From an uncultured virus (IMG/VR IMGVR_UViG_3300005512_000013) (lineage: Duplodnaviria; Heunggongvirae; Uroviricota; Caudoviricetes): DNA of 64,000 nt. The position numbers and the translations under genes are program-made. The stretch is taken from IMG/VR virus record IMGVR_UViG_3300005512_000013. One strand, written 5' to 3'. Below are positions 1 through 64,000 of this stretch, in pieces. The notes under the pieces were generated by a model. The model saw nothing but the letters and a program-made list of their open reading frames with translations, was not told the DNA's origin and did no database searches. How positions within the stretch are numbered: the first letter of the stretch is position 1; each line of letters begins with the position of its first letter.

Positions 1-2572
1 GGATAGGCTCAGCAGCGTACCCATCCAGGCCAAGCTGATTACTGATATCCAGAGCCATCTGAGTTGTGACTTCAGGATCTCTTAGCATCCACTGTTGAGT
101 GAGATCATTGTACTGAATAACTTCCGCTGCCTCTGCGGCAGAGGTAATACGCTGAGCGCCAACCTTGTCCCCGACAGAGTCGATTCGCTGATTAGCAACG
201 TCGACATCAATGCCGCTGTAGTCTCCTCCGAATATTGACCAATCAAGAGGATTGAGCAGAGTGTTTCTAGCGCCGCTCTGAGCTTGACTGGTTCCGGGCT
301 GGATAGAAAGAGCAGCACCGAAGAGAGTAGAAACCCCAGGGCCCCACGTCTCTACCATCTGCGTCTTCTTATCATACTCCAGGGGAATGCTTCCTCTCTG
401 AACAACGGCGCTTTCAAGGAGTTGGCCGATTCTAGTTTGGTCTCCATCCTGGAAAGCTCTCGACAGCATGATACGAAGATCATCAGGCATTTCGTAACTA
501 GCTCCGAGTTCGTTCTGGACTGCCTTAAGGACAGCATCAGATGTTACTCGGTAAGCAGAAGCTGCGGGAAAGATAGATCTAGCAACAGCTCCAGCGTGGA
601 CCGCCTCATCGAGAAACTCTTCGGAAACGCGATTGTCGCTGGTATAAGCCTTTGAGCGGACCATGCTTGACATAGTCTCGGCAACAATACTACTGTGTTG
701 TCCGGTAGGCTTATAAAAACCGTCCTCGTCAAGAGCGAGATAAGGGAGCATAGCTCCGATCTGAGCATTGCTGACAGCTTCGGGATCGCCTACATTGTCA
801 AGACTGAAAGAGATTCCGCCGTTGTTCTGATCCACGTTAACCTGCCAGGGAGTGTCCTCAGCAGCCGTAGACAGAATCAAAGCGAGGTGATCATGACCAA
901 GATCAGGGTTATTAATATACTCCTGATAGGCCGTGACCCACTTATCAATCATTTGTGCTCGAGCTTCAGGACCCTTCTGCCAAGTAGCTTGAGTGATAAA
1001 GTCAGTTCCCATCATACCAAAGGCTTGAGCCTTGGGATCACTGGGATCAAACTTACCGCCCGTGTTGGCATCGATAAGAGAAAGGCGAGGAGAGTCCCCA
1101 CCCTTAGAGGCAGCCACAAAGGGATCAGCTGTGATCCGCTTTCTAGCCTCGGTTGAGTCCGTAGTAGGACCATGCTTTTCCAGCTGGAACTTGGCTGCCT
1201 TGTCCTGCTCGTTCTGGCGCTGCTGCTTAGCAGCTCGGAACGTGGACATACCAACCTTAATCTGATCTTCCAGGTACTTAGAAAACTCCTCCGAATCAGG
1301 GTCCATGCCGACAAACGCGGCAACCCCTTCGTAGTCTGTCACCGCCACCGCATTCATCATTTCGGCAGCTTCGTCAGTAGTCATAGTAGCGTCCAGCTGG
1401 AACGCACCAACGGAGACCTTTCCAAGGTAATCACCGAGGATAGGCTGCCTCTGTCCATACGTCATGGGACGCTGTCCATTATTAATCATGGCTCGCATTC
1501 CGGCGAAGCCATCGGCAACGCGCGTGAAGCCAACCTCAGGATCCGTAGCGCTGACCCAATCCACCGAGGCAATCCGAGGGGACTGCGTGATGGCGGTCTT
1601 CTGCTTCAGGTCCTGGTCCGCAACCTCCATAGCCACAGCCTTGTTATAGGTGGGCTCGAGGGTGCGCCGGAGAGTCTGGCTGAGCATGTCGGCATAGGGG
1701 CCTTCGAACTTGCCGGACTGCTGGTTATAGGATTCCCACAAAGCCGCGCCGCCCTCGCCGCTGTAAGAGGCCATAGAAGCGAGAGCAGTCTGCTCCCACT
1801 CCTCGTACCCCACACTAGGCGGGAGCTCCATGTTGAGCCTCTCCAGGCCTCCTGAGGACTCCCAGGCTTCGATCGTATGCTGAGCCGAAGCCGACACAGA
1901 CTGCGCCCAGAGGGCAGCGTCGCCGAGCTGGGCAGACTTGATCTGCTCCGCCCTGGCGGTGTCCTTGCCGTGCTTCTTAAGAATCGACTCGTAGAGCCGA
2001 TCAGTGTTAGCCTGAGCATCGGCAATAGGCACGCCCATTGCAATCTGCTGCTCACGCGAACGCTGGGCCCAAGCGAGGTCTCCATTGAAGTCGAGGTTCT
2101 GAGCCGCGATGCGGTTGTTCGCAACCTCGCCTTCATACTGGGCGCGATACCGGTCGTTCAACCAGCCGCCCTTATATTCATTTTGAATATCCTGAATAGA
2201 CTTGAGCTTCGCCTCGTCGTTGAGGTAGCCCGGAGCCTCGGGATTAGTCCACTCATCCGCGGACTGCATGGTAGCAATCTTCTTCTTCATCTCAGTGAGA
2301 CGAGCGTCGTCGATCTGGTTACCAAGCCTGTCAACCCCTGCCATAGTCTGGCTAATTCCCTGGACCACGTCCAGAGCGTTAACCAACCCAGTGCTCGTAT
2401 TAAAGCTAGAGCTCTGGCCGACCTTGACAGTAGCAGTCTTGCCACTCATCGTAGCGCCCTTACCGGGCTGGACCTTCTGGCCCTGCACACCGGCGGCTTC
2501 TCCTACGACATTCTCAAGAGGATTACCCCCGAGACGGCCTGGCCCTTTGTCTTTCTTGTATGGGTTTCTCAT
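1..2572 (-). CDS. Large internal virion protein (gp15-like by position), runs off the left edge of the window
   Basis: Missing from the ORF track because it has no stop in the window. ATG at 2572 overlaps the upstream stop (ATGA); starts MRNPYKKDKGPGRLGG, and the same frame is still open at positions 2-60 (middle not translated by hand). Follows the gp14-like gene. Confidence 0.65.
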   Translation of the reverse strand, partial: MRNPYKKDKGPGRLGGNPLENVVGEAAGVQGQKVQPGKGATMSGKTATVKVGQSSSFNTSTGLVNALDVVQGISQTMAGVDRLGNQIDDARLTEMKKKIATMQSADEWTNPEAPGYLNDEAKLKSIQDIQNEYKGGWLNDRYRAQYEGEVANNRIAAQNLDFNGDLAWAQRSREQQIAMGVPIADAQANTDRLYESILKKHGKDTARAEQIKSAQLGDAALWAQSVSASAQHTIEAWESSGGLERLNMELPPSVGYEEWEQTALASMASYSGEGGAALWESYNQQSGKFEGPYADMLSQTLRRTLEPTYNKAVAMEVADQDLKQKTAITQSPRIASVDWVSATDPEVGFTRVADGFAGMRAMINNGQRPMTYGQRQPILGDYLGKVSVGAFQLDATMTTDEAAEMMNAVAVTDYEGVAAFVGMDPDSEEFSKYLEDQIKVGMSTFRAAKQQRQNEQDKAAKFQLEKHGPTTDSTEARKRITADPFVAASKGGDSPRLSLIDANTGGKFDPSDPKAQAFGMMGTDFITQATWQKGPEARAQMIDKWVTAYQEYINNPDLGHDHLALILSTAAEDTPWQVNVDQNNGGISFSLDNVGDPEAVSNAQIGAMLPYLALDEDGFYKPTGQHSSIVAETMSSMVRSKAYTSDNRVSEEFLDEAVHAGAVARSIFPAASAYRVTSDAVLKAVQNELGASYEMPDDLRIMLSRAFQDGDQTRIGQLLESAVVQRGSIPLEYDKKTQMVETWGPGVSTLFGAALSIQPGTSQAQSGARNTLLNPLDWSIFGGDYSGIDVDVANQRIDSVGDKVGAQRITSAAEAAEVIQYNDLTQQWMLRDPEVTTQMALDISNQLGLDGYAAEPI

Positions 2573-3216
2573 GATTGCAGTCCCTTAAGACCAGAGGCCA
2601 TGTCGAGGCCGGAGCTAATACCGCCAAAGATTCCCTGAGTAATCGCACCGGACGAGCTAGGCTTAATACCAATGTTGCCGGGAATGAACGCAGCTGACTG
2701 ATCCGCGTCAATGCCGCGGCTCTGCTGGTTCATCTGATTCTCAAAGTTTTGTACGACAGCAGCTTCCTGCTCGTAGTTCTTCATACTAATTTGATAGTTC
2801 CTGTCTCGCTCGGCCTGGAGGGCCTGACGCGAGAGGAGCTTAGCGGTGCCGCCTGAGGCGCCGCCCTGCTTGCCCATGATCTGCGAGGCCAGTGAAGCCT
2901 GAGCCGAACGGCTCTGCTGGTAGACCTGCTCACGGGCATCGGCTGTCATCTTCTGGTTCTGCCACTGAGCGTAGAACCTATTCGCCAGAGCAGCGTCGTA
3001 GATCTTTTGGTCCTGGATCCGCTTGTTGACGTTGGACTGAGCAATAGCTTCAGTCTGTCGGTCGTTAGCAAGCTGACCAAGGAAGTTGTTCTGCATGGTC
3101 TGATGCTTCTGCTGAAGGTACTGAGCTTCTTGCTGCTTCGCCTTCTGCATCCCGCCCATGATTCCGCCAGCAACGCCGACGGCGGCCATTCCGGCCAACA
3201 TAATACCCATAGTCAA
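2569..3216 (-). CDS. Internal virion protein (T7 gp14-like)
   Basis: 215 aa. Hydrophobic Gly/Ala N-terminus, Gln/Ala-rich helical middle and Gly-rich C-terminus, typical of gp14-type ejection proteins; precedes the large internal proteins. Confidence 0.6.
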   Translation of the reverse strand: MTMGIMLAGMAAVGVAGGIMGGMQKAKQQEAQYLQQKHQTMQNNFLGQLANDRQTEAIAQSNVNKRIQDQKIYDAALANRFYAQWQNQKMTADAREQVYQQSRSAQASLASQIMGKQGGASGGTAKLLSRQALQAERDRNYQISMKNYEQEAAVVQNFENQMNQQSRGIDADQSAAFIPGNIGIKPSSSGAITQGIFGGISSGLDMASGLKGLQS

Positions 3217-3671
3217 TACCTCATGTAATTGATTATTTCGTCGATTCTCTCATCCAGATCCTCAGTACGGACCCGGAGATGTGGAATTGATAAATATAGA
3301 TTGAGAGCTTCAGCTGACCTGTCGCGGAAATCTTCCGCCGACCAGGCGATACCAAGGGTAGCTAGCAGCTCCCGCTCTCTAACCATTTGCTTCTCAATAG
3401 AGGCAATCTGGCTGTCTCTGTCTCGTTCAAGTATTACCATCTTCTCGATGTCAGCATAGCGTGCGGACAGAGGCCACACCTTTACGATGACGTCTTCGAG
3501 AGATTGGTAGTTCTGAAAATGAGTTTCATAGTATCCTTGGGGGTTACCCTCCGCCGGCATCGTCTCGTCAATCGAGGGATCCCAGTGAACAGGCAGTCCC
3601 GCCTCGTGCATCATCCGCATAGTAAAGGATGTACCGGAGCGGGGTCCAACTCCCATTATGGCCCGGATCAT
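3213..3671 (-). CDS. Sulfotransferase-family protein
   Basis: N-terminal GxPRSGTS PAPS-binding loop followed by NPQGYYE, as in small bacterial/phage sulfotransferase-family proteins. Confidence 0.7.
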   Translation of the reverse strand: MIRAIMGVGPRSGTSFTMRMMHEAGLPVHWDPSIDETMPAEGNPQGYYETHFQNYQSLEDVIVKVWPLSARYADIEKMVILERDRDSQIASIEKQMVRERELLATLGIAWSAEDFRDRSAEALNLYLSIPHLRVRTEDLDERIDEIINYMRY

Positions 3672-5449
3672 CGTCCGAACCTCCGCTGCAACTTAGCGAG
3701 CGGGGACTCGGCAGGCTGTGACACGTTCTTATACTTGTCGTGAGCCAACCGAACTGCGCCCGAAGCAGCTTCGCCCAGCAGCCAGATGCCGCGTTGCGAA
3801 TCGTTCTTCATCATTTTCCAGGACTCGTCCAGCCTACGTTGCTTGGCAGCTTCCACTGCCTTGTCAACGTCCACGCCGAGCGACTCCTCAAAGTACTGAA
3901 CCGTAGCGGCCAGTGCATCAATTCTATCGTCATGCGACAGGGCCCCGCGCTCTCGGTAGAGGCGAGTCATCTGACGCTGAGTCTCTTCCTGCTTGATAGA
4001 GCGGGGAGACATGACCAGGCGGTGGGCACCCATGACGGGCTCCATCGCGGCGAGGATACGTTCCTCCTTCTGGCCGAACACAGTGTAACCTTCGATACCA
4101 ACCGGGCGGGGACACATCTCCCCAATGACCGGCCGGAGCAGGTTACCGAACATGCCGTCACCGAAGTTCTCTTCGTAACGGATCAGGTTCAGGTTAGGGT
4201 ACTCGTTGACCACCTTAGCGATCTTCTTAAGGAAAGGAAGCTCATAGCCGCCTTCGTACCCAATACATTCGTGAATAAAAATATAGCCGTTACCAGCTGA
4301 GGCTACCACCACAGCCGTCTCATCCCGACCGCGACCCGAGGGGTCGATCGTCATGACGGTCTGCTGGTAGTTCTTGTACTCGTTGCTGATGTACATAGGC
4401 TCGGTAATGAAGTCGCCCTGCAGGCCGTAGGAGGTATACTCCTTGGTAGGCTTGCTGGACCACACGATCTTCTCTGGATGCACATCCTTGTCCAGGTCCA
4501 CCACAACCAGGTCGGCCAGCCGCAGCGGGAACTTGTCCGCATCAGCGAGGCTGGTGTCAAGGTTATAGTGCAGGGAATAGAGCGTAGGGCCGACCTTAAG
4601 GAGTCGGCTCTGGAGCAGCTCGTCGTCGAAACGCTCGGGTTGCGTCGCCTTCCCAATACCCAGGCCCTCAGCTTGGAGCTCGTAGATGAACTCGTCGCAG
4701 TCCTGGATCTGCCCGAAGATGTCCGGATCGGGCATCACGGCAGGGAACTTGTGGCAGGCATAGGCTTCTCGCATCTTCTTATAGATAGACTCGGAGCTCT
4801 GGGGCGTACCCAGGATTCGGATGCCGCCACCCACGTTTCGGATCTGTTCGATTTCCCACACCTTATGCAGGAGCTTCTCTCGGGCCTCCGCCGTGTTGGC
4901 GTTGCCCTCAATCTCCACGTCATCCATGATGACCCAGTCAGCGTGACTACCCGTGATCTGACCAGAAATACCTCGTGCGAACACAGAGGCATCCTGACCG
5001 ATGCGGGTACGCGATTCAACATTAAAACCAAATGCCGAGTCCTTGGTGTTAGGACCAGGAATCAGGTGAGCCAACTGAGGCACCAGCGCAATCGTGTTGC
5101 GAGTCATTGAAATAAACTCAGTGGACTTGTTACCCGTGGCCGACAGAACCATGACCACCGTGTTGGGGTCACGGAGCAGGAGCCACGTGGTGAAGATCGA
5201 CGTGAGCACAGACTTACCCGCACCACGTCCGGCCTGAAGCTGGAAGGACTCGGGGCCGTACTGCAGCCGATAGGCCATGGCATACTGAAGCCGCGTGGGC
5301 TCGCCCATGCCGAGATACTTCATGGCGACGTACAGGAAGTTCCTGAAGTCCATCACCATGTCAGGGTCCACGTTAGAGGGGATCAGCTCAGGGTTAATCC
5401 TAAGCCAAGGCCGCTCTTCGTCGGGGACCATGTTTGATCGGTCGTACAT
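3668..5449 (-). CDS. terL: Terminase large subunit (gp19-like)
   Basis: AGRGAGKS Walker A, ITGSHADWVIMDDVE, LGTPQ, nuclease IDPSGRGRDET and HDDRIDALA. Confidence 0.95.
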   Translation of the reverse strand: MYDRSNMVPDEERPWLRINPELIPSNVDPDMVMDFRNFLYVAMKYLGMGEPTRLQYAMAYRLQYGPESFQLQAGRGAGKSVLTSIFTTWLLLRDPNTVVMVLSATGNKSTEFISMTRNTIALVPQLAHLIPGPNTKDSAFGFNVESRTRIGQDASVFARGISGQITGSHADWVIMDDVEIEGNANTAEAREKLLHKVWEIEQIRNVGGGIRILGTPQSSESIYKKMREAYACHKFPAVMPDPDIFGQIQDCDEFIYELQAEGLGIGKATQPERFDDELLQSRLLKVGPTLYSLHYNLDTSLADADKFPLRLADLVVVDLDKDVHPEKIVWSSKPTKEYTSYGLQGDFITEPMYISNEYKNYQQTVMTIDPSGRGRDETAVVVASAGNGYIFIHECIGYEGGYELPFLKKIAKVVNEYPNLNLIRYEENFGDGMFGNLLRPVIGEMCPRPVGIEGYTVFGQKEERILAAMEPVMGAHRLVMSPRSIKQEETQRQMTRLYRERGALSHDDRIDALAATVQYFEESLGVDVDKAVEAAKQRRLDESWKMMKNDSQRGIWLLGEAASGAVRLAHDKYKNVSQPAESPLAKLQRRFGR

Positions 5450-5463
5450 ATAATCTCCTTGTT

Positions 5464-5496
5464 AAAAGGCGGGAGCCCCCGGTAGGAGGCCCTCGC
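5464..5496 (-). terminator. Intrinsic terminator-like hairpin between terS and terL
   Basis: Minus strand GCGAGGGCCTCC-TACC-GGGGGCTCCCGC followed by CTTTT. Confidence 0.5.
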
Positions 5497-5498
5497 TA

Positions 5499-5711
5499 TT
5501 AGTTACCAAACTTAAACGGCATGTCAATCTTGTCTGCAGCAGCATCAATAGCTTCCACGTCCAGGTTATCAACAGCGGCCTGATTATCAGTAATAACGCC
5601 GCGCACCACCTGGTACAGACCGGGCGTGCACTTCTCTGGATCCTGAAGATCCCTCATCAACGTATCGATCAAGGTGTCGTTCAGTTCCTGAATCTTATTT
5701 TTTCTTGCCAT
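5499..5711 (-). CDS. terS: Terminase small subunit (gp18-like)
   Basis: 70-aa helical protein directly upstream of terL; size and PF-containing C-terminus fit T7-type gp18. Confidence 0.6.
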   Translation of the reverse strand: MARKNKIQELNDTLIDTLMRDLQDPEKCTPGLYQVVRGVITDNQAAVDNLDVEAIDAAADKIDMPFKFGN

Positions 5712-5773
5712 GCATAGCTTCCTTTTTAGCAGCCCTTGCTTCTGCTGGCCTCACGCGAGGCAGCTGCTTTAGA

Positions 5774-5983
5774 TTAGGAGTCTTTTTCTTTTGACTTCTC
5801 AAGCAGAGTAATCCTTGTTTCATGGTGTTGAATATGGTTTCGAATATCGTGGATACTTCGCCGATTGGTATCTGTTTCCTTGATAACATTATCCAGCTTA
5901 TTTTCAATAGCCGGAATCTTCCATACCCTCATTAGCACAAAGCCCACCATCCCTGTAATCAGATACAGGAAATATTCAATCAT
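5774..5983 (-). CDS. Small membrane-anchored coiled-coil protein (possibly lysis-related)
   Basis: GGAGG RBS before MIEYF; one N-terminal TM segment followed by a coiled coil. Confidence 0.5.
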   Translation of the reverse strand: MIEYFLYLITGMVGFVLMRVWKIPAIENKLDNVIKETDTNRRSIHDIRNHIQHHETRITLLEKSKEKDS

Positions 5984-6001
5984 TACTTCCTCCTGCATCG
6001 T

Positions 6002-6409
6002 CTACCTCCCTCGCGCGATCGAAGACCCGCCAAGATAGAAGCCAACAGCGGCCAGCAAAGCAGCACGCAGCTCAGGCAGTACAACAATGCCAGTAAGGCG
6101 ATCCCAGCCTCCCGTGAAGAGTCCGAGGAAGTCCCAAGGGGCTCGCTCGGACTCGACGAAGGTGGGCATTCCAATGAGTCCACCGATGAAGGGGGCGATA
6201 GCCACGACCCAGAGGACTGTGAAGACGAGCACCCGACGGCCGATATGAGAACCACGCACAGCAGCGCGATCAGCGGAATCGTCAGCCACAGTTTGCTTCT
6301 GCAGCAGCATCTCGGTAGTCTTCTGCTGGTTCTCAATGGACGTAGCCATAAAACGAAAGATGAAGCCCGCAAGGCCACCACCCAACATACTGATAAGTTC
6401 CAAACTCAT
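6002..6409 (-). CDS. Multi-pass membrane protein, putative holin
   Basis: 2-3 hydrophobic segments; lies near the terminase genes, where T7-like holins are found. Confidence 0.45.
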   Translation of the reverse strand: MSLELISMLGGGLAGFIFRFMATSIENQQKTTEMLLQKQTVADDSADRAAVRGSHIGRRVLVFTVLWVVAIAPFIGGLIGMPTFVESERAPWDFLGLFTGGWDRLTGIVVLPELRAALLAAVGFYLGGSSIARGR

Positions 6410-7029
6410 CGCAAAATCCAATCTTTGTTAAAAGGTCTAAACCACCAATCCGTTGTATCTCGCATCTCCCAACCTCCGTTGGTGACGCCAATCCAGCCGT
6501 CCGTACCGTGAGCTTCTTGCACGAGGTTCAACCATGCGTTAAAAGCCTCACCGTAGAATCCTGCATTGTCGAGAACGCGGACAAGGTGCTTTTGAAAATT
6601 AGTCGTATCACATCCGATATGTACGGGCGGCTCAGGGTCCCAAGTGCAGAACGCTGCATGAAACCAAACCGCCCCGTTTTCAGCGATAAGTTTGTGATCG
6701 CCCGCGAGCCACATAATGGCTGCCGCAGACCATGCACCTACTTCGCTCCCCGCGATAGTTACCAATCGAGGATGAGCTTCCATTCTCCAATAGAGCTCAA
6801 GTCCAGCATAGGCGTGGCCGCCGCCGCTGTCAATGGTCAGGAGGATCACACGGTTGCCAGCTCTCGAGGAGAGAAGCTCCCAAAGCATGACATCCGTAGG
6901 ATCAACAGTACCGATATAACGAGCGGAGACGCTTGCGCTGTCCTCGTCCGTAACCTCGAACCAACCTGCTCCCGCAGACGAGCATAGCGATGCAACGAGC
7001 ACCGCAGCTCCCATCAAAAAGTTTCTCAT
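6406..7029 (-). CDS. ClpP/crotonase-fold serine peptidase-like protein with signal peptide
   Basis: IDSGGG oxyanion loop, GAWSAAA (catalytic Ser) and VWFH (catalytic His) in ClpP-like spacing; Sec-type N-terminus MRNFLMGAAVLVASLCSSAGA. Confidence 0.65.
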   Translation of the reverse strand: MRNFLMGAAVLVASLCSSAGAGWFEVTDEDSASVSARYIGTVDPTDVMLWELLSSRAGNRVILLTIDSGGGHAYAGLELYWRMEAHPRLVTIAGSEVGAWSAAAIMWLAGDHKLIAENGAVWFHAAFCTWDPEPPVHIGCDTTNFQKHLVRVLDNAGFYGEAFNAWLNLVQEAHGTDGWIGVTNGGWEMRDTTDWWFRPFNKDWILR

Positions 7030-7242
7030 GGTAATATCCTTTTTCTTTCTGGTATGTAAACTACTTGTTAAATTTTTAAAGAAGGGACCGGGGGACACAG
7101 CTGACCCCCGGCCCCACTATGATAAGTTCCGACGCTGCGTGTGCCCGTGCATGGGCTGACAGCACTGCATGAAAAGCGTAACCATTATGGCGTTCGCTCC
7201 ACGACAGCTGCTACAGCAGCAAGATCGGTCCTAAGGTTCAAA

Positions 7243-9348
7243 TTAAATTCCACCCCAAGTCGGGAATCCGTTAGGCTCGGGGATAGTCTCTGCGGGATAC
7301 AGGGTATACCAGTTATCCGGCAGGTTGTTAGCGACAGCTAGGGTAAAGCTATTAGCCCATCTGTGACCCACCTTACCGCCATCCGACGCCCCAGTTGCGG
7401 CGCCGCCGATCTGGTTCAGGTTAGCCCAATCAAAGTAGCTAGGCTGGTCAGCTCCTCCTGGAGTAAGCACAGTATTGTTGACTGTATCTGACGTAGCATA
7501 TGGGCCGCCAACCGTAATAATATTACCTACGGTATTAGTTGCGACATAGCCGAGGCCTACGTCCTCCTTAGTAGTAGTCCAGTCACCGCAAAGGTTATTT
7601 GTGATGTACTTAGTCTCAGCATACCGAGAAGGATAATAATCAAGTCGGTATGAGTTGCTTTGAGTACTAAGACCAGAATCTTCTTGGTTATGCAAGATCG
7701 TGTTATTTCTAACGCTTTGGGTCTGAGTGTAAGGAACTCCGGGGGGATATGGACTACTATTAAAGGACACAGTAGCTTGACCGGACGGCACAATATCAGG
7801 CGCATAGTTATGGAGGACGAGATTGTTCTCGAACTTAAAGACTCCGCCTGCTCTGATCGCTCCTGAGTTTGGCCCGAATGCCTGATGGGAGAAAGCTCGC
7901 TGACAATCAAGGAACAAGTTATGACGAACCGTAGCATTCATCCAAGCACCCTGATACAGGGAGCATCCCTGACCGTGATTGGCCGCGGGGATATTAAAGA
8001 AGTTATCTTCAATCAGGGTATGAGCTACTGGGTCACCATTTTGGGCCGTAGTAAAGCCTTGAATCAGGACAGCAGAGCTCTTCGCTGTATTCCTAAACTG
8101 GTTCCGAACAATCTGAGATCCTTCAGAAGCAGAGATAGCCCGATACACAATATTATCAAACTTGCAATCCGCAACGTCAATCTTAGTGTCACTAGCTCCA
8201 ATGAAGGAACCTGTACTAGTGTGGAAGATACAGTTGTTCATCGAGCTGGCCGAATTCGTTGGACCAGCGCACTGGTACATATAACCACCGCCTCCACAGT
8301 ACCACTCAGTGCGGTTGAAGGTTGTGCTATTCGTACTACCCGTAAGATCTTCCCAAGTTTGGAAAGGAATGGGATACGAAACGTCAGTAAGTGTACTTTC
8401 CGCGTAAGGCTGGTAGAACAGCTTGCTCTGGCTGAGGTCAACAACATACTGACCATCTTCAGTCACAAGACTTTCGTCGCCTGTAATAGCGAAAGTAACA
8501 TACCCAGCATAAATAAGGCCATCCTCCGCAAAGGTTACCGTACCGGTTCCCGAGTCATACGTGAAAGACGTTTCTGCGACAATGTTATTTGCCGAGAGGT
8601 ACATCATAGTCCACGACGCAGGATCGGTAGCGGCGTTGTACACAGCTTCAAAGGCAGCCTTATCAGCCGTATCCAGGATCTGAAATCCCGTAACAACACC
8701 GCTGTACGTAACAATCGGATCTCCTTCAGCACCTGTACCGGAAGTCCAGGGCCAGGTATCTGAAGTATTATCAGGACCAGTTAGAGTACTGCTGGTGACT
8801 GAAGCCCAGTCGGGAACATTACAATGCACAATACCAGGGGTATTAGTCTGGTTAGCCTTAATAACTTCAATCCAATTTGAGTTGGCAGTCTGAGCTGCAT
8901 ACTTCATACCCACGGGTGGCGTAGGCCACGCAGCGAGGAAGGGAGGCTCAGGTGCGTCTCCATCGAAGAGCTTAGTGTTACCGCTGAGGGTAACCCAAGA
9001 AATAGCACCAAGCGAACTGAGATCTGATTCCTTCACAGCACCAAGCCCGGTAAAAGATATACCAAGCCCACCATTAATGATTCCGTCGTTTACAGTAAGA
9101 GAAGACCCGGAGGAATTCTTAACTGACAACGAAGAACCGGAGGGGGCAGCTTGCGCCTCCGCGAGGGAGGGAGCAAAGGACTTACCGGCAAGATCAAGAT
9201 TACCGCCATGGGTGGCGCTATCATCGACGAGAGCCTGCAAGTCGGCCATGGTTAGCTTTGCAACAGGACCATCATGCCCAATGGTTGTTCCATCGGCGGT
9301 AACGCTCCATGTTGTATAATCTAAAGTAAATCTATTGCGATTAGTCAT
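7243..9348 (-). CDS. Tailspike/receptor-binding protein with parallel beta-helix
   Basis: 701 aa with repeated beta-helix-type rungs (IVRNQF, LIEDNFF, TVRHNLF, FENNLV, VRNNTI). Confidence 0.6.
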   Translation of the reverse strand: MTNRNRFTLDYTTWSVTADGTTIGHDGPVAKLTMADLQALVDDSATHGGNLDLAGKSFAPSLAEAQAAPSGSSLSVKNSSGSSLTVNDGIINGGLGISFTGLGAVKESDLSSLGAISWVTLSGNTKLFDGDAPEPPFLAAWPTPPVGMKYAAQTANSNWIEVIKANQTNTPGIVHCNVPDWASVTSSTLTGPDNTSDTWPWTSGTGAEGDPIVTYSGVVTGFQILDTADKAAFEAVYNAATDPASWTMMYLSANNIVAETSFTYDSGTGTVTFAEDGLIYAGYVTFAITGDESLVTEDGQYVVDLSQSKLFYQPYAESTLTDVSYPIPFQTWEDLTGSTNSTTFNRTEWYCGGGGYMYQCAGPTNSASSMNNCIFHTSTGSFIGASDTKIDVADCKFDNIVYRAISASEGSQIVRNQFRNTAKSSAVLIQGFTTAQNGDPVAHTLIEDNFFNIPAANHGQGCSLYQGAWMNATVRHNLFLDCQRAFSHQAFGPNSGAIRAGGVFKFENNLVLHNYAPDIVPSGQATVSFNSSPYPPGVPYTQTQSVRNNTILHNQEDSGLSTQSNSYRLDYYPSRYAETKYITNNLCGDWTTTKEDVGLGYVATNTVGNIITVGGPYATSDTVNNTVLTPGGADQPSYFDWANLNQIGGAATGASDGGKVGHRWANSFTLAVANNLPDNWYTLYPAETIPEPNGFPTWGGI

Positions 9349-11483
9349 TAGGGCATATCTCCTGCAATGTAGAATTCCATTACAAGCGTAGTCGCCTCAG
9401 ACCCCGACGGAACGGTATCCGGCAAAGAAATGAAATTCATGTAGGGAGCCTGTGAATCTCCGATATAAGCCGGAGAATATTTTTCGGTGATATCAGTCAC
9501 GGCGCCAACTGTTCTTGTCCACCTAATATCATATTCTTTCGTAAAGGCCAGACCGTCGTCGCTATTATTAGCCCAAACACCATGTTCAGCAGTCGCAGCA
9601 TTGCCATCCCAATATTCAGGGAAATCTTCCGCCATTGCTTCGCCGTATATCCAGCGGGGCTGTTCCCCGGCTGTAAGGAAGGGCCAAGAGTCTGGGGCCA
9701 TCACCCACTTTCCGACAGAGGTAGATCCGGTGTAATTACCAGAAGCATCGTACTGTAGAGTAACAGTCTGCTGGAGACCGGAAGCAGTGGCAGGCCGCGT
9801 CGTAATATTACCATTGGCTAGGTTTTGAATGTACTGATGGAACTGGGCGGCGGTAATCTCGTAGCCCAAGCCATCGGTCATTGAGCTCTGAACAGAACCG
9901 CTAATGCTAATAATCATACCAGCAGTATGGAGATCGTAAAGAACCTGCTTCATGGTCAGCCAGCCGTAGCCGAGCGAGTTGCCCGATCCGTCCTTGCCAA
10001 TCAAGATGTTCAGATCTCCTGCGTTGTTCCAACGGATCACACAGTGAATCTCTGTGGTCGCAGGATCCCAAGTGTTGGCGTTAGGTCCGACCGTAGCCGT
10101 TCCATCACCAGCCGTGAGATTATAAATGGTAGTGTTTGCACTGACGACCAGAGGATCACCGTTCTCATCAAGACCACTATATCCCACGGAGTTCTTCCAG
10201 TACCCCATGTAGGCCATGTCGGTATACGCTTCAGCATTCGCTCCGGTCAAGGGATCTCCATTAAGACCATAGGTCTCCATAGGAATTGCCTCGCCGTATG
10301 GCTTCATACCGTAGCTATTGAACAGATCAATAAGACGGTCATCACCCGTAGTGAACGGGGGATTAGCACCATTGATACCACTACCGCCGGTAATCATGCC
10401 CTTGGTATTCAAGAAGATCTTGGCACCGACATCGAGACCAACGGTGTCAAAGCCCATGCTGTAGAGACCAGCGAGCTCAGGAGCAAACCAGTTGTTGTAA
10501 GCCTCATCAGAGGCCGAGTAACCTGGGTTCTGTTCATCAACATAATCAAAGCCAGTGCTTGCAAGGAAGCCCGGCGAGTTACCCGTTCCTGTCCAAGCGG
10601 GGTTATGCCCGAGGAAGGTTCGGTCGTTTGTTTCCATATCAGCCGCATCATAGAACGCACGGTATCCGAAGTACACGCCCACTTCAGGGGTGCCACCTTC
10701 AGCCGTCACAAAATCCTTGGTTGCCTGAACCGCGTAGGACCAAGCTGCCTCGGAGTCGCCGGGCGTACCGCTGATCCCATCAACAGTGAACGGGCTCGAG
10801 GAAGTTACCGCGGTGGTAATATCATCAGCGTCCTGGATATACTTTGCTTCAGTGAATCCCAAGCCTGTGTACGGGTTAGAGTTGTAGTACGGCTGGTTGC
10901 CCTGATAGTTAGTAAAGCCAGCAATGTTCCAGTAGTGCATTCTTTCAAAACCACGTCCCGCCATAACAGCAGCGGTATCGTTAGCGTACTTAAGACGACC
11001 GTTGGTATTAGGGTCGGACATATCCGATCCTGCAAGAGGTGTACGTCGATATAGATGACTATTAACGCCCCAGTGCATTCCTTCTGCATTTGTCGTAGAA
11101 GGAGCAATAAGATCGCTCGTCGAAGAGTTACCGAAACCGAAGGCGGCAATAGGACGTCGGTCGACTGCAAAGTCATAGCCGACAAAGGTGGCGTTAGTTC
11201 CGGACCACGTAATAGGGTTAAGGGAATCATCGTATGGTGTGGTGAAGCCCGCATCGGAGTAAGCCTCGATGTCGTAGAGCTTGCCCTCCACCATCGTGCT
11301 ATAGTCCGTGATAGGGTTAGCGGAATCTCCGGTCTCAAAGACCTTGAGATAGATCTCACCACCACCAGAGGTGGCCGTCGTAAAGTCTTTCGAAAATAGG
11401 ACCGCCGAGCCGTCAGCCTGAGCGGTCAAAGTGAACGTCACGCTTTCGCCCGCAGGCGTAGTAAATGTAAGTGAATTAGCCAT
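9348..11483 (-). CDS. Putative tailspike/receptor-binding protein, possibly with a glycoside-hydrolase-like domain
   Basis: 711 aa, G/T/D/Y-rich, in the fibre cluster; the segment LYSMGFDTVGLDVG resembles a TIM-barrel GH strand. Confidence 0.45.
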   Translation of the reverse strand: MANSLTFTTPAGESVTFTLTAQADGSAVLFSKDFTTATSGGGEIYLKVFETGDSANPITDYSTMVEGKLYDIEAYSDAGFTTPYDDSLNPITWSGTNATFVGYDFAVDRRPIAAFGFGNSSTSDLIAPSTTNAEGMHWGVNSHLYRRTPLAGSDMSDPNTNGRLKYANDTAAVMAGRGFERMHYWNIAGFTNYQGNQPYYNSNPYTGLGFTEAKYIQDADDITTAVTSSSPFTVDGISGTPGDSEAAWSYAVQATKDFVTAEGGTPEVGVYFGYRAFYDAADMETNDRTFLGHNPAWTGTGNSPGFLASTGFDYVDEQNPGYSASDEAYNNWFAPELAGLYSMGFDTVGLDVGAKIFLNTKGMITGGSGINGANPPFTTGDDRLIDLFNSYGMKPYGEAIPMETYGLNGDPLTGANAEAYTDMAYMGYWKNSVGYSGLDENGDPLVVSANTTIYNLTAGDGTATVGPNANTWDPATTEIHCVIRWNNAGDLNILIGKDGSGNSLGYGWLTMKQVLYDLHTAGMIISISGSVQSSMTDGLGYEITAAQFHQYIQNLANGNITTRPATASGLQQTVTLQYDASGNYTGSTSVGKWVMAPDSWPFLTAGEQPRWIYGEAMAEDFPEYWDGNAATAEHGVWANNSDDGLAFTKEYDIRWTRTVGAVTDITEKYSPAYIGDSQAPYMNFISLPDTVPSGSEATTLVMEFYIAGDMP

Positions 11484-11507
11484 TTGGCTCTCCTTGTAAA
11501 GTTAATT

Positions 11508-11541
11508 AAAGTCCCCACCTCTCCGCTAAGAGAAGCGAGGG
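11508..11541 (-). terminator. Intrinsic terminator-like hairpin
   Basis: Minus strand CCCTCGCTTCTCT-TAGC-GGAGAGGTGGGG followed by ACTTT. Confidence 0.5.
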
Positions 11542-11552
11542 AAGGGTTAAGG

Positions 11553-14500
11553 TCATGTTGATTTAATAAGACCGAAGGGAATAACCTCGGTAACACTGTC
11601 TGCCGTAAGAAAGCAAGTCAAGGACTTACCCACGTCCCCATTCTGAACAGTATAGCTAGAGGCTATACTTACCACCGTACTCCCAAGCATCCACTTGTAA
11701 GATCTCGGGGCAGCGTCGTTTTCTAGCAGTTCTCCTTCATAGTCAAGAGCAACTACGTCAGCAGGAACCTTTCGAGTTGCGTTATTTGATGAAGGAGGAA
11801 TACGAAAGCGATTAAAGGGAAGCACCGTAGTAATGGTTTCGCTGCCAGTGATTCCCGTTTCAATGGCATCAATAGGATGAGGCAACGAGCTGGAAGTTCG
11901 AGGGTTACCCTTAATATCATAAGGAAGAACCGAACCGAGATCCAGAGTAACTGGGTCGCTTACAAGCGACGTATGCAGCAGTCCCCCGTTTTCGATAGCC
12001 CCATACTTAGAAACGCCCCATTCCTTATTACCGGAATTAGAAACGTAGCCAGCCACCATAGTATTACTAGCGTCGGGGACTACGTTAGGGTTACCGAGCC
12101 GGGTCGTACTAAAAGTACCAACCGTACCCAGAGCCGAGTCCTTGAACTGAACGTCAAAAGCGCCAGGAGGGCTGGAGCCGTTTGAATTGCCATCAGTCTG
12201 CGAAATCGAGGAGCCTTCAATATGGAGATGGATATTCGCCGCATCTGCTTCTCGCCCTGCTGTAGTCAGGTTCACGTAGTTATCCATGTTTGTTCCCTTA
12301 ATACCAAGCCGCATAGGAACTGGCTTCTCAATCTTGAAGAGAAAATCAGCCTTGACATCCTTAGGATCCAAGAACAAAGCATTAGAGAAGACGCAGTCCG
12401 AAACTGCGCCACTCGCTTGGAACAGGAACTGCTGTTCCATGACTGAAGTGTAGTCGTGAAATAGCGTATTGTTCATTGTGGCGGGTGAGTTGGCTGTTTG
12501 TACCCCATCCTGGTGAGCCCAGAATAGTGGACAGACTCGATCGCCTGCTTGCAGATCCATGGTAAGGATGTTGTCAACAAACGCCTGAGCGAGAAGACCG
12601 TTGGCAGGGGTGTCCGTCACTGGGTTTAAACCACCCGAGCTATAGTACGCCGCGACAGTATCTGTGTTAATATCAAGACCCCTGGCGGCAAACAATGGAA
12701 CACCATCTGGGTTGTCATACCGAGCGGAATTGTACATTCGCATGTATGGTAGGGCCGGATCGAGCGGGTCGATGCCGTCTCCAATGGGAGAGGACGGCCT
12801 GCTGTTAGACCAAGACATTAGGGCCTTTCCGTTGCCGTCAATAACTCGGCTACCAACAATAGCGGGGTATGGGTTTCTTCCCCAGTCAGCATCGTCAACA
12901 TACGTAAGACAGGACGTGGTGGAGTTATACGTCTTGGCAACAAACGTCCTGCCAGCTGGGGTCAGAGGCTGCCCACTCTTCCACACAAAGAAATCAAAGT
13001 CGTAAAAGCGAGTACCATCGACGCAGGCGCCGTAAGTGCCTCCAGCGTCTGAGCTCTGTGTGTATCTAGGAGGCCATGTCGTAGGGGGCGTAACAAAATA
13101 TGCGCGCCACTCTAGGATGTTCTTACCAGCATTAGTTACCTCAGCATCCGTAGCGTAAAACGTACCGTCCTCAGCTACCCACGTAATCCGACTGATCTCG
13201 CAAGTACCACGCGTGATGCTATCGTTACCAACGGAGTCAACGTAGTCGTAATAGTACTTACCATTTACGTCAATGCCTCCAGTACTGAGACCAAAGCCGT
13301 TCGATACATAGCGTTCAGTATCGAGGTCAGTCCCTTGGGCATTAGGCCCATAGGAGGTAATGTGTCTGAAGTTGTTTACGCCAGCCTCAGCTGCGGTCGT
13401 TAGGAAGTAAAGCGTATCCCACCAAATAGCACCATCGCAATTAAAGATGGAGCTTAGGCCGCCGCCGACGATTGTATTGATGAAGGTATTATAGATTCCT
13501 ACATTAAGACGAGCGTTAGCATCCTCGCCTCTAAACAGCGCCTGCTCGTATGGGTTCTGAGTGGAGGCTCCTGGGTCATCCGCCTGGTCCGACCTAAGAG
13601 CCGGGCTCTGGCGTCCAGTAGGCATCTTTCTATAACTCATGCTCGAATCTTTAATAGTACATCCATTAAAGACCAGAGGAATAAAATCCGCAGATGCAAG
13701 CTTAAAGGCCAAGTTGTTATACATATCAAGCGTGATATTTTCAAACAGAATAGGATCCCCGTTGCGCAGACTACAAGTAGTCCACGTAGGATCAAAACTG
13801 TCTGCATCAGCCGAGGTAGTACCGGGGAAGTTCTCCGATAAGATAATAGTCACATCATTCTTGTCCCCCGTCGACGACCTAATTCTCCGGTAACCCGCAG
13901 TAAGAGGATCCGTTGCGTCTAGAGCAGGGTAGGTAGTAACACTTTGAATCACATAGAGCCCAGGAGTAAGAACAAAATCAATCGCCTTATGCTGGGTATT
14001 GTTATCTTGGTTGTACCTACAGATATGCGAATGAAGGTTAGGTGAGTACAAGGTACCATCAGGCTCCGTGTAGTCAATTCTTGTGTTCTTAGTTAGGTCA
14101 AGGTCTGCAGCGTTAAGATTAACCGTGTGAATCTTCGTAGCATCTTCCATGACTCGAATCGTCCGTGAGACAACACGAGCAGGAATAACCGATGGGGATC
14201 GTGGGATAGCCTCGGCGTACAGAGTACGATCTTCGTAGTCCGTAGGGGCTGTATTAGAGTTATCAATACGAACCCAGTATCCCTGTACCTTTGTTCCATC
14301 GGGCATAATGCGCTGAGTAATATCAGTGACAGTTTGTGCCGAAGCACCACCGTAGTAGAAGTTTACCTGTTCAATACCAGTAGAGTCGTAAGTATCTGCA
14401 GAAGCGCAGGCATACAGTGCAGCGTCGTCTGCCACGTAGAATGTTTCAGGAAGGAACAGATGTACAATCGTAGCTTGATCAGCTTCAGTAAGCGTAGGGG

Positions 14501-14630
14501 AAGACTTGGTATAGTTAGCATCCCCATTCCAGACTACAGTGCTTACAGGCGCTGAGACACCAATGGTCTCTCCATCGGCGCTTACCTGCCAAAACGTATC
14601 TGTAATACTAAATCTGTTTTTATTAGCCAT
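11553..14630 (-). CDS. Large tailspike/receptor-binding protein (~1025 aa)
   Basis: AAGGAG RBS before MANKNRF (true start 14630). N-terminus resembles that of 7243-9348; beta-helix-like segments and an Ig-like C-terminus. Confidence 0.6.
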   Translation of the reverse strand: MANKNRFSITDTFWQVSADGETIGVSAPVSTVVWNGDANYTKSSPTLTEADQATIVHLFLPETFYVADDAALYACASADTYDSTGIEQVNFYYGGASAQTVTDITQRIMPDGTKVQGYWVRIDNSNTAPTDYEDRTLYAEAIPRSPSVIPARVVSRTIRVMEDATKIHTVNLNAADLDLTKNTRIDYTEPDGTLYSPNLHSHICRYNQDNNTQHKAIDFVLTPGLYVIQSVTTYPALDATDPLTAGYRRIRSSTGDKNDVTIILSENFPGTTSADADSFDPTWTTCSLRNGDPILFENITLDMYNNLAFKLASADFIPLVFNGCTIKDSSMSYRKMPTGRQSPALRSDQADDPGASTQNPYEQALFRGEDANARLNVGIYNTFINTIVGGGLSSIFNCDGAIWWDTLYFLTTAAEAGVNNFRHITSYGPNAQGTDLDTERYVSNGFGLSTGGIDVNGKYYYDYVDSVGNDSITRGTCEISRITWVAEDGTFYATDAEVTNAGKNILEWRAYFVTPPTTWPPRYTQSSDAGGTYGACVDGTRFYDFDFFVWKSGQPLTPAGRTFVAKTYNSTTSCLTYVDDADWGRNPYPAIVGSRVIDGNGKALMSWSNSRPSSPIGDGIDPLDPALPYMRMYNSARYDNPDGVPLFAARGLDINTDTVAAYYSSGGLNPVTDTPANGLLAQAFVDNILTMDLQAGDRVCPLFWAHQDGVQTANSPATMNNTLFHDYTSVMEQQFLFQASGAVSDCVFSNALFLDPKDVKADFLFKIEKPVPMRLGIKGTNMDNYVNLTTAGREADAANIHLHIEGSSISQTDGNSNGSSPPGAFDVQFKDSALGTVGTFSTTRLGNPNVVPDASNTMVAGYVSNSGNKEWGVSKYGAIENGGLLHTSLVSDPVTLDLGSVLPYDIKGNPRTSSSLPHPIDAIETGITGSETITTVLPFNRFRIPPSSNNATRKVPADVVALDYEGELLENDAAPRSYKWMLGSTVVSIASSYTVQNGDVGKSLTCFLTADSVTEVIPFGLIKST

Positions 14631-14654
14631 TTGGCTCTCCTTGTAAACGTAAAG

Positions 14655-14685
14655 AAAAGCTCCGCCTCCCGGTAGGGAGACGAAG
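14655..14685 (-). terminator. Intrinsic terminator-like hairpin
   Basis: Minus strand CTTCGTCTCCC-TACC-GGGAGGCGGAG followed by CTTTT. Confidence 0.55.
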
Positions 14686-14692
14686 ATTAGAG

Positions 14693-16531
14693 TTAAACTA
14701 TAGGACCGTCGTAGGCACGCCATCCAGAGATATCTCCCTGGTCGGCTGCGTAGAAAGCTAGGACTCGTATCGGGGTTCCGGAGTAGCTTACCGTACCAGA
14801 CGTAAAGTCGATGTTAGGCCTATTGTTTCCGGTTGTCGTCTGAGTAACAGACTGCCAGCCATTTGCTACATCCCAAACGTAAGCGTGAGGGAAGGAAGAA
14901 AGCACGGTATCAGCGTTCCATCCGCCTGAAACAGTATTCGCAATTCGGAAATTGCCGGCGGAAGTACCAAAGGTTTCTACAACAATGTTATTCCCAGAAG
15001 CACCTGTTCCGTTCCACGCCGTCGGTGTGTTCACGTAGGTAACAGCTCCTCCGGACGCACCATAAGCGTAAGTCAGGGGTTCGGTATCCCAGTCATTCGA
15101 TGAAGGCTGTACCGTACCGAAGTCCACCACAGCGGTAGCGGAGGGCTCCCACTGGTTGGAAGCCGTAACTGTACATGTAATAGCCGTTCCATCTAGACCA
15201 GTAGTGTCGAGAGTCGCCGTCGTTGCACCAGTGCTCCACAAGTACGTAAGCGTGGGTGTATCGGTTCCGGCAACGCCGTCATCGGTAATCGACACCACGG
15301 TACCATCCGATGGATCAAATGCGGAGGGGGAGGGCGTTCCCGTAAAGGAAGCGACTACTCCCGAGCCTTCGAAGAATGTCACATCCCCGGTGATCAGCTG
15401 ATCGCCCGCGGAGTACGCATAAGCATACAGCTGAGTATCCGCCGGGGGATTCGACGTCACGTCGTCAGCGGGGTTAGCCCCTGGCGCCGTAAAGAGTTTA
15501 ATATCCACCACATCAACAATATTCGTATCGGTGACAGCCACCGCGACCATAGGTGCGGGGCTCTGCGAGTTGACAATCTTGCCGTTGACGTAAGCCGTAG
15601 CTACCGCACCGCACTTGATAGTCGCGCCGTAAGGCACGAGCGCAAGGTTGAGCGTAGCACCGGAGCCGCCGACAGGGACCAGAGGTCCGTTGTCCAGCTG
15701 ATAGGCCCAGGCGTACTGGTACGAAGGGGTGACGCCCTGGGGCCAGTCTTCGACTGTCCACTGAGGCGTTGCATACGCAGCACCTGCGTAGGTCTGTCCG
15801 TCCCAAGTAGCCTCGGGGGGACCGTCCTGCGCGAGGTTCGTGATATCCACCGAAAGGGTGCCGCTCGGGTCAACCTCATCTTTGAGGAGAACATTCGAGC
15901 TGACGACCACGCCCACACCGGAATCTTCCAGGAAGGCTTGGATATAATAGTTCTCTGTGCTTGAGGTCCAGCCACCGACAATGGTGAAGACCTGCGTACC
16001 GCCCTCGGGCTCCGTCACAGCCCCCAAAGAGGTCGTGGCATCAGGCGAGCCAGGGGTACTATAGTCATCCCACGTCACAATAGGAGTGGCGATGGCTGGG
16101 TCGAGCGTATTAATCAACGAGAGCGTCACGATGAGGTCATCCCCACTGCGAGTAAGGCTCAGGTTGTTGTAAGCAGGATCAATAAAGCTATAGCCCTGGC
16201 TCAGTTGGTAGCTCATGGTCTCCAGAGCACCAAGATCAGAAGCACTCACTCGGGTAAAGCACCCCAAGAGTACTTGAAGAGCCGCATCTTGGGACGGGTA
16301 GATACCCACCAGCTGCTTTTGATTAATAATCAGTAGCCAGGTGTCCCCGTTGTCAAACTTTTTGATCTGAAAACTGCGCACATATCGCGGCTTCTTTGTA
16401 GAAGAGGCCACACGCCGCCAATCAAAACCGCCGGAAGATGCAAACTCGTAGCTGTCTTCGATAACACGATTTCCGCCGTTCAAAACGTAGTCGCCATTAG
16501 CGTCTACTTGATAATTGTATACAAAAGGCAT
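14693..16531 (-). CDS. Virion/tail protein with Ig/PKD-like repeats
   Basis: GGAGG RBS before MPFVY; motifs SYQYAW..IKCGAVA and TYLWSTG..ITCTVTASN. Confidence 0.55.
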   Translation of the reverse strand: MPFVYNYQVDANGDYVLNGGNRVIEDSYEFASSGGFDWRRVASSTKKPRYVRSFQIKKFDNGDTWLLIINQKQLVGIYPSQDAALQVLLGCFTRVSASDLGALETMSYQLSQGYSFIDPAYNNLSLTRSGDDLIVTLSLINTLDPAIATPIVTWDDYSTPGSPDATTSLGAVTEPEGGTQVFTIVGGWTSSTENYYIQAFLEDSGVGVVVSSNVLLKDEVDPSGTLSVDITNLAQDGPPEATWDGQTYAGAAYATPQWTVEDWPQGVTPSYQYAWAYQLDNGPLVPVGGSGATLNLALVPYGATIKCGAVATAYVNGKIVNSQSPAPMVAVAVTDTNIVDVVDIKLFTAPGANPADDVTSNPPADTQLYAYAYSAGDQLITGDVTFFEGSGVVASFTGTPSPSAFDPSDGTVVSITDDGVAGTDTPTLTYLWSTGATTATLDTTGLDGTAITCTVTASNQWEPSATAVVDFGTVQPSSNDWDTEPLTYAYGASGGAVTYVNTPTAWNGTGASGNNIVVETFGTSAGNFRIANTVSGGWNADTVLSSFPHAYVWDVANGWQSVTQTTTGNNRPNIDFTSGTVSYSGTPIRVLAFYAADQGDISGWRAYDGPIV

Positions 16532-16555
16532 GTAGCCCTCCTTTTTATAAGTTAG

Positions 16556-16584
16556 AAACTCCCACACCCGGTAGGGCATAGGAG
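16556..16584 (-). terminator. Intrinsic terminator-like hairpin
   Basis: Minus strand CTCCTATGCCC-TACC-GGGTGTGGGAG followed by TTT. Confidence 0.5.
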
Positions 16585-16595
16585 ATATAGGTTAG

Positions 16596-17975
16596 TTAGA
16601 TCAGGATCGGTGTGTCGGTGCTGTCCTGCCAGCGGGTACGGATACCCAGGATGGAGCCAGAGCCGAAGTTGCTAGTTGAGTCTGTGTCCGTTCGACCGAT
16701 GAACAGTGAGTTGCCCGCACCGGAGAGGTACAGGAAGAAGCCGAACTGACCAACGGAGGTACCGCCCCGGTACTCGACGGACCCGGTACCATCGTACCCA
16801 CGGATCAGCTCAACCTCGACGTTGATCGAGTTGGCGTCCAGGAGGTTGGCACCTGTCCACAGTGCAGTGGCGGTGTAGGGGTAGGTGTAGTCATCCGTCA
16901 GCTCCTCGTACGCCTCGTAGATGGGACGTCCGTCCGCACTCGTACCAACGACGGTCGCCGTGTAGGTGAGCTGGTTGGCTGCGGTCAGGGGAGTAGCACG
17001 GTCGCACCAGATCGGGTTGCCCCCGCCGCCCGACTGAGCAGCCGGGGCCCATTTCACGCCGTCCCACACGAGGGCGTCGTTCAGGGTAGGGGTTGTTGTA
17101 GATGTATCCACGTCAGAGAGGTCGTCGAGGGAGGACGCTCCGCCACCATCGGCACCATCGGCACCATCAGCACCAGCGGGCCCAGTAGGACCCTGAGGTC
17201 CAGTGTCTCCTTGAGGTCCAGTAGCACCGGTGGGACCAATAGGACCCTGAGGGCCAGTAGCACCGGCAGCTCCATCGGAGCCATCAGCACCAGCGGGACC
17301 AGTAGGACCCTGGGGACCAGTAGCACCAACGTCACCACGAGGGATCGTGATGTCGAAGATAGCCGCTGCAGTCGTGCCTGAGTTGACCACGGCTGCGTCA
17401 GTGCCAGGGGCACCGGTAGTCGTTGTACCAACATCAAGCGTAGCTGCATCGCCCTGAGGACCCTCGGGTCCAGCAGTGCCGGCATCAAGGGTGACGAGCG
17501 CTTCAGTGAGTTCCTGAAGGGCGTTAATCTCCTGCTCCTTCTGTGCTTCGAGCTGGGTCGACGTAAGCCGGGAGCCAGGCTGGAACTCGACGATCGCGGT
17601 AGTCACGTCCGTTGAGCGCTGCACAGCGAGAGGAGTCGTAGCGTCGACCGTGAGGTCGGCGGTGTATGTATAACCAGCGACAGGCGTGGCAGCCCCAGTC
17701 GGGATAGTCACGCTGTCGATCTGCTGCCCGGTAGAGTCAACCGTGTAGGAATCCTCGGGGAGGACTCGGATCAGTCGCTGGGCCTCAGCAGAGAAGTTGG
17801 AGGCAACGGAGAGTTCCGCGCCGTCCGAATCCCGGATGACCGTTTGGACATCTAGGTGGACCTGAAGCTGTGAGGCGTCAGGCAAATTATCGCTCAGGGT
17901 CAGCGTAGCATAAGAGTAGCTAGCCGACACCGAGGTATATACTACCTCAAGAGTGAGGTTATTAATCTTAGCCAT
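16596..17975 (-). CDS. Tail fibre with T7 gp17-like N-terminal anchor and collagen-like repeats
   Basis: VQRST...VEFQPGSRL...QE anchor motif; Gly-X-Y repeats (GPQGPTGPAGADG). Confidence 0.8.
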   Translation of the reverse strand: MAKINNLTLEVVYTSVSASYSYATLTLSDNLPDASQLQVHLDVQTVIRDSDGAELSVASNFSAEAQRLIRVLPEDSYTVDSTGQQIDSVTIPTGAATPVAGYTYTADLTVDATTPLAVQRSTDVTTAIVEFQPGSRLTSTQLEAQKEQEINALQELTEALVTLDAGTAGPEGPQGDAATLDVGTTTTGAPGTDAAVVNSGTTAAAIFDITIPRGDVGATGPQGPTGPAGADGSDGAAGATGPQGPIGPTGATGPQGDTGPQGPTGPAGADGADGADGGGASSLDDLSDVDTSTTTPTLNDALVWDGVKWAPAAQSGGGGNPIWCDRATPLTAANQLTYTATVVGTSADGRPIYEAYEELTDDYTYPYTATALWTGANLLDANSINVEVELIRGYDGTGSVEYRGGTSVGQFGFFLYLSGAGNSLFIGRTDTDSTSNFGSGSILGIRTRWQDSTDTPILI

Positions 17976-17979
17976 TGCT

Positions 17980-20061
17980 TTACCTCGAGTAGAGTTTAAA
18001 GTCGATGATGTCACCTTCGGTGTAGAAGTCTAGCCAACGATTTACAGCGTTGGGGACTGCGATTTCCTTAGGGTTCATCAAAAAGATCGGTCGGAACCGA
18101 GAGAAGCTGAGGGTTGGGTCAGCGTTGGGGTAATACGCCGCACTAGTAGAAGGAATCATACTGCTCGCGTCATTAAGATCTCTAGTGTTTTCCCCCCAGG
18201 CGAGGGAGCGCATCCACTTTCCAGTAGTCTGGTTGTAAATACGCAGCTCGACGTAGTCGCTTCGGTCGAAGAAGTCTTCTTGGAAGTCCCCGTCGTAGTT
18301 CTTAAAGTCGCCGTTAGTGCAATTATAGTCATCCATCTGGAATGTTTGGCAACCGTCTCGGTAGTACCTTGGGAGCTTCGACTGCCTATACCTAACTAGG
18401 CTAGTATTGCCTGATGGCAGGAAGCTAGTTATGGTACCGGGCGTGCAATTAAAGTCCGCCTGCGGCTCCATAATATTGAGACCGTTACGAGCCCCAACTA
18501 CAACGCCAATTTCCTGCCAAAGTAGTCTAGCTTCAGTAAAAGGCTTGCGGTGAACAATCTCGATCTCACCAGGGAGGGTCAACATTCCTTGCATCCGGGA
18601 CAGTTTATTGTCACCAGTGAAGTGATCAGCCGACGTAAAGAAGTCAGCTCGTCGGAAGTTATCCTTAATGTAATCATATCCAGTATACTGAATATAAGCC
18701 GCGTCCTCCTGAGAACGGGCGGGCTCGCTCATGTAAGCCAGGAACTTCGAGTACTCAGGATCAAAGATAGTCCATTCCTCGTTCCCGAACGGCGCGCCAG
18801 TGTAGTTATTCCAGGGGAGCGTGCGCATCATGATGCCGCCGCCGTGGGCACAACCGTAGTCGTTAACGGTAGAGCCCCACATAAATCTAGCCCCTGAAGT
18901 CTGGTTAGGATTACAGCCGCCCCACAGGTTATCAAACCGGAGCTTCTTCCAGTCGCCGCTCATAGTCTTCCAGCGAATGTGGGAGATCTGTGTGTCAGCA
19001 CCGAAGAAGTTTTCTTGGTTAACCTCGTTGAGGGCAGGCTCGATAGAATTCCAATTAGCAATAGAAGGGGTCCACAGTACGTCGGGATCCCAAGCGCTTG
19101 AGCTGAGCCCTTGCGGGAATGTCTCAATGTCAAAGCTGCCATTCTGAAGGTAATCCATGTAGCCATTGTTGCCAGCCTGAGTCTGTCCGGTTTCCGAATA
19201 GCTATGGCAATCCAGCTCAAGGAGAATGTCGGCGTGGTCAATAGTACAATCGAATTCATCTACGGTTGGATAGCCAGCCAAGGTTTCTGGGTCAAGCCAG
19301 AACCTAAAGTTCGAGAGACCGAGAGCATTGGTATAGTCAGGCCCGCCGGCGCAGGACCCTCTTCTTCGGGGGGGATCGAGGAAGCCATTGGCTTCTTTCG
19401 CCCACCCATCAAAGGACTGAAATCTAGGCATGTACAAAGGAGTACTGCCTTGAGCATTGTAGTCCCATGGGGTGTACGCAGCTCCAGCTTCTGAAATATC
19501 GAGCCTCCACTCAGCGACGGCTCCACCCAGACCTACATCCGGCATGTTCATGCAGGGGAAGTATGTGATGTCGTCAGTGTTTGAGAAAACACCACCAAGG
19601 TCATCTTGTTGGTAGGGCGTAAACTGAAAGAAGTCGGAAGTAATAGTCAGAGCCGACACATGGCCAACTCCGGCATTGTCTCCATACCCGCTAACGTCCC
19701 AGCTCGACGAGCCAGTTCGAGCATCGGGCGCAAACTGCGCCCCCTGCCCCATCTGCGCGTCCGTCAAAGACCGGAGGGTCCCTGGGGTGTGAAGCTTATC
19801 AGTATCATAGTCGCTAAAATAGAGCGGAACAAAATGCGTGTAGTCAGTAGCGACTGATGGCAGGGGCCAATAGTCACCGTTGATCTTATTAGTCAGTCCG
19901 GGCTCATAGCTCGGTACTGGCCAAACCAGCACGGCCTCACTCCCGGTCCATACGTAGACTTCTTCCACAACCTTATCGTTGCTTCCGTCGTAAACGTACA
20001 TCTCCTTGGGGTAGACCCAGCTGGAATCTGTCTTAATTGCAAATTCCTGTGGGGTAGTCAT
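17980..20061 (-). CDS. Putative tail-associated protein (693 aa)
   Basis: Lies between two gp17-like genes; aromatic/Gly/Asp-rich; short N-terminal YVxxG..VW adaptor-like motif. Confidence 0.45.
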   Translation of the reverse strand: MTTPQEFAIKTDSSWVYPKEMYVYDGSNDKVVEEVYVWTGSEAVLVWPVPSYEPGLTNKINGDYWPLPSVATDYTHFVPLYFSDYDTDKLHTPGTLRSLTDAQMGQGAQFAPDARTGSSSWDVSGYGDNAGVGHVSALTITSDFFQFTPYQQDDLGGVFSNTDDITYFPCMNMPDVGLGGAVAEWRLDISEAGAAYTPWDYNAQGSTPLYMPRFQSFDGWAKEANGFLDPPRRRGSCAGGPDYTNALGLSNFRFWLDPETLAGYPTVDEFDCTIDHADILLELDCHSYSETGQTQAGNNGYMDYLQNGSFDIETFPQGLSSSAWDPDVLWTPSIANWNSIEPALNEVNQENFFGADTQISHIRWKTMSGDWKKLRFDNLWGGCNPNQTSGARFMWGSTVNDYGCAHGGGIMMRTLPWNNYTGAPFGNEEWTIFDPEYSKFLAYMSEPARSQEDAAYIQYTGYDYIKDNFRRADFFTSADHFTGDNKLSRMQGMLTLPGEIEIVHRKPFTEARLLWQEIGVVVGARNGLNIMEPQADFNCTPGTITSFLPSGNTSLVRYRQSKLPRYYRDGCQTFQMDDYNCTNGDFKNYDGDFQEDFFDRSDYVELRIYNQTTGKWMRSLAWGENTRDLNDASSMIPSTSAAYYPNADPTLSFSRFRPIFLMNPKEIAVPNAVNRWLDFYTEGDIIDFKLYSR

Positions 20062-20064
20062 TTA

Positions 20065-21003
20065 TCAAACCTCATATCGAATGAAGAGATCCCCAACCTG
20101 GCGGTACGTAGCGGTCTGCCAGGCTGCGGGAGGGGCCCCCGAGCCAGTGGCGATTTCCACAGCTCGTCGGGCGACGTAGTCAGCACCGTCGTAGCTAATG
20201 GTATCGCCTTCAGCGGCGGGGGAGATAGTAGAGAGGTCAACGTCGGCGAGTTCGCCAATGTCCATGTCAGGGATAGTCCCTGCAGGGTCGGCGCCCACGT
20301 CCGCATAGTCGAGGACGACGTTACCGGTTTCGCCGTTGACCGAGAGGACCTCATTGAGGCCTCCCGTAGTGGAGTCAGTGATGACTCCGTCAGCGCCGAT
20401 CGTGAGGATCGCGCCGTCGTTAGTCAGGTTAATGTTTACATCACCGAGGTTGTTGATCGACTCAGTGCCAAGGTCGACTTCCGAAGAATCGGAGGAGGTA
20501 CCGAAGACGGTCTGCTCCTGAGCCGCGAAGAGCAGCTGCTGGACCCCAGCGTTGAGCTGGCCCGAGGAGAGTCGGGAGCCGGCCTGGAAGTCTACGACTG
20601 GGTTACTAACATTCACCGAGCGCCGAACCTTTACGGGGTTCACGGCGTTGATCAGGGTGAAGTCGGGGTAGACATAATCAGTCTCGACGCCTTGCCCATC
20701 CGTCACAGTGACAGTTGCACCCGAAAGGGCAACGCCGTCAACAGTGACAGCCTGAGCGCCGGTGGAGAAGGTGAGGTAAACCTCGTCCAGGTTGTAGATC
20801 TGCTCACGAATGGAAGCCGTAAGCTCCGCAGTCTGAACAGGATCCCCGCCTGGGGTCTCAACGGTGACCACTTCCCAGCGCACACGAATCTGCGACTGGT
20901 CAGGGAAGTCATCCGAAGTTTGGATAGTTGCATAGGAAAAAGTGTTGCCCGCAGGAGGTGAGGTATACTCAACCTCGAGGGACACGCCGTCTGTATAAGC
21001 CAT
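20065..21003 (-). CDS. Tail fibre/adaptor with T7 gp17-like N-terminal anchor
   Basis: VRRSV...VDFQAGSRL...QLLFAAQE; VLSVNGETGNVVL fibre repeat; directly follows tail tubular protein B. Confidence 0.8.
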   Translation of the reverse strand: MAYTDGVSLEVEYTSPPAGNTFSYATIQTSDDFPDQSQIRVRWEVVTVETPGGDPVQTAELTASIREQIYNLDEVYLTFSTGAQAVTVDGVALSGATVTVTDGQGVETDYVYPDFTLINAVNPVKVRRSVNVSNPVVDFQAGSRLSSGQLNAGVQQLLFAAQEQTVFGTSSDSSEVDLGTESINNLGDVNINLTNDGAILTIGADGVITDSTTGGLNEVLSVNGETGNVVLDYADVGADPAGTIPDMDIGELADVDLSTISPAAEGDTISYDGADYVARRAVEIATGSGAPPAAWQTATYRQVGDLFIRYEV

Positions 21004-21027
21004 GTTGGCCTCCATTAGGTTAGGGGT

Positions 21028-21061
21028 AAAAGGCCAGGCCTTCCGCTAGGGAAGCCCAGCC
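21028..21061 (-). terminator. Intrinsic terminator-like hairpin
   Basis: Minus strand GGCTGGGCTTCCC-TAGC-GGAAGGCCTGGCC followed by TTTT. Confidence 0.55.
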
Positions 21062-21074
21062 GCACAAGGGGAGA

Positions 21075-23699
21075 TCAGCGGTTAAAGGAAGAGTACTTCT
21101 CGTTGAAGATACCCTTCAGCTGAATCTGTGTAATGTTCACCGGGTTCGGTGTAGTAGAAACAATCTCAATTATCGACTCGTCTGCATTACCAAAGATCTT
21201 GGCTATGCTCTCACCGCGTACTTCGCGGTTAGACATGGTCAGAGGATCAAGTCCCAACGTCTCGTCCAGCTCCATAGGAGTGAACGTCGTCGGGACATGG
21301 CGTCGACCACGGATCTCAGTCTCAACATAGTACTGGCCCGAGTTCGAGTGCTGCGTATGCATAGACCTCAAGCTAAGGAGGCCGTCGATCACGTTGTTCT
21401 GCTGGTCCCTCTGGTAGAGGGGAGACAGAGTAATGACCATAGAATAGTTTCGTCCGAGATAGAGCGTAAGCCCGTCATCGAGGCGACCGGAGATCTTGAC
21501 ATGAGTCTCGCCCGGGGTGTCCCGGTTGAATTCCTTAGTAGTCAGGATGATGCCACCCTCATTGAACTTCTCGGTCATACCCTCGGGGGTAGGCTCGTAG
21601 CCCGTGATGACAACATCGTTGTCCTTATCAGCGGTATGAGGGAAGACAACCTCAGTCGTGTTGGTGGAGTCGTCGTATGTAGACGTAACGCCTTCCTCCA
21701 CGATCAAGGTCTCGGCATCGTCAAGCCACACATGGCTACCAGCATCCTCTCGGAACCGCTGGGAGTACATGGAATAGACGTTATCTTCATCCTTGGTAAG
21801 GAAGTAGATCTCCTCTTCGTGAGCCTTCATGGACTCAATGTTCTTGTCGTAATTGAGACGGAAGAAGGCATTCTGCAACAGCTGATCGCCTTGGAAGCGG
21901 TTGGTGTAGCAGTACACATCACCTCGGTGGTCGCTATCAGTCATGAGCAGCGTTTCGTATGCGTTACACACAGCAAGAGAACCGTAGTTCACCGGCAGGT
22001 AGTTAGGCACATGCTTTGAGACCTCAGCCGCTCGCTGCACAGTCACAGCGGAGCTTGGCATGTAAATATACAATCTCCTATCATCAAAGAAGTACACCTG
22101 GTTACCCATGAGCAGCGGGTCAGTCACCGACGAGGTCGAGTAGAATGACTCAGAGGACAGGGCAGCAGTGTACGGAGTGATCTGGTTCTCGGATCCCTCA
22201 AGAGCGAACTGAACATCAGCGCCAGTGTTGACAAAGATGTACGACTCGAAGGGGGTGAGCGAGACCACAGGGGTATACTTATTCGAGGACAGCTGGACGT
22301 CGATGGGATCAGTGTCCACCACCAACGAAGGATCAGCCAGGAAGAAGTTACCGTAGTCGTTCGTCTCCGAGGAGAACACCGTATCCCCGATGGCATACCA
22401 CAGCCGGTTACGGAAGATAGCCATGGCGGTGATCGGAGCCTGAGCTCCGTTCTTCCACGCCGTGGGACCGGGATTGCTGTCAGAGTCACCTGCAACACGA
22501 GTGTCGTAGGTACCAGCTTCGAGGTTCCAGGTGTTACCACCACCGGTAGGGATGAGCACGCAGGGCATGCGGTTGTTGTCCAGCCTAGAGAAGGCATCTG
22601 GAGAACGAATCTTCATAAGGTATGGGGACTCAGTGGACGAGCGTACGATGTAGTAGCCCGGCTCAGATCCGCCATATCCGTTTTCGAAATAATAAATCTT
22701 ACCCTTACCACCATCGCCGACACCTCTGCCGTTAGCCCCATCGCCGAGCTCGTCGGCATACAAGGCGGCAAGCATAGTCTCAGCACCATTCCACGCCAGT
22801 ACATCATCTCCCGGAGGAGGCAGCTTCACGTGGCTGATATCAGGGAGGGACTGACCGAGGTACGACTTCGAGGAGTCAGGGTACCGGAAGTCCTGGACAG
22901 AGATCCGAGCCGTGACCCGGCCGGAGTCCACCCAGTGAGTGGCTCCACCGTAGTTAGCATCGGTGTTATTCGTCGAGGAGATGTCAGCCTTCGCTCGCCA
23001 GATAGTAGCGCCAGTGCCCAGGGCAGGCTTATAGACTTCCTGTCCGCCGGCGTAGGCTCGGCCTTCAACCCAGATAAGGGCGGTGCCCTCGGGGTCCGTA
23101 GCAGAGGCCGTCTCGTAAGTGACAGGCTTACCAAGGACATCGTCGTTGGCAGTCTCAACACCATCGAGGCCGAACAGCTTACCGTCAGCGTCCGAGCTGT
23201 ACCCGGTATGCACCAGTTTGTTGAGGATCAGTAGGCGAGGACCGATCGAGATGATCGACAACGCTTCTTTTGCCTCATTGGTACCATTACCATAGCGGAT
23301 GTACTCCGCCAGGCCAACGTCGGGCGTGATCTGAACGATCTCTCTAAGAGTAGGACTGCCGCCGTTGTGCGTCATCTCATGCACGAAGATCAAAGGATCT
23401 CCAGGCGACGACTTGTAGTCAATAGAGATAAGGTACACTAGGTTCGGGGTCAGATCAAACCAGTAGTGGAACATGTCCTCCGACGTAGCCGGAAGACCCA
23501 GGTCACCCTTGGTGGTAAAGGTGGTATTATTAACGTGTCTGCAAGGAACATGGCGAGTGCCCGGCCGCTTCTCAGCTGACCGCTCCACCGTGATGACGGT
23601 GTTGATGAGCTCCTGTGCTTCTGTGGGGAGGCGCTTAGTAGCAGCCTGACGTCCCACGCCGTCCTTCAGAGAACGGATGAACAAGTTGACAGGTGGCAA
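21075..23699 (-). CDS. Tail tubular protein B (gp12-like nozzle)
   Basis: 874 aa; N-terminal GVGRQ..AEKRPG, internal FRNRL..SET..FF..DTDPID; TTG start with GGAGG RBS. Confidence 0.9.
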   Translation of the reverse strand: MPPVNLFIRSLKDGVGRQAATKRLPTEAQELINTVITVERSAEKRPGTRHVPCRHVNNTTFTTKGDLGLPATSEDMFHYWFDLTPNLVYLISIDYKSSPGDPLIFVHEMTHNGGSPTLREIVQITPDVGLAEYIRYGNGTNEAKEALSIISIGPRLLILNKLVHTGYSSDADGKLFGLDGVETANDDVLGKPVTYETASATDPEGTALIWVEGRAYAGGQEVYKPALGTGATIWRAKADISSTNNTDANYGGATHWVDSGRVTARISVQDFRYPDSSKSYLGQSLPDISHVKLPPPGDDVLAWNGAETMLAALYADELGDGANGRGVGDGGKGKIYYFENGYGGSEPGYYIVRSSTESPYLMKIRSPDAFSRLDNNRMPCVLIPTGGGNTWNLEAGTYDTRVAGDSDSNPGPTAWKNGAQAPITAMAIFRNRLWYAIGDTVFSSETNDYGNFFLADPSLVVDTDPIDVQLSSNKYTPVVSLTPFESYIFVNTGADVQFALEGSENQITPYTAALSSESFYSTSSVTDPLLMGNQVYFFDDRRLYIYMPSSAVTVQRAAEVSKHVPNYLPVNYGSLAVCNAYETLLMTDSDHRGDVYCYTNRFQGDQLLQNAFFRLNYDKNIESMKAHEEEIYFLTKDEDNVYSMYSQRFREDAGSHVWLDDAETLIVEEGVTSTYDDSTNTTEVVFPHTADKDNDVVITGYEPTPEGMTEKFNEGGIILTTKEFNRDTPGETHVKISGRLDDGLTLYLGRNYSMVITLSPLYQRDQQNNVIDGLLSLRSMHTQHSNSGQYYVETEIRGRRHVPTTFTPMELDETLGLDPLTMSNREVRGESIAKIFGNADESIIEIVSTTPNPVNITQIQLKGIFNEKYSSFNR

Positions 23700-23710
23700 G
23701 GCTCACCTCC

Positions 23711-24379
23711 TCAAGTAGTAGGATCGTTGGGACCAGTTCGGAACTGATCCGTGTTATAATATTGGTTACGGCCGTATAGCATCTTGAGAACAGGCAGCGT
23801 ACCATCCCGGAGGATAGAGTATGACTTATCCTGAGCGTCCTCGCCCTTAGCCTTGGCCGTGTACTTCATCTCGAGCTGAGCGAGATAGTTGTCCGTACCG
23901 GCGTCACCGTTGGAGAGCATCTGGTACTCTCGGGACGCCTGCATAACGACTGCCTTCTGGATTGCAGTAGACATATCTTCCCAGTCCATGGTGACAATGT
24001 ACTTAAGGTTGTACACTTCGCCGTTACTGTGAGGGAACACGTCGGTATCATCCGTCAGGTTATAGAGGTAGCCGCCTCTAGAGACGACACGACAGATGGC
24101 ACCAACCTGAGGCTCGGTCACGGCCTTGGGAGGGTTAAGCATAGTACAGTCGATCGAATCAGCGCGAAGCTTAATTCGTCCGGTGAGGCCCGTAGCCACC
24201 TGCTCAACGAGCTGGTTCTCTGCGAGTCCTCTCTGCTGGTAGTCAGCAGTCTTCTGGTCCAGCAAGAATTCTGCAATGCTGGTATCAATGCCGCTCTGAT
24301 TATTCAAGTCAGCGACAATCATTTCTCCACTGTAAAGAAGCATGGAGTTGATTGCATCTAGTCTAGTCATAGCTCCCAT
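23711..24379 (-). CDS. Tail tubular protein A (gp11-like)
   Basis: LDAINSML..GE and RGGYLYN motifs; directly after the capsid gene. Confidence 0.88.
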   Translation of the reverse strand: MGAMTRLDAINSMLLYSGEMIVADLNNQSGIDTSIAEFLLDQKTADYQQRGLAENQLVEQVATGLTGRIKLRADSIDCTMLNPPKAVTEPQVGAICRVVSRGGYLYNLTDDTDVFPHSNGEVYNLKYIVTMDWEDMSTAIQKAVVMQASREYQMLSNGDAGTDNYLAQLEMKYTAKAKGEDAQDKSYSILRDGTLPVLKMLYGRNQYYNTDQFRTGPNDPTT

Positions 24380-24404
24380 AAGGAAACTCCTTTATAATAA
24401 ATTT

Positions 24405-24438
24405 AAAAGCCAAGCCCCCCACTTAAGAGGAGCTTAGC
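24405..24438 (-). terminator. T-phi-like terminator after the capsid gene
   Basis: Minus strand GCTAAGCTCCTC-loop-GGGGGGCTTGGC followed by TTTT. Confidence 0.6.
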
Positions 24439-24492
24439 GACGGGGGTCCCAGTCGCCTAGATAGCAGCGACCCAGCCATGGTAGCTGGCACA

Positions 24493-24524
24493 AAGACGGG
24501 ACCCGAGGTTTCCCCCGGGTCCCG
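24493..24524 (-). terminator. Strong hairpin after the capsid gene
   Basis: Minus strand CGGGACCCGGGG-GAAA-CCTCGGGTCCCG followed by TCTTT. Confidence 0.55.
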
Positions 24525-24594
24525 CTAGATCTGTTGATCACCTACTCTCTGTGTGTAATGGAGAAATAACCCATAGCACTAACAGAGAATAGTA

Positions 24595-25818
24595 TCAGAC
24601 CGTGTTGATGTATTCCTGAGTCATGTTGAGGTCGGAACGAAGCGCAGCCTTGGTGACCGAGCCCGCAGGTGCGGTCGTGACGACAGCAGCACACTCGGGA
24701 CGAAGCACACCCGTGCCACCCATCATGCTGGCGACGGTGAAGACGGTGTTGCGACGGATGTCGTCAACGGTGTCGACCTTGAGGCCAGTGCTGTTGAGCT
24801 GAGCGACGGCCTTGGGCTGCCAGATGACAGCCTTCACGCCGGCGGTACCAAACTTCAGGTTGTATCGGCTTTCACCGATCTCGTCCTGGACCGCCGTATC
24901 GGCGTCGAAGTTGGGGAGGTGGTTCGTCTTGATGATCGTCACACCCATGTACTCGAGACGGTCCGAGAGGCTCATCATGCCGTCACGGAGACCAGCACCG
25001 AGACCACCGGCGTCAGCCACGCCACCGAAGAACGGACGGCCAGAGCCACCGACGAGGTCGGCAGCTTCGCGGGCCACGCCGAGCGCGCGGATGTCGTGGA
25101 AGGTACGGGGATCGACCGCGCAGAAGACGGAACCAGTGTCGGCGTCGATCTCCTGGAGGTGGACCATGAAGTCCTCAAGCTTGCTGAGGAGCAGCAGCGC
25201 CGCCGAAGCGTCACCGGTGCCGAGGTTCGCGAAGGCCGCGTCCGCGTAGAGCGGGCTGTCGGCGAGCGAGTTGCGCCAGCCGGAAGCGACCGAGGCGAGA
25301 CGGGGATCGTCGGCGAGGACGCCTTCGGCGGCCGCACGGACGAGGTACGCACCGACCTGGAGGTCACGCGCGTTGGCGAGGGTCTGACCAGCCTGTCGCG
25401 CGAGTTCCGAACGGTACTCCCACTGGCTGATCATGAGGTCGATGTTGTCAAGCTCGAAGTGGGTCGCGATGGGACGGGCGTCCAGCTGGACCGCGATGGT
25501 CTTCGAGGTGTGCTCGTTGGTGTTACCAACCAGCTCTTCACCAGCACCCCAGGCGGGCTTGAGAGCGACGGTACCCATGATCGGGAACTCGGCGACTCGG
25601 CCGCTGGCGATGGTGCGGCTCTCGGTGGCGGAGCCGAAGCAACGGTACTGCTCATACGCAGTCATCACTTCGCCCGACCAGATGGGGAGCCAGAGCTTGT
25701 TGGTTCCGGCGGAACCGCCGGTGGTGGCCGAAAGGTCGGCGGCCGCGTCACGTCCGAAGACGCCGTGGACATCAAAGGCGACGTTAGTGCCGACGCCCGA
25801 AGAGGGGGAAACTGCCAT
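24595..25818 (-). CDS. Major capsid protein (gp10-like)
   Basis: LWLPIWSGEVMTAY, RTIASGRVAEFP, RSELARQAGQTLA..D and C-terminal GTGVLRPECA. Confidence 0.95.
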   Translation of the reverse strand: MAVSPSSGVGTNVAFDVHGVFGRDAAADLSATTGGSAGTNKLWLPIWSGEVMTAYEQYRCFGSATESRTIASGRVAEFPIMGTVALKPAWGAGEELVGNTNEHTSKTIAVQLDARPIATHFELDNIDLMISQWEYRSELARQAGQTLANARDLQVGAYLVRAAAEGVLADDPRLASVASGWRNSLADSPLYADAAFANLGTGDASAALLLLSKLEDFMVHLQEIDADTGSVFCAVDPRTFHDIRALGVAREAADLVGGSGRPFFGGVADAGGLGAGLRDGMMSLSDRLEYMGVTIIKTNHLPNFDADTAVQDEIGESRYNLKFGTAGVKAVIWQPKAVAQLNSTGLKVDTVDDIRRNTVFTVASMMGGTGVLRPECAAVVTTAPAGSVTKAALRSDLNMTQEYINTV

Positions 25819-25961
25819 TGTAGTTAATCCTTAGTTGAAACATTAAATCAATAATAAAGTAATCTGATTAGTAGCTATACTTTGATGGTGGCTGGGGGTT
25901 ATCCTAGTCAAGGGCCCTCCGCAACCAGCGAACAGGGGCTCGGGCACAACGGCCCAGCATG

Positions 25962-26822
25962 TCAGCTGATCTTGGTCCAGTCAGTCATCGCCGCTCGGCT
26001 ATTGACCTGATTAGTATAAGTCGCGTCCTTCCCATACTTTGGGTCGGCACGCAGTGCAGCAAACTCATTGACCGAGCCGAAGCCACGGATCGCTTCGCTT
26101 GCTGCGGGGTTCGCAGTAGTAACCTTGTGCGTCATCTCCTGCGCCTTAGGGGCAGAAGCTGCTGCTCGATCGTACTGCGCTTCGAGGCCACGAAGAGTGA
26201 CTTCCCAAGCTGGGCCTGCGAGCCCGGCGTTGACCTGCTCACGTGCGGTCTCGTCCAGGTTATTCGACGCCCAACCAAAGATCTTCGCGATCCTCTCATC
26301 ACCTCCGACCACCTCAGCAGCAGCAGTCATTCCCTGCTTAAGCTGGCTCTTGTGGGCGGAGACAAAGTCGTTAATAATATTATCGTTAAAACCGAGGGCC
26401 TTCAGCTCAGCACGAGACTCAGGGGTGACGTCACCGCCACGCATGATCTCGGTCTTCCACTGGCCCCACTTCTCCTCAGACACACCGGTAGGTTCAGCGG
26501 CAGGCTCTGGCTCGGGTTCGGGCTCAGAGATCTGCAGCGTCTCCGGGGCAGGTGCCTCCGGCTCCGGTGCGACTTCGGGTTCAGGAGTAGCTTCTTCAGC
26601 AGGCGCGGCTGCGCCGGCGTGGAACTGCTTCTCCATCTCCATGTAACTCTTAGCGAAAGCTTCCATGTTCACCGAACCATCGGCATTCTGGAACTTCGCG
26701 GGGACACCTTCCATGTGAGCGGTGCCCTTAGCGGCCATAGCCGCATCATATTCTGGTGTGCCAGGCGAAGGCGCAACAGGCGCGACTTCGGTGGCTTCCG
26801 GGGTAGGGGTTTCTTCAGACAT
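25962..26822 (-). CDS. Capsid scaffolding protein (gp9-like)
   Basis: Acidic, Pro-rich; PAKF..AKSYMEME, VGG..WA and DPKY..D motifs; upstream of the capsid gene. Confidence 0.88.
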   Translation of the reverse strand: MSEETPTPEATEVAPVAPSPGTPEYDAAMAAKGTAHMEGVPAKFQNADGSVNMEAFAKSYMEMEKQFHAGAAAPAEEATPEPEVAPEPEAPAPETLQISEPEPEPEPAAEPTGVSEEKWGQWKTEIMRGGDVTPESRAELKALGFNDNIINDFVSAHKSQLKQGMTAAAEVVGGDERIAKIFGWASNNLDETAREQVNAGLAGPAWEVTLRGLEAQYDRAAASAPKAQEMTHKVTTANPAASEAIRGFGSVNEFAALRADPKYGKDATYTNQVNSRAAMTDWTKIS

Positions 26823-26846
26823 ATAATCTCCTTGTGTAAAAATCTA

Positions 26847-27464
26847 TTACTTCTTCTTCTTGATCATAGAGTATGCCTGGGCAACAATCCCAGCATACTC
26901 ATCTGCGTCTGCAATACTAAACAGACCGGTAAGCACATCAGTTGCGTACGACGCGGTGGGGATAGCAGCAGCAAAGTCAGCCTTAGCCGCACCGCTCAGC
27001 TGAAGAATAAAGTCCTCAAGAAGAGCTTCGCGATCTCCACCGGGGATAGCATTTTCGTAAATAAGCTTTGCCCACCCGGGATACTTAGCGATCATAAGAC
27101 TGAGATAGGTAACTTCGTCGGGCACGGTAAACACGGGGCCCGTCTTATCAGCGATTGTGGTGTTTTGAGCGAGAGTGCTCTTCCTTTCAGGAAGGAGATC
27201 ATCGATGCTTTCCTCTTGGTACTTATCTCGGATGGTAGCATCCACGGCAGTATAATCAAAGGAGGTTGCAGCGTCTGCTGCAATAGCAAGAAAACTGTAG
27301 TCTTCTTGAGTAGCCACATCGATATCACTCGCGGGAGTGAAGGTGATTCCTGCATCAGTAGCCATCTGCTCCTGATCCGCCGTACCAAGCCCGTTGAGAT
27401 AAGACTCAAGCGCCGACCGGCGTCCCCGGACATCAGCCGGGAGGTTTGTAAAGATAAATGCCAT
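26847..27464 (-). CDS. Hypothetical protein (205 aa)
   Basis: Tightly packed ORF between the portal and scaffold genes. Confidence 0.6.
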   Translation of the reverse strand: MAFIFTNLPADVRGRRSALESYLNGLGTADQEQMATDAGITFTPASDIDVATQEDYSFLAIAADAATSFDYTAVDATIRDKYQEESIDDLLPERKSTLAQNTTIADKTGPVFTVPDEVTYLSLMIAKYPGWAKLIYENAIPGGDREALLEDFILQLSGAAKADFAAAIPTASYATDVLTGLFSIADADEYAGIVAQAYSMIKKKK

Positions 27465-27745
27465 TATTTCTTTTTAGCCTTTCCGCCCGCACCTTGGCGA
27501 GCTCGGTTCTTGCTTCGGGCTTCAGAGGTAGTTCCTCCACCCTTCTTGTGGGAGACATCCTTGCCATCACCATTGCCGTAGGTACCTGCTTCGCGATTCT
27601 TCTTATTGAGATCGGCGCGGTACTTCTTACGGGCCGGAGTCGAATGATACTTCTTATCATACGCCGCCTTCTTGGCCTTGGCCTTAGGATTCTGTGCATA
27701 ATACTTACTGGACTTAGACTTGCCGCCAGCTTTATCAGCCATCAC
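27464..27745 (-). CDS. Small basic protein with a degenerate HNH-like motif
   Basis: Lys/Arg-rich; GDGKDVSH..SKNRAR. Confidence 0.5.
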   Translation of the reverse strand: MMADKAGGKSKSSKYYAQNPKAKAKKAAYDKKYHSTPARKKYRADLNKKNREAGTYGNGDGKDVSHKKGGGTTSEARSKNRARQGAGGKAKKK

Positions 27746-29406
27746 ATACCTCCTTGTGGCATGCCTGGGGTAAGCCCAGCTTGGTTCATCTGTTCAGTTA
27801 TCATACTGCCAGCCTGAGCAGCACCGGCAGCGCCTGCTGCCTCGCCCATGACTCCTGCCGCAGCGCCGAGGCCCTGCTGTGCAACGCCAGCCGCAGCCTG
27901 CTGCTGCATCTGCTGTGCCTGGAGAGCCATCTGTTCCTGCTGCATCTCTTCCTTCGACTGCACCCAGTTGCGGGGGTCGAAGCCAAGGGCACCAACGAGA
28001 GCTCGGCCGTACTCTTCCCACTGGAACAGCGCAGCTGCATCATCGGGGAGGTTACGAATCATTTCACCAAGCTGCATGAGCTTCTGAAGATCCGAGTCGT
28101 TGGACAGAGCCTGGAGACCGGTAGTAATACTAACCTCCAACCTACCCTCGGGAGTAAACTCCTGAGCAAGGCGAGGATCAATGTCACCGTTCTCAACCAT
28201 GAGGAACACAGCACGTCGGACGATGGGCTCCATGAGATCCTTAGCGATAGCCGAGAAGGCACCGCCAAGAACTTCTTCGAGCTGCTGTCCAGCCATGCGA
28301 ACCTCAGTAGCAGTCACTCGCTCAGCCTGTCGGACTTGGCCCGACTCGTTGAGGAATGCCTTAGCAACAGTCATACGCATTTCCTGCACGGCCTGAGAGA
28401 CAGCCTGCATCTGGTAGCGCAGGGTGTCAGCCGGAGACAGGACCGTCACGTCATCAGGACGGACGGAGAGCCAGGCGCCGTTGGGCTGACCGACAACGTC
28501 GTCCAGCTCAGAGGGCCCGGTGGGGTTCATAATCATCCAGAAAGTAGACGAAGCCGCCTGCCCCTGGAGCATGGTCTCAGTAAGAGCTTCGAGGGTTTGG
28601 ATGTCCCCGAAGTTCTCCTCCACATGGGAGCGACCATAGTTCTCGCTGATCACACCGGACCAGCGGAGAGGGATGATGGGGCAGACAGAGTACTTGCCCT
28701 CATCAATGAACGTGCCATCGGAGTACTCCTTGTGAGAGTACCACACGTCTTCCTCTTCGTCGTGCACCCAGCGGCACAAGATAGTCTTGTAGCCGGTGCG
28801 CGAGAAGGGAGCGTCGCCGGAGTATCCTCCGCCTCCGCCGTAGTGCAGATCGTAGTCGCCCGCAGGCTCGCTTGGATCTGCCAATTCATATTCAAGATAC
28901 ATAATCTCTCGGACCATACCCTTGACGTCCCGACGCACCTGGTACTGATCCAGACGGACCAGCCGGTAGGTGAAGTCATCCTCCATGATGAGGATAGCAT
29001 CGCCGACGACGATGAGAGACTGGAGAAGCTGGAACACCGTGCTTCGCAGGTTCTCCGAAGAGAGCTTGCGGTACACCTGGTAGCTCAGGCTTTCCATCAG
29101 GGTATACGCTTCAGGATCAGGTTCCGTACCATCCTTAAGGGAGAACTGGAAGAAAGGCATATCGTTCAGCGGCATCAGCGCGCTGAGGATACGACTTGCC
29201 ATACCAGTAACACCCTTAGCTGTAGCAGACGAGAACGGCTGGGGCAGTGCGAACTGCTCAGTCCAATTCTCAGGCGGCAGGAGCTGGGGGATAGAAAGCT
29301 GAGCGCATTCGCGAGCGCGAACGAGCTTGGCTCTACGGTCCATGTCCATAGTCGTGAAGCGATTGGCGAGAGTATCCTCAGGATAGTTACCTGCAAGATT
29401 CGCCAT
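27742..29406 (-). CDS. Head-tail connector (portal, gp8-like)
   Basis: GVTGMASRILSALMP..PFF, ENYGRSHVEE..GD and AERVTATEVR. Confidence 0.95.
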   Translation of the reverse strand: MANLAGNYPEDTLANRFTTMDMDRRAKLVRARECAQLSIPQLLPPENWTEQFALPQPFSSATAKGVTGMASRILSALMPLNDMPFFQFSLKDGTEPDPEAYTLMESLSYQVYRKLSSENLRSTVFQLLQSLIVVGDAILIMEDDFTYRLVRLDQYQVRRDVKGMVREIMYLEYELADPSEPAGDYDLHYGGGGGYSGDAPFSRTGYKTILCRWVHDEEEDVWYSHKEYSDGTFIDEGKYSVCPIIPLRWSGVISENYGRSHVEENFGDIQTLEALTETMLQGQAASSTFWMIMNPTGPSELDDVVGQPNGAWLSVRPDDVTVLSPADTLRYQMQAVSQAVQEMRMTVAKAFLNESGQVRQAERVTATEVRMAGQQLEEVLGGAFSAIAKDLMEPIVRRAVFLMVENGDIDPRLAQEFTPEGRLEVSITTGLQALSNDSDLQKLMQLGEMIRNLPDDAAALFQWEEYGRALVGALGFDPRNWVQSKEEMQQEQMALQAQQMQQQAAAGVAQQGLGAAAGVMGEAAGAAGAAQAGSMITEQMNQAGLTPGMPQGGM

Positions 29407-29412
29407 TAGTTA

Positions 29413-29751
29413 TTACTCCGGTCGGGGGTTAATAGAAGTGTTCTTCGCCAGAGCTTCAGCGAATCCACCGGCAGCCATATTATCTGCTGCCTCTTCTTCC
29501 TCATCCTGCGCCGTGATCTCACCTTGGATGGCGAGCTCACCCTGCTGGATGGCAAGTTCCTCGGCGCCCTTCTGAGCGGCGAGCTTTTCTTCACGGGCCT
29601 CTTCATACTCACGCTGTGACGCTTCGTACTCCATAGCCCGCTGGTACTTCTCATCCTCAAGCCGCGCCTGGAACTGCTGTTCCTCGAGCTGCAGCTGGCG
29701 GTACTGCTCTTCAGTCATGCCGCCGTCAACTTTAACTGGTCCACCACCCAT
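29413..29751 (-). CDS. Small virion protein (gp7.3-like position)
   Basis: MGGG start, GGAGG RBS, coiled coil, directly before the portal gene. Confidence 0.5.
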   Translation of the reverse strand: MGGGPVKVDGGMTEEQYRQLQLEEQQFQARLEDEKYQRAMEYEASQREYEEAREEKLAAQKGAEELAIQQGELAIQGEITAQDEEEEAADNMAAGGFAEALAKNTSINPRPE

Positions 29752-29762
29752 GGTGTACCTCC

Positions 29763-30674
29763 TTAGACTGGTCGACTGCTGCCGCCGCCGTAGTCAATGC
29801 GGGTCTTCTTCTGACCCCCACCAATACTGCCGTGGCTCTGTCGAGCAAGGTTTTGTTTATCTTCTTCAATAGATTTCTGAATAGCCTGCTTGCCCTTGGC
29901 TGCTTCAGCAGCGAGAGCGTCAGACTTCAGCTGTGCCTGAGCTTCCTGGTTCTGGAAGGACTCAGCTTGTGCCCGTGCAGCTTCAGCCCGGAGCGTGCGC
30001 TCGTCGGTGATGGCCTGCAGGGACATGTCTCGAACTTGGTTAGTCATTTTGTTCTGGAAATTCTTCAGACCACCGAACACCTCATAGGGGTCGATGATTC
30101 CAGCATCGGCTGACGCTCTCATCTGAGCGCCGGTCTCTGCGCCAAAGGCTTCTTCCCAGAAGGTATCCTGATTCAGGTCTCGGCTGAGGTATCCAAAGGG
30201 ATCCTCAATGCCAGCGCCTGCATCTTCGAAGGCCTGCCGGTTCGCTCGGTCCACCGCCATAGCGGAAGAGCTGTCGAACGTGTCGGCATTGACAACCTCG
30301 CCGGTGACGGGGTCGACATAGTCAGCCATCATAGGCGTGGCCCCGGGGGTGTTCCCCATGGCCTCGTCAAGCATACCCATGGCGCGCATCTTATCTTGGA
30401 TGCCTCGCTCAACTGCAGCAGCATGCTCACCTCTCGAGGAGAATCGTCTCTCACCACTGAGACCACCGAGGATCTCATCGGCCTGGATAAGACCACCGGC
30501 CTGTCGGCCGAGGACCTCAGCCATGCTGTCTTCCGGGATCGCACTGAGTTTGTTCTCGTGCACACCAGTAAGACGCTGGACAACTGAGTTGCCCCGGGCC
30601 AGGTGATGGTCAGACATTCTCTGGTATAGAGACTTGAGTGCGGCTGTCTCGAATCGTTCTGGTTCTTCAGCCAT
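29763..30674 (-). CDS. Hypothetical (probably virion) protein, ~303 aa
   Basis: AAGGA RBS before MAEEPERF. Confidence 0.6.
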   Translation of the reverse strand: MAEEPERFETAALKSLYQRMSDHHLARGNSVVQRLTGVHENKLSAIPEDSMAEVLGRQAGGLIQADEILGGLSGERRFSSRGEHAAAVERGIQDKMRAMGMLDEAMGNTPGATPMMADYVDPVTGEVVNADTFDSSSAMAVDRANRQAFEDAGAGIEDPFGYLSRDLNQDTFWEEAFGAETGAQMRASADAGIIDPYEVFGGLKNFQNKMTNQVRDMSLQAITDERTLRAEAARAQAESFQNQEAQAQLKSDALAAEAAKGKQAIQKSIEEDKQNLARQSHGSIGGGQKKTRIDYGGGSSRPV

Positions 30675-30858
30675 TGTTGTTGTCCTTATTCTGTCGCCTG
30701 TACTCCATCTCAATGCGAGTGGCGATCTCCTCAGTCCACTGAGCAATCAGTGCCAGCTCATGCGTCTCCTGAGGAGTCGTCTTGGGCGTCACTTCCGGCT
30801 TCCAGCTTCTTACTAGAGGAGCGAGATCTCTTGGATCCCATAGATTGAATTTGTTCAT
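30667..30858 (-). CDS. Hypothetical protein (63 aa)
   Basis: Protein-like ORF whose stop overlaps the next start; also overlaps 30758-30970 in another frame. Confidence 0.45.
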   Translation of the reverse strand: MNKFNLWDPRDLAPLVRSWKPEVTPKTTPQETHELALIAQWTEEIATRIEMEYRRQNKDNNNG

Positions 30859-30970
30859 TAATCTTATCCAGTTCAGTAAAGATGGAGCCGAGCAAAAGCT
30901 TCAGGTCCCCTGCGGCAAGGGGCTGGGTGTTAGCCGAGACCCGCCGCTGCCAATACTTAGCGTCATACAT
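30758..30970 (-). CDS. Hypothetical protein (70 aa)
   Basis: ATG after an intergenic terminator; amphipathic helix. Confidence 0.5.
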   Translation of the reverse strand: MYDAKYWQRRVSANTQPLAAGDLKLLLGSIFTELDKINEQIQSMGSKRSRSSSKKLEAGSDAQDDSSGDA

Positions 30971-31005
30971 TTATAATTATCCATTTCGTGTTTAGAGAGA
31001 ACTGT

Positions 31006-31038
31006 AAAAGGGCCCCCGGGATTAAACCCGAGGACCCT
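31006..31038 (-). terminator. Intrinsic terminator-like hairpin
   Basis: Minus strand AGGGTCCTCGGG-loop-CCCGGGGGCCCT followed by TTT. Confidence 0.5.
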
Positions 31039-31047
31039 AGAAAGGAA

Positions 31048-31275
31048 TCAACCATTGAGAAGGCGGCTGATTTGATCGCGGAGCTCCAGTAGCTCAGCTT
31101 CCAGTCGGCGCACCGTCAGATCGAGGGGCTCCGAGAACATGTGGCTCTCAGCCGACATGCTCTCAGGACACCCAAAGGTACAGGACTCACAGTCGAAGCT
31201 GTCTTCAGCTCCGCAGACCCCATTGCCGCTACACTCGAGCGGCTCTGGGCAGCCATCAGGCTTTGAACATTCCAT
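31048..31275 (-). CDS. Cys-rich small protein with C-terminal coiled coil
   Basis: AAGGAG RBS; 7 Cys in the first 36 aa. Confidence 0.6.
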   Translation of the reverse strand: MECSKPDGCPEPLECSGNGVCGAEDSFDCESCTFGCPESMSAESHMFSEPLDLTVRRLEAELLELRDQISRLLNG

Positions 31276-31359
31276 AATACTCTCCTTAATTAAATTAGCA
31301 TTTGATAAGCTAAGGCTTCCTACATAGTGGGAGACCTTAGATTGTCTATTTTTTGCTAC

Positions 31360-31381
31360 ATACTACTAAGCCATACAACCT
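31360..31381 (-). promoter_or_regulatory. Putative phage RNAP promoter, copy 1 (late module)
   Basis: AGGTTGTATGGCTTAGTAGTAT, identical at 45282-45303 and 59037-59058; all three copies are intergenic. Confidence 0.7.
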
Positions 31382-31389
31382 TCCTGGGG

Positions 31390-32187
31390 TCAAAAACCGG
31401 GGGTCCAGAGGATGGGTTCCCAGTCCTCCGTGACCTCTCCGTCCCTCAGGATCCGGACACAGCGGGCCTGGGATAGGGCATATTCCTCCCCGTGACCCAG
31501 GCTCCAGCCGTACTTATCCTCGAGCAGCTCACTCCGAGTGCCGGAGATCTGCTTGCCCGTGGACTTGGACTTCCACTTGACAGTATCGTACTCAATGTCA
31601 CAGTAGTACTGCAGGATGGCGGCGGACCACTCTTCAGGGGGCCGCTCGTCAAGGAACTTGGTGGCAGCCTTGGCACCACACCGGTGGATACCAGGGATAT
31701 TATCAGCCGAGTCTCCCTTCAGCCACTGCTCACAGAAGTTTCGGTGGGCATCAAGCTGCGAGAACACCACCGGGAAGCCAGTCTTCTCTGGGTCCCAGAA
31801 GAGACCAGGTACAGACTGGAGGTCCTTGTCCTTGGTGACACAGGCAGTACCGTGTCGGGACATGAACACTCCCAGGATATCATCCGCCTCAAGGCGGGGC
31901 TTCTTGATGGTGTCATAGTGTTCCGTGATCCACTCGATGGTGGCACGGAGGTGAGTAGGCGAAGCCTTGGCGTCGCGATGCGCCTTGTAGGCAGGCCAGA
32001 AGTCTCGTCTATAATTGTCATCTCGTCCACACGAGAAGGCGACAATCTGAGGGCCGAGCCCAGGATCCCATAGGCTCAGGTCTTGCGTGAGCCGCTCCTC
32101 CATGTGCTCGATACCATGGTTCTCGAAGTGACACGCTGCCTTGAAGGCAAGCAGATCACCGTCAACAATACTAGCGTAATCAGTCAT
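31390..32187 (-). CDS. 5'-3' exonuclease (gp6-like)
   Basis: IVDGDLLAF, YKAHR, LEADD, KDKDLQSVPG and GDSADNIPG. Confidence 0.92.
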   Translation of the reverse strand: MTDYASIVDGDLLAFKAACHFENHGIEHMEERLTQDLSLWDPGLGPQIVAFSCGRDDNYRRDFWPAYKAHRDAKASPTHLRATIEWITEHYDTIKKPRLEADDILGVFMSRHGTACVTKDKDLQSVPGLFWDPEKTGFPVVFSQLDAHRNFCEQWLKGDSADNIPGIHRCGAKAATKFLDERPPEEWSAAILQYYCDIEYDTVKWKSKSTGKQISGTRSELLEDKYGWSLGHGEEYALSQARCVRILRDGEVTEDWEPILWTPGF

Positions 32188-32905
32188 CGTCATCATCTCC
32201 AAGCTTGTCCTCGAGGTCATCAAGGAGATCATCAAGTTCCCGAGCGATCTTTTCCTGGTCAACGGGGCGGTTTTCGAGCTGGGCATTACACCCTTCGCAG
32301 TCACACACCGCATCCTTGTCACCAGGGAAAGCAATCAGGTTCTTCATAACAGCAGCAGCCCACTTCCGGATATCTTCCGGGGAGCCCTCGTTCCTAACCA
32401 CGTAGTCAAACATCTGTTCGGCCAGGGTAGGCTCTCCGATCAGGGTGTTAGCCAGCATCTCTGACTCGTGCGTGCGCCACTCGGCATCAGCCTCGGGCAG
32501 CTCGCGGCTGCCTGGGGTCAGAAAGAAAGTATAGCCGCCACTCTTTGAGATTAGAGTGTGCTCATTCTCGTAGCGGACATCGTCTGCGATCACAAGCAGG
32601 GGCTTCTCGCTCTTGTCGTTCTCGAAGTGTCCTTGCCGCACGTCACTGAGGTCCTCGAGCCACCGCTTGAGCCAGTGCCTCGGGTCCTCTGCTCTCATCT
32701 CTGCGCCGTGGGTCTGGCAGAACTCCCGATACTTCTCAGGGTTCTCTTCCTTACCATAGCCACGTTCCTTAGCTTCCCTCTTGAGGGGACCAGCAAAGGG
32801 AAGCACAACGACTTCCCATCCCATACGCTCCGCCTCAGTCTTAAGGGCATCAGTCGTGAAGGACTTACCAACACGAGCAGGCCCAGCGAATCCAACTACT
32901 TGCAT
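32180..32905 (-). CDS. Deoxynucleoside monophosphate kinase
   Basis: GPARVGKS P-loop, FAGPLK, DDVRYENE and HESE. Confidence 0.8.
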   Translation of the reverse strand: MQVVGFAGPARVGKSFTTDALKTEAERMGWEVVVLPFAGPLKREAKERGYGKEENPEKYREFCQTHGAEMRAEDPRHWLKRWLEDLSDVRQGHFENDKSEKPLLVIADDVRYENEHTLISKSGGYTFFLTPGSRELPEADAEWRTHESEMLANTLIGEPTLAEQMFDYVVRNEGSPEDIRKWAAAVMKNLIAFPGDKDAVCDCEGCNAQLENRPVDQEKIARELDDLLDDLEDKLGDDDDD

Positions 32906-33351
32906 TTGTAATCCTCCGAACTAATAAACAATTCGTCGGTCACCGCCGTATCGGGCAGCTCCCAACCATAGTATGCCGCTGCTGCTCGTACTTCCTTGAC
33001 GCACCCGTTGGGGCGCCAGTCAGGGAACAGCCAGCGGAAGCCATACCACCAAAGGATCGTCTCGTATGAGACCATCCGGGAGGTAGGCATAGGTATCCCA
33101 GGCATGGTGGTCTCTCCGATGTATACGGAGTCTACCTTATTGAACTGGTTGGTGGCAGAGTAGGCTCTCTCGAGCGTGTCTGTCTTGTACCAGTTGGCTT
33201 TCTCGGCGTCGACATGGAGCGAGAGGTCCCCGACTTCAAGGGTGACGTGTGTCCTACGGACGTGACGCCCCATCCATCGGGCCCTCCAGCAAGTACCGAC
33301 CCACCCAGTAAGCCAGATCTCCTTCGGCTGGCTCAGTGTGTATCGGCCCAT
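32896..33351 (-). CDS. Hypothetical protein, possibly permuted papain-like (NlpC/P60) fold
   Basis: THV...NGCVKEV order (His before Cys); overlaps both neighbours. Confidence 0.4.
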   Translation of the reverse strand: MGRYTLSQPKEIWLTGWVGTCWRARWMGRHVRRTHVTLEVGDLSLHVDAEKANWYKTDTLERAYSATNQFNKVDSVYIGETTMPGIPMPTSRMVSYETILWWYGFRWLFPDWRPNGCVKEVRAAAAYYGWELPDTAVTDELFISSEDYKCK

Positions 33352-35135
33352 GATGCTCCAATCTGATACTCCGCTTCCACGGGCATCTTAATGTCCAGGC
33401 GTTGGCCTGCCTCGAGTGCCGAGGCAATGACAATCTCTCCAGCCTGCTCAGCAATATCCTTGGGACAGGAGTACTGCAGCTCATCGTGGACGTATGCCAT
33501 TTGCTTAACAATATTATAACCGAACTCCTTGGTCAGGTTCTTGTGGGCAACGATCATCCAGTACTTACTGACGATCGCGCCTGCGCCCTGGAGCAAGGTG
33601 TTCAATGCTGCATGAGGTGAGCGCACCGGGACCTTGCGGCCGTCGGGTAGCGTCACGTTGTTGTAGGTCTCAGCCTCGTCGCCCACTGCGGTGAGCAGCT
33701 GCTTCAGAGCAGGGAGGTTCTCCAGGAACTGATTCTTGAGAGCCTTACCCTGTCGTGCTGAGCCGCCCACAATCTGTCCGACCTTGGCATCGCCGGCTCC
33801 ATAGAGGAAGCCATAGATAAAGGTCTTCGCTTGGTTGCGGGACTCGAGACCGGCAGCCTGCTGGTTAGCCGTGTGGATGTCACCATTGAGGATGAGATCC
33901 GCGTAGGCTCCTCCGTCGAAGCCATGCATGTAGTGTGCTAGCATGCGCAGCTCCAGCCCGGAGAGGTCGGCACCGAGGACAACGTCCCCTGTATGGTGCG
34001 GAACCCAGAGGCTGCGAGCCCGGTGGTCACCCGAGACCTGCGCCATGTTGGGGCCAGCGTGCGTGCATCTACCAGTGGTAGCGCCTTGCACGTTGATGCC
34101 TCCATGGACACGCCCGTCGGGTGAGACATGGGCTCGTTCATTCCAATCCTTTACCTGTCCCTCGAGCTTAGTGATGTCTCGGTAGGTCAGGATGTAATTG
34201 CACTCAGGCATGGTCTCCTTGTACTTGTTAAGCACAATGGTATCACACTGAGGGCTTCCCTTCTCGGTCATCGGGGGCTTGAACCCACCGTTGTACTTCT
34301 CGTTCAGCCGCTCGTACACCTGAAGGTGACTGCCTGGGTTGAACTCAGTGACCCTGGGCTTCAGGGGCTTGCCCGTCTTCTCGGAGATCCGTTCCTCTAC
34401 GAGAGTAGGGAACACCTGTCGGAGGTTGTCCAAGGCCTCAGCCTTAGCCATCATCAGCTCTGCTTCCAGTCGCTCTCCTCCGTCAGCATCATAGCCCCAG
34501 CCGTTCTCCACTTGCTGGGCGCAGATCTTGGTGGCGATCTCTTCGAGTGCATAGGGCTTAAGGTTGCGCTGCAACCAGGCCCACTGCTTCTTCAGGACCT
34601 TGGCGTTAACCTTGACGTCCTGCTCGCAATAGTCCATCATGAACGAAAGATACTCGTGTTCGCTGACGGTGTCGTTGGGTGGGCCGGAGAATGAGTTGTA
34701 CTTAGCCCACTTCATCAGTTCGCCGTGCTCTTCCTTGGGGGTACGCTCTTGCGCCATCCGCAGCAGCGTGCCAGCAAAGTCAGTCTTCGGCTCTCCGAGG
34801 GCATCGCCCCAGGCAGCCAGCCCGTGCCCTGCGATGGGGTTCTTACGGAACCTATCAGGGTACATCATCTTGGAGATGACCAGGGTGTCGGTCATCTTGC
34901 AGGTCAAGGTGATGCCTAGAAGCCTCTCAACCACGGGGTTGTCGAACATGATAATGTTATGTCCGATCAACTCTTTGGCAGTGAGTAGCTTCGCCCTGAA
35001 CTTATCCATCTCATCCTGCTTGAATCGAAACAATTCGCCAGTGTCGTAGTCCATCATCACGGCGAGCCAGATCTTATCTGTCTCTACCATGAAGCCATTG
35101 GACTCGATGTCGTACACGAATCTTTTGTTACTCAT
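33333..35135 (-). CDS. DNA polymerase family A (gp5-like, no thioredoxin-binding loop)
   Basis: Exonuclease DIE, GHNIIMFD, YCEQDV; motif A DLSGLELR, motif B RNQAKTFIYGFLYG, motif C VHDE. Confidence 0.96.
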   Translation of the reverse strand: MSNKRFVYDIESNGFMVETDKIWLAVMMDYDTGELFRFKQDEMDKFRAKLLTAKELIGHNIIMFDNPVVERLLGITLTCKMTDTLVISKMMYPDRFRKNPIAGHGLAAWGDALGEPKTDFAGTLLRMAQERTPKEEHGELMKWAKYNSFSGPPNDTVSEHEYLSFMMDYCEQDVKVNAKVLKKQWAWLQRNLKPYALEEIATKICAQQVENGWGYDADGGERLEAELMMAKAEALDNLRQVFPTLVEERISEKTGKPLKPRVTEFNPGSHLQVYERLNEKYNGGFKPPMTEKGSPQCDTIVLNKYKETMPECNYILTYRDITKLEGQVKDWNERAHVSPDGRVHGGINVQGATTGRCTHAGPNMAQVSGDHRARSLWVPHHTGDVVLGADLSGLELRMLAHYMHGFDGGAYADLILNGDIHTANQQAAGLESRNQAKTFIYGFLYGAGDAKVGQIVGGSARQGKALKNQFLENLPALKQLLTAVGDEAETYNNVTLPDGRKVPVRSPHAALNTLLQGAGAIVSKYWMIVAHKNLTKEFGYNIVKQMAYVHDELQYSCPKDIAEQAGEIVIASALEAGQRLDIKMPVEAEYQIGASWADTH

Positions 35136-36847
35136 CCGGACTCCTCCTTAAATGGGTCGATGTTGGGGACGATCTTGCCGTCCTCCTCTTCGAACTCCAC
35201 GTCACGGAGTCGTCCAGTAGTACGGTCATAGTAGAATGCCGAGGCGGGCCCCACCCGTCCGGTCATACGGTTCTTCAGGACTCGGACAGTCGTGGTATTA
35301 GCCTTGACTTCGTCTGGGTCCTGCCTGTTTCTTTCCAGCATGATCACTGCGTCAGGCACGGAGGCGAGAGAGCCGGCGCCCTTGAGGTCCTGTAGGGTAC
35401 CTCGGCTGCCTTCCTCGTGCGCCTTGTCTGACTTCTTCAGCTGGCTGACGATGTGGATACGCACACCAGTGCGCTCCGCCAGGGACTCGAGACCGCTCAT
35501 GACATTGTCAATGATGATCCGCTCGTTCTGGTTATCGTCAGTGAGCATAGCGTTAGCTAGGGCAGTGATATGGTCGAGGATGATTACGTCACACTCGAGG
35601 GACACTGCCATGTACTCAATGCGGCCGAGGATATTATCCATGGCCTTGCGTCCCATGTGGTTATACATGTAGAGGTTAGTGTCGTTAAGGCTGGCGCGTG
35701 CTGCGTCATACTCCTCCTGGTCAAAGCCAGCAAACTCTACTGCCATGGGGTGCTTGCCTTCCTTCTCTCGGACATGGTTCATGATCTCCATAGCTCGGAC
35801 AACCCGGACAGGGCTGTTGATCTTAAGGGAGATCAAATCATCGAGAGTCTCGGAAGGGCTCTCCTCGAGCATGACCATACCAACTGAACGTCCAGCGTCC
35901 AGGTGATACGCAGCCAGCTCTCGGAGGATGGTGCTCTTGCCGGAGCCAGTGCCGCTGGCCCAGAGGGTCAGGTCAGACTTGGCGTTGCCGACAAGGAACT
36001 TGTTAAGGGACTCCCACGGGTACGGGATCACGCTGTCCATGTCCACGTCGGTGCGTGTGATGCTGGACACGTGCATGATCTCGTCCGGGGAGTAGGGTGA
36101 CGCCTGCCAAATTGCGCTGACGACTTGCTTGGACTGTCCATTCATCAAGCAATCGTTTGCGTCCTTCAACGGAAGGGCGGCAATCTTAGCCTTGCCCGGA
36201 GGCAGGATGGCTGCGACTACCTTAGCTGCGGACTGGCCGGCGTCGTCATTATCAAACATAATAATGATCTCGTTATAGCTGGCGAGGAACTCAAGGTTAT
36301 CCTTGATGGATCGCTCAGCTGACTGCACACCATTGGGAAGGGAGACGACAGGCCAACCGTTGTTAACTTGGTACACCGTCATCGCATCAATCTCTCCCTC
36401 GGTGACAACAATCTTCTTGCCGCCCCGTTCCCATAGGTGCTGGCCGAACAACTCGGCACCTCGTGGGGTGCCCTTCCACTTGAAGTCTTTAGGATCTTCT
36501 TGGCGGACGTGTTGGCCGATCAACTCTCGGTTCTTGTACACAGGTGCGATGTGGAAAGCTCCGCTGTCTCGGCGAGCGATCGTGTACCCAAACTTACGGC
36601 AAGTCTTTTCTTCAATTCCCCGTGACGGGATCGCTTCGTACTCTCCGACGAGTGGCGTCCACGGCTTGGGCTCTCTTTCAACGGGGGTGTTCATCTCATT
36701 GTTTCCTTTGACGTAATGTTTACAGGCAAAGCAGAACTTATGCCCGTCAGAATACACGGCCAGGTTGTCACCTGACCTGTCGTTACCCATCTCCCTACAC
36801 TTAGGGCAAGGTTCTTCGCCGACCTTGTAGCTTTCCTCATCTGTCAT
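35132..36847 (-). CDS. Primase-helicase (gp4-like)
   Basis: CPKC..CFAC zinc ribbon, TOPRIM TEGEIDA/FDND/KDAND, helicase SGTGSGKS and IILDHIT. Confidence 0.96.
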   Translation of the reverse strand: MTDEESYKVGEEPCPKCREMGNDRSGDNLAVYSDGHKFCFACKHYVKGNNEMNTPVEREPKPWTPLVGEYEAIPSRGIEEKTCRKFGYTIARRDSGAFHIAPVYKNRELIGQHVRQEDPKDFKWKGTPRGAELFGQHLWERGGKKIVVTEGEIDAMTVYQVNNGWPVVSLPNGVQSAERSIKDNLEFLASYNEIIIMFDNDDAGQSAAKVVAAILPPGKAKIAALPLKDANDCLMNGQSKQVVSAIWQASPYSPDEIMHVSSITRTDVDMDSVIPYPWESLNKFLVGNAKSDLTLWASGTGSGKSTILRELAAYHLDAGRSVGMVMLEESPSETLDDLISLKINSPVRVVRAMEIMNHVREKEGKHPMAVEFAGFDQEEYDAARASLNDTNLYMYNHMGRKAMDNILGRIEYMAVSLECDVIILDHITALANAMLTDDNQNERIIIDNVMSGLESLAERTGVRIHIVSQLKKSDKAHEEGSRGTLQDLKGAGSLASVPDAVIMLERNRQDPDEVKANTTTVRVLKNRMTGRVGPASAFYYDRTTGRLRDVEFEEEDGKIVPNIDPFKEESG

Positions 36848-37233
36848 GTTAGCTCCCAGTACTCAACAGTAAAGTAACCTTCTTCCCTTTCGGTATCCTC
36901 ACACCATTGCTTGGTGATACGGAGGTCACGGATCTGTTGATCATCTATCCATAGCCGCTCATTCATAGCGTCTAGGATAGCCTTGGCGTAGTTATCAACG
37001 TCAGCCTTAGGGACTACCAGCTTGGTAGTCTTAGGCTTTGTAACGTAACAATTAATCTCGACCCTTAGCGGCTCCCCAGTGGGCTCGTAGCCCACCGGGA
37101 GAGCGCAAGGGACGATACCTGTGCACCTCTCTTTGAATACCTTGTAAGGTCCTGTGAAGTAAGCGTGCCCGAACTTAGAGATACGGGGTCGGCTTGCTGC
37201 AATAGGGTTCAGAGGGAATTCAAACAGTGGCAT
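36844..37233 (-). CDS. rusA: RusA-family Holliday junction resolvase
   Basis: KADVDNYAKAILDAM...WIDDQQI signature. Confidence 0.85.
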   Translation of the reverse strand: MPLFEFPLNPIAASRPRISKFGHAYFTGPYKVFKERCTGIVPCALPVGYEPTGEPLRVEINCYVTKPKTTKLVVPKADVDNYAKAILDAMNERLWIDDQQIRDLRITKQWCEDTEREEGYFTVEYWELT

Positions 37234-37244
37234 GTGCTATCCAA

Positions 37245-37784
37245 TCAGAAGGGGATGCCGTCGTCATCGTCACCCTCGGCCTGTACTTCAGGCTGGGAGG
37301 GGGCGGACTCATTGGTGAATCCACCTTCCACCGCATCAAACGGGCTGCCTCCGGAGAGGTCTCGTTCCTGCTTGGCGATGATCTGCACGGCGCTGAGGTA
37401 GAAACTCACAGCGTCGGGGCGGTTACGTGCCGGGACGGGACCCGAGACACGGACCTTGACGGTGTCGCCACCCATGGGGTCGGCTTCAGTGAGCTGACCG
37501 TTCGCGTCATAGACTCGGTCCATGCGCGTCTTGTTCTCACGGGTGAACGCCGTCGTCTTAAACTTCATAAACTCCCGGTCAGTACCGGCCTGCTTACCCA
37601 TGCCGTTGATGTGAGCGTCAGCTCCGGCGAGCTCAGTGATCTGAGCCTTCAGTTCTGGGGTGAGCCAAACCACAACCTGGTGGCTCAGCGCCCCAGCGTA
37701 GTCGTCAGGCTGTCCGACGGACGCCCACTTGACTTCAACTTCGGGGGTGTTAAACATGTTGTTCTTCTTACTCGTGTATGCCAT
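37245..37784 (-). CDS. Single-stranded DNA-binding protein (gp2.5-like)
   Basis: TP..KWA..PD and LSAVQI motifs; acidic tail ending DDDDGIPF. Confidence 0.85.
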   Translation of the reverse strand: MAYTSKKNNMFNTPEVEVKWASVGQPDDYAGALSHQVVVWLTPELKAQITELAGADAHINGMGKQAGTDREFMKFKTTAFTRENKTRMDRVYDANGQLTEADPMGGDTVKVRVSGPVPARNRPDAVSFYLSAVQIIAKQERDLSGGSPFDAVEGGFTNESAPSQPEVQAEGDDDDGIPF

Positions 37785-37876
37785 CTTGGAAAATCCTTTT
37801 GCTAAAACTTTAGGCTTCTAGCGCAACCTTGTGGAAAGTGACACAGCGTCACAAAAAATCGATCTCATAAAAGCTG

Positions 37877-37905
37877 AAAAATTTTTCAACCAAAATTTGA
37901 AAATT
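37877..37905. promoter_or_regulatory. AT-rich palindromic site TTTTCAA-N7-TTGAAAA, copy A
   Basis: 25/29 identical to 42091-42119. Confidence 0.5.
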
Positions 37906-38596
37906 ACCTGTACTCTTCGAGGTGCAGCGGTTCGAAAGCTGCGTACTCCCCGTCGAGCACGATGCCGCAACCCAGGAGCGGGCGCTTGCTGTAGATCTTA
38001 CTGTAGTTCATGTATGGACTGCGGGGATCTGTACCGCAGCCTACCTGGAGCCCGAAGTACCTTGACTTCTGGTTGGCTCCGTAACAGACACCAGCCTGGG
38101 CATGGAAGTGACCCTGTACAACAGAGGTAAACTCCATGCCAGCGTTGAGGAACGCAGCGTTCTGCTGGTTGCTTCGACCCTTGTCACCGTGGCGGTAGAT
38201 AACGCCGTCGATCTCTAGGTCGTAGTGCCGAGGATGGACGGTCCACCCCTTGGGCAGGTCCATCAGCTGTCCGAGCGACAGCATCATAGACGGAGGGAGT
38301 CCCGCTTCCCTGGCCTGGCGTGCAGGCAGGGCCGTGTGATTACCTGTGAGGTATTCAACGTCGGGGAAGACTTCGGCCAACTCAGCAACCTGAGCTCGTG
38401 CCATGTCCAGCTCACGCTCGATGGACTCGAGGCCGAACTCATTCTGATGGAATGAAATAGCATGGAAGTCTGCGAGGTCGCCGATGTGGACTACGCGATC
38501 ACACTCCCATGCAGTATACATATCCTCCAGGAAGGTGGGGTAGCTGTCCAGCATAGCCGGGCAATGGGTGTCGCCAATAACAAGTACTCTACTCAT
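37904..38596 (-). CDS. Calcineurin-like metallophosphoesterase
   Basis: GDTH, GDLAD, GNH, HGD and GHFH motifs. Confidence 0.85.
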   Translation of the reverse strand: MSRVLVIGDTHCPAMLDSYPTFLEDMYTAWECDRVVHIGDLADFHAISFHQNEFGLESIERELDMARAQVAELAEVFPDVEYLTGNHTALPARQAREAGLPPSMMLSLGQLMDLPKGWTVHPRHYDLEIDGVIYRHGDKGRSNQQNAAFLNAGMEFTSVVQGHFHAQAGVCYGANQKSRYFGLQVGCGTDPRSPYMNYSKIYSKRPLLGCGIVLDGEYAAFEPLHLEEYR

Positions 38597-38949
38597 CAGA
38601 GGTCCTCCTCAGGCCCGCTGAGCCATTCGACCGGGTCGCCGATGTAGTATCGTGCCCGCCACCCACGCTGGGTGCGGTAGGCCTGATACTCGGAGCGCCA
38701 CTGCTGTGCAACGGACGGTCCCACGAACTCATAGTACTCGCCGTTGACCATGTCGCTATAGCCTTGGCGGGCATGAACATCGACATTGCCCAGCCGATGG
38801 TTAACCTGAGTCTCGTTGAGCTCAGCATCGTCATAGTTGTACGGCACCAGAGGAGTACCGTCGGGCAGCTGAGTGGCTGCCTTGCTGGGCATGATCTCGA
38901 GCCGTGTGCCGGCGAGACGCCCAGACTTGAACTTCATATCATAACTCAT
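38596..38949 (-). CDS. Hypothetical protein (117 aa)
   Basis: Translationally coupled ORF. Confidence 0.6.
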   Translation of the reverse strand: MSYDMKFKSGRLAGTRLEIMPSKAATQLPDGTPLVPYNYDDAELNETQVNHRLGNVDVHARQGYSDMVNGEYYEFVGPSVAQQWRSEYQAYRTQRGWRARYYIGDPVEWLSGPEEDL

Positions 38950-39308
38950 TCATTGTCTCCATCTTCGTCGTCCTTGTCGGACTCAATGTCGTCAAGCATA
39001 TTATCAATCCAATCTCGCAGCTCATCTTCGGACATATCTCCGAGCATCTTTTCGATACTGTCCTCAGTAAGCAGCTGATCTTCATCGACATACTTAATAT
39101 CAAAGTCTACATCCATATAGACTTCGTCAACGTCAGGCTTATCGCTTGCGTGGCTCACAAGCATATCAATAACCATGAAGGGCCAGTCCAGGTTAGGCAC
39201 GCCAAGCATGACTTGCGTCTTCTTCTTGGCGTCCACCCTTTCCTGGGCCCACTTGGCGAACTTCTCGATGTCGCCTTCGCAGTGTAGATCAAACCGTACT
39301 GGCTTCAT
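38946..39308 (-). CDS. Acidic hypothetical protein (120 aa)
   Basis: Coupled ORF with an AAGGA RBS. Confidence 0.6.
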   Translation of the reverse strand: MKPVRFDLHCEGDIEKFAKWAQERVDAKKKTQVMLGVPNLDWPFMVIDMLVSHASDKPDVDEVYMDVDFDIKYVDEDQLLTEDSIEKMLGDMSEDELRDWIDNMLDDIESDKDDEDGDNE

Positions 39309-39590
39309 GCCAGGTCCTTCCTGCTAATAACCCATCCCTTAGGGATGACATGAATCTGCCCGCCTGCTTGTCCATCTTCGATGATGGTAGACATGACGGA
39401 CAGGGTGGTGGTAGTCTCGCGAACGAGTACCCCTGCAGTGAGAATCTTAGAGGGCTCCTGTTTAGCAGCCTCATAGAGATCCTCTGCTTCGGTCCAGCTA
39501 GCGTCGCCCTTACAAAAGGCGTCGCCCCAGATGATAGCCACGAAGCGGGGGCTATCATAGTGGCTCTTCAGCCAGGCTTCGGCTTCCTCA
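39305..39590 (-). CDS. Small phage protein with IxWxDA...IPxG pattern (start uncertain)
   Basis: The 3' part of ORF 39305-39793 reads as a real protein (VAIIWGDA..W..GVLVRE..VIPKGW). Confidence 0.5.
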
Positions 39591-42080
39591 ACCGAACAGG
39601 TATTCTGCTCTGAGGACTCCGTTGATGTCGAGGCTTCCGGTGGGTGGGCTAGGCTCGACCTCACACCCGAGCTGCTGCTCAGCATACGCCGTGAGCTGTT
39701 CGAGCTGGTTGACTTGGTGAACTTCAAGGAATGTCTCCTTAATGATCTGACGCATGGCAGGAATCTGTGGGGCAGGACACCCATAGCTGTCATGAATCAT
39801 ACTAAAATTAATTACACCTGCTTTGTGCATACCCAGGATAGCGAGGCGCATGTGCGCCGCATCAAAGGAGTGGATGAAGTTAGGAGCGATGGCTCCCCTG
39901 GCGGAGGGTCCGTCAGGATTCTTAGTGGGCTCACCGAAGGTGACCTGCTGAATGTACTTCTTCCCGTATAGATGCGAGCGACTGACCTTAGGGACAAACT
40001 CTACGTACTTATTTACTACAGTCATACCGCCGGGAACTTCCCAGCGCATATGCCTCCCGCTCTCAGAGTAGAGGTCGGAGATGTAGCGGACGTAGTCCTT
40101 ACCCTTGTTGCTTTCCACCATGGCACCGTCCAATCCGTGGATGGTGAGGAAGGCCAGCTCATTAACAGCTGCGGCCATCTGATCCTTCGGTACCCAGGAG
40201 AGGTGTCCCTCTTCCCTGGCGTACTTACGAATCCCATGCGGTGTGATACCATAGGCGTCGCACATTGTGGCACGCTTAACGACCTTGCGATTCAGCGTGC
40301 CCCAGTAGTCGACGAACTTTTGACACCACTCGTTCCCTTGGTTCTCCGCCCGGTGTACCATCTCAGTGGTAGCGATGTCTGCTACGTACTGGTACAGATC
40401 CTGCGGCTTATCAACGGGGACGACGTTGGTCAGCTCAGCAATGACTGGATCCCTGCGGATCGCAGACCAATGCTGGCTGCCATTGCACGCGCCGTCGAGC
40501 TGGACAGGATACGAAGTCGTTCCCTCGCGCACGGCCTCGGCGTAATCTAGGATTGACGCCAGCCGTTGGAAGCTAGGATTCTTCTTCTTCGTTTCGTTGT
40601 CAGCCCACAGCGAGGCTGTCTCTAGTGGGTTGTCGGCTACATAAAGTAACTGGTCGTGGTTGGCATCAACCCAGGCTACTCGGTCATCGAACGAGACCTT
40701 GTCTGATGCTTCACCTTCCCATCCCTCGGCGCCATCCATGGCGTTGGCTAGGGCCACCTTCTGCCAGTAAAAACCCTCGTCGGTCTGCTGGATAGGGGTG
40801 GCGAACTTCAGGAGACCTCGGTCGAAGTCACCCGCCTGCGGGCTCAGCATAGAACACACTGAGTACGCACGGCCACGGAAGTCCATGGTGTAGGAGTGAT
40901 AGAAGAAGCCGAGAGTGTGGAGTTCCTTGGCGAGGCCAAGGCGTACACTCATCTGCATCCTCTTCTGATCTGACTTATGCCATTCAGACCACATCTCTGC
41001 CCGCTCAGCAATACGTTGCCGGCGGTCATGGAGTTCCTGCTCCGTCTCGTCACCCCTGAGATCGGATACTCGAGGCATAGATACACGATCTAGGTCACGG
41101 GGCGGAAGGTTACAGAACTCCCAGTTATTATTGAACATTGTCTCCATCACATCCAAGACAGGCTTGTTGATGGACCACTCAGTTCTTTGCAGGATATTAA
41201 GCGCGTCGAGATCATGCTGAGTGGGCTTACTTATCCCGTCGATTGTGTCCTTGCGGAGATTCAACTCCAGGGGACCACCAGCCAGCTCGAGCGTGTGCTC
41301 TACTGGCGGGACAATCATTGGACGATAGATCATCTTAAGGAATGCTTCGATAGCATGCAGGTTAACGAGGCGGTCGATGATTGCTTCATCGATGTAGACT
41401 ACAGTCTCTGACTTGTAGGCTCCGCCCTTGTTAGTCCTGATCTGTCTCTGCTCTTTGTGGATGACCTTGGATAGCGTAGCGATATGTAGGATATGATTTC
41501 CTACCTCGGCTACCTCTCTTGGTTTCCAATCAATACCGCCCCCGAACTTCTTAGAGAAGGCGTCGCATCTCTTAGGCTCCCAGTTCTTTAGGAAGTGAGA
41601 CTGCTTCTTCCAGTCTTCGAGGTTGGTGTCCTTAGCTCTGCGGTACTCGCAGATCTTCTTTACTGCTTTGCCTACCTGCTTAGCCAGGCTCTGGTATGAG
41701 TACTTCAGCTTACCTCCACGGTAGTCTGTTGTCTCATCCAGCGTCTCTTTAGACAGGAGCGTCTGAACAATCTCGGAGATGACAATAGCAGCGAGAGTCT
41801 CGGGCTCTAGGATAAAGAGCGGCGAGAACCATTTCTGAACCTTTACTGCATCGTAGTCAGGCATCTGCTTGAAGTAATCTAGCCATGCCGTGTACGGGGC
41901 AGCCGCCTGGTTAACAAACTCCCAGATGAGCTGCTGCTCTGGCGTACCCGACGACGGGTCATCGTCGTAGGATTTCCAGTATTGTTTAATAGAGTAATCT
42001 TCAATTTCCAATTCGAGCAACGTCTGCATCTGCACACGCTTCTTTCGCTCTTCCTCGGAGAGTGAGAAAAATCTTTCCAT
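39588..42080 (-). CDS. T7-like single-subunit RNA polymerase (full length, ~830 aa)
   Basis: PMIVPP, DFRGR, motif A DGACNGSQH, DLY, motif B RKVVKRATMCDAYG, PNFIHSFD, motif C IHDSY; GGAGG RBS. Confidence 0.97.
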   Translation of the reverse strand: MERFFSLSEEERKKRVQMQTLLELEIEDYSIKQYWKSYDDDPSSGTPEQQLIWEFVNQAAAPYTAWLDYFKQMPDYDAVKVQKWFSPLFILEPETLAAIVISEIVQTLLSKETLDETTDYRGGKLKYSYQSLAKQVGKAVKKICEYRRAKDTNLEDWKKQSHFLKNWEPKRCDAFSKKFGGGIDWKPREVAEVGNHILHIATLSKVIHKEQRQIRTNKGGAYKSETVVYIDEAIIDRLVNLHAIEAFLKMIYRPMIVPPVEHTLELAGGPLELNLRKDTIDGISKPTQHDLDALNILQRTEWSINKPVLDVMETMFNNNWEFCNLPPRDLDRVSMPRVSDLRGDETEQELHDRRQRIAERAEMWSEWHKSDQKRMQMSVRLGLAKELHTLGFFYHSYTMDFRGRAYSVCSMLSPQAGDFDRGLLKFATPIQQTDEGFYWQKVALANAMDGAEGWEGEASDKVSFDDRVAWVDANHDQLLYVADNPLETASLWADNETKKKNPSFQRLASILDYAEAVREGTTSYPVQLDGACNGSQHWSAIRRDPVIAELTNVVPVDKPQDLYQYVADIATTEMVHRAENQGNEWCQKFVDYWGTLNRKVVKRATMCDAYGITPHGIRKYAREEGHLSWVPKDQMAAAVNELAFLTIHGLDGAMVESNKGKDYVRYISDLYSESGRHMRWEVPGGMTVVNKYVEFVPKVSRSHLYGKKYIQQVTFGEPTKNPDGPSARGAIAPNFIHSFDAAHMRLAILGMHKAGVINFSMIHDSYGCPAPQIPAMRQIIKETFLEVHQVNQLEQLTAYAEQQLGCEVEPSPPTGSLDINGVLRAEYLFG

Positions 42081-42090
42081 AGAAACCTCC

Positions 42091-42119
42091 AAAATTTTTT
42101 CAACCTATTTTTGAAAATT
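42091..42119. promoter_or_regulatory. AT-rich palindromic site TTTTCAA-N7-TTGAAAA, copy B, abutting the RNAP RBS
   Basis: 25/29 identical to 37877-37905. Confidence 0.5.
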
Positions 42120-42127
42120 CACGTACA

Positions 42128-44014
42128 TCAGATGTTGTCTGCGATCTCGCAGCTTCCACCTGAACAGGCCAACGTCTGACTAGACTTGGTCTCATCCGTG
42201 AGTTCATAGTTGGTAAGCTTAGACCAGTCCAGCTTAGGCATGGCTGCAAGCGCAGCCTCATAGGTGTCCTTGTCGATGGCTTCCAGAGGAGCCTGCTTAT
42301 ACACGGCATCCTGCTTGGGCAGGAAGCTGAGACCCTGGGCGATATTCCAGTACTTTGTGTAGAGATCGGACATGATATCCATGTACTCGTCCTCGTTGTA
42401 GGTAATAGTAACAGAAGGGTTGTGGTCAGTATACATCTGCTTGACCATAGCCCACGTTTCCAGCTGCGCCTTGGCGTTAGGCTCTTGAACCTCTCGGTCA
42501 ACGCCCACTGGGAAAGTGAACACCCAGGTGTTGGCTGGGTTGTTAACTTCGGGCTCACCGGGCACGCCTTGGTCAATCATCAGCTGGCACAGGGGATCCT
42601 TACGATCCATCCTGACGCGTCGCAGATAATACTGACCCCATCGCTCATGGATGCCGCTGGAGCTGTCCACGAGGATGCTGACGGTCCCTGAGGGCTTCAC
42701 AGTGGTGACAGCAGCGGGACGGTTGATGCCCAGCTTCTCTGCCCACAATTCAGCTGTTCGATTAGCCGACCGGCGGAGCTCCTCAAGGGTACTAGGTCCC
42801 CAGGTACCGTCGGCCATACCAGTAAGAGAGACGCCAAGGAGGGCTTCCTCTTCGGTGTTGTTCTTCCACGCCTTACGGAGGTAAGGGAAGTTGGTACAGC
42901 TGGCCTGGATGCAGCCAATGACGGTTGCAGCCTGGACCTTCTTGACCAGATCGTCCTGGGTGTCCGTACTACGCATGACCACCTCAGTGAGGTTACAGAA
43001 CTGCATAGGACGCAGCGTGATCTCACCGCAGGGGTTGGTGCCGAAGTGATGATCGGCATCACGACCGATGTCTTGGGAGCAGCTCTGGGCTGCCTGGCGG
43101 TTGAAGATACCTCGCTCGCCGGAGTAGCTCCGGTAGAGGCTAAGGGCTTCTTCCATGAAGACATCCACGGCAGGCTTGTTAGTGTGAACGGCGCTGTTGT
43201 TAGACAGAGCACGATACGGGTGGGTTTCCCACCAGTTGCCGGACTTAGCCAGCGCCATCTCCTTATCGTTGAGATCAGACAGGGAGATCATTGCCGATCG
43301 GCGGACACCGCCAACGATCACGCTGTTAGCGATGACGCAGGCCATGTCGTGGATCTCAATGGGTCGGAGGCGGCGGTCCTGGGCCTTGTAGAAAGCGTTG
43401 GTAATAAACCGCAGGCAATCCTCAAGGGGACCAGGGCCGCTTGCACGCCCTCCGAAGGTCTTCAGACGCGCACCGCTCTCCCGGATACCAGAGATATCCC
43501 AGGTGGGGTGCACTCCTCCGAGCAGCGAGGACATGAGTGCCTTGACGGCATCAGCCCAGCCTTGCTTGGAGTCCTTTACTTTAATAATAACTGACTCATC
43601 GCGCGTGATCTGAGGGACCACGGGCCACTTGTCGGTGACACGCTGTTCGACTGAGTAGCCGACGCCGGTGCCACACATGAGCACGAAGAGCAGCTCGGCC
43701 ATAGCGATGGGCGAGTCCAGCTCAAGGTACGAGCAGTTGTAGATACAGGTGTTGTCTCGGTCAGCTGCCGGGCCAGCGGTCATCAGGGACCGCATGCTAG
43801 GCATGACGTCAAGGTTGTATACCATCTCTCGCAGGTCATAGTCGTATTCGCTCAGGGTAATGTCGCACTTGGCGGCCTGCTCAGTGAGCCAGCCATGCCA
43901 GCGGTCGACGGTTTCGCTCCAGCCCTCACGCCGGCCCAGCTCAGGGTTCCAGCGGGAGTACTTGGAGAGGTGGATATATTCTTGGAGCGGGCTCCATCCA
44001 TCCGGGTATTCCAT
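42128..44014 (-). CDS. nrdJ: Class II (B12-dependent, monomeric-type) ribonucleotide reductase
   Basis: PSMR, NCSY, GTGVG, VGGVRRSA, TNPCGEI, CNLTE, KPSGT and C-terminal CSGGSC; no small-subunit gene seen. Confidence 0.9.
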   Translation of the reverse strand: MEYPDGWSPLQEYIHLSKYSRWNPELGRREGWSETVDRWHGWLTEQAAKCDITLSEYDYDLREMVYNLDVMPSMRSLMTAGPAADRDNTCIYNCSYLELDSPIAMAELLFVLMCGTGVGYSVEQRVTDKWPVVPQITRDESVIIKVKDSKQGWADAVKALMSSLLGGVHPTWDISGIRESGARLKTFGGRASGPGPLEDCLRFITNAFYKAQDRRLRPIEIHDMACVIANSVIVGGVRRSAMISLSDLNDKEMALAKSGNWWETHPYRALSNNSAVHTNKPAVDVFMEEALSLYRSYSGERGIFNRQAAQSCSQDIGRDADHHFGTNPCGEITLRPMQFCNLTEVVMRSTDTQDDLVKKVQAATVIGCIQASCTNFPYLRKAWKNNTEEEALLGVSLTGMADGTWGPSTLEELRRSANRTAELWAEKLGINRPAAVTTVKPSGTVSILVDSSSGIHERWGQYYLRRVRMDRKDPLCQLMIDQGVPGEPEVNNPANTWVFTFPVGVDREVQEPNAKAQLETWAMVKQMYTDHNPSVTITYNEDEYMDIMSDLYTKYWNIAQGLSFLPKQDAVYKQAPLEAIDKDTYEAALAAMPKLDWSKLTNYELTDETKSSQTLACSGGSCEIADNI

Positions 44015-44015
44015 C

Positions 44016-44396
44016 TCAGTCCTTTCCAGTTGAACCAAAGCCGCCTTCTCCTCTGACGGTGTCGTCGAGGGCGGTGACTTCGATGGGGTCTACATTCATA
44101 TAGGGGACAACAATAAGTTGTGCGATACGCTCGCCCACGGTAGGGACGTAGCCAGCAATCTTAAGGAGGATCTCACCTCGGTAGTCAGAGTCGATGATAC
44201 CGACTGTGTTCTTGAGGTATAGCCCTTCAGACCCGAGGCTGCTGCGGGGTACAACCATGCCGAAGGTGCCTTCGGGGAGTTGGACACGCAGTCCGGTATG
44301 CACGGTGTCGCCATCAATAGCGGCAACAGTTAGGTCGAGGCCAGCGCTGTTGGGCGTGCCTCGTTGGGGCTCGGGGCCCGTGAATGGGAGAATCAT
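44016..44396 (-). CDS. dut: dUTPase
   Basis: AGLDL, PRSS, GIIDSDYRGE, RIAQL and RGEGGFGSTG. Confidence 0.95.
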   Translation of the reverse strand: MILPFTGPEPQRGTPNSAGLDLTVAAIDGDTVHTGLRVQLPEGTFGMVVPRSSLGSEGLYLKNTVGIIDSDYRGEILLKIAGYVPTVGERIAQLIVVPYMNVDPIEVTALDDTVRGEGGFGSTGKD

Positions 44397-44496
44397 AGGT
44401 ATTCCTTGGGGCGACACCAGTTGTCGTAGCGGGACCAGAGGTCCGTAATAAAATGCGGTCGGGTCCGCAGCTTGTGAAAATGTCTAATTATCCTTC

Positions 44497-44637
44497 TCAC
44501 CATGCGTGGGGATCCTCGTCGCCAGCATCGTGCCCCGTAGGGGTGACACGGCGGGCTTCTTCTTCTGCTCTCTTAGCAGCTTCAGCGATTGCCTTTGCGC
44601 AGTGATCGTTTATCGGCCTGTTCTCTTGTGTATTCAT
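44497..44637 (-). CDS. Hypothetical small protein (46 aa)
   Basis: GGAG RBS before MNTQEN. Confidence 0.4.
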   Translation of the reverse strand: MNTQENRPINDHCAKAIAEAAKRAEEEARRVTPTGHDAGDEDPHAW

Positions 44638-44983
44638 CGATGTGCTCCAGTAGAGAGTCGACGGATGCCTGCATGACATCGGCGTCTGCTCTTTCGCTGA
44701 TCTTAATAGTTCCGTAATAGAACTCCTTGGTGACGTAAGTAGAAGCGGCAACGTCGCCGTTCTTGCCTTGGTTCTTGATGACGATGAGCAGGGAGTTGAG
44801 CTTCTTGAGCTCAGTACCATTCCAGCCGCCGGCCTCGACGGACCAGCTTGGGGGTCGGCCTGCGTACTCCTTGATCTCGATCTTAGCGCCGAGCGTTTTG
44901 AGTTGCTCGACCTTAGAGTTCAGCATCTTCTGGTAAGAGGAGGCTGACTTCAGCTTTGGATAAATATATTCAGTTTTGTGCAT
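44582..44983 (-). CDS. Hypothetical protein (133 aa)
   Basis: GAGGAG RBS before MHKTEY. Confidence 0.55.
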   Translation of the reverse strand: MHKTEYIYPKLKSASSYQKMLNSKVEQLKTLGAKIEIKEYAGRPPSWSVEAGGWNGTELKKLNSLLIVIKNQGKNGDVAASTYVTKEFYYGTIKISERADADVMQASVDSLLEHIDEYTREQADKRSLRKGNR

Positions 44984-45194
44984 TACGCCACTCCTCGAGC
45001 TTAGCTTCGTACTCAGGAGATTCATGACCGAATTCTTCAGCCATCTCCATAAGTTCGATGCCGAGCTCATAGCGAGTCAGGCCTTTGCCGCGAGTGCGGT
45101 TGACGTCGCCCTTGCCCGTGTCGGTGGCCCTGTAGTTAGGACCTCCATTACGAGCTCGGGCTTGAGCCTTTCTTAGTCTATCATGTGCTGACAT
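44970..45194 (-). CDS. Hypothetical protein (74 aa), first gene after promoter copy 2
   Basis: GGAG RBS; GKGDxxR motif. Confidence 0.6.
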   Translation of the reverse strand: MSAHDRLRKAQARARNGGPNYRATDTGKGDVNRTRGKGLTRYELGIELMEMAEEFGHESPEYEAKLEEWRNAQN

Positions 45195-45281
45195 AATAAA
45201 ACTCCACTTGTAAATTCTAAGCTGTAATACTTAGTTGGTGATATAGATATAGAATGTACTCAAGTTCAACTTAGTATTTGA

Positions 45282-45303
45282 ATACTACTAAGCCATACAA
45301 CCT
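45282..45303 (-). promoter_or_regulatory. Putative phage RNAP promoter, copy 2 (replication module)
   Basis: AGGTTGTATGGCTTAGTAGTAT, a perfect 22-bp repeat. Confidence 0.7.
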
Positions 45304-45325
45304 CAGCGGCCTTATATCGCCGGTT

Positions 45326-45868
45326 TTACTGGACGCTTCCGTCGTAGTTCTCTCTCCATGCCCAGCAGAAGATAGGCAGTCGACCACATAGAGCGAGCTC
45401 GGGCGCTTGCTCGGGGGTCATAGCGAGGACGTCAGCGAACATGGCGGTGTACAGCGCGGCGTTCGGGTAGATCGCCTTGCCGATCACTTCCCATACTGCA
45501 TCGGTCATCTCATCTCTCTTAATCAGCAAACTAGGCGGAAATTCTGCATCAAATGTGGATAAAACGGGGTCAGGCTCGCCTTCGGTGGCAAAAGAGCCTC
45601 CCCAACCCGGAATTTTCTGCTTATTTCTCGCCAAAATAGCGATTTCTTGCTTGAAATCCTGGTGGGGCAAGTTCCACAGGCGGCAGGCCTGGGTGATCGG
45701 GGCATGAGCATTGCCGAGAGTCAAAAGTGCGGCTGCAACGGACTCGGGCAGAGGGCGGCCCAGTTGGGCCATAGACTTCGCCAGAACAGTGGACGCATTG
45801 TCTCGACACGCGAGCAGTCGATGCATATGTTCAGCGGAAGTCCGGATGGAATCTTCGTAAGAGGTCAT
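45326..45868 (-). CDS. Truncated citrate-synthase-like protein
   Basis: NAST, AAALLTLGNAH, KIPGWG, DP, IYPN and GRLP occur in the order of citrate synthase motifs. Confidence 0.6.
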   Translation of the reverse strand: MTSYEDSIRTSAEHMHRLLACRDNASTVLAKSMAQLGRPLPESVAAALLTLGNAHAPITQACRLWNLPHQDFKQEIAILARNKQKIPGWGGSFATEGEPDPVLSTFDAEFPPSLLIKRDEMTDAVWEVIGKAIYPNAALYTAMFADVLAMTPEQAPELALCGRLPIFCWAWRENYDGSVQ

Positions 45869-45906
45869 GGTAGGTGTCCTTAGAGGGCTTCATGATAGTG
45901 AACTGT
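45866..45906 (-). repeat. 41/42-bp direct repeat (motif + RBS + ATG), partner at 50884-50925
   Basis: ACAGTTCACTATCATGAAGCCC(T)TCTAAGGACACCTACYATG; 1 mismatch and 1 indel between copies. Confidence 0.85.
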
Positions 45907-45930
45907 AAAACGTGATAGTGAAACTTCGCT

Positions 45931-46428
45931 TCAGTCTGTGCGCCAAATGCAATGCATCGGCCAGGACTCCAGCTTGCCATCAGCGCCGGGATACAGGATG
46001 TTGAATTCATTAACAACACCATCGTAGTCGGCCAACCAAGCTTCCCACTCATACATGTTATCTTGCACGAACATGTCGTAGTTGAAGGTCATGTACATAG
46101 AGTTGATACCGCATTCGTTCAGCTGAACGGTAAGCTCATTGGCCTGATCATTAGCAAAATCCTCAACGGATTCCTGGGCTTGAGCATGTGCTTCATCCCA
46201 GTCCGTGATCATGTAGGTGTTGCCAAGCAGCTCAACCTCAACGCCAGATCCGCTAAAGGTGGGACCACCCTGATCACGGAGGTCGCGAATCAGGGCAGCC
46301 ACCTCAGCGTTGTCACGCACGTCTTCGTGTTCAACCACAGCGTTGACACAAAAGCGAACAAGGTCATTGTCGGTGAGGTCTTCGAGCTCGCACACCTTGT
46401 TGGTGCGCTTAAGGGTAAGGTCAGCCAT
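45931..46428 (-). CDS. Acidic protein, possible ArdA-like antirestriction protein
   Basis: Very acidic; YMTFNYDMFVQD..LADYDG loosely resembles the ArdA C-terminal region. Confidence 0.35.
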   Translation of the reverse strand: MADLTLKRTNKVCELEDLTDNDLVRFCVNAVVEHEDVRDNAEVAALIRDLRDQGGPTFSGSGVEVELLGNTYMITDWDEAHAQAQESVEDFANDQANELTVQLNECGINSMYMTFNYDMFVQDNMYEWEAWLADYDGVVNEFNILYPGADGKLESWPMHCIWRTD

Positions 46429-46645
46429 TGTAGTTTCCATTCGAGCCAGCGTTACGGAAATCATTCTCAGCATCCCGGTAGAATTGCTCACGCGTAGACA
46501 GCTTACGCTGGTTGAGAGGCTGGATGTTCTTGTAGGTCTTACCTTCGAAGGCACCCTCAGTAATGAGGAGTTCCTCGATGCGGGTAAGCTCAGCGATTAG
46601 TACATTACGCCGGAGCCGAAGCCCCTTGAGTTCGTCACTTGTCAT
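46421..46645 (-). CDS. Hypothetical protein (74 aa)
   Basis: GGAG RBS before MTSDEL. Confidence 0.55.
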   Translation of the reverse strand: MTSDELKGLRLRRNVLIAELTRIEELLITEGAFEGKTYKNIQPLNQRKLSTREQFYRDAENDFRNAGSNGNYNG

Positions 46646-46647
46646 TA

Positions 46648-47337
46648 TTAATCTCCAATTAGATAGTCGGAAGACATAGGAAATAGCGCCGACATTTCTT
46701 CCTTGACGGCACTGGCATAGGGCCAGCACTCAGCTTGAGCGTGGCTATCCTGGCGCAGCTTAATAAAGCGTGCCCACGCCATGAGGCTACCTGTCCAGAT
46801 CCACTCCGTCATCATACTCTGCGGCATGAACATGCGGGCTTGCTCAGGGCACACACCCTGATGGATCATGGTCTTGTAGTTACGGGTATGCTCACGCATT
46901 TCTCCCACATAGGCCTCGAGGATGTCGCCGGTAATAGGCGTCTCACCCTCAGATACACTGCCCTGCTTCATGTTGTCAGGACGCAGGCGGTAAGACTCGG
47001 GGATGAAGAACGTGGGCGGGGTGTCGACATAGCGTCGGGACACCTCGTTCCACGCGAAGCCAATAACATGCTTCTGGAACTGTCGTGCCACAAACATAGG
47101 CGCCTTGAATCTAAACTTAATTGAGGTATGAGCAAAGGGGGACCAATGGTCATGCTCAGCCAAATACTTAATAAGACGTTCATTCTGGTGAGCAGTAAAG
47201 CCCGAAGCATCCTTGTCGAAAGATACTCGAGCAGCGTCACACACGGCCATATCATCACCCATCGAGTCGATAAACTCAACGGGCTTGACCTTAGAAGTCT
47301 CGTAGCCGTTGGTAATTCTAATCACCGTAGTCTCCAT
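46648..47337 (-). CDS. thyX: Flavin-dependent thymidylate synthase
   Basis: AARVSF, HWSPF, ARQFQKH..NEVSRRY, EQARM and HAQ. Confidence 0.93.
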   Translation of the reverse strand: METTVIRITNGYETSKVKPVEFIDSMGDDMAVCDAARVSFDKDASGFTAHQNERLIKYLAEHDHWSPFAHTSIKFRFKAPMFVARQFQKHVIGFAWNEVSRRYVDTPPTFFIPESYRLRPDNMKQGSVSEGETPITGDILEAYVGEMREHTRNYKTMIHQGVCPEQARMFMPQSMMTEWIWTGSLMAWARFIKLRQDSHAQAECWPYASAVKEEMSALFPMSSDYLIGD

Positions 47338-47458
47338 ACATCTCCCGGAGGAGCATCTCTTGGTATTCAGCCTTGCTGATCTCATCGCCAGACGTTTCCG
47401 CATGGCATTCCCGCACGCGCGGGTGATCGGGTTCGAGCTTGTTAATAGGTTCGTCCAT
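47318..47458 (-). CDS. Small hypothetical protein (46 aa, MDEPINKL...)
   Basis: Below the ORF-track cut-off; GAGGA RBS, overlaps the upstream stop. Confidence 0.45.
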   Translation of the reverse strand: MDEPINKLEPDHPRVRECHAETSGDEISKAEYQEMLLREMYGDYGD

Positions 47459-47796
47459 TAGAAATCCTCTAGTCGGGGCACCTCATAGAAGCGCCTGATG
47501 TCGTGGTGAACAGCCAGCGCACGTTCCCAGCTTGCGCCACGGGAATGCTGCCAGTTGTTCATGAGATAGATAGCGTCACACTTAAGGAGTGCTTCGACAT
47601 CACGCAGCGCGCAGGCTGTGTAGTCGTAGTCCCCCATGACACGGGCAGGATCGATGCCAGCCTCACGGTCGAGACGGGCAGGGTTGATACAGGCCCAGCC
47701 TTCGTTAGTAAGCTGGAGTTCCTTAGTGTCAAACGCCTCCCAGTTGAGGTTGGTAATGCCTGACATAGGGCCAGCAATATAAATTGTTTTACTCAT
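47458..47796 (-). CDS. DUF4406 / nucleoside deoxyribosyltransferase-like protein
   Basis: IYIAGPMSG, INPA and CDAIYL..W..SRGA..E. Confidence 0.8.
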   Translation of the reverse strand: MSKTIYIAGPMSGITNLNWEAFDTKELQLTNEGWACINPARLDREAGIDPARVMGDYDYTACALRDVEALLKCDAIYLMNNWQHSRGASWERALAVHHDIRRFYEVPRLEDF

Positions 47797-48793
47797 TAGT
47801 AATAGATTCCTTTGCCTTCCAGAGAATTTCCTCTGCCTTAGTCCGCACTCGGAACTCCTTCTGCCACGCACTTCGGCGTGTGTAGCCGTTGACCGGCTTG
47901 TTGTCAGAGTTACGGATATAGGGGAGAATAATGATGTCTCCCGTGTTACGGCTAATGATCTTACCACTAGTCCAGAGTTCTGAACCGGAGGACTCAGAGG
48001 ATACTGATCGCACTGCCTTAACGGTGCCAGCTTCGATGGTGAACACGAATTCACCAGCATCAGTAGTAATGAGGTGCAAGCCTGTGGGCAAGCCCTCCTG
48101 GTTGTTGTCAATCCAAGTCTGCCAGTCGGTGACGGTACGCATCTTGGCATTGCGAAGCAGACGAGCTTGTCTCTTAGCTGCTTCTTTCCGTTGCTCTTCT
48201 CGGCGTACCTTAGCCCAGCTGACTTGCCGCTTGAATTTATTTACCATACCACGAATGGTTTTCAGCTTAGAGTAGTTACTGTAGGAGATGCGGGACTCAC
48301 GGGCTACCCCGTCGTCGTCCCACGTCATCCACAGGCAGTTGTCGGTGATGCGTGAGTAGCCATAGCCTTCAGCTTCGAGTGCTTGACGCAGCTCTACTGC
48401 AGGCCCGGCGAACCAGGCTTTCACTGCTGCCTTGGCTTCTGCTTTCTCTGCCTCGCGGGCTGCTGCTTCAGCTGCCCACCTCTCTTTGTTTTCTTCGTAG
48501 TACTTCTTGCGCTTAGCTTCTGCTTCAATCTCTATCTGTTCCCCTTTGTTTAGGAGGACGTAGAAGTTTTCCTTGTCGCAGAATGTCCAGATAACCTCGT
48601 TGAGGTCGTGGTTGATCAGCGGGAAGCTGTCGCGTCCCTCCTTACAAGGCAGCGCCTCATACTCATGCGTGGGACGCCACTTGAAGTTGCGGGCCAGCCT
48701 AGTGATAAACGCTGCGGTACCTTCTTCGCTGAACCCAGAGTTGATAGGCTGTCGAACTTTAAGCGTCTTTCCTTGTAGGGTGACCGTTTGCAT
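47789..48793 (-). CDS. Hypothetical protein (334 aa)
   Basis: Long coupled ORF. Confidence 0.65.
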   Translation of the reverse strand: MQTVTLQGKTLKVRQPINSGFSEEGTAAFITRLARNFKWRPTHEYEALPCKEGRDSFPLINHDLNEVIWTFCDKENFYVLLNKGEQIEIEAEAKRKKYYEENKERWAAEAAAREAEKAEAKAAVKAWFAGPAVELRQALEAEGYGYSRITDNCLWMTWDDDGVARESRISYSNYSKLKTIRGMVNKFKRQVSWAKVRREEQRKEAAKRQARLLRNAKMRTVTDWQTWIDNNQEGLPTGLHLITTDAGEFVFTIEAGTVKAVRSVSSESSGSELWTSGKIISRNTGDIIILPYIRNSDNKPVNGYTRRSAWQKEFRVRTKAEEILWKAKESITNE

Positions 48794-48984
48794 TAGATAA
48801 TCTCTCCAACGGCGTAGAGCCAGAATGTCATTGATAGCGTGGCAAGTTCTTCGCCATGCAGTGTTACTCGGTTACCCCGCATACGGAGCAGGGTATTCAT
48901 TACCTTGGGCTTCTCTCGAAGCCATTTAACTTGGTCGATCAGCTCAGCGTTGAGCATGTCGGGGTCGTTGCTATAGTTAATCAA
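48793..48984 (-). CDS. Hypothetical protein (63 aa)
   Basis: Coupled ORF. Confidence 0.45.
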   Translation of the reverse strand: MINYSNDPDMLNAELIDQVKWLREKPKVMNTLLRMRGNRVTLHGEELATLSMTFWLYAVGEII

Positions 48985-49118
48985 AACGGGATCTCGTTGG
49001 GGTTATAGTTGGTGACCTGGACATAGATGCATTCCTCATCATAATCGGGGTACTCATCATAGTTCGGGTCGGTGACCCCCTCTCGGGGGTCTTCTTCGGG
49101 TGGATCGGGATCGATCAT
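48981..49118 (-). CDS. Acidic micropeptide (45 aa, MIDPDPPEED...NEIPF)
   Basis: Read by hand; GGGAG RBS, overlaps both neighbours by 4 nt. Confidence 0.5.
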   Translation of the reverse strand: MIDPDPPEEDPREGVTDPNYDEYPDYDEECIYVQVTNYNPNEIPF

Positions 49119-49423
49119 TTATGATACTCCCTAGTAAAGAATTGAACCTGGCGCTCAGACCAGGCGATGCACTCTTGGTTGAACTTCTCAGCATACGCAT
49201 CAGCAAACGTCTGGATCTGATGCTTCATGGTGATGTCATCAGAGACGATAGTAATGGTGAGGTTGTCTTCGATGAATGCCTCGCCGTCGGACACCCACTG
49301 GCCACGGCCATGGTTGACGGAGAGGCTGCACTCGAAGGACTCCTCGATGAAGTCGAAGCTGCCGGGCAGTTCTTCGACAAAGATACGGTACTCAGTCATA
49401 GGACAAACAGATTCAACAATCAT
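49115..49423 (-). CDS. Putative SAM lyase (T3 SAMase/DUF3574-like)
   Basis: GxW...E...FNQECI pattern parallels T3 SAMase GCY...EE...WEQDCV. Confidence 0.5.
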   Translation of the reverse strand: MIVESVCPMTEYRIFVEELPGSFDFIEESFECSLSVNHGRGQWVSDGEAFIEDNLTITIVSDDITMKHQIQTFADAYAEKFNQECIAWSERQVQFFTREYHK

Positions 49424-49643
49424 CAATGATCCTTACTTCCTCGTAGGAAATTTGTTGTTCATCAGAATCTTCAGAGGTCCATTCCTCATCGCCAATGACA
49501 AAGAGGAAGGGATCAATCTTACCTGTCTGTACACCCTTGATGAACTCATCTCGAGTTACGTCGTAATCAGGGCCAACCTTCAGGATGATATCACCATGGA
49601 CAACTTCAGAGTAGGGGATAGCAATATAAAACTTATCATTCAT
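49413..49643 (-). CDS. Hypothetical protein (76 aa)
   Basis: AAGGA RBS before MNDKF. Confidence 0.5.
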   Translation of the reverse strand: MNDKFYIAIPYSEVVHGDIILKVGPDYDVTRDEFIKGVQTGKIDPFLFVIGDEEWTSEDSDEQQISYEEVRIIDDC

Positions 49644-49869
49644 TGTCAGGTTCCTTTTGCTTCTGGCAGAGGACTTCTGTCTCGAGGTCGAACCAAGTGC
49701 CGCTGCCACCCTTGGCGAAGTATTCCCAATCCAGGCGGTATTCCTCGCCTTCGTTGAATGCCTTGGCGAGCTTAGCACGGGCTTCCTCTTCTGAGTCAGC
49801 CTCGATGGTAGTCCAGGCCTTACCGTACTCATCCTCGGAGTACCAGACCATCATGTCAAACTTAGCCAT
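49636..49869 (-). CDS. Hypothetical protein (77 aa)
   Basis: AAGGAG RBS; IEADSEEEA motif. Confidence 0.6.
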   Translation of the reverse strand: MAKFDMMVWYSEDEYGKAWTTIEADSEEEARAKLAKAFNEGEEYRLDWEYFAKGGSGTWFDLETEVLCQKQKEPDNE

Positions 49870-50312
49870 CAGTCTGCTCCTTCAGAGAGGGGGTTATCAA
49901 AGGTAGGGATATCGAAGCGGCGCTCACGTTCGAGCCACTCCTTAGCACGAGCAGACCAGCCAGTATACTCAGAGCAACCAACGCCTGGACGGTATCCGCT
50001 TATGTACTCAAGGTTCTCAAAGTCGGGGACCTGATTCATCATCTGACAAGCCGCGCCCATGGTGCGGTAGTCCTGGCAGTCGTACACGTTGTACGTGGTG
50101 TCATCCGACATCTTGTAGGCGTAGACCACACCGATCCAGTAGAGGACATCGGTATCGTCAAGCAGTACCCAACTGATGTCTCCGGGGTTTGGCATAGTCG
50201 ATGCATCGCTATAGTAGACCTCGAAGTTGCCATTGTATGCCTCCACTCTGTAGTAGGTGTTACGCATAGTGAAGCGGTACGTCTGCATTTCGTCTTCTGG
50301 GAAATCAATCAT
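49869..50312 (-). CDS. Hypothetical protein (147 aa)
   Basis: AAGGA RBS. Confidence 0.6.
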   Translation of the reverse strand: MIDFPEDEMQTYRFTMRNTYYRVEAYNGNFEVYYSDASTMPNPGDISWVLLDDTDVLYWIGVVYAYKMSDDTTYNVYDCQDYRTMGAACQMMNQVPDFENLEYISGYRPGVGCSEYTGWSARAKEWLERERRFDIPTFDNPLSEGAD

Positions 50313-50314
50313 TA

Positions 50315-50476
50315 CTAATGTCCTTCCTGACCTTCGGCCATAGCGAGGCAGAGGCCGATGTTAGCGAGGCCGTAGGCGTACCACATGATAGCCATGCCCC
50401 ATTCTTTTTTGGTCGTGTGATAGACCCCCTGCACCAGGTACAGGGCGCCCACGGTTAGAGGAATAACGTATCTCAT
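50315..50476 (-). CDS. Small two-TM membrane protein (53 aa, MRYVIPLTVG...)
   Basis: Read by hand; ATGA overlap with the upstream gene. Confidence 0.5.
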   Translation of the reverse strand: MRYVIPLTVGALYLVQGVYHTTKKEWGMAIMWYAYGLANIGLCLAMAEGQEGH

Positions 50477-50886
50477 CGGCGCGGCATGTGCCAATGGACT
50501 TTACGGACCATATCAGAGAAGGTACGAGTGGTGGCCTGGATGGCACGCTCCGCACGCTTCTTGATAGAACGCTCACGCTCCTCGAGGAGGATACGCATGC
50601 TTCGGCGGAGCTTTTCCACCTCGTTGCGCAGGTCACGGTACTCAGTAGTGATCTCGTTGATGGTGTCAGTGTTGTCAGCGACGTCCATCATGGACTCGTT
50701 GATGAGCTGCTGCACGTCGTCGGCATCGAGGACCTCAATCTCATCGATCATGGCTTGAACATCGTCGTCGTCCTGGAAGGAGTTATCGTTTTGGTTGATC
50801 ACTTCTTCGGCGCACTCGCGGATGTAGTCCTCGAGCTCGTTAGCCAGGTCAGCCATGTCAAACGTAAGGGTAGTGTTAATTTCCAT
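50473..50886 (-). CDS. Acidic/coiled-coil hypothetical protein (137 aa)
   Basis: Preceded by the repeat element and an AAGGA RBS. Confidence 0.65.
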   Translation of the reverse strand: MEINTTLTFDMADLANELEDYIRECAEEVINQNDNSFQDDDDVQAMIDEIEVLDADDVQQLINESMMDVADNTDTINEITTEYRDLRNEVEKLRRSMRILLEERERSIKKRAERAIQATTRTFSDMVRKVHWHMPRR

Positions 50887-50924
50887 AGTAGGTGTCCTTA
50901 GAAGGGCTTCATGATAGTGAACTG

Positions 50925-51104
50925 TCAGAAACAGCCATAGTCTTCGTCGGTGCCCCAGCCGCAGTCGCGGAAGGCACTGGCGTCGTCAAAGTCAAAGTCG
51001 TTGTCGAAGTCGTCATCTGCGGGGTCGTAGATCTCCTCTTCAGGAGTCAGTTCCTCGTAGGCGTCGAAGTCTTCGTCCTTGTCCTCTGGCGGGTCAGGAT
51101 CCAT
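50925..51104 (-). CDS. Extremely acidic small protein (59 aa)
   Basis: About 26 of 59 residues are D/E; starts MDPDPPED. Confidence 0.55.
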   Translation of the reverse strand: MDPDPPEDKDEDFDAYEELTPEEEIYDPADDDFDNDFDFDDASAFRDCGWGTDEDYGCF

Positions 51105-51435
51105 TGAGGTTCTCATAGAGATACTCCGAGAAGGATTCGAGGTTTTCCACAATGAATTTGTCGTTGTGGCAGTGATAGGGGGCCCAGTCAGTAACCAGGT
51201 CTTCGCGGTTCTCAGGGATGAGAGCCACGACGGTGTGCTTCTGGTTCTGGTTCTCGATGATGAGATGCGTCAGGTCCTCTGCAAGGAGTTCCTTAGCGAG
51301 CTCGCCGTGCGTATCGCAGACGATGTCCTCATCTTCGAATTGATCGTACATGTAGAGCGCGTAGCCTTCGTTCTCGAGCTTGCCGATGAAGGAGGTGAGA
51401 GCGTCTTCGATGAAAGTTCGGGTGATAGCATTCAT
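51094..51435 (-). CDS. Hypothetical protein (113 aa)
   Basis: Coupled ORF. Confidence 0.6.
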   Translation of the reverse strand: MNAITRTFIEDALTSFIGKLENEGYALYMYDQFEDEDIVCDTHGELAKELLAEDLTHLIIENQNQKHTVVALIPENREDLVTDWAPYHCHNDKFIVENLESFSEYLYENLNGS

Positions 51436-51734
51436 GCTGTGGTTACCTTGTCGTTGGACCAGACACGGCGTGAGATGATCCGCGTTCGCGGGTCTTCGTC
51501 GTGCTCGTAGAAATAGTTAACTAGAATGTAATCAAAGGCATCGGGGTTGAATCCGATGAAGTCGACTACGTTTACATGGTTGTAGCTTGGCGGGACACTC
51601 AACGGCGAGCTGTCCACGAGCGCCAATACTGAGTCCTTAGCATCTCCTTGGAGACGCTTTGGGCTCGGGGGTCGGCTGAAAGGCGGCTCGTCTTCTGAGC
51701 TGGCCTTGATAGCCTTCTCTAGCTTATCTGACAT
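51432..51734 (-). CDS. Hypothetical protein (100 aa)
   Basis: Coupled ORF. Confidence 0.5.
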   Translation of the reverse strand: MSDKLEKAIKASSEDEPPFSRPPSPKRLQGDAKDSVLALVDSSPLSVPPSYNHVNVVDFIGFNPDAFDYILVNYFYEHDEDPRTRIISRRVWSNDKVTTA

Positions 51735-51744
51735 ATTTATCCAA

Positions 51745-51918
51745 TCAAATGAAGGGATCGTAGGACCAGTCGGTCGCGAGGACAGCCTTGCGTTCGGCCT
51801 CTTCTCGCTTGCGCTTGGCGTAAGCCTGATACTTGTGAGCTGCCTCGTAGGACTTGGGATCTCCCCAGCCCTGCTTCTTGCAGAGTGCGACCCACTTCTT
51901 GCTGGCCTTGTTGGTCAT
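51745..51918 (-). CDS. Hypothetical basic protein (57 aa)
   Basis: ATGA overlap; starts MTNKASKKW. Confidence 0.5.
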   Translation of the reverse strand: MTNKASKKWVALCKKQGWGDPKSYEAAHKYQAYAKRKREEAERKAVLATDWSYDPFI

Positions 51919-52127
51919 TCGTTGATTCCAGTGGTGAGATCTTCGGACGAATCGACGCACATGGCGTCCCAGTTTTCCAGGATACCGGTATGCTCGGCGA
52001 TGATGCGCTCGAGGATTTCTCGGGGAGTGATCCAGGATTCGCTCATGAGGGAGCGAGAGTGCTGAGCCTGAAAGCCAGCGAGGCTTTCCCGGTAGTATTC
52101 CTTGGTGAGTCCTGCGTAAGTTTCCAT
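51915..52127 (-). CDS. Hypothetical protein (70 aa)
   Basis: AAGGA RBS, TAATG overlap. Confidence 0.55.
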   Translation of the reverse strand: METYAGLTKEYYRESLAGFQAQHSRSLMSESWITPREILERIIAEHTGILENWDAMCVDSSEDLTTGINE

Positions 52128-52279
52128 TAGATAATCCTTGCGTTGTAGAGTCTAGTGATGTGCTCGCGGAATGCGGCACGGGTATAACCATCGGGGAATG
52201 CTTGCGCCACAACGTGCTTGACTCCGAAGAGTACCACGCTGTAGCGCAGGATGGGATCATTGCTGCCGGAGGCGATCAT
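52127..52279 (-). CDS. Hypothetical protein (50 aa, MIASGSND...)
   Basis: Read by hand; overlaps both neighbours. Confidence 0.45.
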   Translation of the reverse strand: MIASGSNDPILRYSVVLFGVKHVVAQAFPDGYTRAAFREHITRLYNARII

Positions 52280-52665
52280 CGCATATGTCCTTTTACCTTT
52301 TTCCAATACGTGATAGTGATGAACTTCTTGTAGCCGTTGGGGCCACCGTTCCAGATGCGGGCTCGATCTTCGTCGGTTACAGTCCGACCGATTCGCCGAG
52401 CCGTGGCGTAGCGAGACATGTATGCACGGAATACGCGCTTGGAGTATTCCAAGTCTGCGCAGTCTTCATACTTGCCGGGGAGGTTGGCGTCTTGCCAGCA
52501 CGCCCGGTGAATCTGTAGTGGACCAAGAGCAGCACCACCATCGCCCAGGATAGGGCCGGTGCGACCAGAAGACTCAACCATATGTATGGCATTGATAAGC
52601 CTGTCATGCTCAGTCCCAGTCGTTGTGGCGAACATCATCGCCGTGATTATCATTAGACATTTCAT
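52276..52665 (-). CDS. Lysozyme-superfamily muramidase (i-type/destabilase-like) with signal-like N-terminus
   Basis: AIHMVESS, GPLQI..W.D, CAD..YMSRY and ARIWNGGP. Confidence 0.75.
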   Translation of the reverse strand: MKCLMIITAMMFATTTGTEHDRLINAIHMVESSGRTGPILGDGGAALGPLQIHRACWQDANLPGKYEDCADLEYSKRVFRAYMSRYATARRIGRTVTDEDRARIWNGGPNGYKKFITITYWKKVKGHMR

Positions 52666-52819
52666 TTTGGATTCCCTCTGTAACAGAGTAGATGTCCTTG
52701 GCAACTCCCTTGACTGTGTTGCATCCGGTGAGGAGCAACAGAGACGTGAGGAGCGTGAGAGCGGTAAGTGCACCAGCGATGGTGACCCAGCGCTCGACTG
52801 TGTTAGTCTTCATAGCCAT
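52610..52819 (-). CDS. Entericidin EcnA/B-like lipoprotein
   Basis: Lipobox LTGC followed by NTVKGVAKDI. Confidence 0.7.
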   Translation of the reverse strand: MAMKTNTVERWVTIAGALTALTLLTSLLLLTGCNTVKGVAKDIYSVTEGIQNEMSNDNHGDDVRHNDWD

Positions 52820-52990
52820 TTCCTTTCGTGATAGTGATTGTGAACTGATCCGGATGCTTTCTCCGGGTGCCGCACCGTGCGACGCTGTCCCTACTCAGTT
52901 TTCTGAGTGGGGAGTTTTCTACTATAATTGTGAAGCACTTCGATTAGGGCAGCCCTGTTCTTCGAAGAGCAGCCCTTTGATCCGACGTGC

Positions 52991-53026
52991 GAAAGCCCTC
53001 CCCCAGGTTTCCCCGAGGGAGGGCTT
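52991..53026 (-). terminator. Terminator-like hairpin after the small RNAP gene
   Basis: Minus strand AAGCCCTCCCTCGGG-GAAA-CCTGGGGGAGGGCTT followed by TC. Confidence 0.55.
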
Positions 53027-53037
53027 AGTGTGTGTGT

Positions 53038-54693
53038 TCAGATGAAGACCTCACCGATCAGGGTGGAGTCCTTCAGGTTGTCGAGCATTGTGTTGTTGTA
53101 ATTGAAGCCCTTCGTGTAGGCTTCCTTGGTTCCCTGATACGGGTTAGGGGTTTCTCGGATGACTGCTGCGTAGCACTGTGCTACGATCTCTCTCAGTCGG
53201 AGCGCGTTAGTGGGCGTGGTGAAGAAGGCATCGTGTACGGTTTTGATAGTGATACCTTCTGCTGCGCACTGGTTGATGACTCGGTGTACAACTGCCGCGT
53301 CAAGTGAGTGGACGAAGTTGGGCATGGTGCCTCCCGCGTCCGCTCCGGTTCTGTTCCGTTCGATGAGCCAGCCGTTAGGGGTGACCCATTCGATCGGGAA
53401 GTAAGCGCTGTCCTCGTCGTTAATGCTTGCGAACCATGCGGCCATTCGGCCCTTGAAGTCCCCAAAGGAGGGAAACTCTGCGTCAAGCTTTCTCTGTGCG
53501 ATTTCAGTGTAGTAGGACAGAGTGTCCCAGTTCCATTCGCCTCTGAGCCACTTGATGGTTGCGTTCTTGTTAGGCACTTCTTCGCCGTTGGAGTTCTCAA
53601 CCATTTCGCCTTCGTTGTCGATCCAAATGTTGAGGGCGATCTGCTCGTGATAACTGCCGTAGAAGGAGAGCATTACTACCGGCTTGGCAGCGTTGCGGAT
53701 CTTCCTCGGGTCAGTGATCCCTACGCTGTTGAGGAGGTTGACGATTGTGCTGTCTTTTACAATAAACGTGTAGAGGTCATGCTTGACGCTATCGGGGAGC
53801 AAGTTGGTGTACTTAGCCATCTTGGTGTCTCCCATGAGCATTGCAACAAACTGTGCCCCTGAGCAGGAGGCGTCTTGCTCCATCATGTACGCGGTTTTGC
53901 CGGTTGTCTTGACTTCCTTGATAGCGAGGGCTGCTCGGTATCGGTTGAGGTCGGAAGGCTCGGTAATCGGCTTGTTGAGGATTTGTCCCCAGTTCTTGTC
54001 GTTGACGCCATACTCGCTTTCTGTGATAGTGAGCATATATCGGTATTCTCGACTACCGTGCTTGATGTCGGTGGCCTCAGGTGCGTCCAGCATTGCTCGG
54101 TTGATCTTGCTTTGCGTGTACGATCCGAAGGTTCCACTCTGGTTGTAAGCCCTGCCGCGCCAGTCGCAGAATGCTTCTGAGTAGATTGGGCCTTCCCATT
54201 CGAGGAGTCCCTTGATAACGGCCCGCTCTTCAGGGGTCCAGGCGTTCATCCTGGTCCGCTGAACCAGTTTTCGCATCTCTTCGTTGAGTACGAGCGGGGT
54301 GTCTGCAAGAGTCTGAAGAGCGTTCTTCATGATGTCGGGCATCTCTTGCGCGTTGTTAGCGGAGTTGGACACTGCGGGTCGGTGGTAGCCCACTCGCAGC
54401 GGTGTCTTAGAGGGTTCGTTGACGATGAGCCCTTCTTCGGTTGCTTCGGCCCAGAGTGCTCCTCCGGTTCCGGGGATGGTTCGGATGAGCCCCTTCTTAG
54501 TGAGGTCTGCGATGTCGTGAATGAGAGCCGCCTTGTCGTTCCCATAGATTGCCAGGACGGTTTCATCGAGGTGAAGCGGGAGGGCCTTGACTTTGGTGGA
54601 GTCCTTGGGCAGGTACTTGTAGGCGTTGGTCTTCTTGAGGACGGTGTACTGGGCAGCGTTGATGTCTTGTCCGTTGACGTTGTAGTAGTTCAT
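53038..54693 (-). CDS. Second, miniature T7-family single-subunit RNA polymerase (551 aa)
   Basis: DWRGR, motif A DASCSGAQ, DLY, motif B RNAAKPVVMLSFYG, WVTPNG, PNFVHSLD, motif C VHDAF. Confidence 0.9.
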   Translation of the reverse strand: MNYYNVNGQDINAAQYTVLKKTNAYKYLPKDSTKVKALPLHLDETVLAIYGNDKAALIHDIADLTKKGLIRTIPGTGGALWAEATEEGLIVNEPSKTPLRVGYHRPAVSNSANNAQEMPDIMKNALQTLADTPLVLNEEMRKLVQRTRMNAWTPEERAVIKGLLEWEGPIYSEAFCDWRGRAYNQSGTFGSYTQSKINRAMLDAPEATDIKHGSREYRYMLTITESEYGVNDKNWGQILNKPITEPSDLNRYRAALAIKEVKTTGKTAYMMEQDASCSGAQFVAMLMGDTKMAKYTNLLPDSVKHDLYTFIVKDSTIVNLLNSVGITDPRKIRNAAKPVVMLSFYGSYHEQIALNIWIDNEGEMVENSNGEEVPNKNATIKWLRGEWNWDTLSYYTEIAQRKLDAEFPSFGDFKGRMAAWFASINDEDSAYFPIEWVTPNGWLIERNRTGADAGGTMPNFVHSLDAAVVHRVINQCAAEGITIKTVHDAFFTTPTNALRLREIVAQCYAAVIRETPNPYQGTKEAYTKGFNYNNTMLDNLKDSTLIGEVFI

Positions 54694-54704
54694 GTGTTCC
54701 TTAT

Positions 54705-54731
54705 CGTGATAGTGAATGTGAACTGTCCCCC
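54705..54731 (-). repeat. Early-region 27-bp motif GGGGGACAGTTCAYAWTCACTATCACG (copy before the mini-RNAP gene)
   Basis: Also at 56946-56972, 57628-57654 and 58037-58063; partial copies at 52827, 55541, 56281, 50911, 45892 and 45911. Confidence 0.9.
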
Positions 54732-54787
54732 GGTAGCGGCCGAGGGCTCCCTGTGTAGAGAGCCCCCGACCGAGCGCTGCCTTCGGA

Positions 54788-55252
54788 TCAGTCCTCCTGC
54801 AGGTTGCGGTTCTTCCGTATTGCTACAGCGAGTTGCTTTGCAGTGAATGTGAAGCCTCTACGTCTGGCTTCTTCGAGCGTTTCTTTGTAGTTGTCGTCCT
54901 TGCCTTGGAGCAGCGTTGCCATGACTGAGGCGTCCGTTGCGTTTTGAGGCTGGTATGCCTTCTTGGGAGCCTTGGGCATGTTTGCCTTGGCTTCAGGCGT
55001 GGGTTCGTACATGTCCACGGTGAAATCAAGGGGGTACTCGGTGAGTTCGGTCTCGTTGAGTACGCTGTTCGCACATGCTTGTCGGACGGGGCAGGCGATC
55101 TTACTCGCGAAGCCCTTTAGGTTGTTGACTGGAAGCGCCGTGTAGTTGTCGAGGATGTCCTTGACGGTGAGTTGATAGTGATACTTGTAGGGCGTGGCGC
55201 TGATGATGGGGAATTGCTTTCCTCCCCAGGTGCAGTGAGTCTTGTTATTCAT
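54788..55252 (-). CDS. Hypothetical protein (154 aa)
   Basis: AAGGGA RBS; immediately upstream of the mini-RNAP gene. Confidence 0.65.
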   Translation of the reverse strand: MNNKTHCTWGGKQFPIISATPYKYHYQLTVKDILDNYTALPVNNLKGFASKIACPVRQACANSVLNETELTEYPLDFTVDMYEPTPEAKANMPKAPKKAYQPQNATDASVMATLLQGKDDNYKETLEEARRRGFTFTAKQLAVAIRKNRNLQED

Positions 55253-55254
55253 GT

Positions 55255-55524
55255 TCAGAGTCCCTTCGGTCGGATGACGCGGTCGGTGACGTGGACGGTG
55301 TTGTCGGGCCCCGGCACGGTGCTGAGGTCCGGCTTGGGTCCTGCCGTCTGGGGCAGGTGCTCTCCGATTGGAGTCCAGATGTAGATGCCGCCTACTCCGG
55401 TCTTGCCTCCGTGTTGGGTGCAGCCTCCGAGTGAGAGTGCAAACAGGAGTGCAAGCCCTGCGAGGATGCCCACTGTGGTGTGGTGGGTCAGGATGTAGAT
55501 GAAGTTGTTGGTGTGTCGATTCAT
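55255..55524 (-). CDS. Putative lipoprotein
   Basis: Hydrophobic stretch ending in an LGGC lipobox; AAGGA RBS. Confidence 0.5.
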   Translation of the reverse strand: MNRHTNNFIYILTHHTTVGILAGLALLFALSLGGCTQHGGKTGVGGIYIWTPIGEHLPQTAGPKPDLSTVPGPDNTVHVTDRVIRPKGL

Positions 55525-55549
55525 GGAGTGATTCCTTGTGTGATAGTGA

Positions 55550-55990
55550 TCAGATGATGCGGAGGTTGAGGTCACCCTGATCCCTGAGGATCCTGATTCC
55601 CTCGGTGAGCAGGCGCTGCCCGTATCCGATCTGCTGAGTGGGCAGATCAGTCAGGACCGCGTTGATTGCCAGCAGCATGCTACTGACGGTTACGTTGGTG
55701 TGCTCGTGCCAGAATGTGGCCCAGTCGGTGACAGCCTGAGCGGCTTCGACTGCATCGCGGGTAGCCTGGTGGGCCCGCTCGTCCTTCCAGCGTCCGTAAC
55801 TGTCGTCGTACTCGTCGTCGCCCTGTTCGGCGTCGGCTCGGCAGCGGTCCATGTACTTTTCGCACTCGTCAGCGTTGTTCTCGAGGAGAGTGGCGACTGC
55901 CATGGTGAAGTGGGACAGGTTGGTGGAGGTGGCGTTCAGAATGCTCACGTTGAGCCCGCTTTGGTCGAGGTAGCAGATGTCCATGGTCAT
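55550..55990 (-). CDS. Hypothetical protein (~146 aa)
   Basis: AAGGGA RBS before MTMDIC. Confidence 0.55.
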   Translation of the reverse strand: MTMDICYLDQSGLNVSILNATSTNLSHFTMAVATLLENNADECEKYMDRCRADAEQGDDEYDDSYGRWKDERAHQATRDAVEAAQAVTDWATFWHEHTNVTVSSMLLAINAVLTDLPTQQIGYGQRLLTEGIRILRDQGDLNLRII

Positions 55991-56003
55991 GATTCGGTTC
56001 CCT

Positions 56004-56264
56004 TCAGGGTGTGGTTGTGATTGCGAAGATTCCTGCCCATCCGATTGCGAATGTGAGGATATCTTGTGGTGTGAGTTTGTCCCCGTTGTCGTGTACCCAT
56101 CCAAGTGCTCTGGCTATGATGCCAATCAGGGCGGGTACACCGAGGAAGCATACGGCGGGCCAGCAGATGCCAAACCAGATTGCTCCTTCTTTGGAGGAGG
56201 TGGTTTGTATAAGTGTGGCCGCTATTGTAACTACAATGAAGAGCATCATAGCGTCCATGGTCAT
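56004..56264 (-). CDS. Small multi-pass membrane protein
   Basis: Three hydrophobic segments; preceded by the motif and an AAGGA RBS. Confidence 0.55.
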   Translation of the reverse strand: MTMDAMMLFIVVTIAATLIQTTSSKEGAIWFGICWPAVCFLGVPALIGIIARALGWVHDNGDKLTPQDILTFAIGWAGIFAITTTP

Positions 56265-56289
56265 GGTTCTATTCCTTGTGTGATAGTGA

Positions 56290-56550
56290 TTAGTCTTCTT
56301 CGACGTGACGAAGGGTGGAGATTTGGAGGTTGGTGAGTTCCTCAAGGTAGCCCTTGAGTTCTTCGATGCGTTCTTCTTCTCGTTCGATGTACTTGACCAG
56401 TTCGTCCTGCGTGATTTCCCAGTTCGCTGAGTACGCTTCGGGGTCGTTGGTGTAGTACTCACTGCAGCAGCCGCAGGAGGCCGTGCTGATGCTGAGGTGT
56501 CCGCGGTGGACGCTTGCTCGGTCGATGGTTTCGTCGGTGAGGTGTCTCAT
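56290..56550 (-). CDS. Hypothetical protein with CGCC motif and coiled coil
   Basis: AAGGGA RBS before MRHLT. Confidence 0.55.
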   Translation of the reverse strand: MRHLTDETIDRASVHRGHLSISTASCGCCSEYYTNDPEAYSANWEITQDELVKYIEREEERIEELKGYLEELTNLQISTLRHVEED

Positions 56551-56560
56551 GCGTTCCCTT

Positions 56561-56815
56561 TCAGGAATTGGGGTTGCTGATGAGGTGGATGATGGTTTGC
56601 ACAATCTTCTCTTCTTGGGAGAAGTCCATGTTTGCCATTTCGTAGTCCTCAATGAGTTCGATGATGGGGCAAGCCCTCTGGCAAGCCTTGAGGATCAGGT
56701 GAGCGGGCAGGTTCGCGTAGTTCTTCTTAGCGCTGCCCCAGAGGTTGTGCAGGAGGTCGTGGGCGGTGCTGCCCGGAACCAGGTGTTCTGCGGTTCGTTC
56801 GATGTATGCGTTCAT
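56561..56815 (-). CDS. Hypothetical protein (84 aa)
   Basis: AAGGA RBS. Confidence 0.55.
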   Translation of the reverse strand: MNAYIERTAEHLVPGSTAHDLLHNLWGSAKKNYANLPAHLILKACQRACPIIELIEDYEMANMDFSQEEKIVQTIIHLISNPNS

Positions 56816-56937
56816 TTGGTGTTCCTTGACTTGAGTGTGAGTTTGATGGAGTCTCGTGTCTCTCCGTAGATACAGAGTACTCCTTGGATAATTGAATATC
56901 CGAAAATGCAGAGGAAAAGCGTGAGTGCTGTCGTCAT
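56812..56937 (-). CDS. Hydrophobic micropeptide (41 aa, MTTALTLFL...)
   Basis: Read by hand; directly after the 27-bp motif, ATGA overlap downstream. Confidence 0.45.
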   Translation of the reverse strand: MTTALTLFLCIFGYSIIQGVLCIYGETRDSIKLTLKSRNTK

Positions 56938-56945
56938 GGGGTTCT

Positions 56946-56972
56946 CGTGATAGTGAATATGAACTGTCCCCC
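56946..56972 (-). repeat. Early-region 27-bp motif copy
   Basis: Exact consensus match; GC-rich hairpin immediately upstream. Confidence 0.9.
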
Positions 56973-57006
56973 GGAAGCAGGCGCAGGTGCGCCCGCCGCC
57001 GGTGGC

Positions 57007-57237
57007 TCAGATGTCGGTCCAGTCTTCTTCTTCGTCATCTTCGTCCGAGCAGTCCTCGTCGAGTGCGTCCATCGTAGCGATGGTTTCTTCGAGGCTATCA
57101 AGCAGCGGCTGTGCTGCTTCCATGATTGGACTGAGCAGGGTGTGCTCTTCGTCGGTGAGCTGGTCCTGCTTGTTCTCGAGGGTGTGGATGAGCAGGGTGA
57201 GTTCGGCGATCTGGTCAGTGGTGTACGTGCTTTGCAT
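57007..57237 (-). CDS. Acidic small protein (76 aa)
   Basis: AAGGGA RBS; D/E-rich tail. Confidence 0.6.
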   Translation of the reverse strand: MQSTYTTDQIAELTLLIHTLENKQDQLTDEEHTLLSPIMEAAQPLLDSLEETIATMDALDEDCSDEDDEEEDWTDI

Positions 57238-57627
57238 GGGATCGTTCCCTTGTGTTGGATGTGAGGTATAGTGCCGCGAGGTACAGCACTGCGTACTTGA
57301 TGATGTGTGCTTCGATCATGGGTTCTCTCAGCAGAGTCCGATGAAGAGGAGCAGGGCGTACTTCCAGGTTTGCTTGTTCATCTGTATTGCTCCGTCCAGT
57401 GCTTGCCGTTCGGTTGTGGCTTAGCGGGTGTGTTGAGTGCCTTCAAGACGATCTTGATGACTACGATGAGTGCGATGGTAGCGATTGCTGCGAGCATTGG
57501 TCAGTTCCCTTCGATCAGGCGTGTGACTGCCGCGATGCCGGTCCCGAGTGCGAGGCCAGTGAATACGACAGTGAATACTTGGTAGAGTCTGAATTCGATT
57601 TCTTCTCGCATGGTGTTGTGTCCTCTG

Positions 57628-57654
57628 CGTGATAGTGAATATGAACTGTCCCCC
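57628..57654 (-). repeat. Early-region 27-bp motif copy
   Basis: Identical to the 56946 copy; hairpin upstream. Confidence 0.9.
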
Positions 57655-57771
57655 ACATGAGGAGCGAGGGCAGCCCTGCGGCTACCTTCGCTCCTCCGTG
57701 GTTCACTGTGCGGCCGCTCGTGCAGCCTCGATCCGTTCGATTGCTTCTTCGAGTGTCATCGGGTGTTCCCT

Positions 57772-58014
57772 TCAGGAGAGTGTGCTGAGCAGTTCGACGT
57801 CGTTGTAGCCCGGTTCGCTGCAGACGTCGAGGTGCTGCAGGTTGCCGCTCATGTCCCGTGCGAGGACGGTCCACTGGGCCCCGTCGATTGCTTCATTGCA
57901 GGTGAGCACGGTCACGAGACGGCCAGCCTCGTGCGTGTCGAGCACGTGCTGGACGTGGGCGGTGTCGGCGAGGTCCGGGTTCGTGTTGGGTTCGAATTCG
58001 TTTGCGAGGTTCAT
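57772..58014 (-). CDS. Hypothetical protein (80 aa)
   Basis: AAGGA RBS before MNLANE. Confidence 0.55.
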   Translation of the reverse strand: MNLANEFEPNTNPDLADTAHVQHVLDTHEAGRLVTVLTCNEAIDGAQWTVLARDMSGNLQHLDVCSEPGYNDVELLSTLS

Positions 58015-58036
58015 GGGTGATTCCTTTGGATTGAGT

Positions 58037-58063
58037 CGTGATAGTGATTGTGAACTGTCCCCC
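58037..58063 (-). repeat. Early-region 27-bp motif copy
   Basis: Consensus match; hairpin upstream. Confidence 0.9.
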
Positions 58064-58104
58064 ACTTTGGGGGCAGCCCTGCGGCCGCCCCCTCCGTGGT
58101 CCCC

Positions 58105-58371
58105 TCAGGCGCGCACCTGTTCGGTGCCGCCCTTGGGGTAGAACGTGACCTCGAAGCGCCGGCCGATCTTCGCTGCGTGCTGCCGCGCGAAGGTTTCGGC
58201 TTCCTCTCGGGTCATGTTCTCTCGGGCCATCCAGTTGACGGCTCCGGTTTCGAGGTTCCGGATGCCGAACATGACGGTCGCCTCGAGGACCTCTTCCGCC
58301 GGTGCCGCCTTCATGGCAGCGAGTTCGGCTTCGAGTTCGTTGACGCGGTCCTGCAGTTCTGCCTTAAGCAT
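58105..58371 (-). CDS. Hypothetical protein (88 aa), probable first early gene
   Basis: AAAGGA RBS; N-terminal coiled coil. Confidence 0.65.
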   Translation of the reverse strand: MLKAELQDRVNELEAELAAMKAAPAEEVLEATVMFGIRNLETGAVNWMARENMTREEAETFARQHAAKIGRRFEVTFYPKGGTEQVRA

Positions 58372-58399
58372 GGTGTTCCTTTCGGTTGAAGTGTTGAAG

Positions 58400-59230
58400 C
58401 GGAGGGTTCCTGCCCCCCAGCCGCCAATGCAGTTAGCCGAGCTTGCGAGGCTTGCCGCCTTGCCGCCTTGGCTATCGAGTGCAGCTCTGCTATCGTGCAG
58501 CTGCTGCCGCCAATGCAGCCCGCCGAGCTTGCGAGGCCGGTGGCTGAGTGGGCTGCCTCGGCCATCGACTCATTGAGCGAAAGAAGCAGGTAACCACACG
58601 TCTACACCTTAGCCACCAGCAGTACATTAGACGAGAGGCAGCCCGCGAAGGCAGCGATGCAGCGGCGATGTTGGTGGCAAAGGGGCGAAGCCCCGCTTGG
58701 GTGTGTGCGACCGACGAGTCCGCGAGGAGGGAGCTGTGTTGGTGGCCGAGAGGCGAAGCCTCGAGGTTCTTGAAGAGGGGGGTTATGGGGGGAAACTAAA
58801 AAGATTAAAAGAGAAGATAGCCGCCTGTGTATTCCCAGGGGGTAAGTCGATTTCCCCGATCCCGAGTCGAAGGCGCAGCAGCTCCACTGATGTAGCAACT
58901 ACCACTGGTAAGCCACTGATAGACTGCTATGAGCTCTGGGTTGGTAGCTAAGGGGATACTGAGACGGAAGCTAAGCAGTCTAGGTAGCTCCTTAGACACC
59001 AACTATATTATGTATTACTAATATACTTCTTAGTATATACTACTAAGCCATACAACCTTTACGGCATCAAAAACCCACTCTACACTCTTCCCATCCAGCG
59101 CCTGCCAACGTGGCAGTGACACGCAGACGGAAGCTAAGAGGCTTAGGGTGTTATCGTATAAATATTATAATAAGTCCCCCTAAGTCGGGGCGGCCCAGCC
59201 GGCATTGCTGCCAACCAGACCGCCCCCACA
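58400..59230. other. Non-coding genome-end region (probable terminal repeat / entry region)
   Basis: About 0.8 kb with no credible ORF, between the last structural gene and the first early gene; contains direct repeats, hairpins and AT-rich patches. Confidence 0.55.
59037..59058 (-). promoter_or_regulatory. Putative phage RNAP promoter, copy 3 (genome end, phiOR/phiOL-like position)
   Basis: AGGTTGTATGGCTTAGTAGTAT, a perfect 22-bp repeat. Confidence 0.65.
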
Positions 59231-59239
59231 AGGAGAGTA

Positions 59240-62200
59240 TCACTTTCCTAACTTGTCCGCCAGGGAGCCACCTGCGGATCCCGGTCCCATCGCGTTCCCC
59301 TTAGGAGTCGCAATGGTACCTGAGAGGCCGGAGGATCCTCCCTGAGGCGTTCCAGCCCCGCTTACTCCCGGAGATGAGTCTCCAGTCGTCTGCGGAGTTT
59401 TGGGCGATTCAAAGCCCGCTACGTAGTCAGCCTTCAATTTGGCATAGTCCCTAGCTCGGCCCTTGAGACGAGTCTGCTTAGGAGCCGGCCCCCGGTATTC
59501 GGGGACTGCATTGAAGTTCCCCAGGATCTGGAGATTCTTCGGACGATGCGATTGAGGCGTACCACTGGCGTCCTTGAAGTCACCAGTCGCTCCTCGGAGC
59601 CCCGCCACCAGAAGGGGACGGAATTCCGCGGGACCGTACTTGTACAAGAACTCCTTAGCCTGACTCGCAGCCTCAGCGGGGTTGCCCTCAAGGAGAGCGC
59701 TGCCGCCCTGCTTCACCAGATCGGTGAACGCAGTGATGCTCTGGATCATCATAGACGGTCCAGGCATGCCGGGGGTGTTCATACCGAAGGAGCGCTCCTG
59801 GGCCTTAGAGCCAAAGACCGCGCCTCCGCTGAGCTTCCCGACAGAGGAAGTCAGACTATTCATAATCATATCAGTTAGGAACGACCCGGCCCCAAAGACA
59901 GGCATACGAGCAAGAGCGGTGGTCATCTGCCCAGGGGCATCAGTCCGCCAGTCCTCCGCGATCGCCTCCGGGGAGTCGCCGTTCTTCATCCTGTTCAGCG
60001 AGTACCACATGACCTCACCGAAGTAGAGAGGCATGAGCATAGCCGCGGTGGCACCGAGGCCGGTAGCCGCCAGGCCAGCCATGACTTCTCGCATGAACAG
60101 AATAGAATATTGTGATAGCTGCTGCCACATACGGACAACGGGGCTCGTGTTCAAGTTGGTCGTACCAACTCGGGGCTCCATGTTCGTCTTGGCAACTTGG
60201 TTGAAGAGAAGCTGCTGGAGGCCAGTAGCCGCCTTGCCGGACTTGAGAGACTCCTTGCCTCTTCCGAGGCCAGGCTCCCAAGCGACAGCATCAAACATCT
60301 CTTCATACTTCAGGAACGTGTTATCAGGCATATAGTCTTCAGCCAGCTCAGACACCCGCCGAGCCATCTCCGGAGAGAGTAGACCCAGGCCGTGCATCTG
60401 AGTAGCCACGTCAGCCTTCACACCGTTCTCCTTCGCAAGGCGTCGAATCAGCTTGGCGTCAATAGTGCCCTCAGGGTTGGAGGCAATCCAATCGTTGAGA
60501 GCGTCAGCCAGCTTCATGGCCTTAGAGTTTCCGTCGGCGTCCGTGACCAGCATCTTCCGGAGAAGCTGCTGAGCAGGGATCATGGCCGCCTCACGCTGAG
60601 CGAGCTGCACTCGTTCAAACGCGAAGGAGCCCAAACGACGGATCTTCTTGTTAGCCTTGTCGTGGAAGCTTTCCTTGAGCGAGGGGTCCAGGGCCATTGC
60701 AGCCGAGGCCTCGTCGCCCATGTTCCAGATGTGACCGAAGCCAAGCTTCGTCATATGGTAGGGCATGGTGATACCGATGGCGTGCATCGAATCCCGCATG
60801 GCCCCCATGTCACCGGCGTACTTTGGAAGAGTCATCTTCGTTCCGTCGGTGAACATCTTAGCTGCACGATTGACCAAGCCAGCCGTGCCTTCCACAATGA
60901 GGGACGCAGTCGTCCAGTTAGGCGTGGTCGCAAGACCGACCGCCGTCTGAATCGTAGGAGCAACAGCTTCGAGGAAGTCATTGCCCGACTCATCCTTATA
61001 CGAAGGGTTACGGCCCTGGGCAAGCCTGTACTGAGACTCGAGGTTCTCAATCTCCTTGATCGCAGCGCGCTGCTGAGAATCGGAGAGCTTGACCATGGTA
61101 CCGTCCTGCGAGACACGCGCCCGATGGACGCGAGCCTTAAGAGCATTCAGGAGATCGCCATAACCGAAGCCGGTAATGCCGTAGTACTCCTGATTAAAGA
61201 ACTTGTCCGTGACTCCATGATCGAAGGCCATAAAGGTCTTCAATACATTAATAGGAGTACGGTTCAGACCCCGACCAGCAACACCGTCGTTCAAGATACG
61301 TCGGAAGTCACCGCCGCTCATGAAGCGGTTGTTAGCGAAGGAGTAACCACCGTGACGACTGCGATACAACATCTTCATTGCTTCGTAGTCGGCCGGCGAG
61401 GATACTTCCCTACCCGAGGCAAGTACCGCACGGAACTTAGCTCGGTCCTCCGGATCGGGGAAGTCCCGATCAAGGTGGCGCATATAGAAGGGGACATTCT
61501 TACTGTCCGTGAACACAGCGGGGTCAACGCGCCCCTGCATGGCCTGCTTGTAGACATCCCGCAACTGAGTGGGCATATCCTTAGCGTGCCACTGACCGGC
61601 CTCCATTTTCTCTTGGAGAACCTGAGACGCCAGCCAGAACTCGTCAGAACGATCACCGCCATCAAAGCCGATGTCGTACTTGCTTTCATCAATGTTCAGC
61701 TTGCCTTCGTCAATAATAATATCAACGAGATCCGAACCATAGACGGAGTCCAGGGTATCGACATGGCGAGCCCGATCGGTGGGAGACATTGCTGACTTCC
61801 ACGGAGCGAAGATGCCATAGTCGTGCATGAATTGTGCATTCACGAACCCCTGTCGTTCCTCGGGAACGGAGGGATCATATTCAAGTCGTCGAATCTGCTC
61901 TTGGCGGATGCCGTCACCAACCTTGATGGACATCTCGCGCATAGCAGAATCTTCCTTGATGATCTGGCTAAGCTGAATAGGCAGCTGGCGATTCCCGTCA
62001 CCGACGAGACTATCGACCACCCACTTATCCATCTCACCAGTTTGATGCGCGTTCTTATACGCACGGTCGTACAGCTTAGCGAATTCACGCGAAGCAGTCT
62101 CGACCAGGTTGGCGGCATGCGGGTTCACACGCCCCAACTCATCCAGAGCCTCGGTATTATCCGGATGGCCGATGAAGGTTTCTTCAAACGCATCATCAAC

Positions 62201-64000
62201 CATACGAACGAACTCAGGGTCCTGGATCTTCTGAGCCATCTCAAAGAGTTCAATGGACGCCGACATCGGCTTGCCATACAGCGCTCGCTGAAGCGTCTGG
62301 ATCTCCTGCTGCGACATGCCCATACTAAAAGCCTGAGCAGCGGAACGCTCCTCGAAGCCAAGAGTATTGTTGAGCATCTGAGCCGCCCAGTTGATCTCAT
62401 CCGTCATCGAACGCCACGCCGAAGAGGTGCCCTGCAAAGCAATGCCCTCACCGACAAACATAGCCGCACGTCGGAACTTAGAGTCACCCACGGTCTCGCG
62501 ACGACCAGCGATCTTCCCGTCAATCATATGATCAACGATAAGCTTCTTCTCGTCCTCAGTGAAACCGTCTAGGCGAACTCGACCGAACTCTTCGTGAGTA
62601 GCCGGGTCACCATCTGCAATCTTACGGGCAATCTTTGCACGCTCTTCGATCGTGAGACCGGAGTCGCGCATAGCATACCTCGTCTTCTTGCGGGTGCCCT
62701 CACCAAGCAGCGTCCTTTGGACACCAGCGATGGATCGCTCAGAAGGAGTCGCGTGCCCAAGCTCCGCCAAGCGGTTCTTGAGAGACTCAATCTTATTGCG
62801 GATCATCGGTAGATCTTCTTCAGACGCTGTTCGTGATTCGTCCATCGCCTCAGTCAACGCCTTGCGAAGGGCGTCCTCTGTGTTGATGTTCGAAGAGTGA
62901 TTAAACCACATTTCGTTAAATGCCTTACGACCCGACCACAGCACAGGCTCCGCAGTGTTAGCAATGCGGCCCAGGCGCTCAAGGACCGTAGCGGGCTTAA
63001 GCCTGTCGGCTCTAATGCCCTTAGCCTCGATCTTAGGGGTCTCGTAGATCTTTGCGATCTTACGAATACGATCACCGTAACCGGCGCGATACAAAGCAGT
63101 AAACTCTTCACCGAAGTTCTTAGTCACCTCAGTATCGATCGTACGTGAAAGCAAATACCAGGACATCATCTGAGCTGCGAACTCCTGCGACGCAACACCC
63201 TGACGGTGAGAGTCACCGCTCTTGAGGTCGTCGTAGAACTTCTTAAACAACTCATTGCCCTTCTTGTCTCCATGGATAGCAACAAACGCGTCATTGAAAG
63301 TCTTCAAGTCCTCGGGCGTACCCTGAAGGATACGGCGATGGAACTGAGACCTCATCGACGTGAGGGCATGGGACGACGGTCCGCCGCCCTTGGCTCCCTT
63401 ACCAAGTGCCATCCCACGGTGGACGATAGCGTGTCCAATTTCATGAACAACAATATCAAACACCTCCATGGCCTCCATGCCTCTCATATCCTTAAGGATA
63501 GAGACGCGATGAAGCATCTGCTGCGAGCTGTCAATCATAGACCGCATCTTAGCAGTACCAGCTTCGCCGGTGAACTGGAACTTGATCCCAGGGAGGAGAT
63601 CCCCCAGGAGGTCCATGTTCATAGCCATCATCAAACCGAATTCGCGAGCAGCGTCTTCATCCTTAAAGACACCCGCCTTCTTAAACTCATCAATCAGAGT
63701 GTTCAAAGCCGGGTAACGCTTTTCACGAATTACCTTATCAAACTCATTAGCAAGAGTTCGGCCATTGCTAAAGATAGGCCCAGAGTTATCCGGGACACCC
63801 TCAGCAATTAGCTTACCCTCCTGCTCAGTTTCCATATCATCGAGAACTCGACCAGCCGACGCATCGGTAATCAGATCGCGCTCAGGCATGTTAGCCATAA
63901 CGGCTTCCAGCTTAGCTCGGTTAACACCTCGCGTGTTATAGTCCAGCTCGTCTCCCATGATAGCAGCAATGTCCTCTCGGAACGTGCCTTCTACTTCAGA
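59240..64000 (-). CDS. Very large internal virion protein (gp16-like) with a zincin motif; start lies beyond the window
   Basis: Frame open to 64000 (>1586 aa); helical, with hydrophobic C-terminal segments; VHEIGH...QEFAA. Confidence 0.65.
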   Translation of the reverse strand, partial: SEVEGTFREDIAAIMGDELDYNTRGVNRAKLEAVMANMPERDLITDASAGRVLDDMETEQEGKLIAEGVPDNSGPIFSNGRTLANEFDKVIREKRYPALNTLIDEFKKAGVFKDEDAAREFGLMMAMNMDLLGDLLPGIKFQFTGEAGTAKMRSMIDSSQQMLHRVSILKDMRGMEAMEVFDIVVHEIGHAIVHRGMALGKGAKGGGPSSHALTSMRSQFHRRILQGTPEDLKTFNDAFVAIHGDKKGNELFKKFYDDLKSGDSHRQGVASQEFAAQMMSWYLLSRTIDTEVTKNFGEEFTALYRAGYGDRIRKIAKIYETPKIEAKGIRADRLKPATVLERLGRIANTAEPVLWSGRKAFNEMWFNHSSNINTEDALRKALTEAMDESRTASEEDLPMIRNKIESLKNRLAELGHATPSERSIAGVQRTLLGEGTRKKTRYAMRDSGLTIEERAKIARKIADGDPATHEEFGRVRLDGFTEDEKKLIVDHMIDGKIAGRRETVGDSKFRRAAMFVGEGIALQGTSSAWRSMTDEINWAAQMLNNTLGFEERSAAQAFSMGMSQQEIQTLQRALYGKPMSASIELFEMAQKIQDPEFVRMVDDAFEETFIGHPDNTEALDELGRVNPHAANLVETASREFAKLYDRAYKNAHQTGEMDKWVVDSLVGDGNRQLPIQLSQIIKEDSAMREMSIKVGDGIRQEQIRRLEYDPSVPEERQGFVNAQFMHDYGIFAPWKSAMSPTDRARHVDTLDSVYGSDLVDIIIDEGKLNIDESKYDIGFDGGDRSDEFWLASQVLQEKMEAGQWHAKDMPTQLRDVYKQAMQGRVDPAVFTDSKNVPFYMRHLDRDFPDPEDRAKFRAVLASGREVSSPADYEAMKMLYRSRHGGYSFANNRFMSGGDFRRILNDGVAGRGLNRTPINVLKTFMAFDHGVTDKFFNQEYYGITGFGYGDLLNALKARVHRARVSQDGTMVKLSDSQQRAAIKEIENLESQYRLAQGRNPSYKDESGNDFLEAVAPTIQTAVGLATTPNWTTASLIVEGTAGLVNRAAKMFTDGTKMTLPKYAGDMGAMRDSMHAIGITMPYHMTKLGFGHIWNMGDEASAAMALDPSLKESFHDKANKKIRRLGSFAFERVQLAQREAAMIPAQQLLRKMLVTDADGNSKAMKLADALNDWIASNPEGTIDAKLIRRLAKENGVKADVATQMHGLGLLSPEMARRVSELAEDYMPDNTFLKYEEMFDAVAWEPGLGRGKESLKSGKAATGLQQLLFNQVAKTNMEPRVGTTNLNTSPVVRMWQQLSQYSILFMREVMAGLAATGLGATAAMLMPLYFGEVMWYSLNRMKNGDSPEAIAEDWRTDAPGQMTTALARMPVFGAGSFLTDMIMNSLTSSVGKLSGGAVFGSKAQERSFGMNTPGMPGPSMMIQSITAFTDLVKQGGSALLEGNPAEAASQAKEFLYKYGPAEFRPLLVAGLRGATGDFKDASGTPQSHRPKNLQILGNFNAVPEYRGPAPKQTRLKGRARDYAKLKADYVAGFESPKTPQTTGDSSPGVSGAGTPQGGSSGLSGTIATPKGNAMGPGSAGGSLADKLGK

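Follow-up and report, generated by a model that had tools for sequence, protein, structure and literature searches.

A short strand-restricted word in the early region of a two-polymerase phage as a candidate promoter for its minimal RNA polymerase

The window, the whole 64,000-nucleotide stretch analysed here, belongs to a T7-like phage of ~74.5 kb that encodes two single-subunit RNA polymerases (RNAPs). A nine-base core, TCACTATCA, was found 14 times between 45893 and 58047, always on the minus (coding) strand. The motif, its restriction to one strand and one region, its tie to the family of the smaller polymerase (mini-RNAP) and the anatomy of that enzyme are established by the results below. 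The core is probably a very short promoter (-8 to +1) for the phage's own mini-RNAP, similar to that of N4 RNAPII.

The repeated core and its sites

The 14 copies compare with a chance expectation of 0.41, and none of 100 shuffles reached that number. In unbiased 8-mer counts CACTATCA was the top or joint-top 8-mer of the window's early region (14 copies, 0 on the opposite strand), and TCACTAT occurred in the window 15 times on the minus strand and never on the plus strand. One-mismatch variants of the core were not enriched (four minus, three plus), and two of the four minus-strand matches were TCACAATCA half-copies within a longer 27-mer, GGGGGACAGTTCAYAWTCACTATCACG. This 27-mer was present four times, without mismatch and on the minus strand only, and no match was obtained in any of 100 shuffles; all four copies lay exactly where the first-pass annotation had placed them (58037, 57628, 56946 and 54705). 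The 21-mer CAGTTCAYAWTCACTATCACG occurred five times, and the copy additional to the 27-mer set, at 52827-52847, confirmed by exact match the 21-bp version reported at 52827. Two of the extra cores listed earlier (56281 and 55541) were exact, whereas three had to be shifted, to 50912 from 50911, to 45913 from 45911 and to 45893 from 45892. All copies on that list were thus real to within 1-2 bases, but four had been missed (55173, 54024, 53244 and 52311). The copy said to head the mini-RNAP gene does so, with the motif ending at 54705 and the ATG at 54693.

The sites ended 9-44 nt 5' of a start codon in 11 of 14 cases, whereas such positions make up 13% of the region (binomial p = 5e-8, using our own gene calls). 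The nearest record, G001 (62,311 b), spans everything else in the genome, with 10.4 kb of it lying beyond the window. No core copy was found in the remaining 62 kb of the genome, and G001 carried the 58047 copy only, in agreement with the earlier remark that the motif is limited to the early region. No sigma-70-like site was found on the coding strand of 44500-59400.

Table 1. Core-bearing sites, upstream folds and polymerase genes, by position in the window
Feature	Position	Strand	Remarks
Class A site 1, 27-mer (16-nt extension, TCACTATCA, CG)	58037..58063	-	24 nt before ATG 58014
Class A site 1, last A of core	58039	-	
Class A site 2, 27-mer	57628..57654	-	19 nt before ATG 57610
Class A site 3, 27-mer	56946..56972	-	10 nt before ATG 56937
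Class A site 4, 27-mer, heads mini-RNAP gene	54705..54731	-	13 nt before ATG 54693
Class A-like site 5, 21-mer without GGGGGA	52827..52847	-	
Class B site, stop TAA directly followed by 19-mer TCACTATCACACAAGGAAT	56281..56289	-	16 nt before ATG 56264
Class B site, stop TGA directly followed by TCACTATCACACAAGGAAT	55541..55549	-	16 nt before ATG 55524
Class C site, ACAGTTCACTATCA then conserved leader	50912..50925	-	25 nt before ATG 50886
Tandem pair, core 45913-45921 and class C copy 45893-45906	45893..45921	-	final copies; 24 and 44 nt before ATG 45868
Core in 3' end of destabilase-like ORF	52311..52319	-	38 nt before next gene's ATG 52272
Intragenic core, 154-aa ORF	55173..55181	-	
Intragenic core, mini-RNAP gene	54024..54032	-	residue 221
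Intragenic core, mini-RNAP gene	53244..53252	-	residue 481
Hairpin, site 1	58069..58092	-	10 pairs, loop GCAG; outer CCAC/GUGG stem widens it to 58062-58099; no T-run after; z -2.60
Hairpin, site 2	57653..57701	-	~21 pairs with internal loops, GCAG apex as at site 1; 3' end overlaps first 2 nt of 27-mer; z -4.98
Hairpin, site 3	56971..57002	-	9 + 4 pairs; z -3.23
Hairpin, site 4	54732..54781	-	15 + 3 + 2 pairs; abuts 27-mer; z -5.26
Three small hairpins, site 5	52850-52913	-	z -3.69
Mini-RNAP gene, 551 aa	53038..54693	-	single-subunit RNAP, all catalytic residues
Full-size T7-like RNAP gene, 830-834 aa	39588..42080	-	specificity loop kept

Folding confirmed the hairpin claimed before every long-motif copy: a stable fold preceded all five sites (z -2.6 to -5.3 vs shuffles), ending 0-5 nt before the motif or overlapping its first 2 nt, and four of four short-core sites tested had no stable fold (z -0.9 to -1.9). 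The GCC-GCAG-GGC apex common to the hairpins at 58037 and 57628 was seen as described, with different stems. Four of the five folded better in sense than in antisense (-34.1/-25.3, -34.4/-32.8, -21.8/-19.8 and -32.4/-25.8) and one better in antisense (-21.9 sense vs -27.1 antisense). These hairpins contain G-U pairs; because T-runs were absent, none was called a canonical terminator.

The two polymerases and the distant mini-RNAP loci

As judged from its predicted structure, the mini-RNAP is a true single-subunit RNAP. It aligned with the T7 RNAP elongation complex over 454 residues (VIA-align, Z 31.9, rmsd 5.5). Foldseek gave a match with E 4e-15, and the top match of the model was the yeast mitochondrial RNAP initiation complex. 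The PDB profile matches were to mitochondrial RNAP (9e-21), T7 RNAP (5e-15) and, weakest, N4 RNAP2 (7e-10). Residues D421, R423, G424, R425, D537, R627, K631, Y639, G640, H784, H811 and D812 (T7 numbering) were invariant. However, the G732-P780 interval held 16 residues vs 47 in T7, and 176 residues vs 420 preceded the DxRGR motif; the specificity loop is missing from the mini-RNAP, as is most of the N-terminal domain. The last core copies lie upstream of the full-size RNAP gene. Nothing resembling a gp2/Drc cofactor was recognised in this phage.

Six independent mini-RNAP loci, with 30-36% protein identity to the mini-RNAP of the window, were compared. CACTATCA occurred 3-6 times, on the coding strand only, in five of them (L006, 6; L008, 5; L010 and L011, 4 each; L013, 3) and once in L009; it ranked first, alone or tied, among the 8-mers of L006, L008, L010 and L013. 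The architecture of L011 is that of the window, with the mini-RNAP near the contig start and the full-size RNAP 7 kb further on, and all four of its motif sites precede the full-size RNAP gene. The other relatives are short pieces (2-3 kb) around the mini-RNAP gene, in which linkage of the motif to that gene cannot be told apart from linkage to the early region. The motif accompanied the mini-RNAP across hosts differing in GC content (48-66%). Across five lineages, ten copies fell inside the coding sequence of the mini-RNAP, no two of them at homologous positions. Beyond the 8-mer only one base before and one base after were conserved in the relatives, giving a family-wide consensus YCACTATCAY of ~10 nt. 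The composite of hairpin, 27-mer and RBS proposed at first pass is present here, but the unit common to the family is the ~10 nt alone. The hairpins and the 16-nt extension are lineage-specific, and recognition in the relatives would do without both.

A proposed minimal promoter and its alternatives

The likeness of TCACTAT to the T7 promoter core, pointed out earlier, held: it is identical to positions -8 to -2 of phi1.1A, where the annotated start lies two bases further on. CACTATAGG is common to three unrelated T7-type promoters in Table 2 of PMC13029058, and T7 promoters are described there as 23 bp long (-17 to +6) and dependent on the AT-rich loop and the specificity loop. The phi1.1A match and the recurrence of the core on the coding strand of the 30-36%-identity loci lend independent support to the original proposal of promoters for the mini-RNAP, which is upheld in part. 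From these data we infer the promoter role, the start site, the reading enzyme and the following cascade. In the phi1.1A register, the last A of the 9-mer would be the first transcribed base, and leaders of ~10-45 nt would carry the ribosome-binding site. The mini-RNAP has neither of the T7 parts that read -17 to -7 (the specificity loop and the segment with the AT-rich loop) and could therefore read the start-proximal core only; it may require a melting or single-strand-binding cofactor. Fourteen gene-co-directional promoters would serve the early ORFans and, as positive feedback, the mini-RNAP's own gene; read-through from the last tandem pair, at 45.9 kb, would extend transcription to the genes of nucleotide metabolism and to that of the full-size RNAP. 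Afterwards the full-size RNAP would take over, probably starting from another word, an exact 22-mer. The class A extras, a conserved 16-nt upstream extension and a GC-rich hairpin that lacks a T-run, may act as a strengthening or insulating module, made of the upstream unit's 3'-end hairpin and a cofactor site or extended contact.

Promoters for the mini-RNAP leave several observations unexplained, and each weakens the reading. Strict reading of 9-10 bases is unaccounted for in an enzyme without the T7 upstream-specificity elements. The copies inside mini-RNAP genes are not predicted by a simple promoter model and would yield truncated polymerase transcripts. The first ORF (58371-58105) has no motif copy upstream, the first transcriber of the mini-RNAP gene is not explained, and L009 holds one copy only.

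A role at the RNA level fits the strand bias and the position equally well. We consider it quite unlikely that the motif acts in RNA, whether as the place where an endoribonuclease of host or phage cuts or as an element of the 5' leader tuning translation or stability. In the cleavage version, polycistronic early RNA would be cut between the upstream hairpin, acting as 3' protector, and the RBS; in T7, RNase III cuts early RNA between genes. The strictly sense-strand position of the motif between hairpin and RBS, the G-U pairs, the better sense folding in four of five cases and the lack of T-runs are consistent with this role. However, the seven-base identity to the T7 promoter core, in start-site register, would then be coincidence (by our rough estimate, a random 8-mer has a 6-mer in common with the T7 core, in some register, with a probability of ~0.002), the motif follows the mini-RNAP across the 48-66% GC hosts and is also present without a hairpin, no Rfam family matched it, and with copies in the mini-RNAP ORF the enzyme's own mRNA would be cut.

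The class A composite, or the core, might instead be a promoter for a different polymerase, either a virion-delivered RNAP module in the 4668-aa giant protein (with infection starting at hairpin promoters, as in N4) or the full-size T7-like RNAP. All 27 nt are nearly identical although the adjoining hairpins have wholly diverged, and the sequence that is read therefore goes beyond the 9-mer; the length of 27 nt is as expected for an enzyme with a specificity loop, and the hairpin-motif spacing is fixed (0-5 nt). Class A sites fall within the first 6 kb, one of them before the mini-RNAP gene, like N4 vRNAP promoters, which precede the RNAPII genes (PMC4496689). In the giant protein a conserved block, KRPVMTRSYG (residue 1958 in P0035), aligned confidently to T7 motif B, and hhalign of segment 1500-2450 against T7-like RNAPs gave E 0.0012, compared with 0.38-0.56 for three other segments. 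Yet the hhalign probability was just 19% with that single confident block, and the protein had no match in Pfam, PHROG, PDB or Atlas. The stems here (9-21 bp, 4-nt loops, variable, at least 20 nt upstream of the core) are unlike N4 hairpins, and in relatives the core is retained but the extension is not. The full-size RNAP is expected on middle and late genes, where no core copy was found and the exact 22-mer precedes the gene blocks instead. We regard a different reader as unlikely.

Highly improbable, in our judgement, is a DNA-level role in which the hairpin and 27-mer matter chiefly as recombination points that mobilise ORFan early genes, like the cassette borders formed by PeSLs, which are composite terminator/promoter motifs (PMC4122927), or the word marks strand-specific nicks or replication priming. 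The composite stem-loop and promoter repeat does flank small ORFan genes, none of the first 22 early ORFs had a PHROG family, and two assemblies break at copies (G001, aligned end 45898; L007, start 56953). A recombination role is nevertheless compatible with a promoter role, PeSLs being promoters too, and the tight placement before start codons and the conservation over 30%-identity lineages favour an expression signal.

Likeness to known systems

The sites resemble the T7 group in being co-directional, in the start-site register and in lying partly within coding sequence, as some T7 promoters do. They differ in that only ~10 nt are common to the mini-RNAP family, in the predicted -1/+1 bases (C/A here vs A/G in T7) and in their early position, including before the polymerase's own gene. 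The yeast mitochondrial nonanucleotide promoter, at which Rpo41 acts together with Mtf1, spans 9 nt from -8 to +1 with an A start, as predicted here; its sequence differs. Rpo41, a large enzyme, depends on a separate initiation factor, whereas the mini-RNAP is small and no candidate factor was recognised.

N4 vRNAP promoters share inverted repeats before left-end early genes in a podovirus with a giant virion-type ORF. However, their hairpins are described as having stems of 5-7 bp, a loop of 3 nt, a centre at -11 and conserved bases (PMC4496689), whereas those here are 9-21 bp, variable and upstream of a conserved motif. In T4-type PeSLs a stem-loop and early promoter are likewise repeated between small variable early genes (PMC4122927); those promoters are host sigma-70 early promoters, whereas the coding strand of 44500-59400 here yielded no sigma-70-like site.

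N4 RNAPII, a minimal phage RNAP, is described as using a -7 to +2 promoter and transcribing the left half of the genome into overlapping RNAs (PMC4496689). Both are minimal T7-family polymerases made early with a very short promoter (here ~-8 to +1/+2), and in both many promoters yield, here by prediction, overlapping co-directional transcripts over the left part. N4 RNAPII (gp15/gp16) is a 673-aa heterodimer with a specificity loop, whereas the mini-RNAP is a single 551-aa chain without one; N4 middle promoters are AT-rich, and the word here is 5/9 A/T. For late genes N4 uses the host RNAP, whereas the phage here also encodes a full-size T7-like RNAP.

Distribution of the core word and the genome that carries it

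The 9-mer TCACTATCA occurred in 14 exact copies between positions 45893 and 58047 of the window, all on the minus strand, against an expected 0.41, and TCACTAT was found 15 times in the window on the minus strand and never on the plus strand. The 27-mer (a 16-nt extension, the core and CG) was present in four exact copies with a 21-mer version as a fifth site, as the first-pass annotation had reported, and its coordinates were correct to within 2 bases. The other copies it listed were also recovered, and four more that it had missed were located at 55173, 54024, 53244 and 52311. The observation is solid, and wider than first reported. Confinement of the core to the early region was likewise borne out: the only copy in G001, the nearest genome record, was that at 58047, showing that the word is absent from the remaining ~62 kb. 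One-mismatch variants of the 9-mer were not enriched (4 on the minus and 3 on the plus strand, two of the former being the half-copy TCACAATCA inside the 27-mer); therefore, each base of the 9-mer seems to matter. The sites were grouped by their flanks into three classes, besides copies within coding sequences (see table). Eleven of the 14 sites ended 9-44 nt before a start codon with a ribosome-binding site (RBS); positions of this kind make up 13% of the region (binomial p = 5e-8, a statistic that rests on our own gene calls). No core copy was found upstream of the first ORF (58371-58105). The last copies, at 45921 and 45901, lay just before the block with ribonucleotide reductase and the full-size RNAP.

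Nearly all long ORFs of the window are minus-strand genes, spanning ~58.4 to 3.2 kb, and PHROG and Pfam scans revealed a T7-like gene order. None of the first 22 early ORFs matched a PHROG family. No DNA match to a close phage was obtained in the GenBank collection, and both polymerases were <30% identical to any record. The assembly totaled 74,500 b. The G001 record (62,311 b) covers the same genome from window 57976 to 64000 and on through 10,359 further bases to window 45898, and hence is without ~12 kb, exactly the motif-rich region; the metagenomic locus L007 is the same phage at 99.96% identity. Both of these public assemblies are broken within motif copies, G001 at its end (window 45898) and L007 at its start (window 56953), and the other end of G001 is 61 b from one. 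Motif repeats fragment short-read assemblies in this way, and the early region may thereby be hidden in virus catalogues.

Features of the window, with further repeats and domains observed alongside the early-region sites
Feature	Position	Strand	Details
Giant ORF (P0035)	59240-64000 and beyond (L005:1265-15271)	minus	4668 aa
22-mer	59037-59058; 45282-45303; 31360-31381	minus (coding)	AGGTTGTATGGCTTAGTAGTAT, exact
AT-rich patch	~59000-59035		
Direct-repeat pairs	58420-58537; 58649-58763		32 nt at 91% identity; 47 nt at 72%
ORFan early genes			first block in T7-like order
Class A sites			hairpin + GGGGGACAGTTCAYAW + core; four full sites, one partial
Class B sites			stop codon + TCACTATCACACAAGGAAT; two sites
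Class C sites			ACAGTTCACTATCA + conserved leader; two sites, a further core lying 20 nt upstream of one
Coding-sequence copies of core			four
Mini-RNAP gene (P0001)	53038-54693	minus	551 aa, single chain; PF00940, E 9.6e-21
Destabilase (i-type lysozyme) domain ORF	52276-52773	minus	E 2.3e-7; early region, just after mini-RNAP gene
Thymidylate synthase, dUTPase, ribonucleotide reductase			block between mini-RNAP and full-size RNAP
AT-rich 29-nt repeats	42067-42119; 37854-37905	minus	~AATTTTCAAA...GGTTGAAAAA
Full-size T7-like RNAP gene	39588-42092 (42080 in another call)	minus	834 aa; phrog_414, E 6.5e-143
Primase/helicase and DNA polymerase			after full-size RNAP
T-run hairpins, structural region	24409-24438; 14660-14685; 11513-11540; by eye 31020, 21050, 7080, 5480	minus	directly before next gene's RBS
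Portal, capsid, tail genes, then large terminase			end of T7-like order
9-nt periodic (collagen-like Gly-X-Y) repeat	17126-17339		within tail-fibre gene 16596-18014

The mini-RNAP family and the word in its relatives

The AlphaFold model of the mini-RNAP, built from A1 (an alignment of 12 family members), was usable (pLDDT 81.8, pTM 0.79). Foldseek matched it to yeast mitochondrial RNAP and T7 RNAP (E 4e-15), and VIA-align to the T7 elongation complex (Z 31.9, rmsd 5.5, 454 aligned) and the N4 mini-vRNAP (Z 19.1). When T7 RNAP, the full-size enzymes of the window and of the related locus L011, and seven mini-RNAPs were aligned (A3), all catalytic positions (D421, R423, G424, R425, D537, R627, K631, Y639, G640, H784, H811 and D812) were invariant. 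The T7 specificity loop corresponded to a 31-33-residue gap in the mini-RNAPs, whereas it was kept in both full-size enzymes; in P0001, 16 residues separate the equivalents of T7 G732 and P780, compared with 47 in T7. Only 176 residues precede the DxRGR motif, compared with 420 in T7, indicating that the AT-rich-loop region and much of the thumb are missing. A small beta-hairpin (model residues 70-84) aligned, at low confidence, with the region of the T7 intercalating hairpin in the predicted structure.

The family is small (14 clusters of 358-573 aa in a 5.8-billion-protein set) and rare (34 cluster representatives at E <= 1e-30 among 1.84 billion). Two protein homologues of the mini-RNAP, P0002 and P0003, share 82% and 70% identity with it. 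No match to the mini-RNAP, to A1 or to the giant-protein alignment was obtained in viral_contigs. With A1, a single locus (L006) was recovered from genome_contigs and a further seven (L007-L013) from metagenome contigs. As L012 duplicates L010 and L007 is this phage itself, neither was counted as independent. Six independent lineages remained, with polymerases 30-36% identical to that of the window; the DNA comparison covered identical DNA (L007, G001) and relatives at 36% identity or less.

In the six lineages, with L007 and L012 left out, all 26 occurrences of CACTAT were on the coding strand. The counts of the 8-mer CACTATCA, which lies within the core, were unbiased, all 8-mers having been ranked per locus. 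Always on the coding strand, it was the top 8-mer in L006 (6 copies) and L008 (5), joint top in L010 (4) and L013 (3), and not top in L011 (4, with 12.5 kb of the 38-kb contig covered) or L009 (1). The motif thus co-occurs with mini-RNAP genes in six further lineages. In the flanks of 20 relative sites, only the base before (T or C) and the base after (C or T) were conserved; as the sites were selected by the 8-mer, the information content of the core is by construction and only the flanks are informative. The layout of L011 was like that of the window: a 489-aa mini-RNAP encoded close to the start of the contig is followed 7 kb downstream by a full-size RNAP of 813 aa. All four L011 core sites precede the full-size RNAP gene, with a hairpin ~20 nt ahead of two. 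In L006 and L013 the word can precede the hairpin instead, showing that the order is not fixed.

Ten copies were located inside mini-RNAP coding sequences of five lineages (window, L006, L008, L010 and L011), at ten different alignment columns. Nine of them shared one codon phase (xxC-ACT-ATC-Axx), and the encoded Thr-Ile was lineage-specific. A repeat driven by the peptide was rejected because of the ten non-homologous columns and the lineage-specific dipeptide; the copies were gained independently. These intragenic copies are not expected under a plain promoter model. They may supply genes further downstream, or the word may also serve another function.

Hairpins, the 27-mer extension and other repeats

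A stable fold was predicted before all five class A sites (z -2.60, -4.98, -3.23, -5.26 and -3.69), ending 0-5 nt before the motif or overlapping its first 2 nt. The stems (9-21 bp with 4-nt loops) varied in sequence and length, with a GCAG apex common to two, in agreement with the first description of GC-rich hairpins of variable sequence before each long copy. No significant fold was detected at the four class B and C sites tested (z -0.86 to -1.93), and the motif matched no known RNA family or tRNA. The class A hairpins contain G-U pairs and were more stable in the sense than the antisense orientation in four of five cases, weakly favoring an RNA role. Canonical intrinsic terminators (hairpin and U-run) were rejected: the hairpin tails (AAAGUGGGGG, AUGUGGGGG, UUCCGGGGG and UACCGGGGG) have no T-run directly after the stem, and none of the five was called by the terminator scan. 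Hairpins of a different class, strong and with T-runs, were observed in the structural region.

All of the 27-mer was conserved despite divergence of the hairpins next to it, which argues that some factor reads more than the core. It was present at only 4-5 sites, in this phage alone among the loci compared. As relatives share only ~10 nt and the hairpin order is not fixed there, the extension and hairpin are additions of the window's lineage. The proposed unit of hairpin, 27-bp motif and RBS therefore holds for this phage, whereas in relatives the shared element shrinks to ~10 nt.

The 22-mer copies precede the early, replication and structural blocks at spacings of 13,755 and 13,922 b, and the 22-mer would be the obvious candidate promoter of the full-size RNAP; its left-most copy would presumably resemble T7's leftmost own promoter. 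In relatives, only one weak look-alike was found (CTTGGTAGTA, L011 364), before the first core site of L011. Both direct-repeat pairs fall within the 670 untranslated nt that separate the first ORF from the left-most 22-mer. The AT-rich 29-nt repeats, which immediately precede the full-size RNAP gene and recur ahead of the gene at 37784, may be regulatory sites.

Between the end of the giant ORF and the left-most 22-mer are 180 b; the ORF product had six homologues (P0036-P0041) of 4618-5014 aa. No match was found in Pfam, PHROG or PDB, nor by phmmer against PDB, tblastn against phages or in the ESM Atlas. By hhalign, the conserved block KRPVMTRSYG (residue 1958) was paired confidently with T7 motif B, and segment 1500-2450 gave E 0.0012 (probability 19%), compared with E 0.38-0.56 for three control segments. 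The AlphaFold model of residues 1400-2599 from seven sequences was poor (pLDDT 49, pTM 0.30), and Foldseek returned nothing for it at E <= 0.001. An FDG block near residue 1623 and a HEIGH metalloprotease-like motif at 3268 were also seen. It is possible that the giant protein belongs to the virion and contains a polymerase module, as in N4.

A candidate minimal promoter and its comparison with known systems

TCACTAT is identical to -8 to -2 of the T7 promoter phi1.1A, confirming the likeness to the start-proximal T7 core noted at first pass; the annotated phi1.1A start is the G after CACTATA, and CACTATAGG is common to three unrelated T7-type promoters in Table 2 of PMC13029058. With the register taken from phi1.1A, transcription would start at the last A of the 9-mer. 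On the comparative sequence evidence, the word is probably the minimal promoter of the mini-RNAP; it would then represent a novel class of very short promoters used by a novel family of miniature single-subunit RNAPs (ssRNAPs). The polymerase, without the parts that read -17 to -7, would read the start-proximal word alone. The last core copies, just before the ribonucleotide reductase/full-size RNAP block, suggest a cascade in which the mini-RNAP acts first and the full-size RNAP second. The first-pass proposal of promoters for the mini-RNAP thus gained support from distant mini-RNAP loci and the T7 core match, but the extended element it described is not shared.

A host sigma-70 promoter was rejected, since no such site was found on the coding strand and the relatives have no conserved -35-like position; between 44500 and 59400, sigma-70-like sites numbered 0 on the minus strand and 8 on the plus strand, the latter equal to the shuffle mean. 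In a bolder reading, three single-subunit-type polymerases encoded by the phage, each reading a distinct site class, would carry out its entire programme. A putative polymerase module in the 4668-aa virion protein would start at the hairpin and 27-mer elements, the 551-aa mini-RNAP, as the smallest promoter-specific type of ssRNAP known, would read the bare 9-mer without a specificity loop, and the full-size T7-like enzyme would read the exact 22-mer heading each third of the genome. We regard this as quite unlikely; if true, it would be an N4/T7 strategy hybrid with no need for host RNA polymerase.

If the minimal-promoter reading of the word is true, strict promoter choice by a T7-family enzyme requires very little protein, a single chain of 480-570 aa without a specificity loop being enough. 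It would also bear on start-proximal base reading by N4 RNAPII and mitochondrial polymerases, and offer synthetic biology a very compact orthogonal polymerase-promoter pair. Such a podovirus lineage, with a cascade of two (possibly three) RNA polymerases of its own, would be so far undescribed: among the open-access papers and preprints listed, covering two-polymerase phages, N4 RNAPII, giant virion polymerases with a T7-like RNAP, and the 9-mer with RNA polymerase, there was no description of such a phage or of the 9-mer as a promoter.

T4 PeSLs are described as composite terminator/promoter motifs (PMC4122927). The first-pass comparison with them stood for the architecture, a stem-loop and candidate promoter repeated between variable early genes, but not for the promoter itself, which in T4 is a host sigma-70 early promoter and here has no counterpart on the coding strand. 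The class A hairpins also differ from the N4 vRNAP hairpin promoter, which has a 5-7 bp stem, a 3-nt loop and conserved bases and is centred at -11. T7-type promoters share the start-proximal core, and the window, like T7, encodes ssRNAPs (mini and full-size); however, they span ~23 bp from -17 to +6 with AT-rich and specificity-loop parts, whereas only the 8-mer and two flanking bases are conserved here.

N4 RNAPII is described as using a minimal -7 to +2 promoter, with many overlapping transcripts from the left half of the genome, and as depending on a single-strand-binding cofactor (PMC4496689, PMC7145618). Its middle promoter is "highly enriched in AT pairs" (PMC4496689), whereas TCACTATCA has 5 A/T of 9. 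RNAPII is a gp15/gp16 heterodimer with a gp2/Drc-type ssDNA-binding cofactor; the mini-RNAP is a single 551-aa chain, and no such cofactor was recognised, the first 22 early ORFs being without PHROG matches; one from a new family may exist. The two systems share a polymerase with reduced promoter-recognition elements and a short promoter, ~10 nt conserved here in a register derived from T7. By analogy, the word would work like the N4 RNAPII promoters while not being a member of the N4 system.

Follow-up and report, generated by a model that had tools for sequence, protein, structure and literature searches.

Why should a phage that encodes a full-length T7-like RNA polymerase (RNAP) also encode a second single-subunit RNAP of only 551 aa, and how could so reduced an enzyme start transcription? 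The question arises from a 64,000-nucleotide stretch of DNA from an uncultured phage (the window), in which the sequence-only reading had recognised both enzymes, and both gave clear matches in profile searches. The compact enzyme (mini-RNAP) matches the Pfam family PF00940 with 74.5 bits (E 9.6e-21; the curated cut-off is 22 bits) and also matches the PHROG RNA polymerase families 414, 2051 and 2166, while the full-length enzyme matches PF00940 with an E-value of 2.8e-67 and phrog_414 from end to end. Pfam and PHROGs searches also identified genes for a T7-type portal, nozzle and DNA polymerase and for a T7 gp4-type primase-helicase. The features on which the argument rests are collected in Table 1.

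Table 1. Positions of the genes, motifs and hairpins of the window.
Feature	Positions	Strand	Remarks
Mini-RNAP gene	53038..54693	minus	ATG start, single ORF, 551 aa; T7-family catalytic core, no specificity loop
Full-length T7-like RNAP gene	39588..42092	minus	834 aa, specificity loop of normal length; PF00940, phrog_414
Early protein, 84 aa	56561..56815	minus	Conserved family, invariant PG..HD..N..NY; function unassigned; candidate cofactor
Giant virion-module protein, C-terminal 1586 codons	59240..64000	minus	4668 aa, cysteine-free, motif-B-like block
Long class A copy	58036..58063	minus	Hairpin precedes
Long class A copy	57627..57654	minus	Hairpin precedes, z -6.2
Long class A copy	56945..56972	minus	Hairpin precedes
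Short class A core TCACTATCAC	56280..56289	minus	After stop codon, before ribosome-binding site and ATG
Short class A core TCACTATCAC	55540..55549	minus	After stop codon, before ribosome-binding site and ATG
GC-rich stem-loop	54738..54771	minus	Between stop codon of upstream gene and class A motif
Long class A promoter-like motif GGGGGACAGTTCACATTCACTATCACGA	54704..54731	minus	Ends 10 nt before mini-RNAP ATG; then AAGGA ribosome-binding site
Class A copy	52826..52850	minus	Just 3' of mini-RNAP gene
Short class A core	52310..52319	minus	End of lysozyme-like ORF, 5' of next ATG
Class A variant ACAGTTCACTATCATGAAGCCCT..AAGGACACCTAC.ATG	50911..50920	minus	
Two adjacent class A cores	45892..45921	minus	Last ones before replication module
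Class B motif (core AGGTTGTATGGCTTAGTAGTAT)	59024..59075	minus	Non-coding left-end region; copy forms 7-bp hairpin
Class B motif	45269..45320	minus	Upstream of dUTPase, RNR and full-length RNAP block and replication genes
Class B motif	31347..31398	minus	Upstream of portal and structural genes

Alignment with T7 RNAP paired D177, R179 and R181 of mini-RNAP with T7 D421, R423 and R425, the motif A residue D274 with D537, the motif B residues R333, K337, Y345 and G346 with R627, K631, Y639 and G640, H462 with H784, and the motif C residues H487 and D488 with H811 and D812; the DxRGR element and motifs A, B and C picked out by the sequence-only reading therefore all align with T7 equivalents. The motifs stand in the expected order (D/TxxGR, A, B, C) and vary little or not at all among 35 aligned sequences spanning 18-82% identity to mini-RNAP, with R181, D274, K337, Y345, H462 and D488 invariant in all 35. 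The AF2 model of mini-RNAP (pLDDT 90.1, pTM 0.89) has a coherent predicted palm/fingers/short-thumb fold, which matched the RNAP fold by Foldseek (E 1.6e-17). When the model was compared with T7 RNAP elongation complexes using VIA-align, the match reached Z 34.3 (425 residues aligned, rmsd 4.7), and a second complex gave Z 32.5 (430 aligned, rmsd 3.3), with model residues ~84-547 superposed on T7 261-883. Judged from its sequence, mini-RNAP is a genuine T7-family single-subunit RNA polymerase with a full set of catalytic residues.

Database searches returned 14 close relatives of mini-RNAP (358-573 aa) and 33 clusters at E<=1e-30 among 1.84 billion representatives, the relatives likewise being single ORFs. 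These searches bear on the proposal that mini-RNAP might be a paralogue that is redundant or in decay, or else a pseudo-enzyme without activity. Such decay would fit the strong divergence between mini-RNAP and the phage's own full-length RNAP (identity no higher than 28%, over 68 aa); however, the relatives that are 82%, 70% and 45-47% identical to mini-RNAP are intact and full-length (551-573 aa), an identical copy of the gene is present on an independent metagenome contig (L004), and the invariance of the catalytic residues goes together with a confidently predicted fold. Conservation speaks against a decaying paralogue or pseudogene, and we regard the proposal as a whole as extremely improbable: mini-RNAP looks catalytically intact and under selection.

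The family that includes mini-RNAP is uncultured, with members of 475-606 aa. No close relative was found among cultured phages, where 14 records matched but none covered 80% of the query and the matches spanning 41-68% of mini-RNAP were 23-26% identical, nor in GTDB genomes; a search of IMG/VR gave one locus (23% identity). We placed the family in a FastTree phylogeny, which was built from a quick alignment of 68 rows, is unrooted and carries a long-branch warning. The mini family fell within a clade of 35 (support 100), five Schitoviridae RNAP2 sequences and two representatives formed a separate clade (support 100), and the nearest relatives of the mini family were uncultured compact single-chain RNAPs of 572-654 aa (clade support 100). 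The sequence-only reading had suggested that promoter-recognition elements were lost from a T7-family RNAP; on this tree mini-RNAP belongs to a distinct clade of compact single-chain RNAPs, outside the N4 RNAPII clade, and is not the result of a one-off loss in a T7 RNAP. Both enzymes of the window phage and of a distant relative, L008, group together in the tree. L008, in which mini-RNAP is ~30% identical, is a second phage with both a mini and a full-length RNAP, and this recurrence of the pairing makes a division of labour between the two RNAPs plausible. No T7-type phage that combines a compact with a full-length RNAP was described in the literature that we searched.

We used the same alignment with T7 RNAP to determine which parts of the T7 enzyme are missing. 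In the N-terminal domain T7 residues 7-130, 143-157 and 165-207 have no counterpart in mini-RNAP, and in the thumb residues 342-383 and 395-403 (i.e. about half of it) have none, in line with the earlier claim that most of the former and much of the latter are missing; T7 593-622 and 840-862 are likewise absent. The claimed deletion of the specificity loop was also borne out: T7 739-769, which is exactly this loop, has no equivalent, the span from W436 to P458 being 22 aa, and the same region is 31 aa longer, forming a hairpin, in both T7 RNAP and the phage's own full-length RNAP. A short span is general in the family (18-29 aa in 20 of 20 core members). A T7-type N-terminal promoter-binding domain, with its AT-rich recognition loop (which we take to be T7 residues 93-101), is not present, as the structural match begins only at about T7 261. 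From these deletions we infer that T7-style binding and melting of a duplex promoter are beyond mini-RNAP, which, like RNAPII of phage N4, is probably unable to initiate transcription unaided.

Two classes of motif (Table 1) provide candidate start sites for the two RNAPs. The 10-nt class A core TCACTATCAC occurs 16 times with at most one mismatch, compared with 3.55 expected occurrences; all 16 matches are on the coding strand and within 45.9-58.05 kb, and 10 or 11 of them are intergenic, immediately 5' of a ribosome-binding site and ATG. The stem-loop upstream of the mini-RNAP gene has a folding energy of -32.2 kcal/mol (z -4.4), and none of 200 shuffled sequences folded equally well. Sigma-70-like sites were also sought between 44.5 and 59.4 kb, using a consensus that may not be that of the host, and none of the 8 found was on the coding strand, leaving a sigma-70-driven early region unsupported.

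The explanation that we tentatively favour is that mini-RNAP is an active, compact, single-chain enzyme, made early and dependent on a factor, which serves as a second-stage transcriptase and is the functional counterpart of N4 RNAPII. Initiation would take place at short core sites, either aided by a small factor from the phage or the host or where the DNA is transiently open; the best candidate for such a site would be TCACTATCAC, a motif that marks the small early genes at 46-58 kb. Transcription continuing beyond these genes would run into the full-length RNAP gene, whose product would in turn express the replication and structural modules, with the three class B motifs as its probable promoters. 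For the initial round of transcription the phage would depend either on an injected polymerase contained in the 4668-aa virion protein or on the host enzyme; as a class A motif lies 5' of the mini-RNAP gene itself, the first copy of mini-RNAP would have to be made otherwise if mini-RNAP reads this motif.

The make-up of the long class A copies argues against this explanation. Their core TCACTAT equals positions -8 to -2 of the T7 promoter (as printed in PMC13029058), and in five copies of the window phage another 16 bases, 5' of the core, are conserved as well. A T7-like core with a conserved upstream part is what would be expected of the promoter of a specificity-loop enzyme, and of the two RNAPs only the 834-aa one has the features for recognition through a loop and an upstream element. 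The class A motifs could then be ordinary T7-type promoters of the full-length RNAP, with mini-RNAP one of its products (as the copy immediately 5' of its gene would fit) and having a job away from promoters, e.g. making primers or R-loops at origins or working on ssDNA or replicating DNA. T7 RNAP and mitochondrial RNAP prime replication. However, every class A site is upstream of the full-length RNAP gene, which itself follows a class B motif, and the class A block, which enters first, would have to await this later-entering gene. A priming polymerase is also not obviously required, since the phage has its T7 gp4-type primase-helicase. The relatives provide a further argument: the 8-mer class A core recurs on the coding strand in the early regions of several of them; in L005 and L007 it immediately precedes the gene for mini-RNAP and in L008 it heads the mini-RNAP operon, but only 8-10 nt of core are kept and the upstream sequence is not conserved. 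We therefore consider it unlikely that the class A motifs serve the full-length RNAP in this way.

The conservation of the core among phages whose mini-RNAPs are only 30-35% identical would also fit a self-sufficient mini-RNAP, which would recognise TCACTATCAC unaided in double-stranded DNA, possibly by means of a small N-terminal domain, and amplify its own expression. The short cores at 56.28, 55.54 and 52.31 kb, which have no conserved upstream part, would fit this as well. So would the first ~85 residues of mini-RNAP, predicted by AF2 to form a small beta-beta-alpha-alpha-alpha-beta-beta domain, together with several structural alignments that start at model residues 11-27, facing T7 197-198 (these ranges give the first and last aligned residues only). 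However, conservation in the family is lowest in the N-terminal domain, which is reduced to ~45 residues in the subclade of 475-489 aa, and we know of no loop-less T7-family enzyme that recognises duplex promoters unaided. Self-sufficiency is, in our judgement, decidedly unlikely.

For the factor-dependent start that we favour, the 84-aa early protein is a candidate cofactor. Its family comprises 11 clusters, and in four phages a member is encoded upstream of mini-RNAP. Searches of 23 early ORFs against Pfam and PHROGs gave no named family and no cofactor, and the gene immediately 5' of mini-RNAP showed no detectable conservation between the window and L008 (E 0.27).

The source of the first transcripts brings in the giant virion-module protein, which contains a motif-B-like block. 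When it was compared by hhalign with a T7-like profile, motif B alone was aligned (E 0.0015, probability 17%), and with the mini-family profile again motif B alone, at a probability of 0.28% (1.6% for a sub-region); there was no match to N4 gp50. Nothing relevant was found by phmmer for residues 1500-2700 among PDB sequences, and there was no match by hmmscan in Pfam and PHROGs and no usable match in the ESM Atlas. The AF2 model of residues 1400-2480, made with 9 sequences, was poor (pLDDT 52.8); a wide VIA search returned no RNAP, the highest Z being 6.1, and Foldseek gave no match at E<=0.001, N4 mini-vRNAP being non-significant (E 0.2-0.9). Its motif-B-like block makes the giant virion protein a tentative candidate for a third polymerase, one that would be injected. 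The earlier proposal of a cascade of two RNAPs gains from the recurrence of the pairing in L008, but the number may need revision, as the relay may have three members. In the fullest form of such a relay, which would be independent of the host and which we regard as possible though on the doubtful side, an injected RNAP in the giant ejection protein would be followed by mini-RNAP, reading TCACTATCAC as its sole 10-nt core promoter, with or without the ~80-aa early protein, and then by the full-length RNAP for the replication and virion genes. If this is true, the strategies of N4 and T7 are combined in one genome.

Transcription by mini-RNAP might also have a mainly mechanical role, i.e. it would pull the remaining genome into the cell, as reported for N4 and T7. 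The gene lies no more than ~6 kb from the end presumed to enter first, which would fit such a role, and a review of N4 states with reference to unpublished data that genome injection is complete only after the middle transcription machinery has been made (PMC4496689). That this is the main role seems to us very unlikely, but genome pulling would be compatible with the factor-dependent transcriptase and not exclusive of it.

At 475-606 aa the family is smaller than N4 RNAPII and, if the three-polymerase relay in its fullest form is real, no natural class of single-subunit RNAPs would be smaller. Its members show that such an enzyme can do without any specificity loop and still have a catalytic core under strong selection. 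This makes testable what minimal machinery a single-subunit RNAP needs for promoter-dependent initiation and how helper factors or DNA structure replace built-in recognition elements, and the same question of initiation holds for N4 RNAPII and the mitochondrial RNAPs. A single genome that has a loop-less and a full-length RNAP, and candidate motifs for either of them, is a natural paired experiment, and an RNAP of 475-551 aa with a 10-nt promoter would be useful as a compact orthogonal expression tool. The multi-polymerase relay would also be extended past the Schitoviridae to phages with T7-type virion and replication modules.

Among known systems, N4 RNAPII of the Schitoviridae (gp15 RNAP1, 269 aa, and gp16 RNAP2, 404 aa; PDB 6DT7) is also a minimal T7-family enzyme, and the comparison drawn with it in the sequence-only reading proved apt. 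Mini-RNAP is colinear with gp15 followed by gp16: residues 120-206 align on gp15 158-264, the match to gp16 has 31% identity over 141 aa (E 6e-9), and the model aligns with the gp16 structure with Z 19.7 (VIA-align; 286 residues aligned, 21% identity). The gene positions are similar, with RNAP1/RNAP2 4.6-6.7 kb and mini-RNAP 4.5-6.2 kb from the left end (presumed in the window phage), among small early ORFs. Both enzymes are truncated in the N-terminal domain and the thumb, as PMC4496689 describes for N4 RNAPII. According to the same paper, binding by N4 RNAPII is restricted to ssDNA, gp2 and gp1 are required, and the promoter extends from -7 to +2; helper dependence at initiation, documented there, is expected for mini-RNAP. 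The two also differ. Mini-RNAP is one chain of 551 aa, whereas N4 RNAPII consists of two chains (673 aa in total) encoded by two adjacent genes, and the two fall into separate clades of the unrooted FastTree phylogeny. In our alignments, as in PMC7145618 (citing Molodtsov and Murakami 2018), N4 gp16 retains a long specificity-loop hairpin where mini-RNAP has a deletion, and mini-RNAP has no equivalent of the 70 aa inserted at gp16 residues 257-326. N4 has no full-length RNAP of its own, whereas the window phage has one alongside its T7-type genes.

T7 RNAP (883 aa) and the RNAPs of the Autographiviridae have the same fold and catalytic residues as mini-RNAP (Z 29-34 over ~430 residues), but T7 RNAP has a clear FAFA-type C-terminus, which mini-RNAP does not, and T7-type phages normally have a sole RNAP whereas mini-RNAP is encoded beside a full-length enzyme. 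Mitochondrial RNAPs (POLRMT, Rpo41) are the best sequence-level PDB matches of mini-RNAP, around PNFVHSxD and motif C (E 2.4e-7), and match its model with Z 25-32. They melt promoters in a factor-dependent manner (PMC4496689, Table 1); however, they are eukaryotic, about twice the size of mini-RNAP and have large N-terminal extensions, and no TFB2M- or Mtf1-like gene was seen in the window phage. The compact RNAPs of the sister clade share the short N-terminus and the catalytic set with mini-RNAP, but they hold on to the specificity-loop span (44-64 aa in 14 of 14) that the mini-RNAP family has given up.

The genome encodes two single-subunit RNA polymerases, as the sequence-only reading had proposed. 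The 551-aa ORF (mini-RNAP), which has an AAGGA ribosome-binding site a few bases 5' of its ATG, scored 74.5 bits against Pfam family PF00940 (T7-type DNA-dependent RNA polymerase; cut-off 22) and also matched the PHROG RNA-polymerase families 414, 2051 and 2166, while the 834-aa ORF (full-length RNAP) matched PF00940 at 2.8e-67 and phrog_414 along its whole length; it is these matches that identify both ORFs as polymerases. Judged by their sequences, the two enzymes are highly divergent (best BLASTP segment, 28% identity over 68 aa).

We aligned mini-RNAP with T7 RNAP, N4 gp16 and both full-length enzymes. The residue numbers given in the earlier reading were correct. D177, R179 and R181 align with T7 D421, R423 and R425; D274 with D537; R333, K337, Y345 and G346 with R627, K631, Y639 and G640; H462 with H784; and H487 and D488 with H811 and D812. 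T7 segments 7-130, 143-157 and 165-207 (N-terminal domain) and 342-383 and 395-403 (thumb) were unmatched, together with 593-622 and 840-862. T7 739-769, i.e. exactly the specificity loop, was likewise unmatched and the W436-to-P458 span of mini-RNAP is 22 aa, in agreement with the reported comparison of 22 against 53 aa. The evidence shows a catalytic core that is intact and conserved, without the elements with which T7 RNAP reads a duplex promoter.

An AlphaFold2 model built from 35 sequences had a mean pLDDT of 90.1 and a pTM of 0.89, with no segment below 50. Foldseek matched it to T7 and mitochondrial RNAPs (E about 1e-17), and VIA-align superposed it on two T7 elongation complexes (8dh1_L: Z 34.3, 425 residues aligned, rmsd 4.7, model 84-546 on T7 261-882; 1s77_D: Z 32.5, 430 aligned, rmsd 3.3), on N4 mini-vRNAP (2po4: Z 21.0) and on the large subunit of N4 RNAPII (6dt7_B: Z 19.7, 286 aligned, 21% identity, model 214-547 on chain residues 4-404). 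The model thus combines palm, fingers and a short thumb into one coherent fold, and about 85 N-terminal residues take the place of the 266-residue N-terminal region of T7 RNAP.

A word-indexed search returned 14 close relatives of mini-RNAP (358-573 aa, 32-100% identity, E<=3e-40), the remaining 20 matches being ordinary RNAPs (E>=2.9e-8), and an independent metagenome contig (L004) carries an identical copy. Among 1.84 billion representatives searched with a profile, 6488 matched at E<=0.001, and 33 of these reached E<=1e-30. There were no close relatives among 50,697 cultured-phage records or in the scanned GTDB genomes, and none in IMG/VR, where one locus at 23% identity was the only match. 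Across a 35-sequence alignment R181, R199, D274, S278, G279, K337, Y345, H462, D465, H487 and D488 are invariant. In a quick FastTree (68 rows, 472 columns, unrooted, to be read with a long-branch warning) the Schitoviridae RNAP2 enzymes and two representatives (7 rows, support 100), full-length T7-like enzymes (25 rows, support 80) and compact single-chain enzymes including mini-RNAP (35 rows, support 100) formed separate groups. The compact group divides into a core family that contains mini-RNAP (17 rows, support 97) and a sister set of 572-654 aa. The W-to-PN span is 18-29 aa in 20/20 core family members (33 aa in one outlier), some of which are no longer than 475-489 aa, and 44-64 aa in all 14 sister enzymes. 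These comparisons show that mini-RNAP belongs to a conserved family, and is not an accident, and that this core family is defined by deletion of the loop.

The window is part of a phage genome of ~74.4 kb that is circularly assembled or terminally redundant: the contig behind protein P0001 has 74,500 bases, and overlap with the near-identical IMG/VR fragment G001 gives about 74,358. All genes lie on one strand and transcription runs down-coordinate. A non-coding stretch is followed by a block of ~12 kb in which small ORFs that match no family accompany ThyX; mini-RNAP is encoded 4.5-6.2 kb into it. Then come dUTPase, class II ribonucleotide reductase and the full-length RNAP; a T7 gp4-type primase-helicase and a family A DNA polymerase; the T7-type portal and nozzle; and a 1199-aa protein followed by one of 4668 aa. 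A metagenome relative, L008 (from a 38-kb contig), encodes a 489-aa mini-RNAP (about 30% identical to that of the window) and, 7 kb downstream on the same strand, a full-length RNAP of 813 aa; between the two lie ThyX and an ORF, shared with the window, that weakly resembles citrate synthase. The tree makes sisters of the two full-length RNAPs (support 99) and places both mini-RNAPs within the core family; the pairing is therefore inherited.

Some further features of the genome were noted. Just downstream of the mini-RNAP gene, in the early block and outside the late region, is a destabilase-type lysozyme domain (PF05497, 31.5 bits; 52276-52773, minus strand). A 103-aa early ORF (49115-49426, minus strand) scored below cut-off against both DUF3574 (24.1 bits) and the family of S-adenosylmethionine lyases (17.9 bits), and may encode a SAM lyase that acts against restriction as in T3. 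A 9-nt periodic repeat (17126-17339) within a 472-aa ORF (16596-18014) looks like a collagen-like Gly-X-Y tract of a presumed tail or fibre protein.

Coordinates of the polymerase genes, candidate partners and class B motifs (window positions unless a locus is named)
Feature	Position	Strand	Remarks
Mini-RNAP gene	53038-54693	-	ATG start, 551 aa
Full-length RNAP gene	39588-42092	-	834 aa
84-aa early protein	56561-56815	-	no known family match
84-aa family member	L008:532-756		relative
84-aa family member	L007:771-1022		relative
84-aa family member	L005:261-536		relative
Non-coding stretch	59.2-58.4 kb		first in transcription order
Class B copy 1	59024-59075	-	left-end non-coding region; forms hairpin, z -3.7
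Class B copy 2	45269-45320	-	5' of replication block including large RNAP gene
Class B copy 3	31347-31398	-	5' of structural genes
Giant protein, C-terminal third	59240-64000	-	last ORF of window
Giant protein, whole gene	L011:1265-15271	-	4668 aa; last gene of virion module

Two families of promoter-like motifs were found on the coding strand. The class A core, TCACTATCAC (<=1 mismatch), was counted 16 times where 3.55 copies were expected (at most 8 in any shuffle), always on the coding strand and always between 45.9 and 58.05 kb; ten or eleven copies are intergenic, 7-30 nt 5' of an ATG. Five copies are lengthened upstream to CAGTTCAYAWTCACTATCACGA (leading GGGGGA in 4/5), and one of these ends 10 nt 5' of the mini-RNAP start codon. 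Each long copy is preceded, after the previous stop codon, by a GC-rich stem-loop (z-scores -1.4, -6.2, -2.1, -4.4 and -2.1), and for two of the five none of 200 shuffles folds as well. In relatives the 8-mer TCACTATC occurs on the coding strand four times in L005 (2.5 kb) and four times in L007 (2.3 kb), and also in L008, L006 and L010; in L005 and L007 the mini-RNAP gene follows it directly, and in L008 it stands at the head of the mini-RNAP operon. Between phages, conservation does not extend upstream of the core. Sites of sigma-70 type, sought with a simple scan between 44.5 and 59.4 kb, numbered 8 (8.0 expected), and the coding strand carried none of them. Within the mini-RNAP coding sequence there are another two copies of the class A core (54023-54032 and 53243-53252, minus strand; one exact, one with a mismatch), which could be internal starts or could have arisen by chance. 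The linear record G001 (62.3 kb) is missing precisely 45928-57975, the 12-kb early block, and class A copies lie 6 nt from one of its ends and 62 nt from the other; either the assembly broke at the repeats, or the early region varies between strains, as these positions suggest.

The class B core, AGGTTGTATGGCTTAGTAGTAT, has three copies in the window that share 22 identical nt, and these are probably promoters of another polymerase. T7 RNAP promoters are found at the left end and before the class II and III genes, and the distribution of class B sites resembles this placement. The left-end non-coding region (58950-59190, minus strand) also holds a ~30-nt repeat of family D16 (core CTTAGCTTCCGTCT) in two copies, both preceded by AT-rich sequence; their predicted structures are no more stable than those of shuffles. 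We propose that mini-RNAP is probably made early, that it would initiate only with help (a factor or opened DNA) at short core sites, that it would thereby transcribe the class A block, and that the full-length RNAP would then take over from class B. The chief rival is that class A belongs to the full-length RNAP: the core corresponds to positions -8 to -2 of the T7 promoter (sequence from PMC13029058), and in the window phage 16 further bases upstream are conserved, which together are the expected target of a loop-bearing enzyme. This reading is therefore kept beside the proposed one.

Two proteins were considered as possible partners in early transcription. The 84-aa early protein belongs to a family of 74-91 aa (invariant P14, G15, H19, D20, N24, N32 and Y33; 11 database clusters, all unnamed) whose gene precedes that of mini-RNAP in each of the four phages with upstream sequence, i.e. 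the window, L005, L007 and L008; as a candidate cofactor it is a lead only. The 4668-aa giant protein and its homologues (nine proteins, 4554-4811 aa) are cysteine-free throughout, and conservation among them is highest in LMKRPVMTRxYGAG, a block similar to T7 motif B (KRSVMTLAYG). This block matched PF00940 weakly (10.8 bits, E 0.003 within one 62-kb record), and hhalign aligned motif B alone (best E 0.0015, probability 17%) and gave no match to N4 gp50. The PDB sequence search and Atlas gave no match. The AF2 model was poor (pLDDT 52.8); with it a VIA search found no RNAP, and Foldseek placed four N4 mini-vRNAP entries in its top 17 at a non-significant E of 0.2-0.9. The giant protein could be an injected polymerase or an ejection protein, the chances of the former being about evenly balanced.

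The sequence-only reading had likened mini-RNAP to N4 RNAPII as a reduced relative. PMC4496689 describes N4 RNAPII as among the smallest family members (673 aa in total), truncated in the N-terminal domain and thumb, binding single-stranded DNA only, requiring gp2 and probably gp1 too, and using a promoter of -7 to +2; its specificity loop is present, but acidic and rigid (PMC7145618). Mini-RNAP is colinear with both N4 subunits (120-206 with gp15 158-264, E 8e-4; 232-357 with gp16 33-165, 31% identity, E 6e-9), gp16 matches it better than the phage's own large RNAP does, and its gene position corresponds to that of the RNAPII genes, 4.6-6.7 kb from the N4 left end. However, mini-RNAP is one chain, is 122 residues shorter, lacks both the loop hairpin kept in gp16 and a 70-aa gp16 insert in the alignment, and falls outside the RNAPII clade in the quick unrooted tree. 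On available evidence, mini-RNAP would work like N4 RNAPII, yet is not a member of its family. Our literature search found no description of the loop-less subfamily, its pairing or its motif. Minimal, factor-dependent T7-family enzymes (N4 RNAPII) and compact single-chain versions in metagenomes (the 572-654-aa sister clade) were already known; what is new, as far as could be found, is a subfamily (475-606 aa) that lacks the loop, is stably paired with a full-length RNAP in phages whose virion and replication genes are of T7 type, and is associated with a conserved 10-nt motif.
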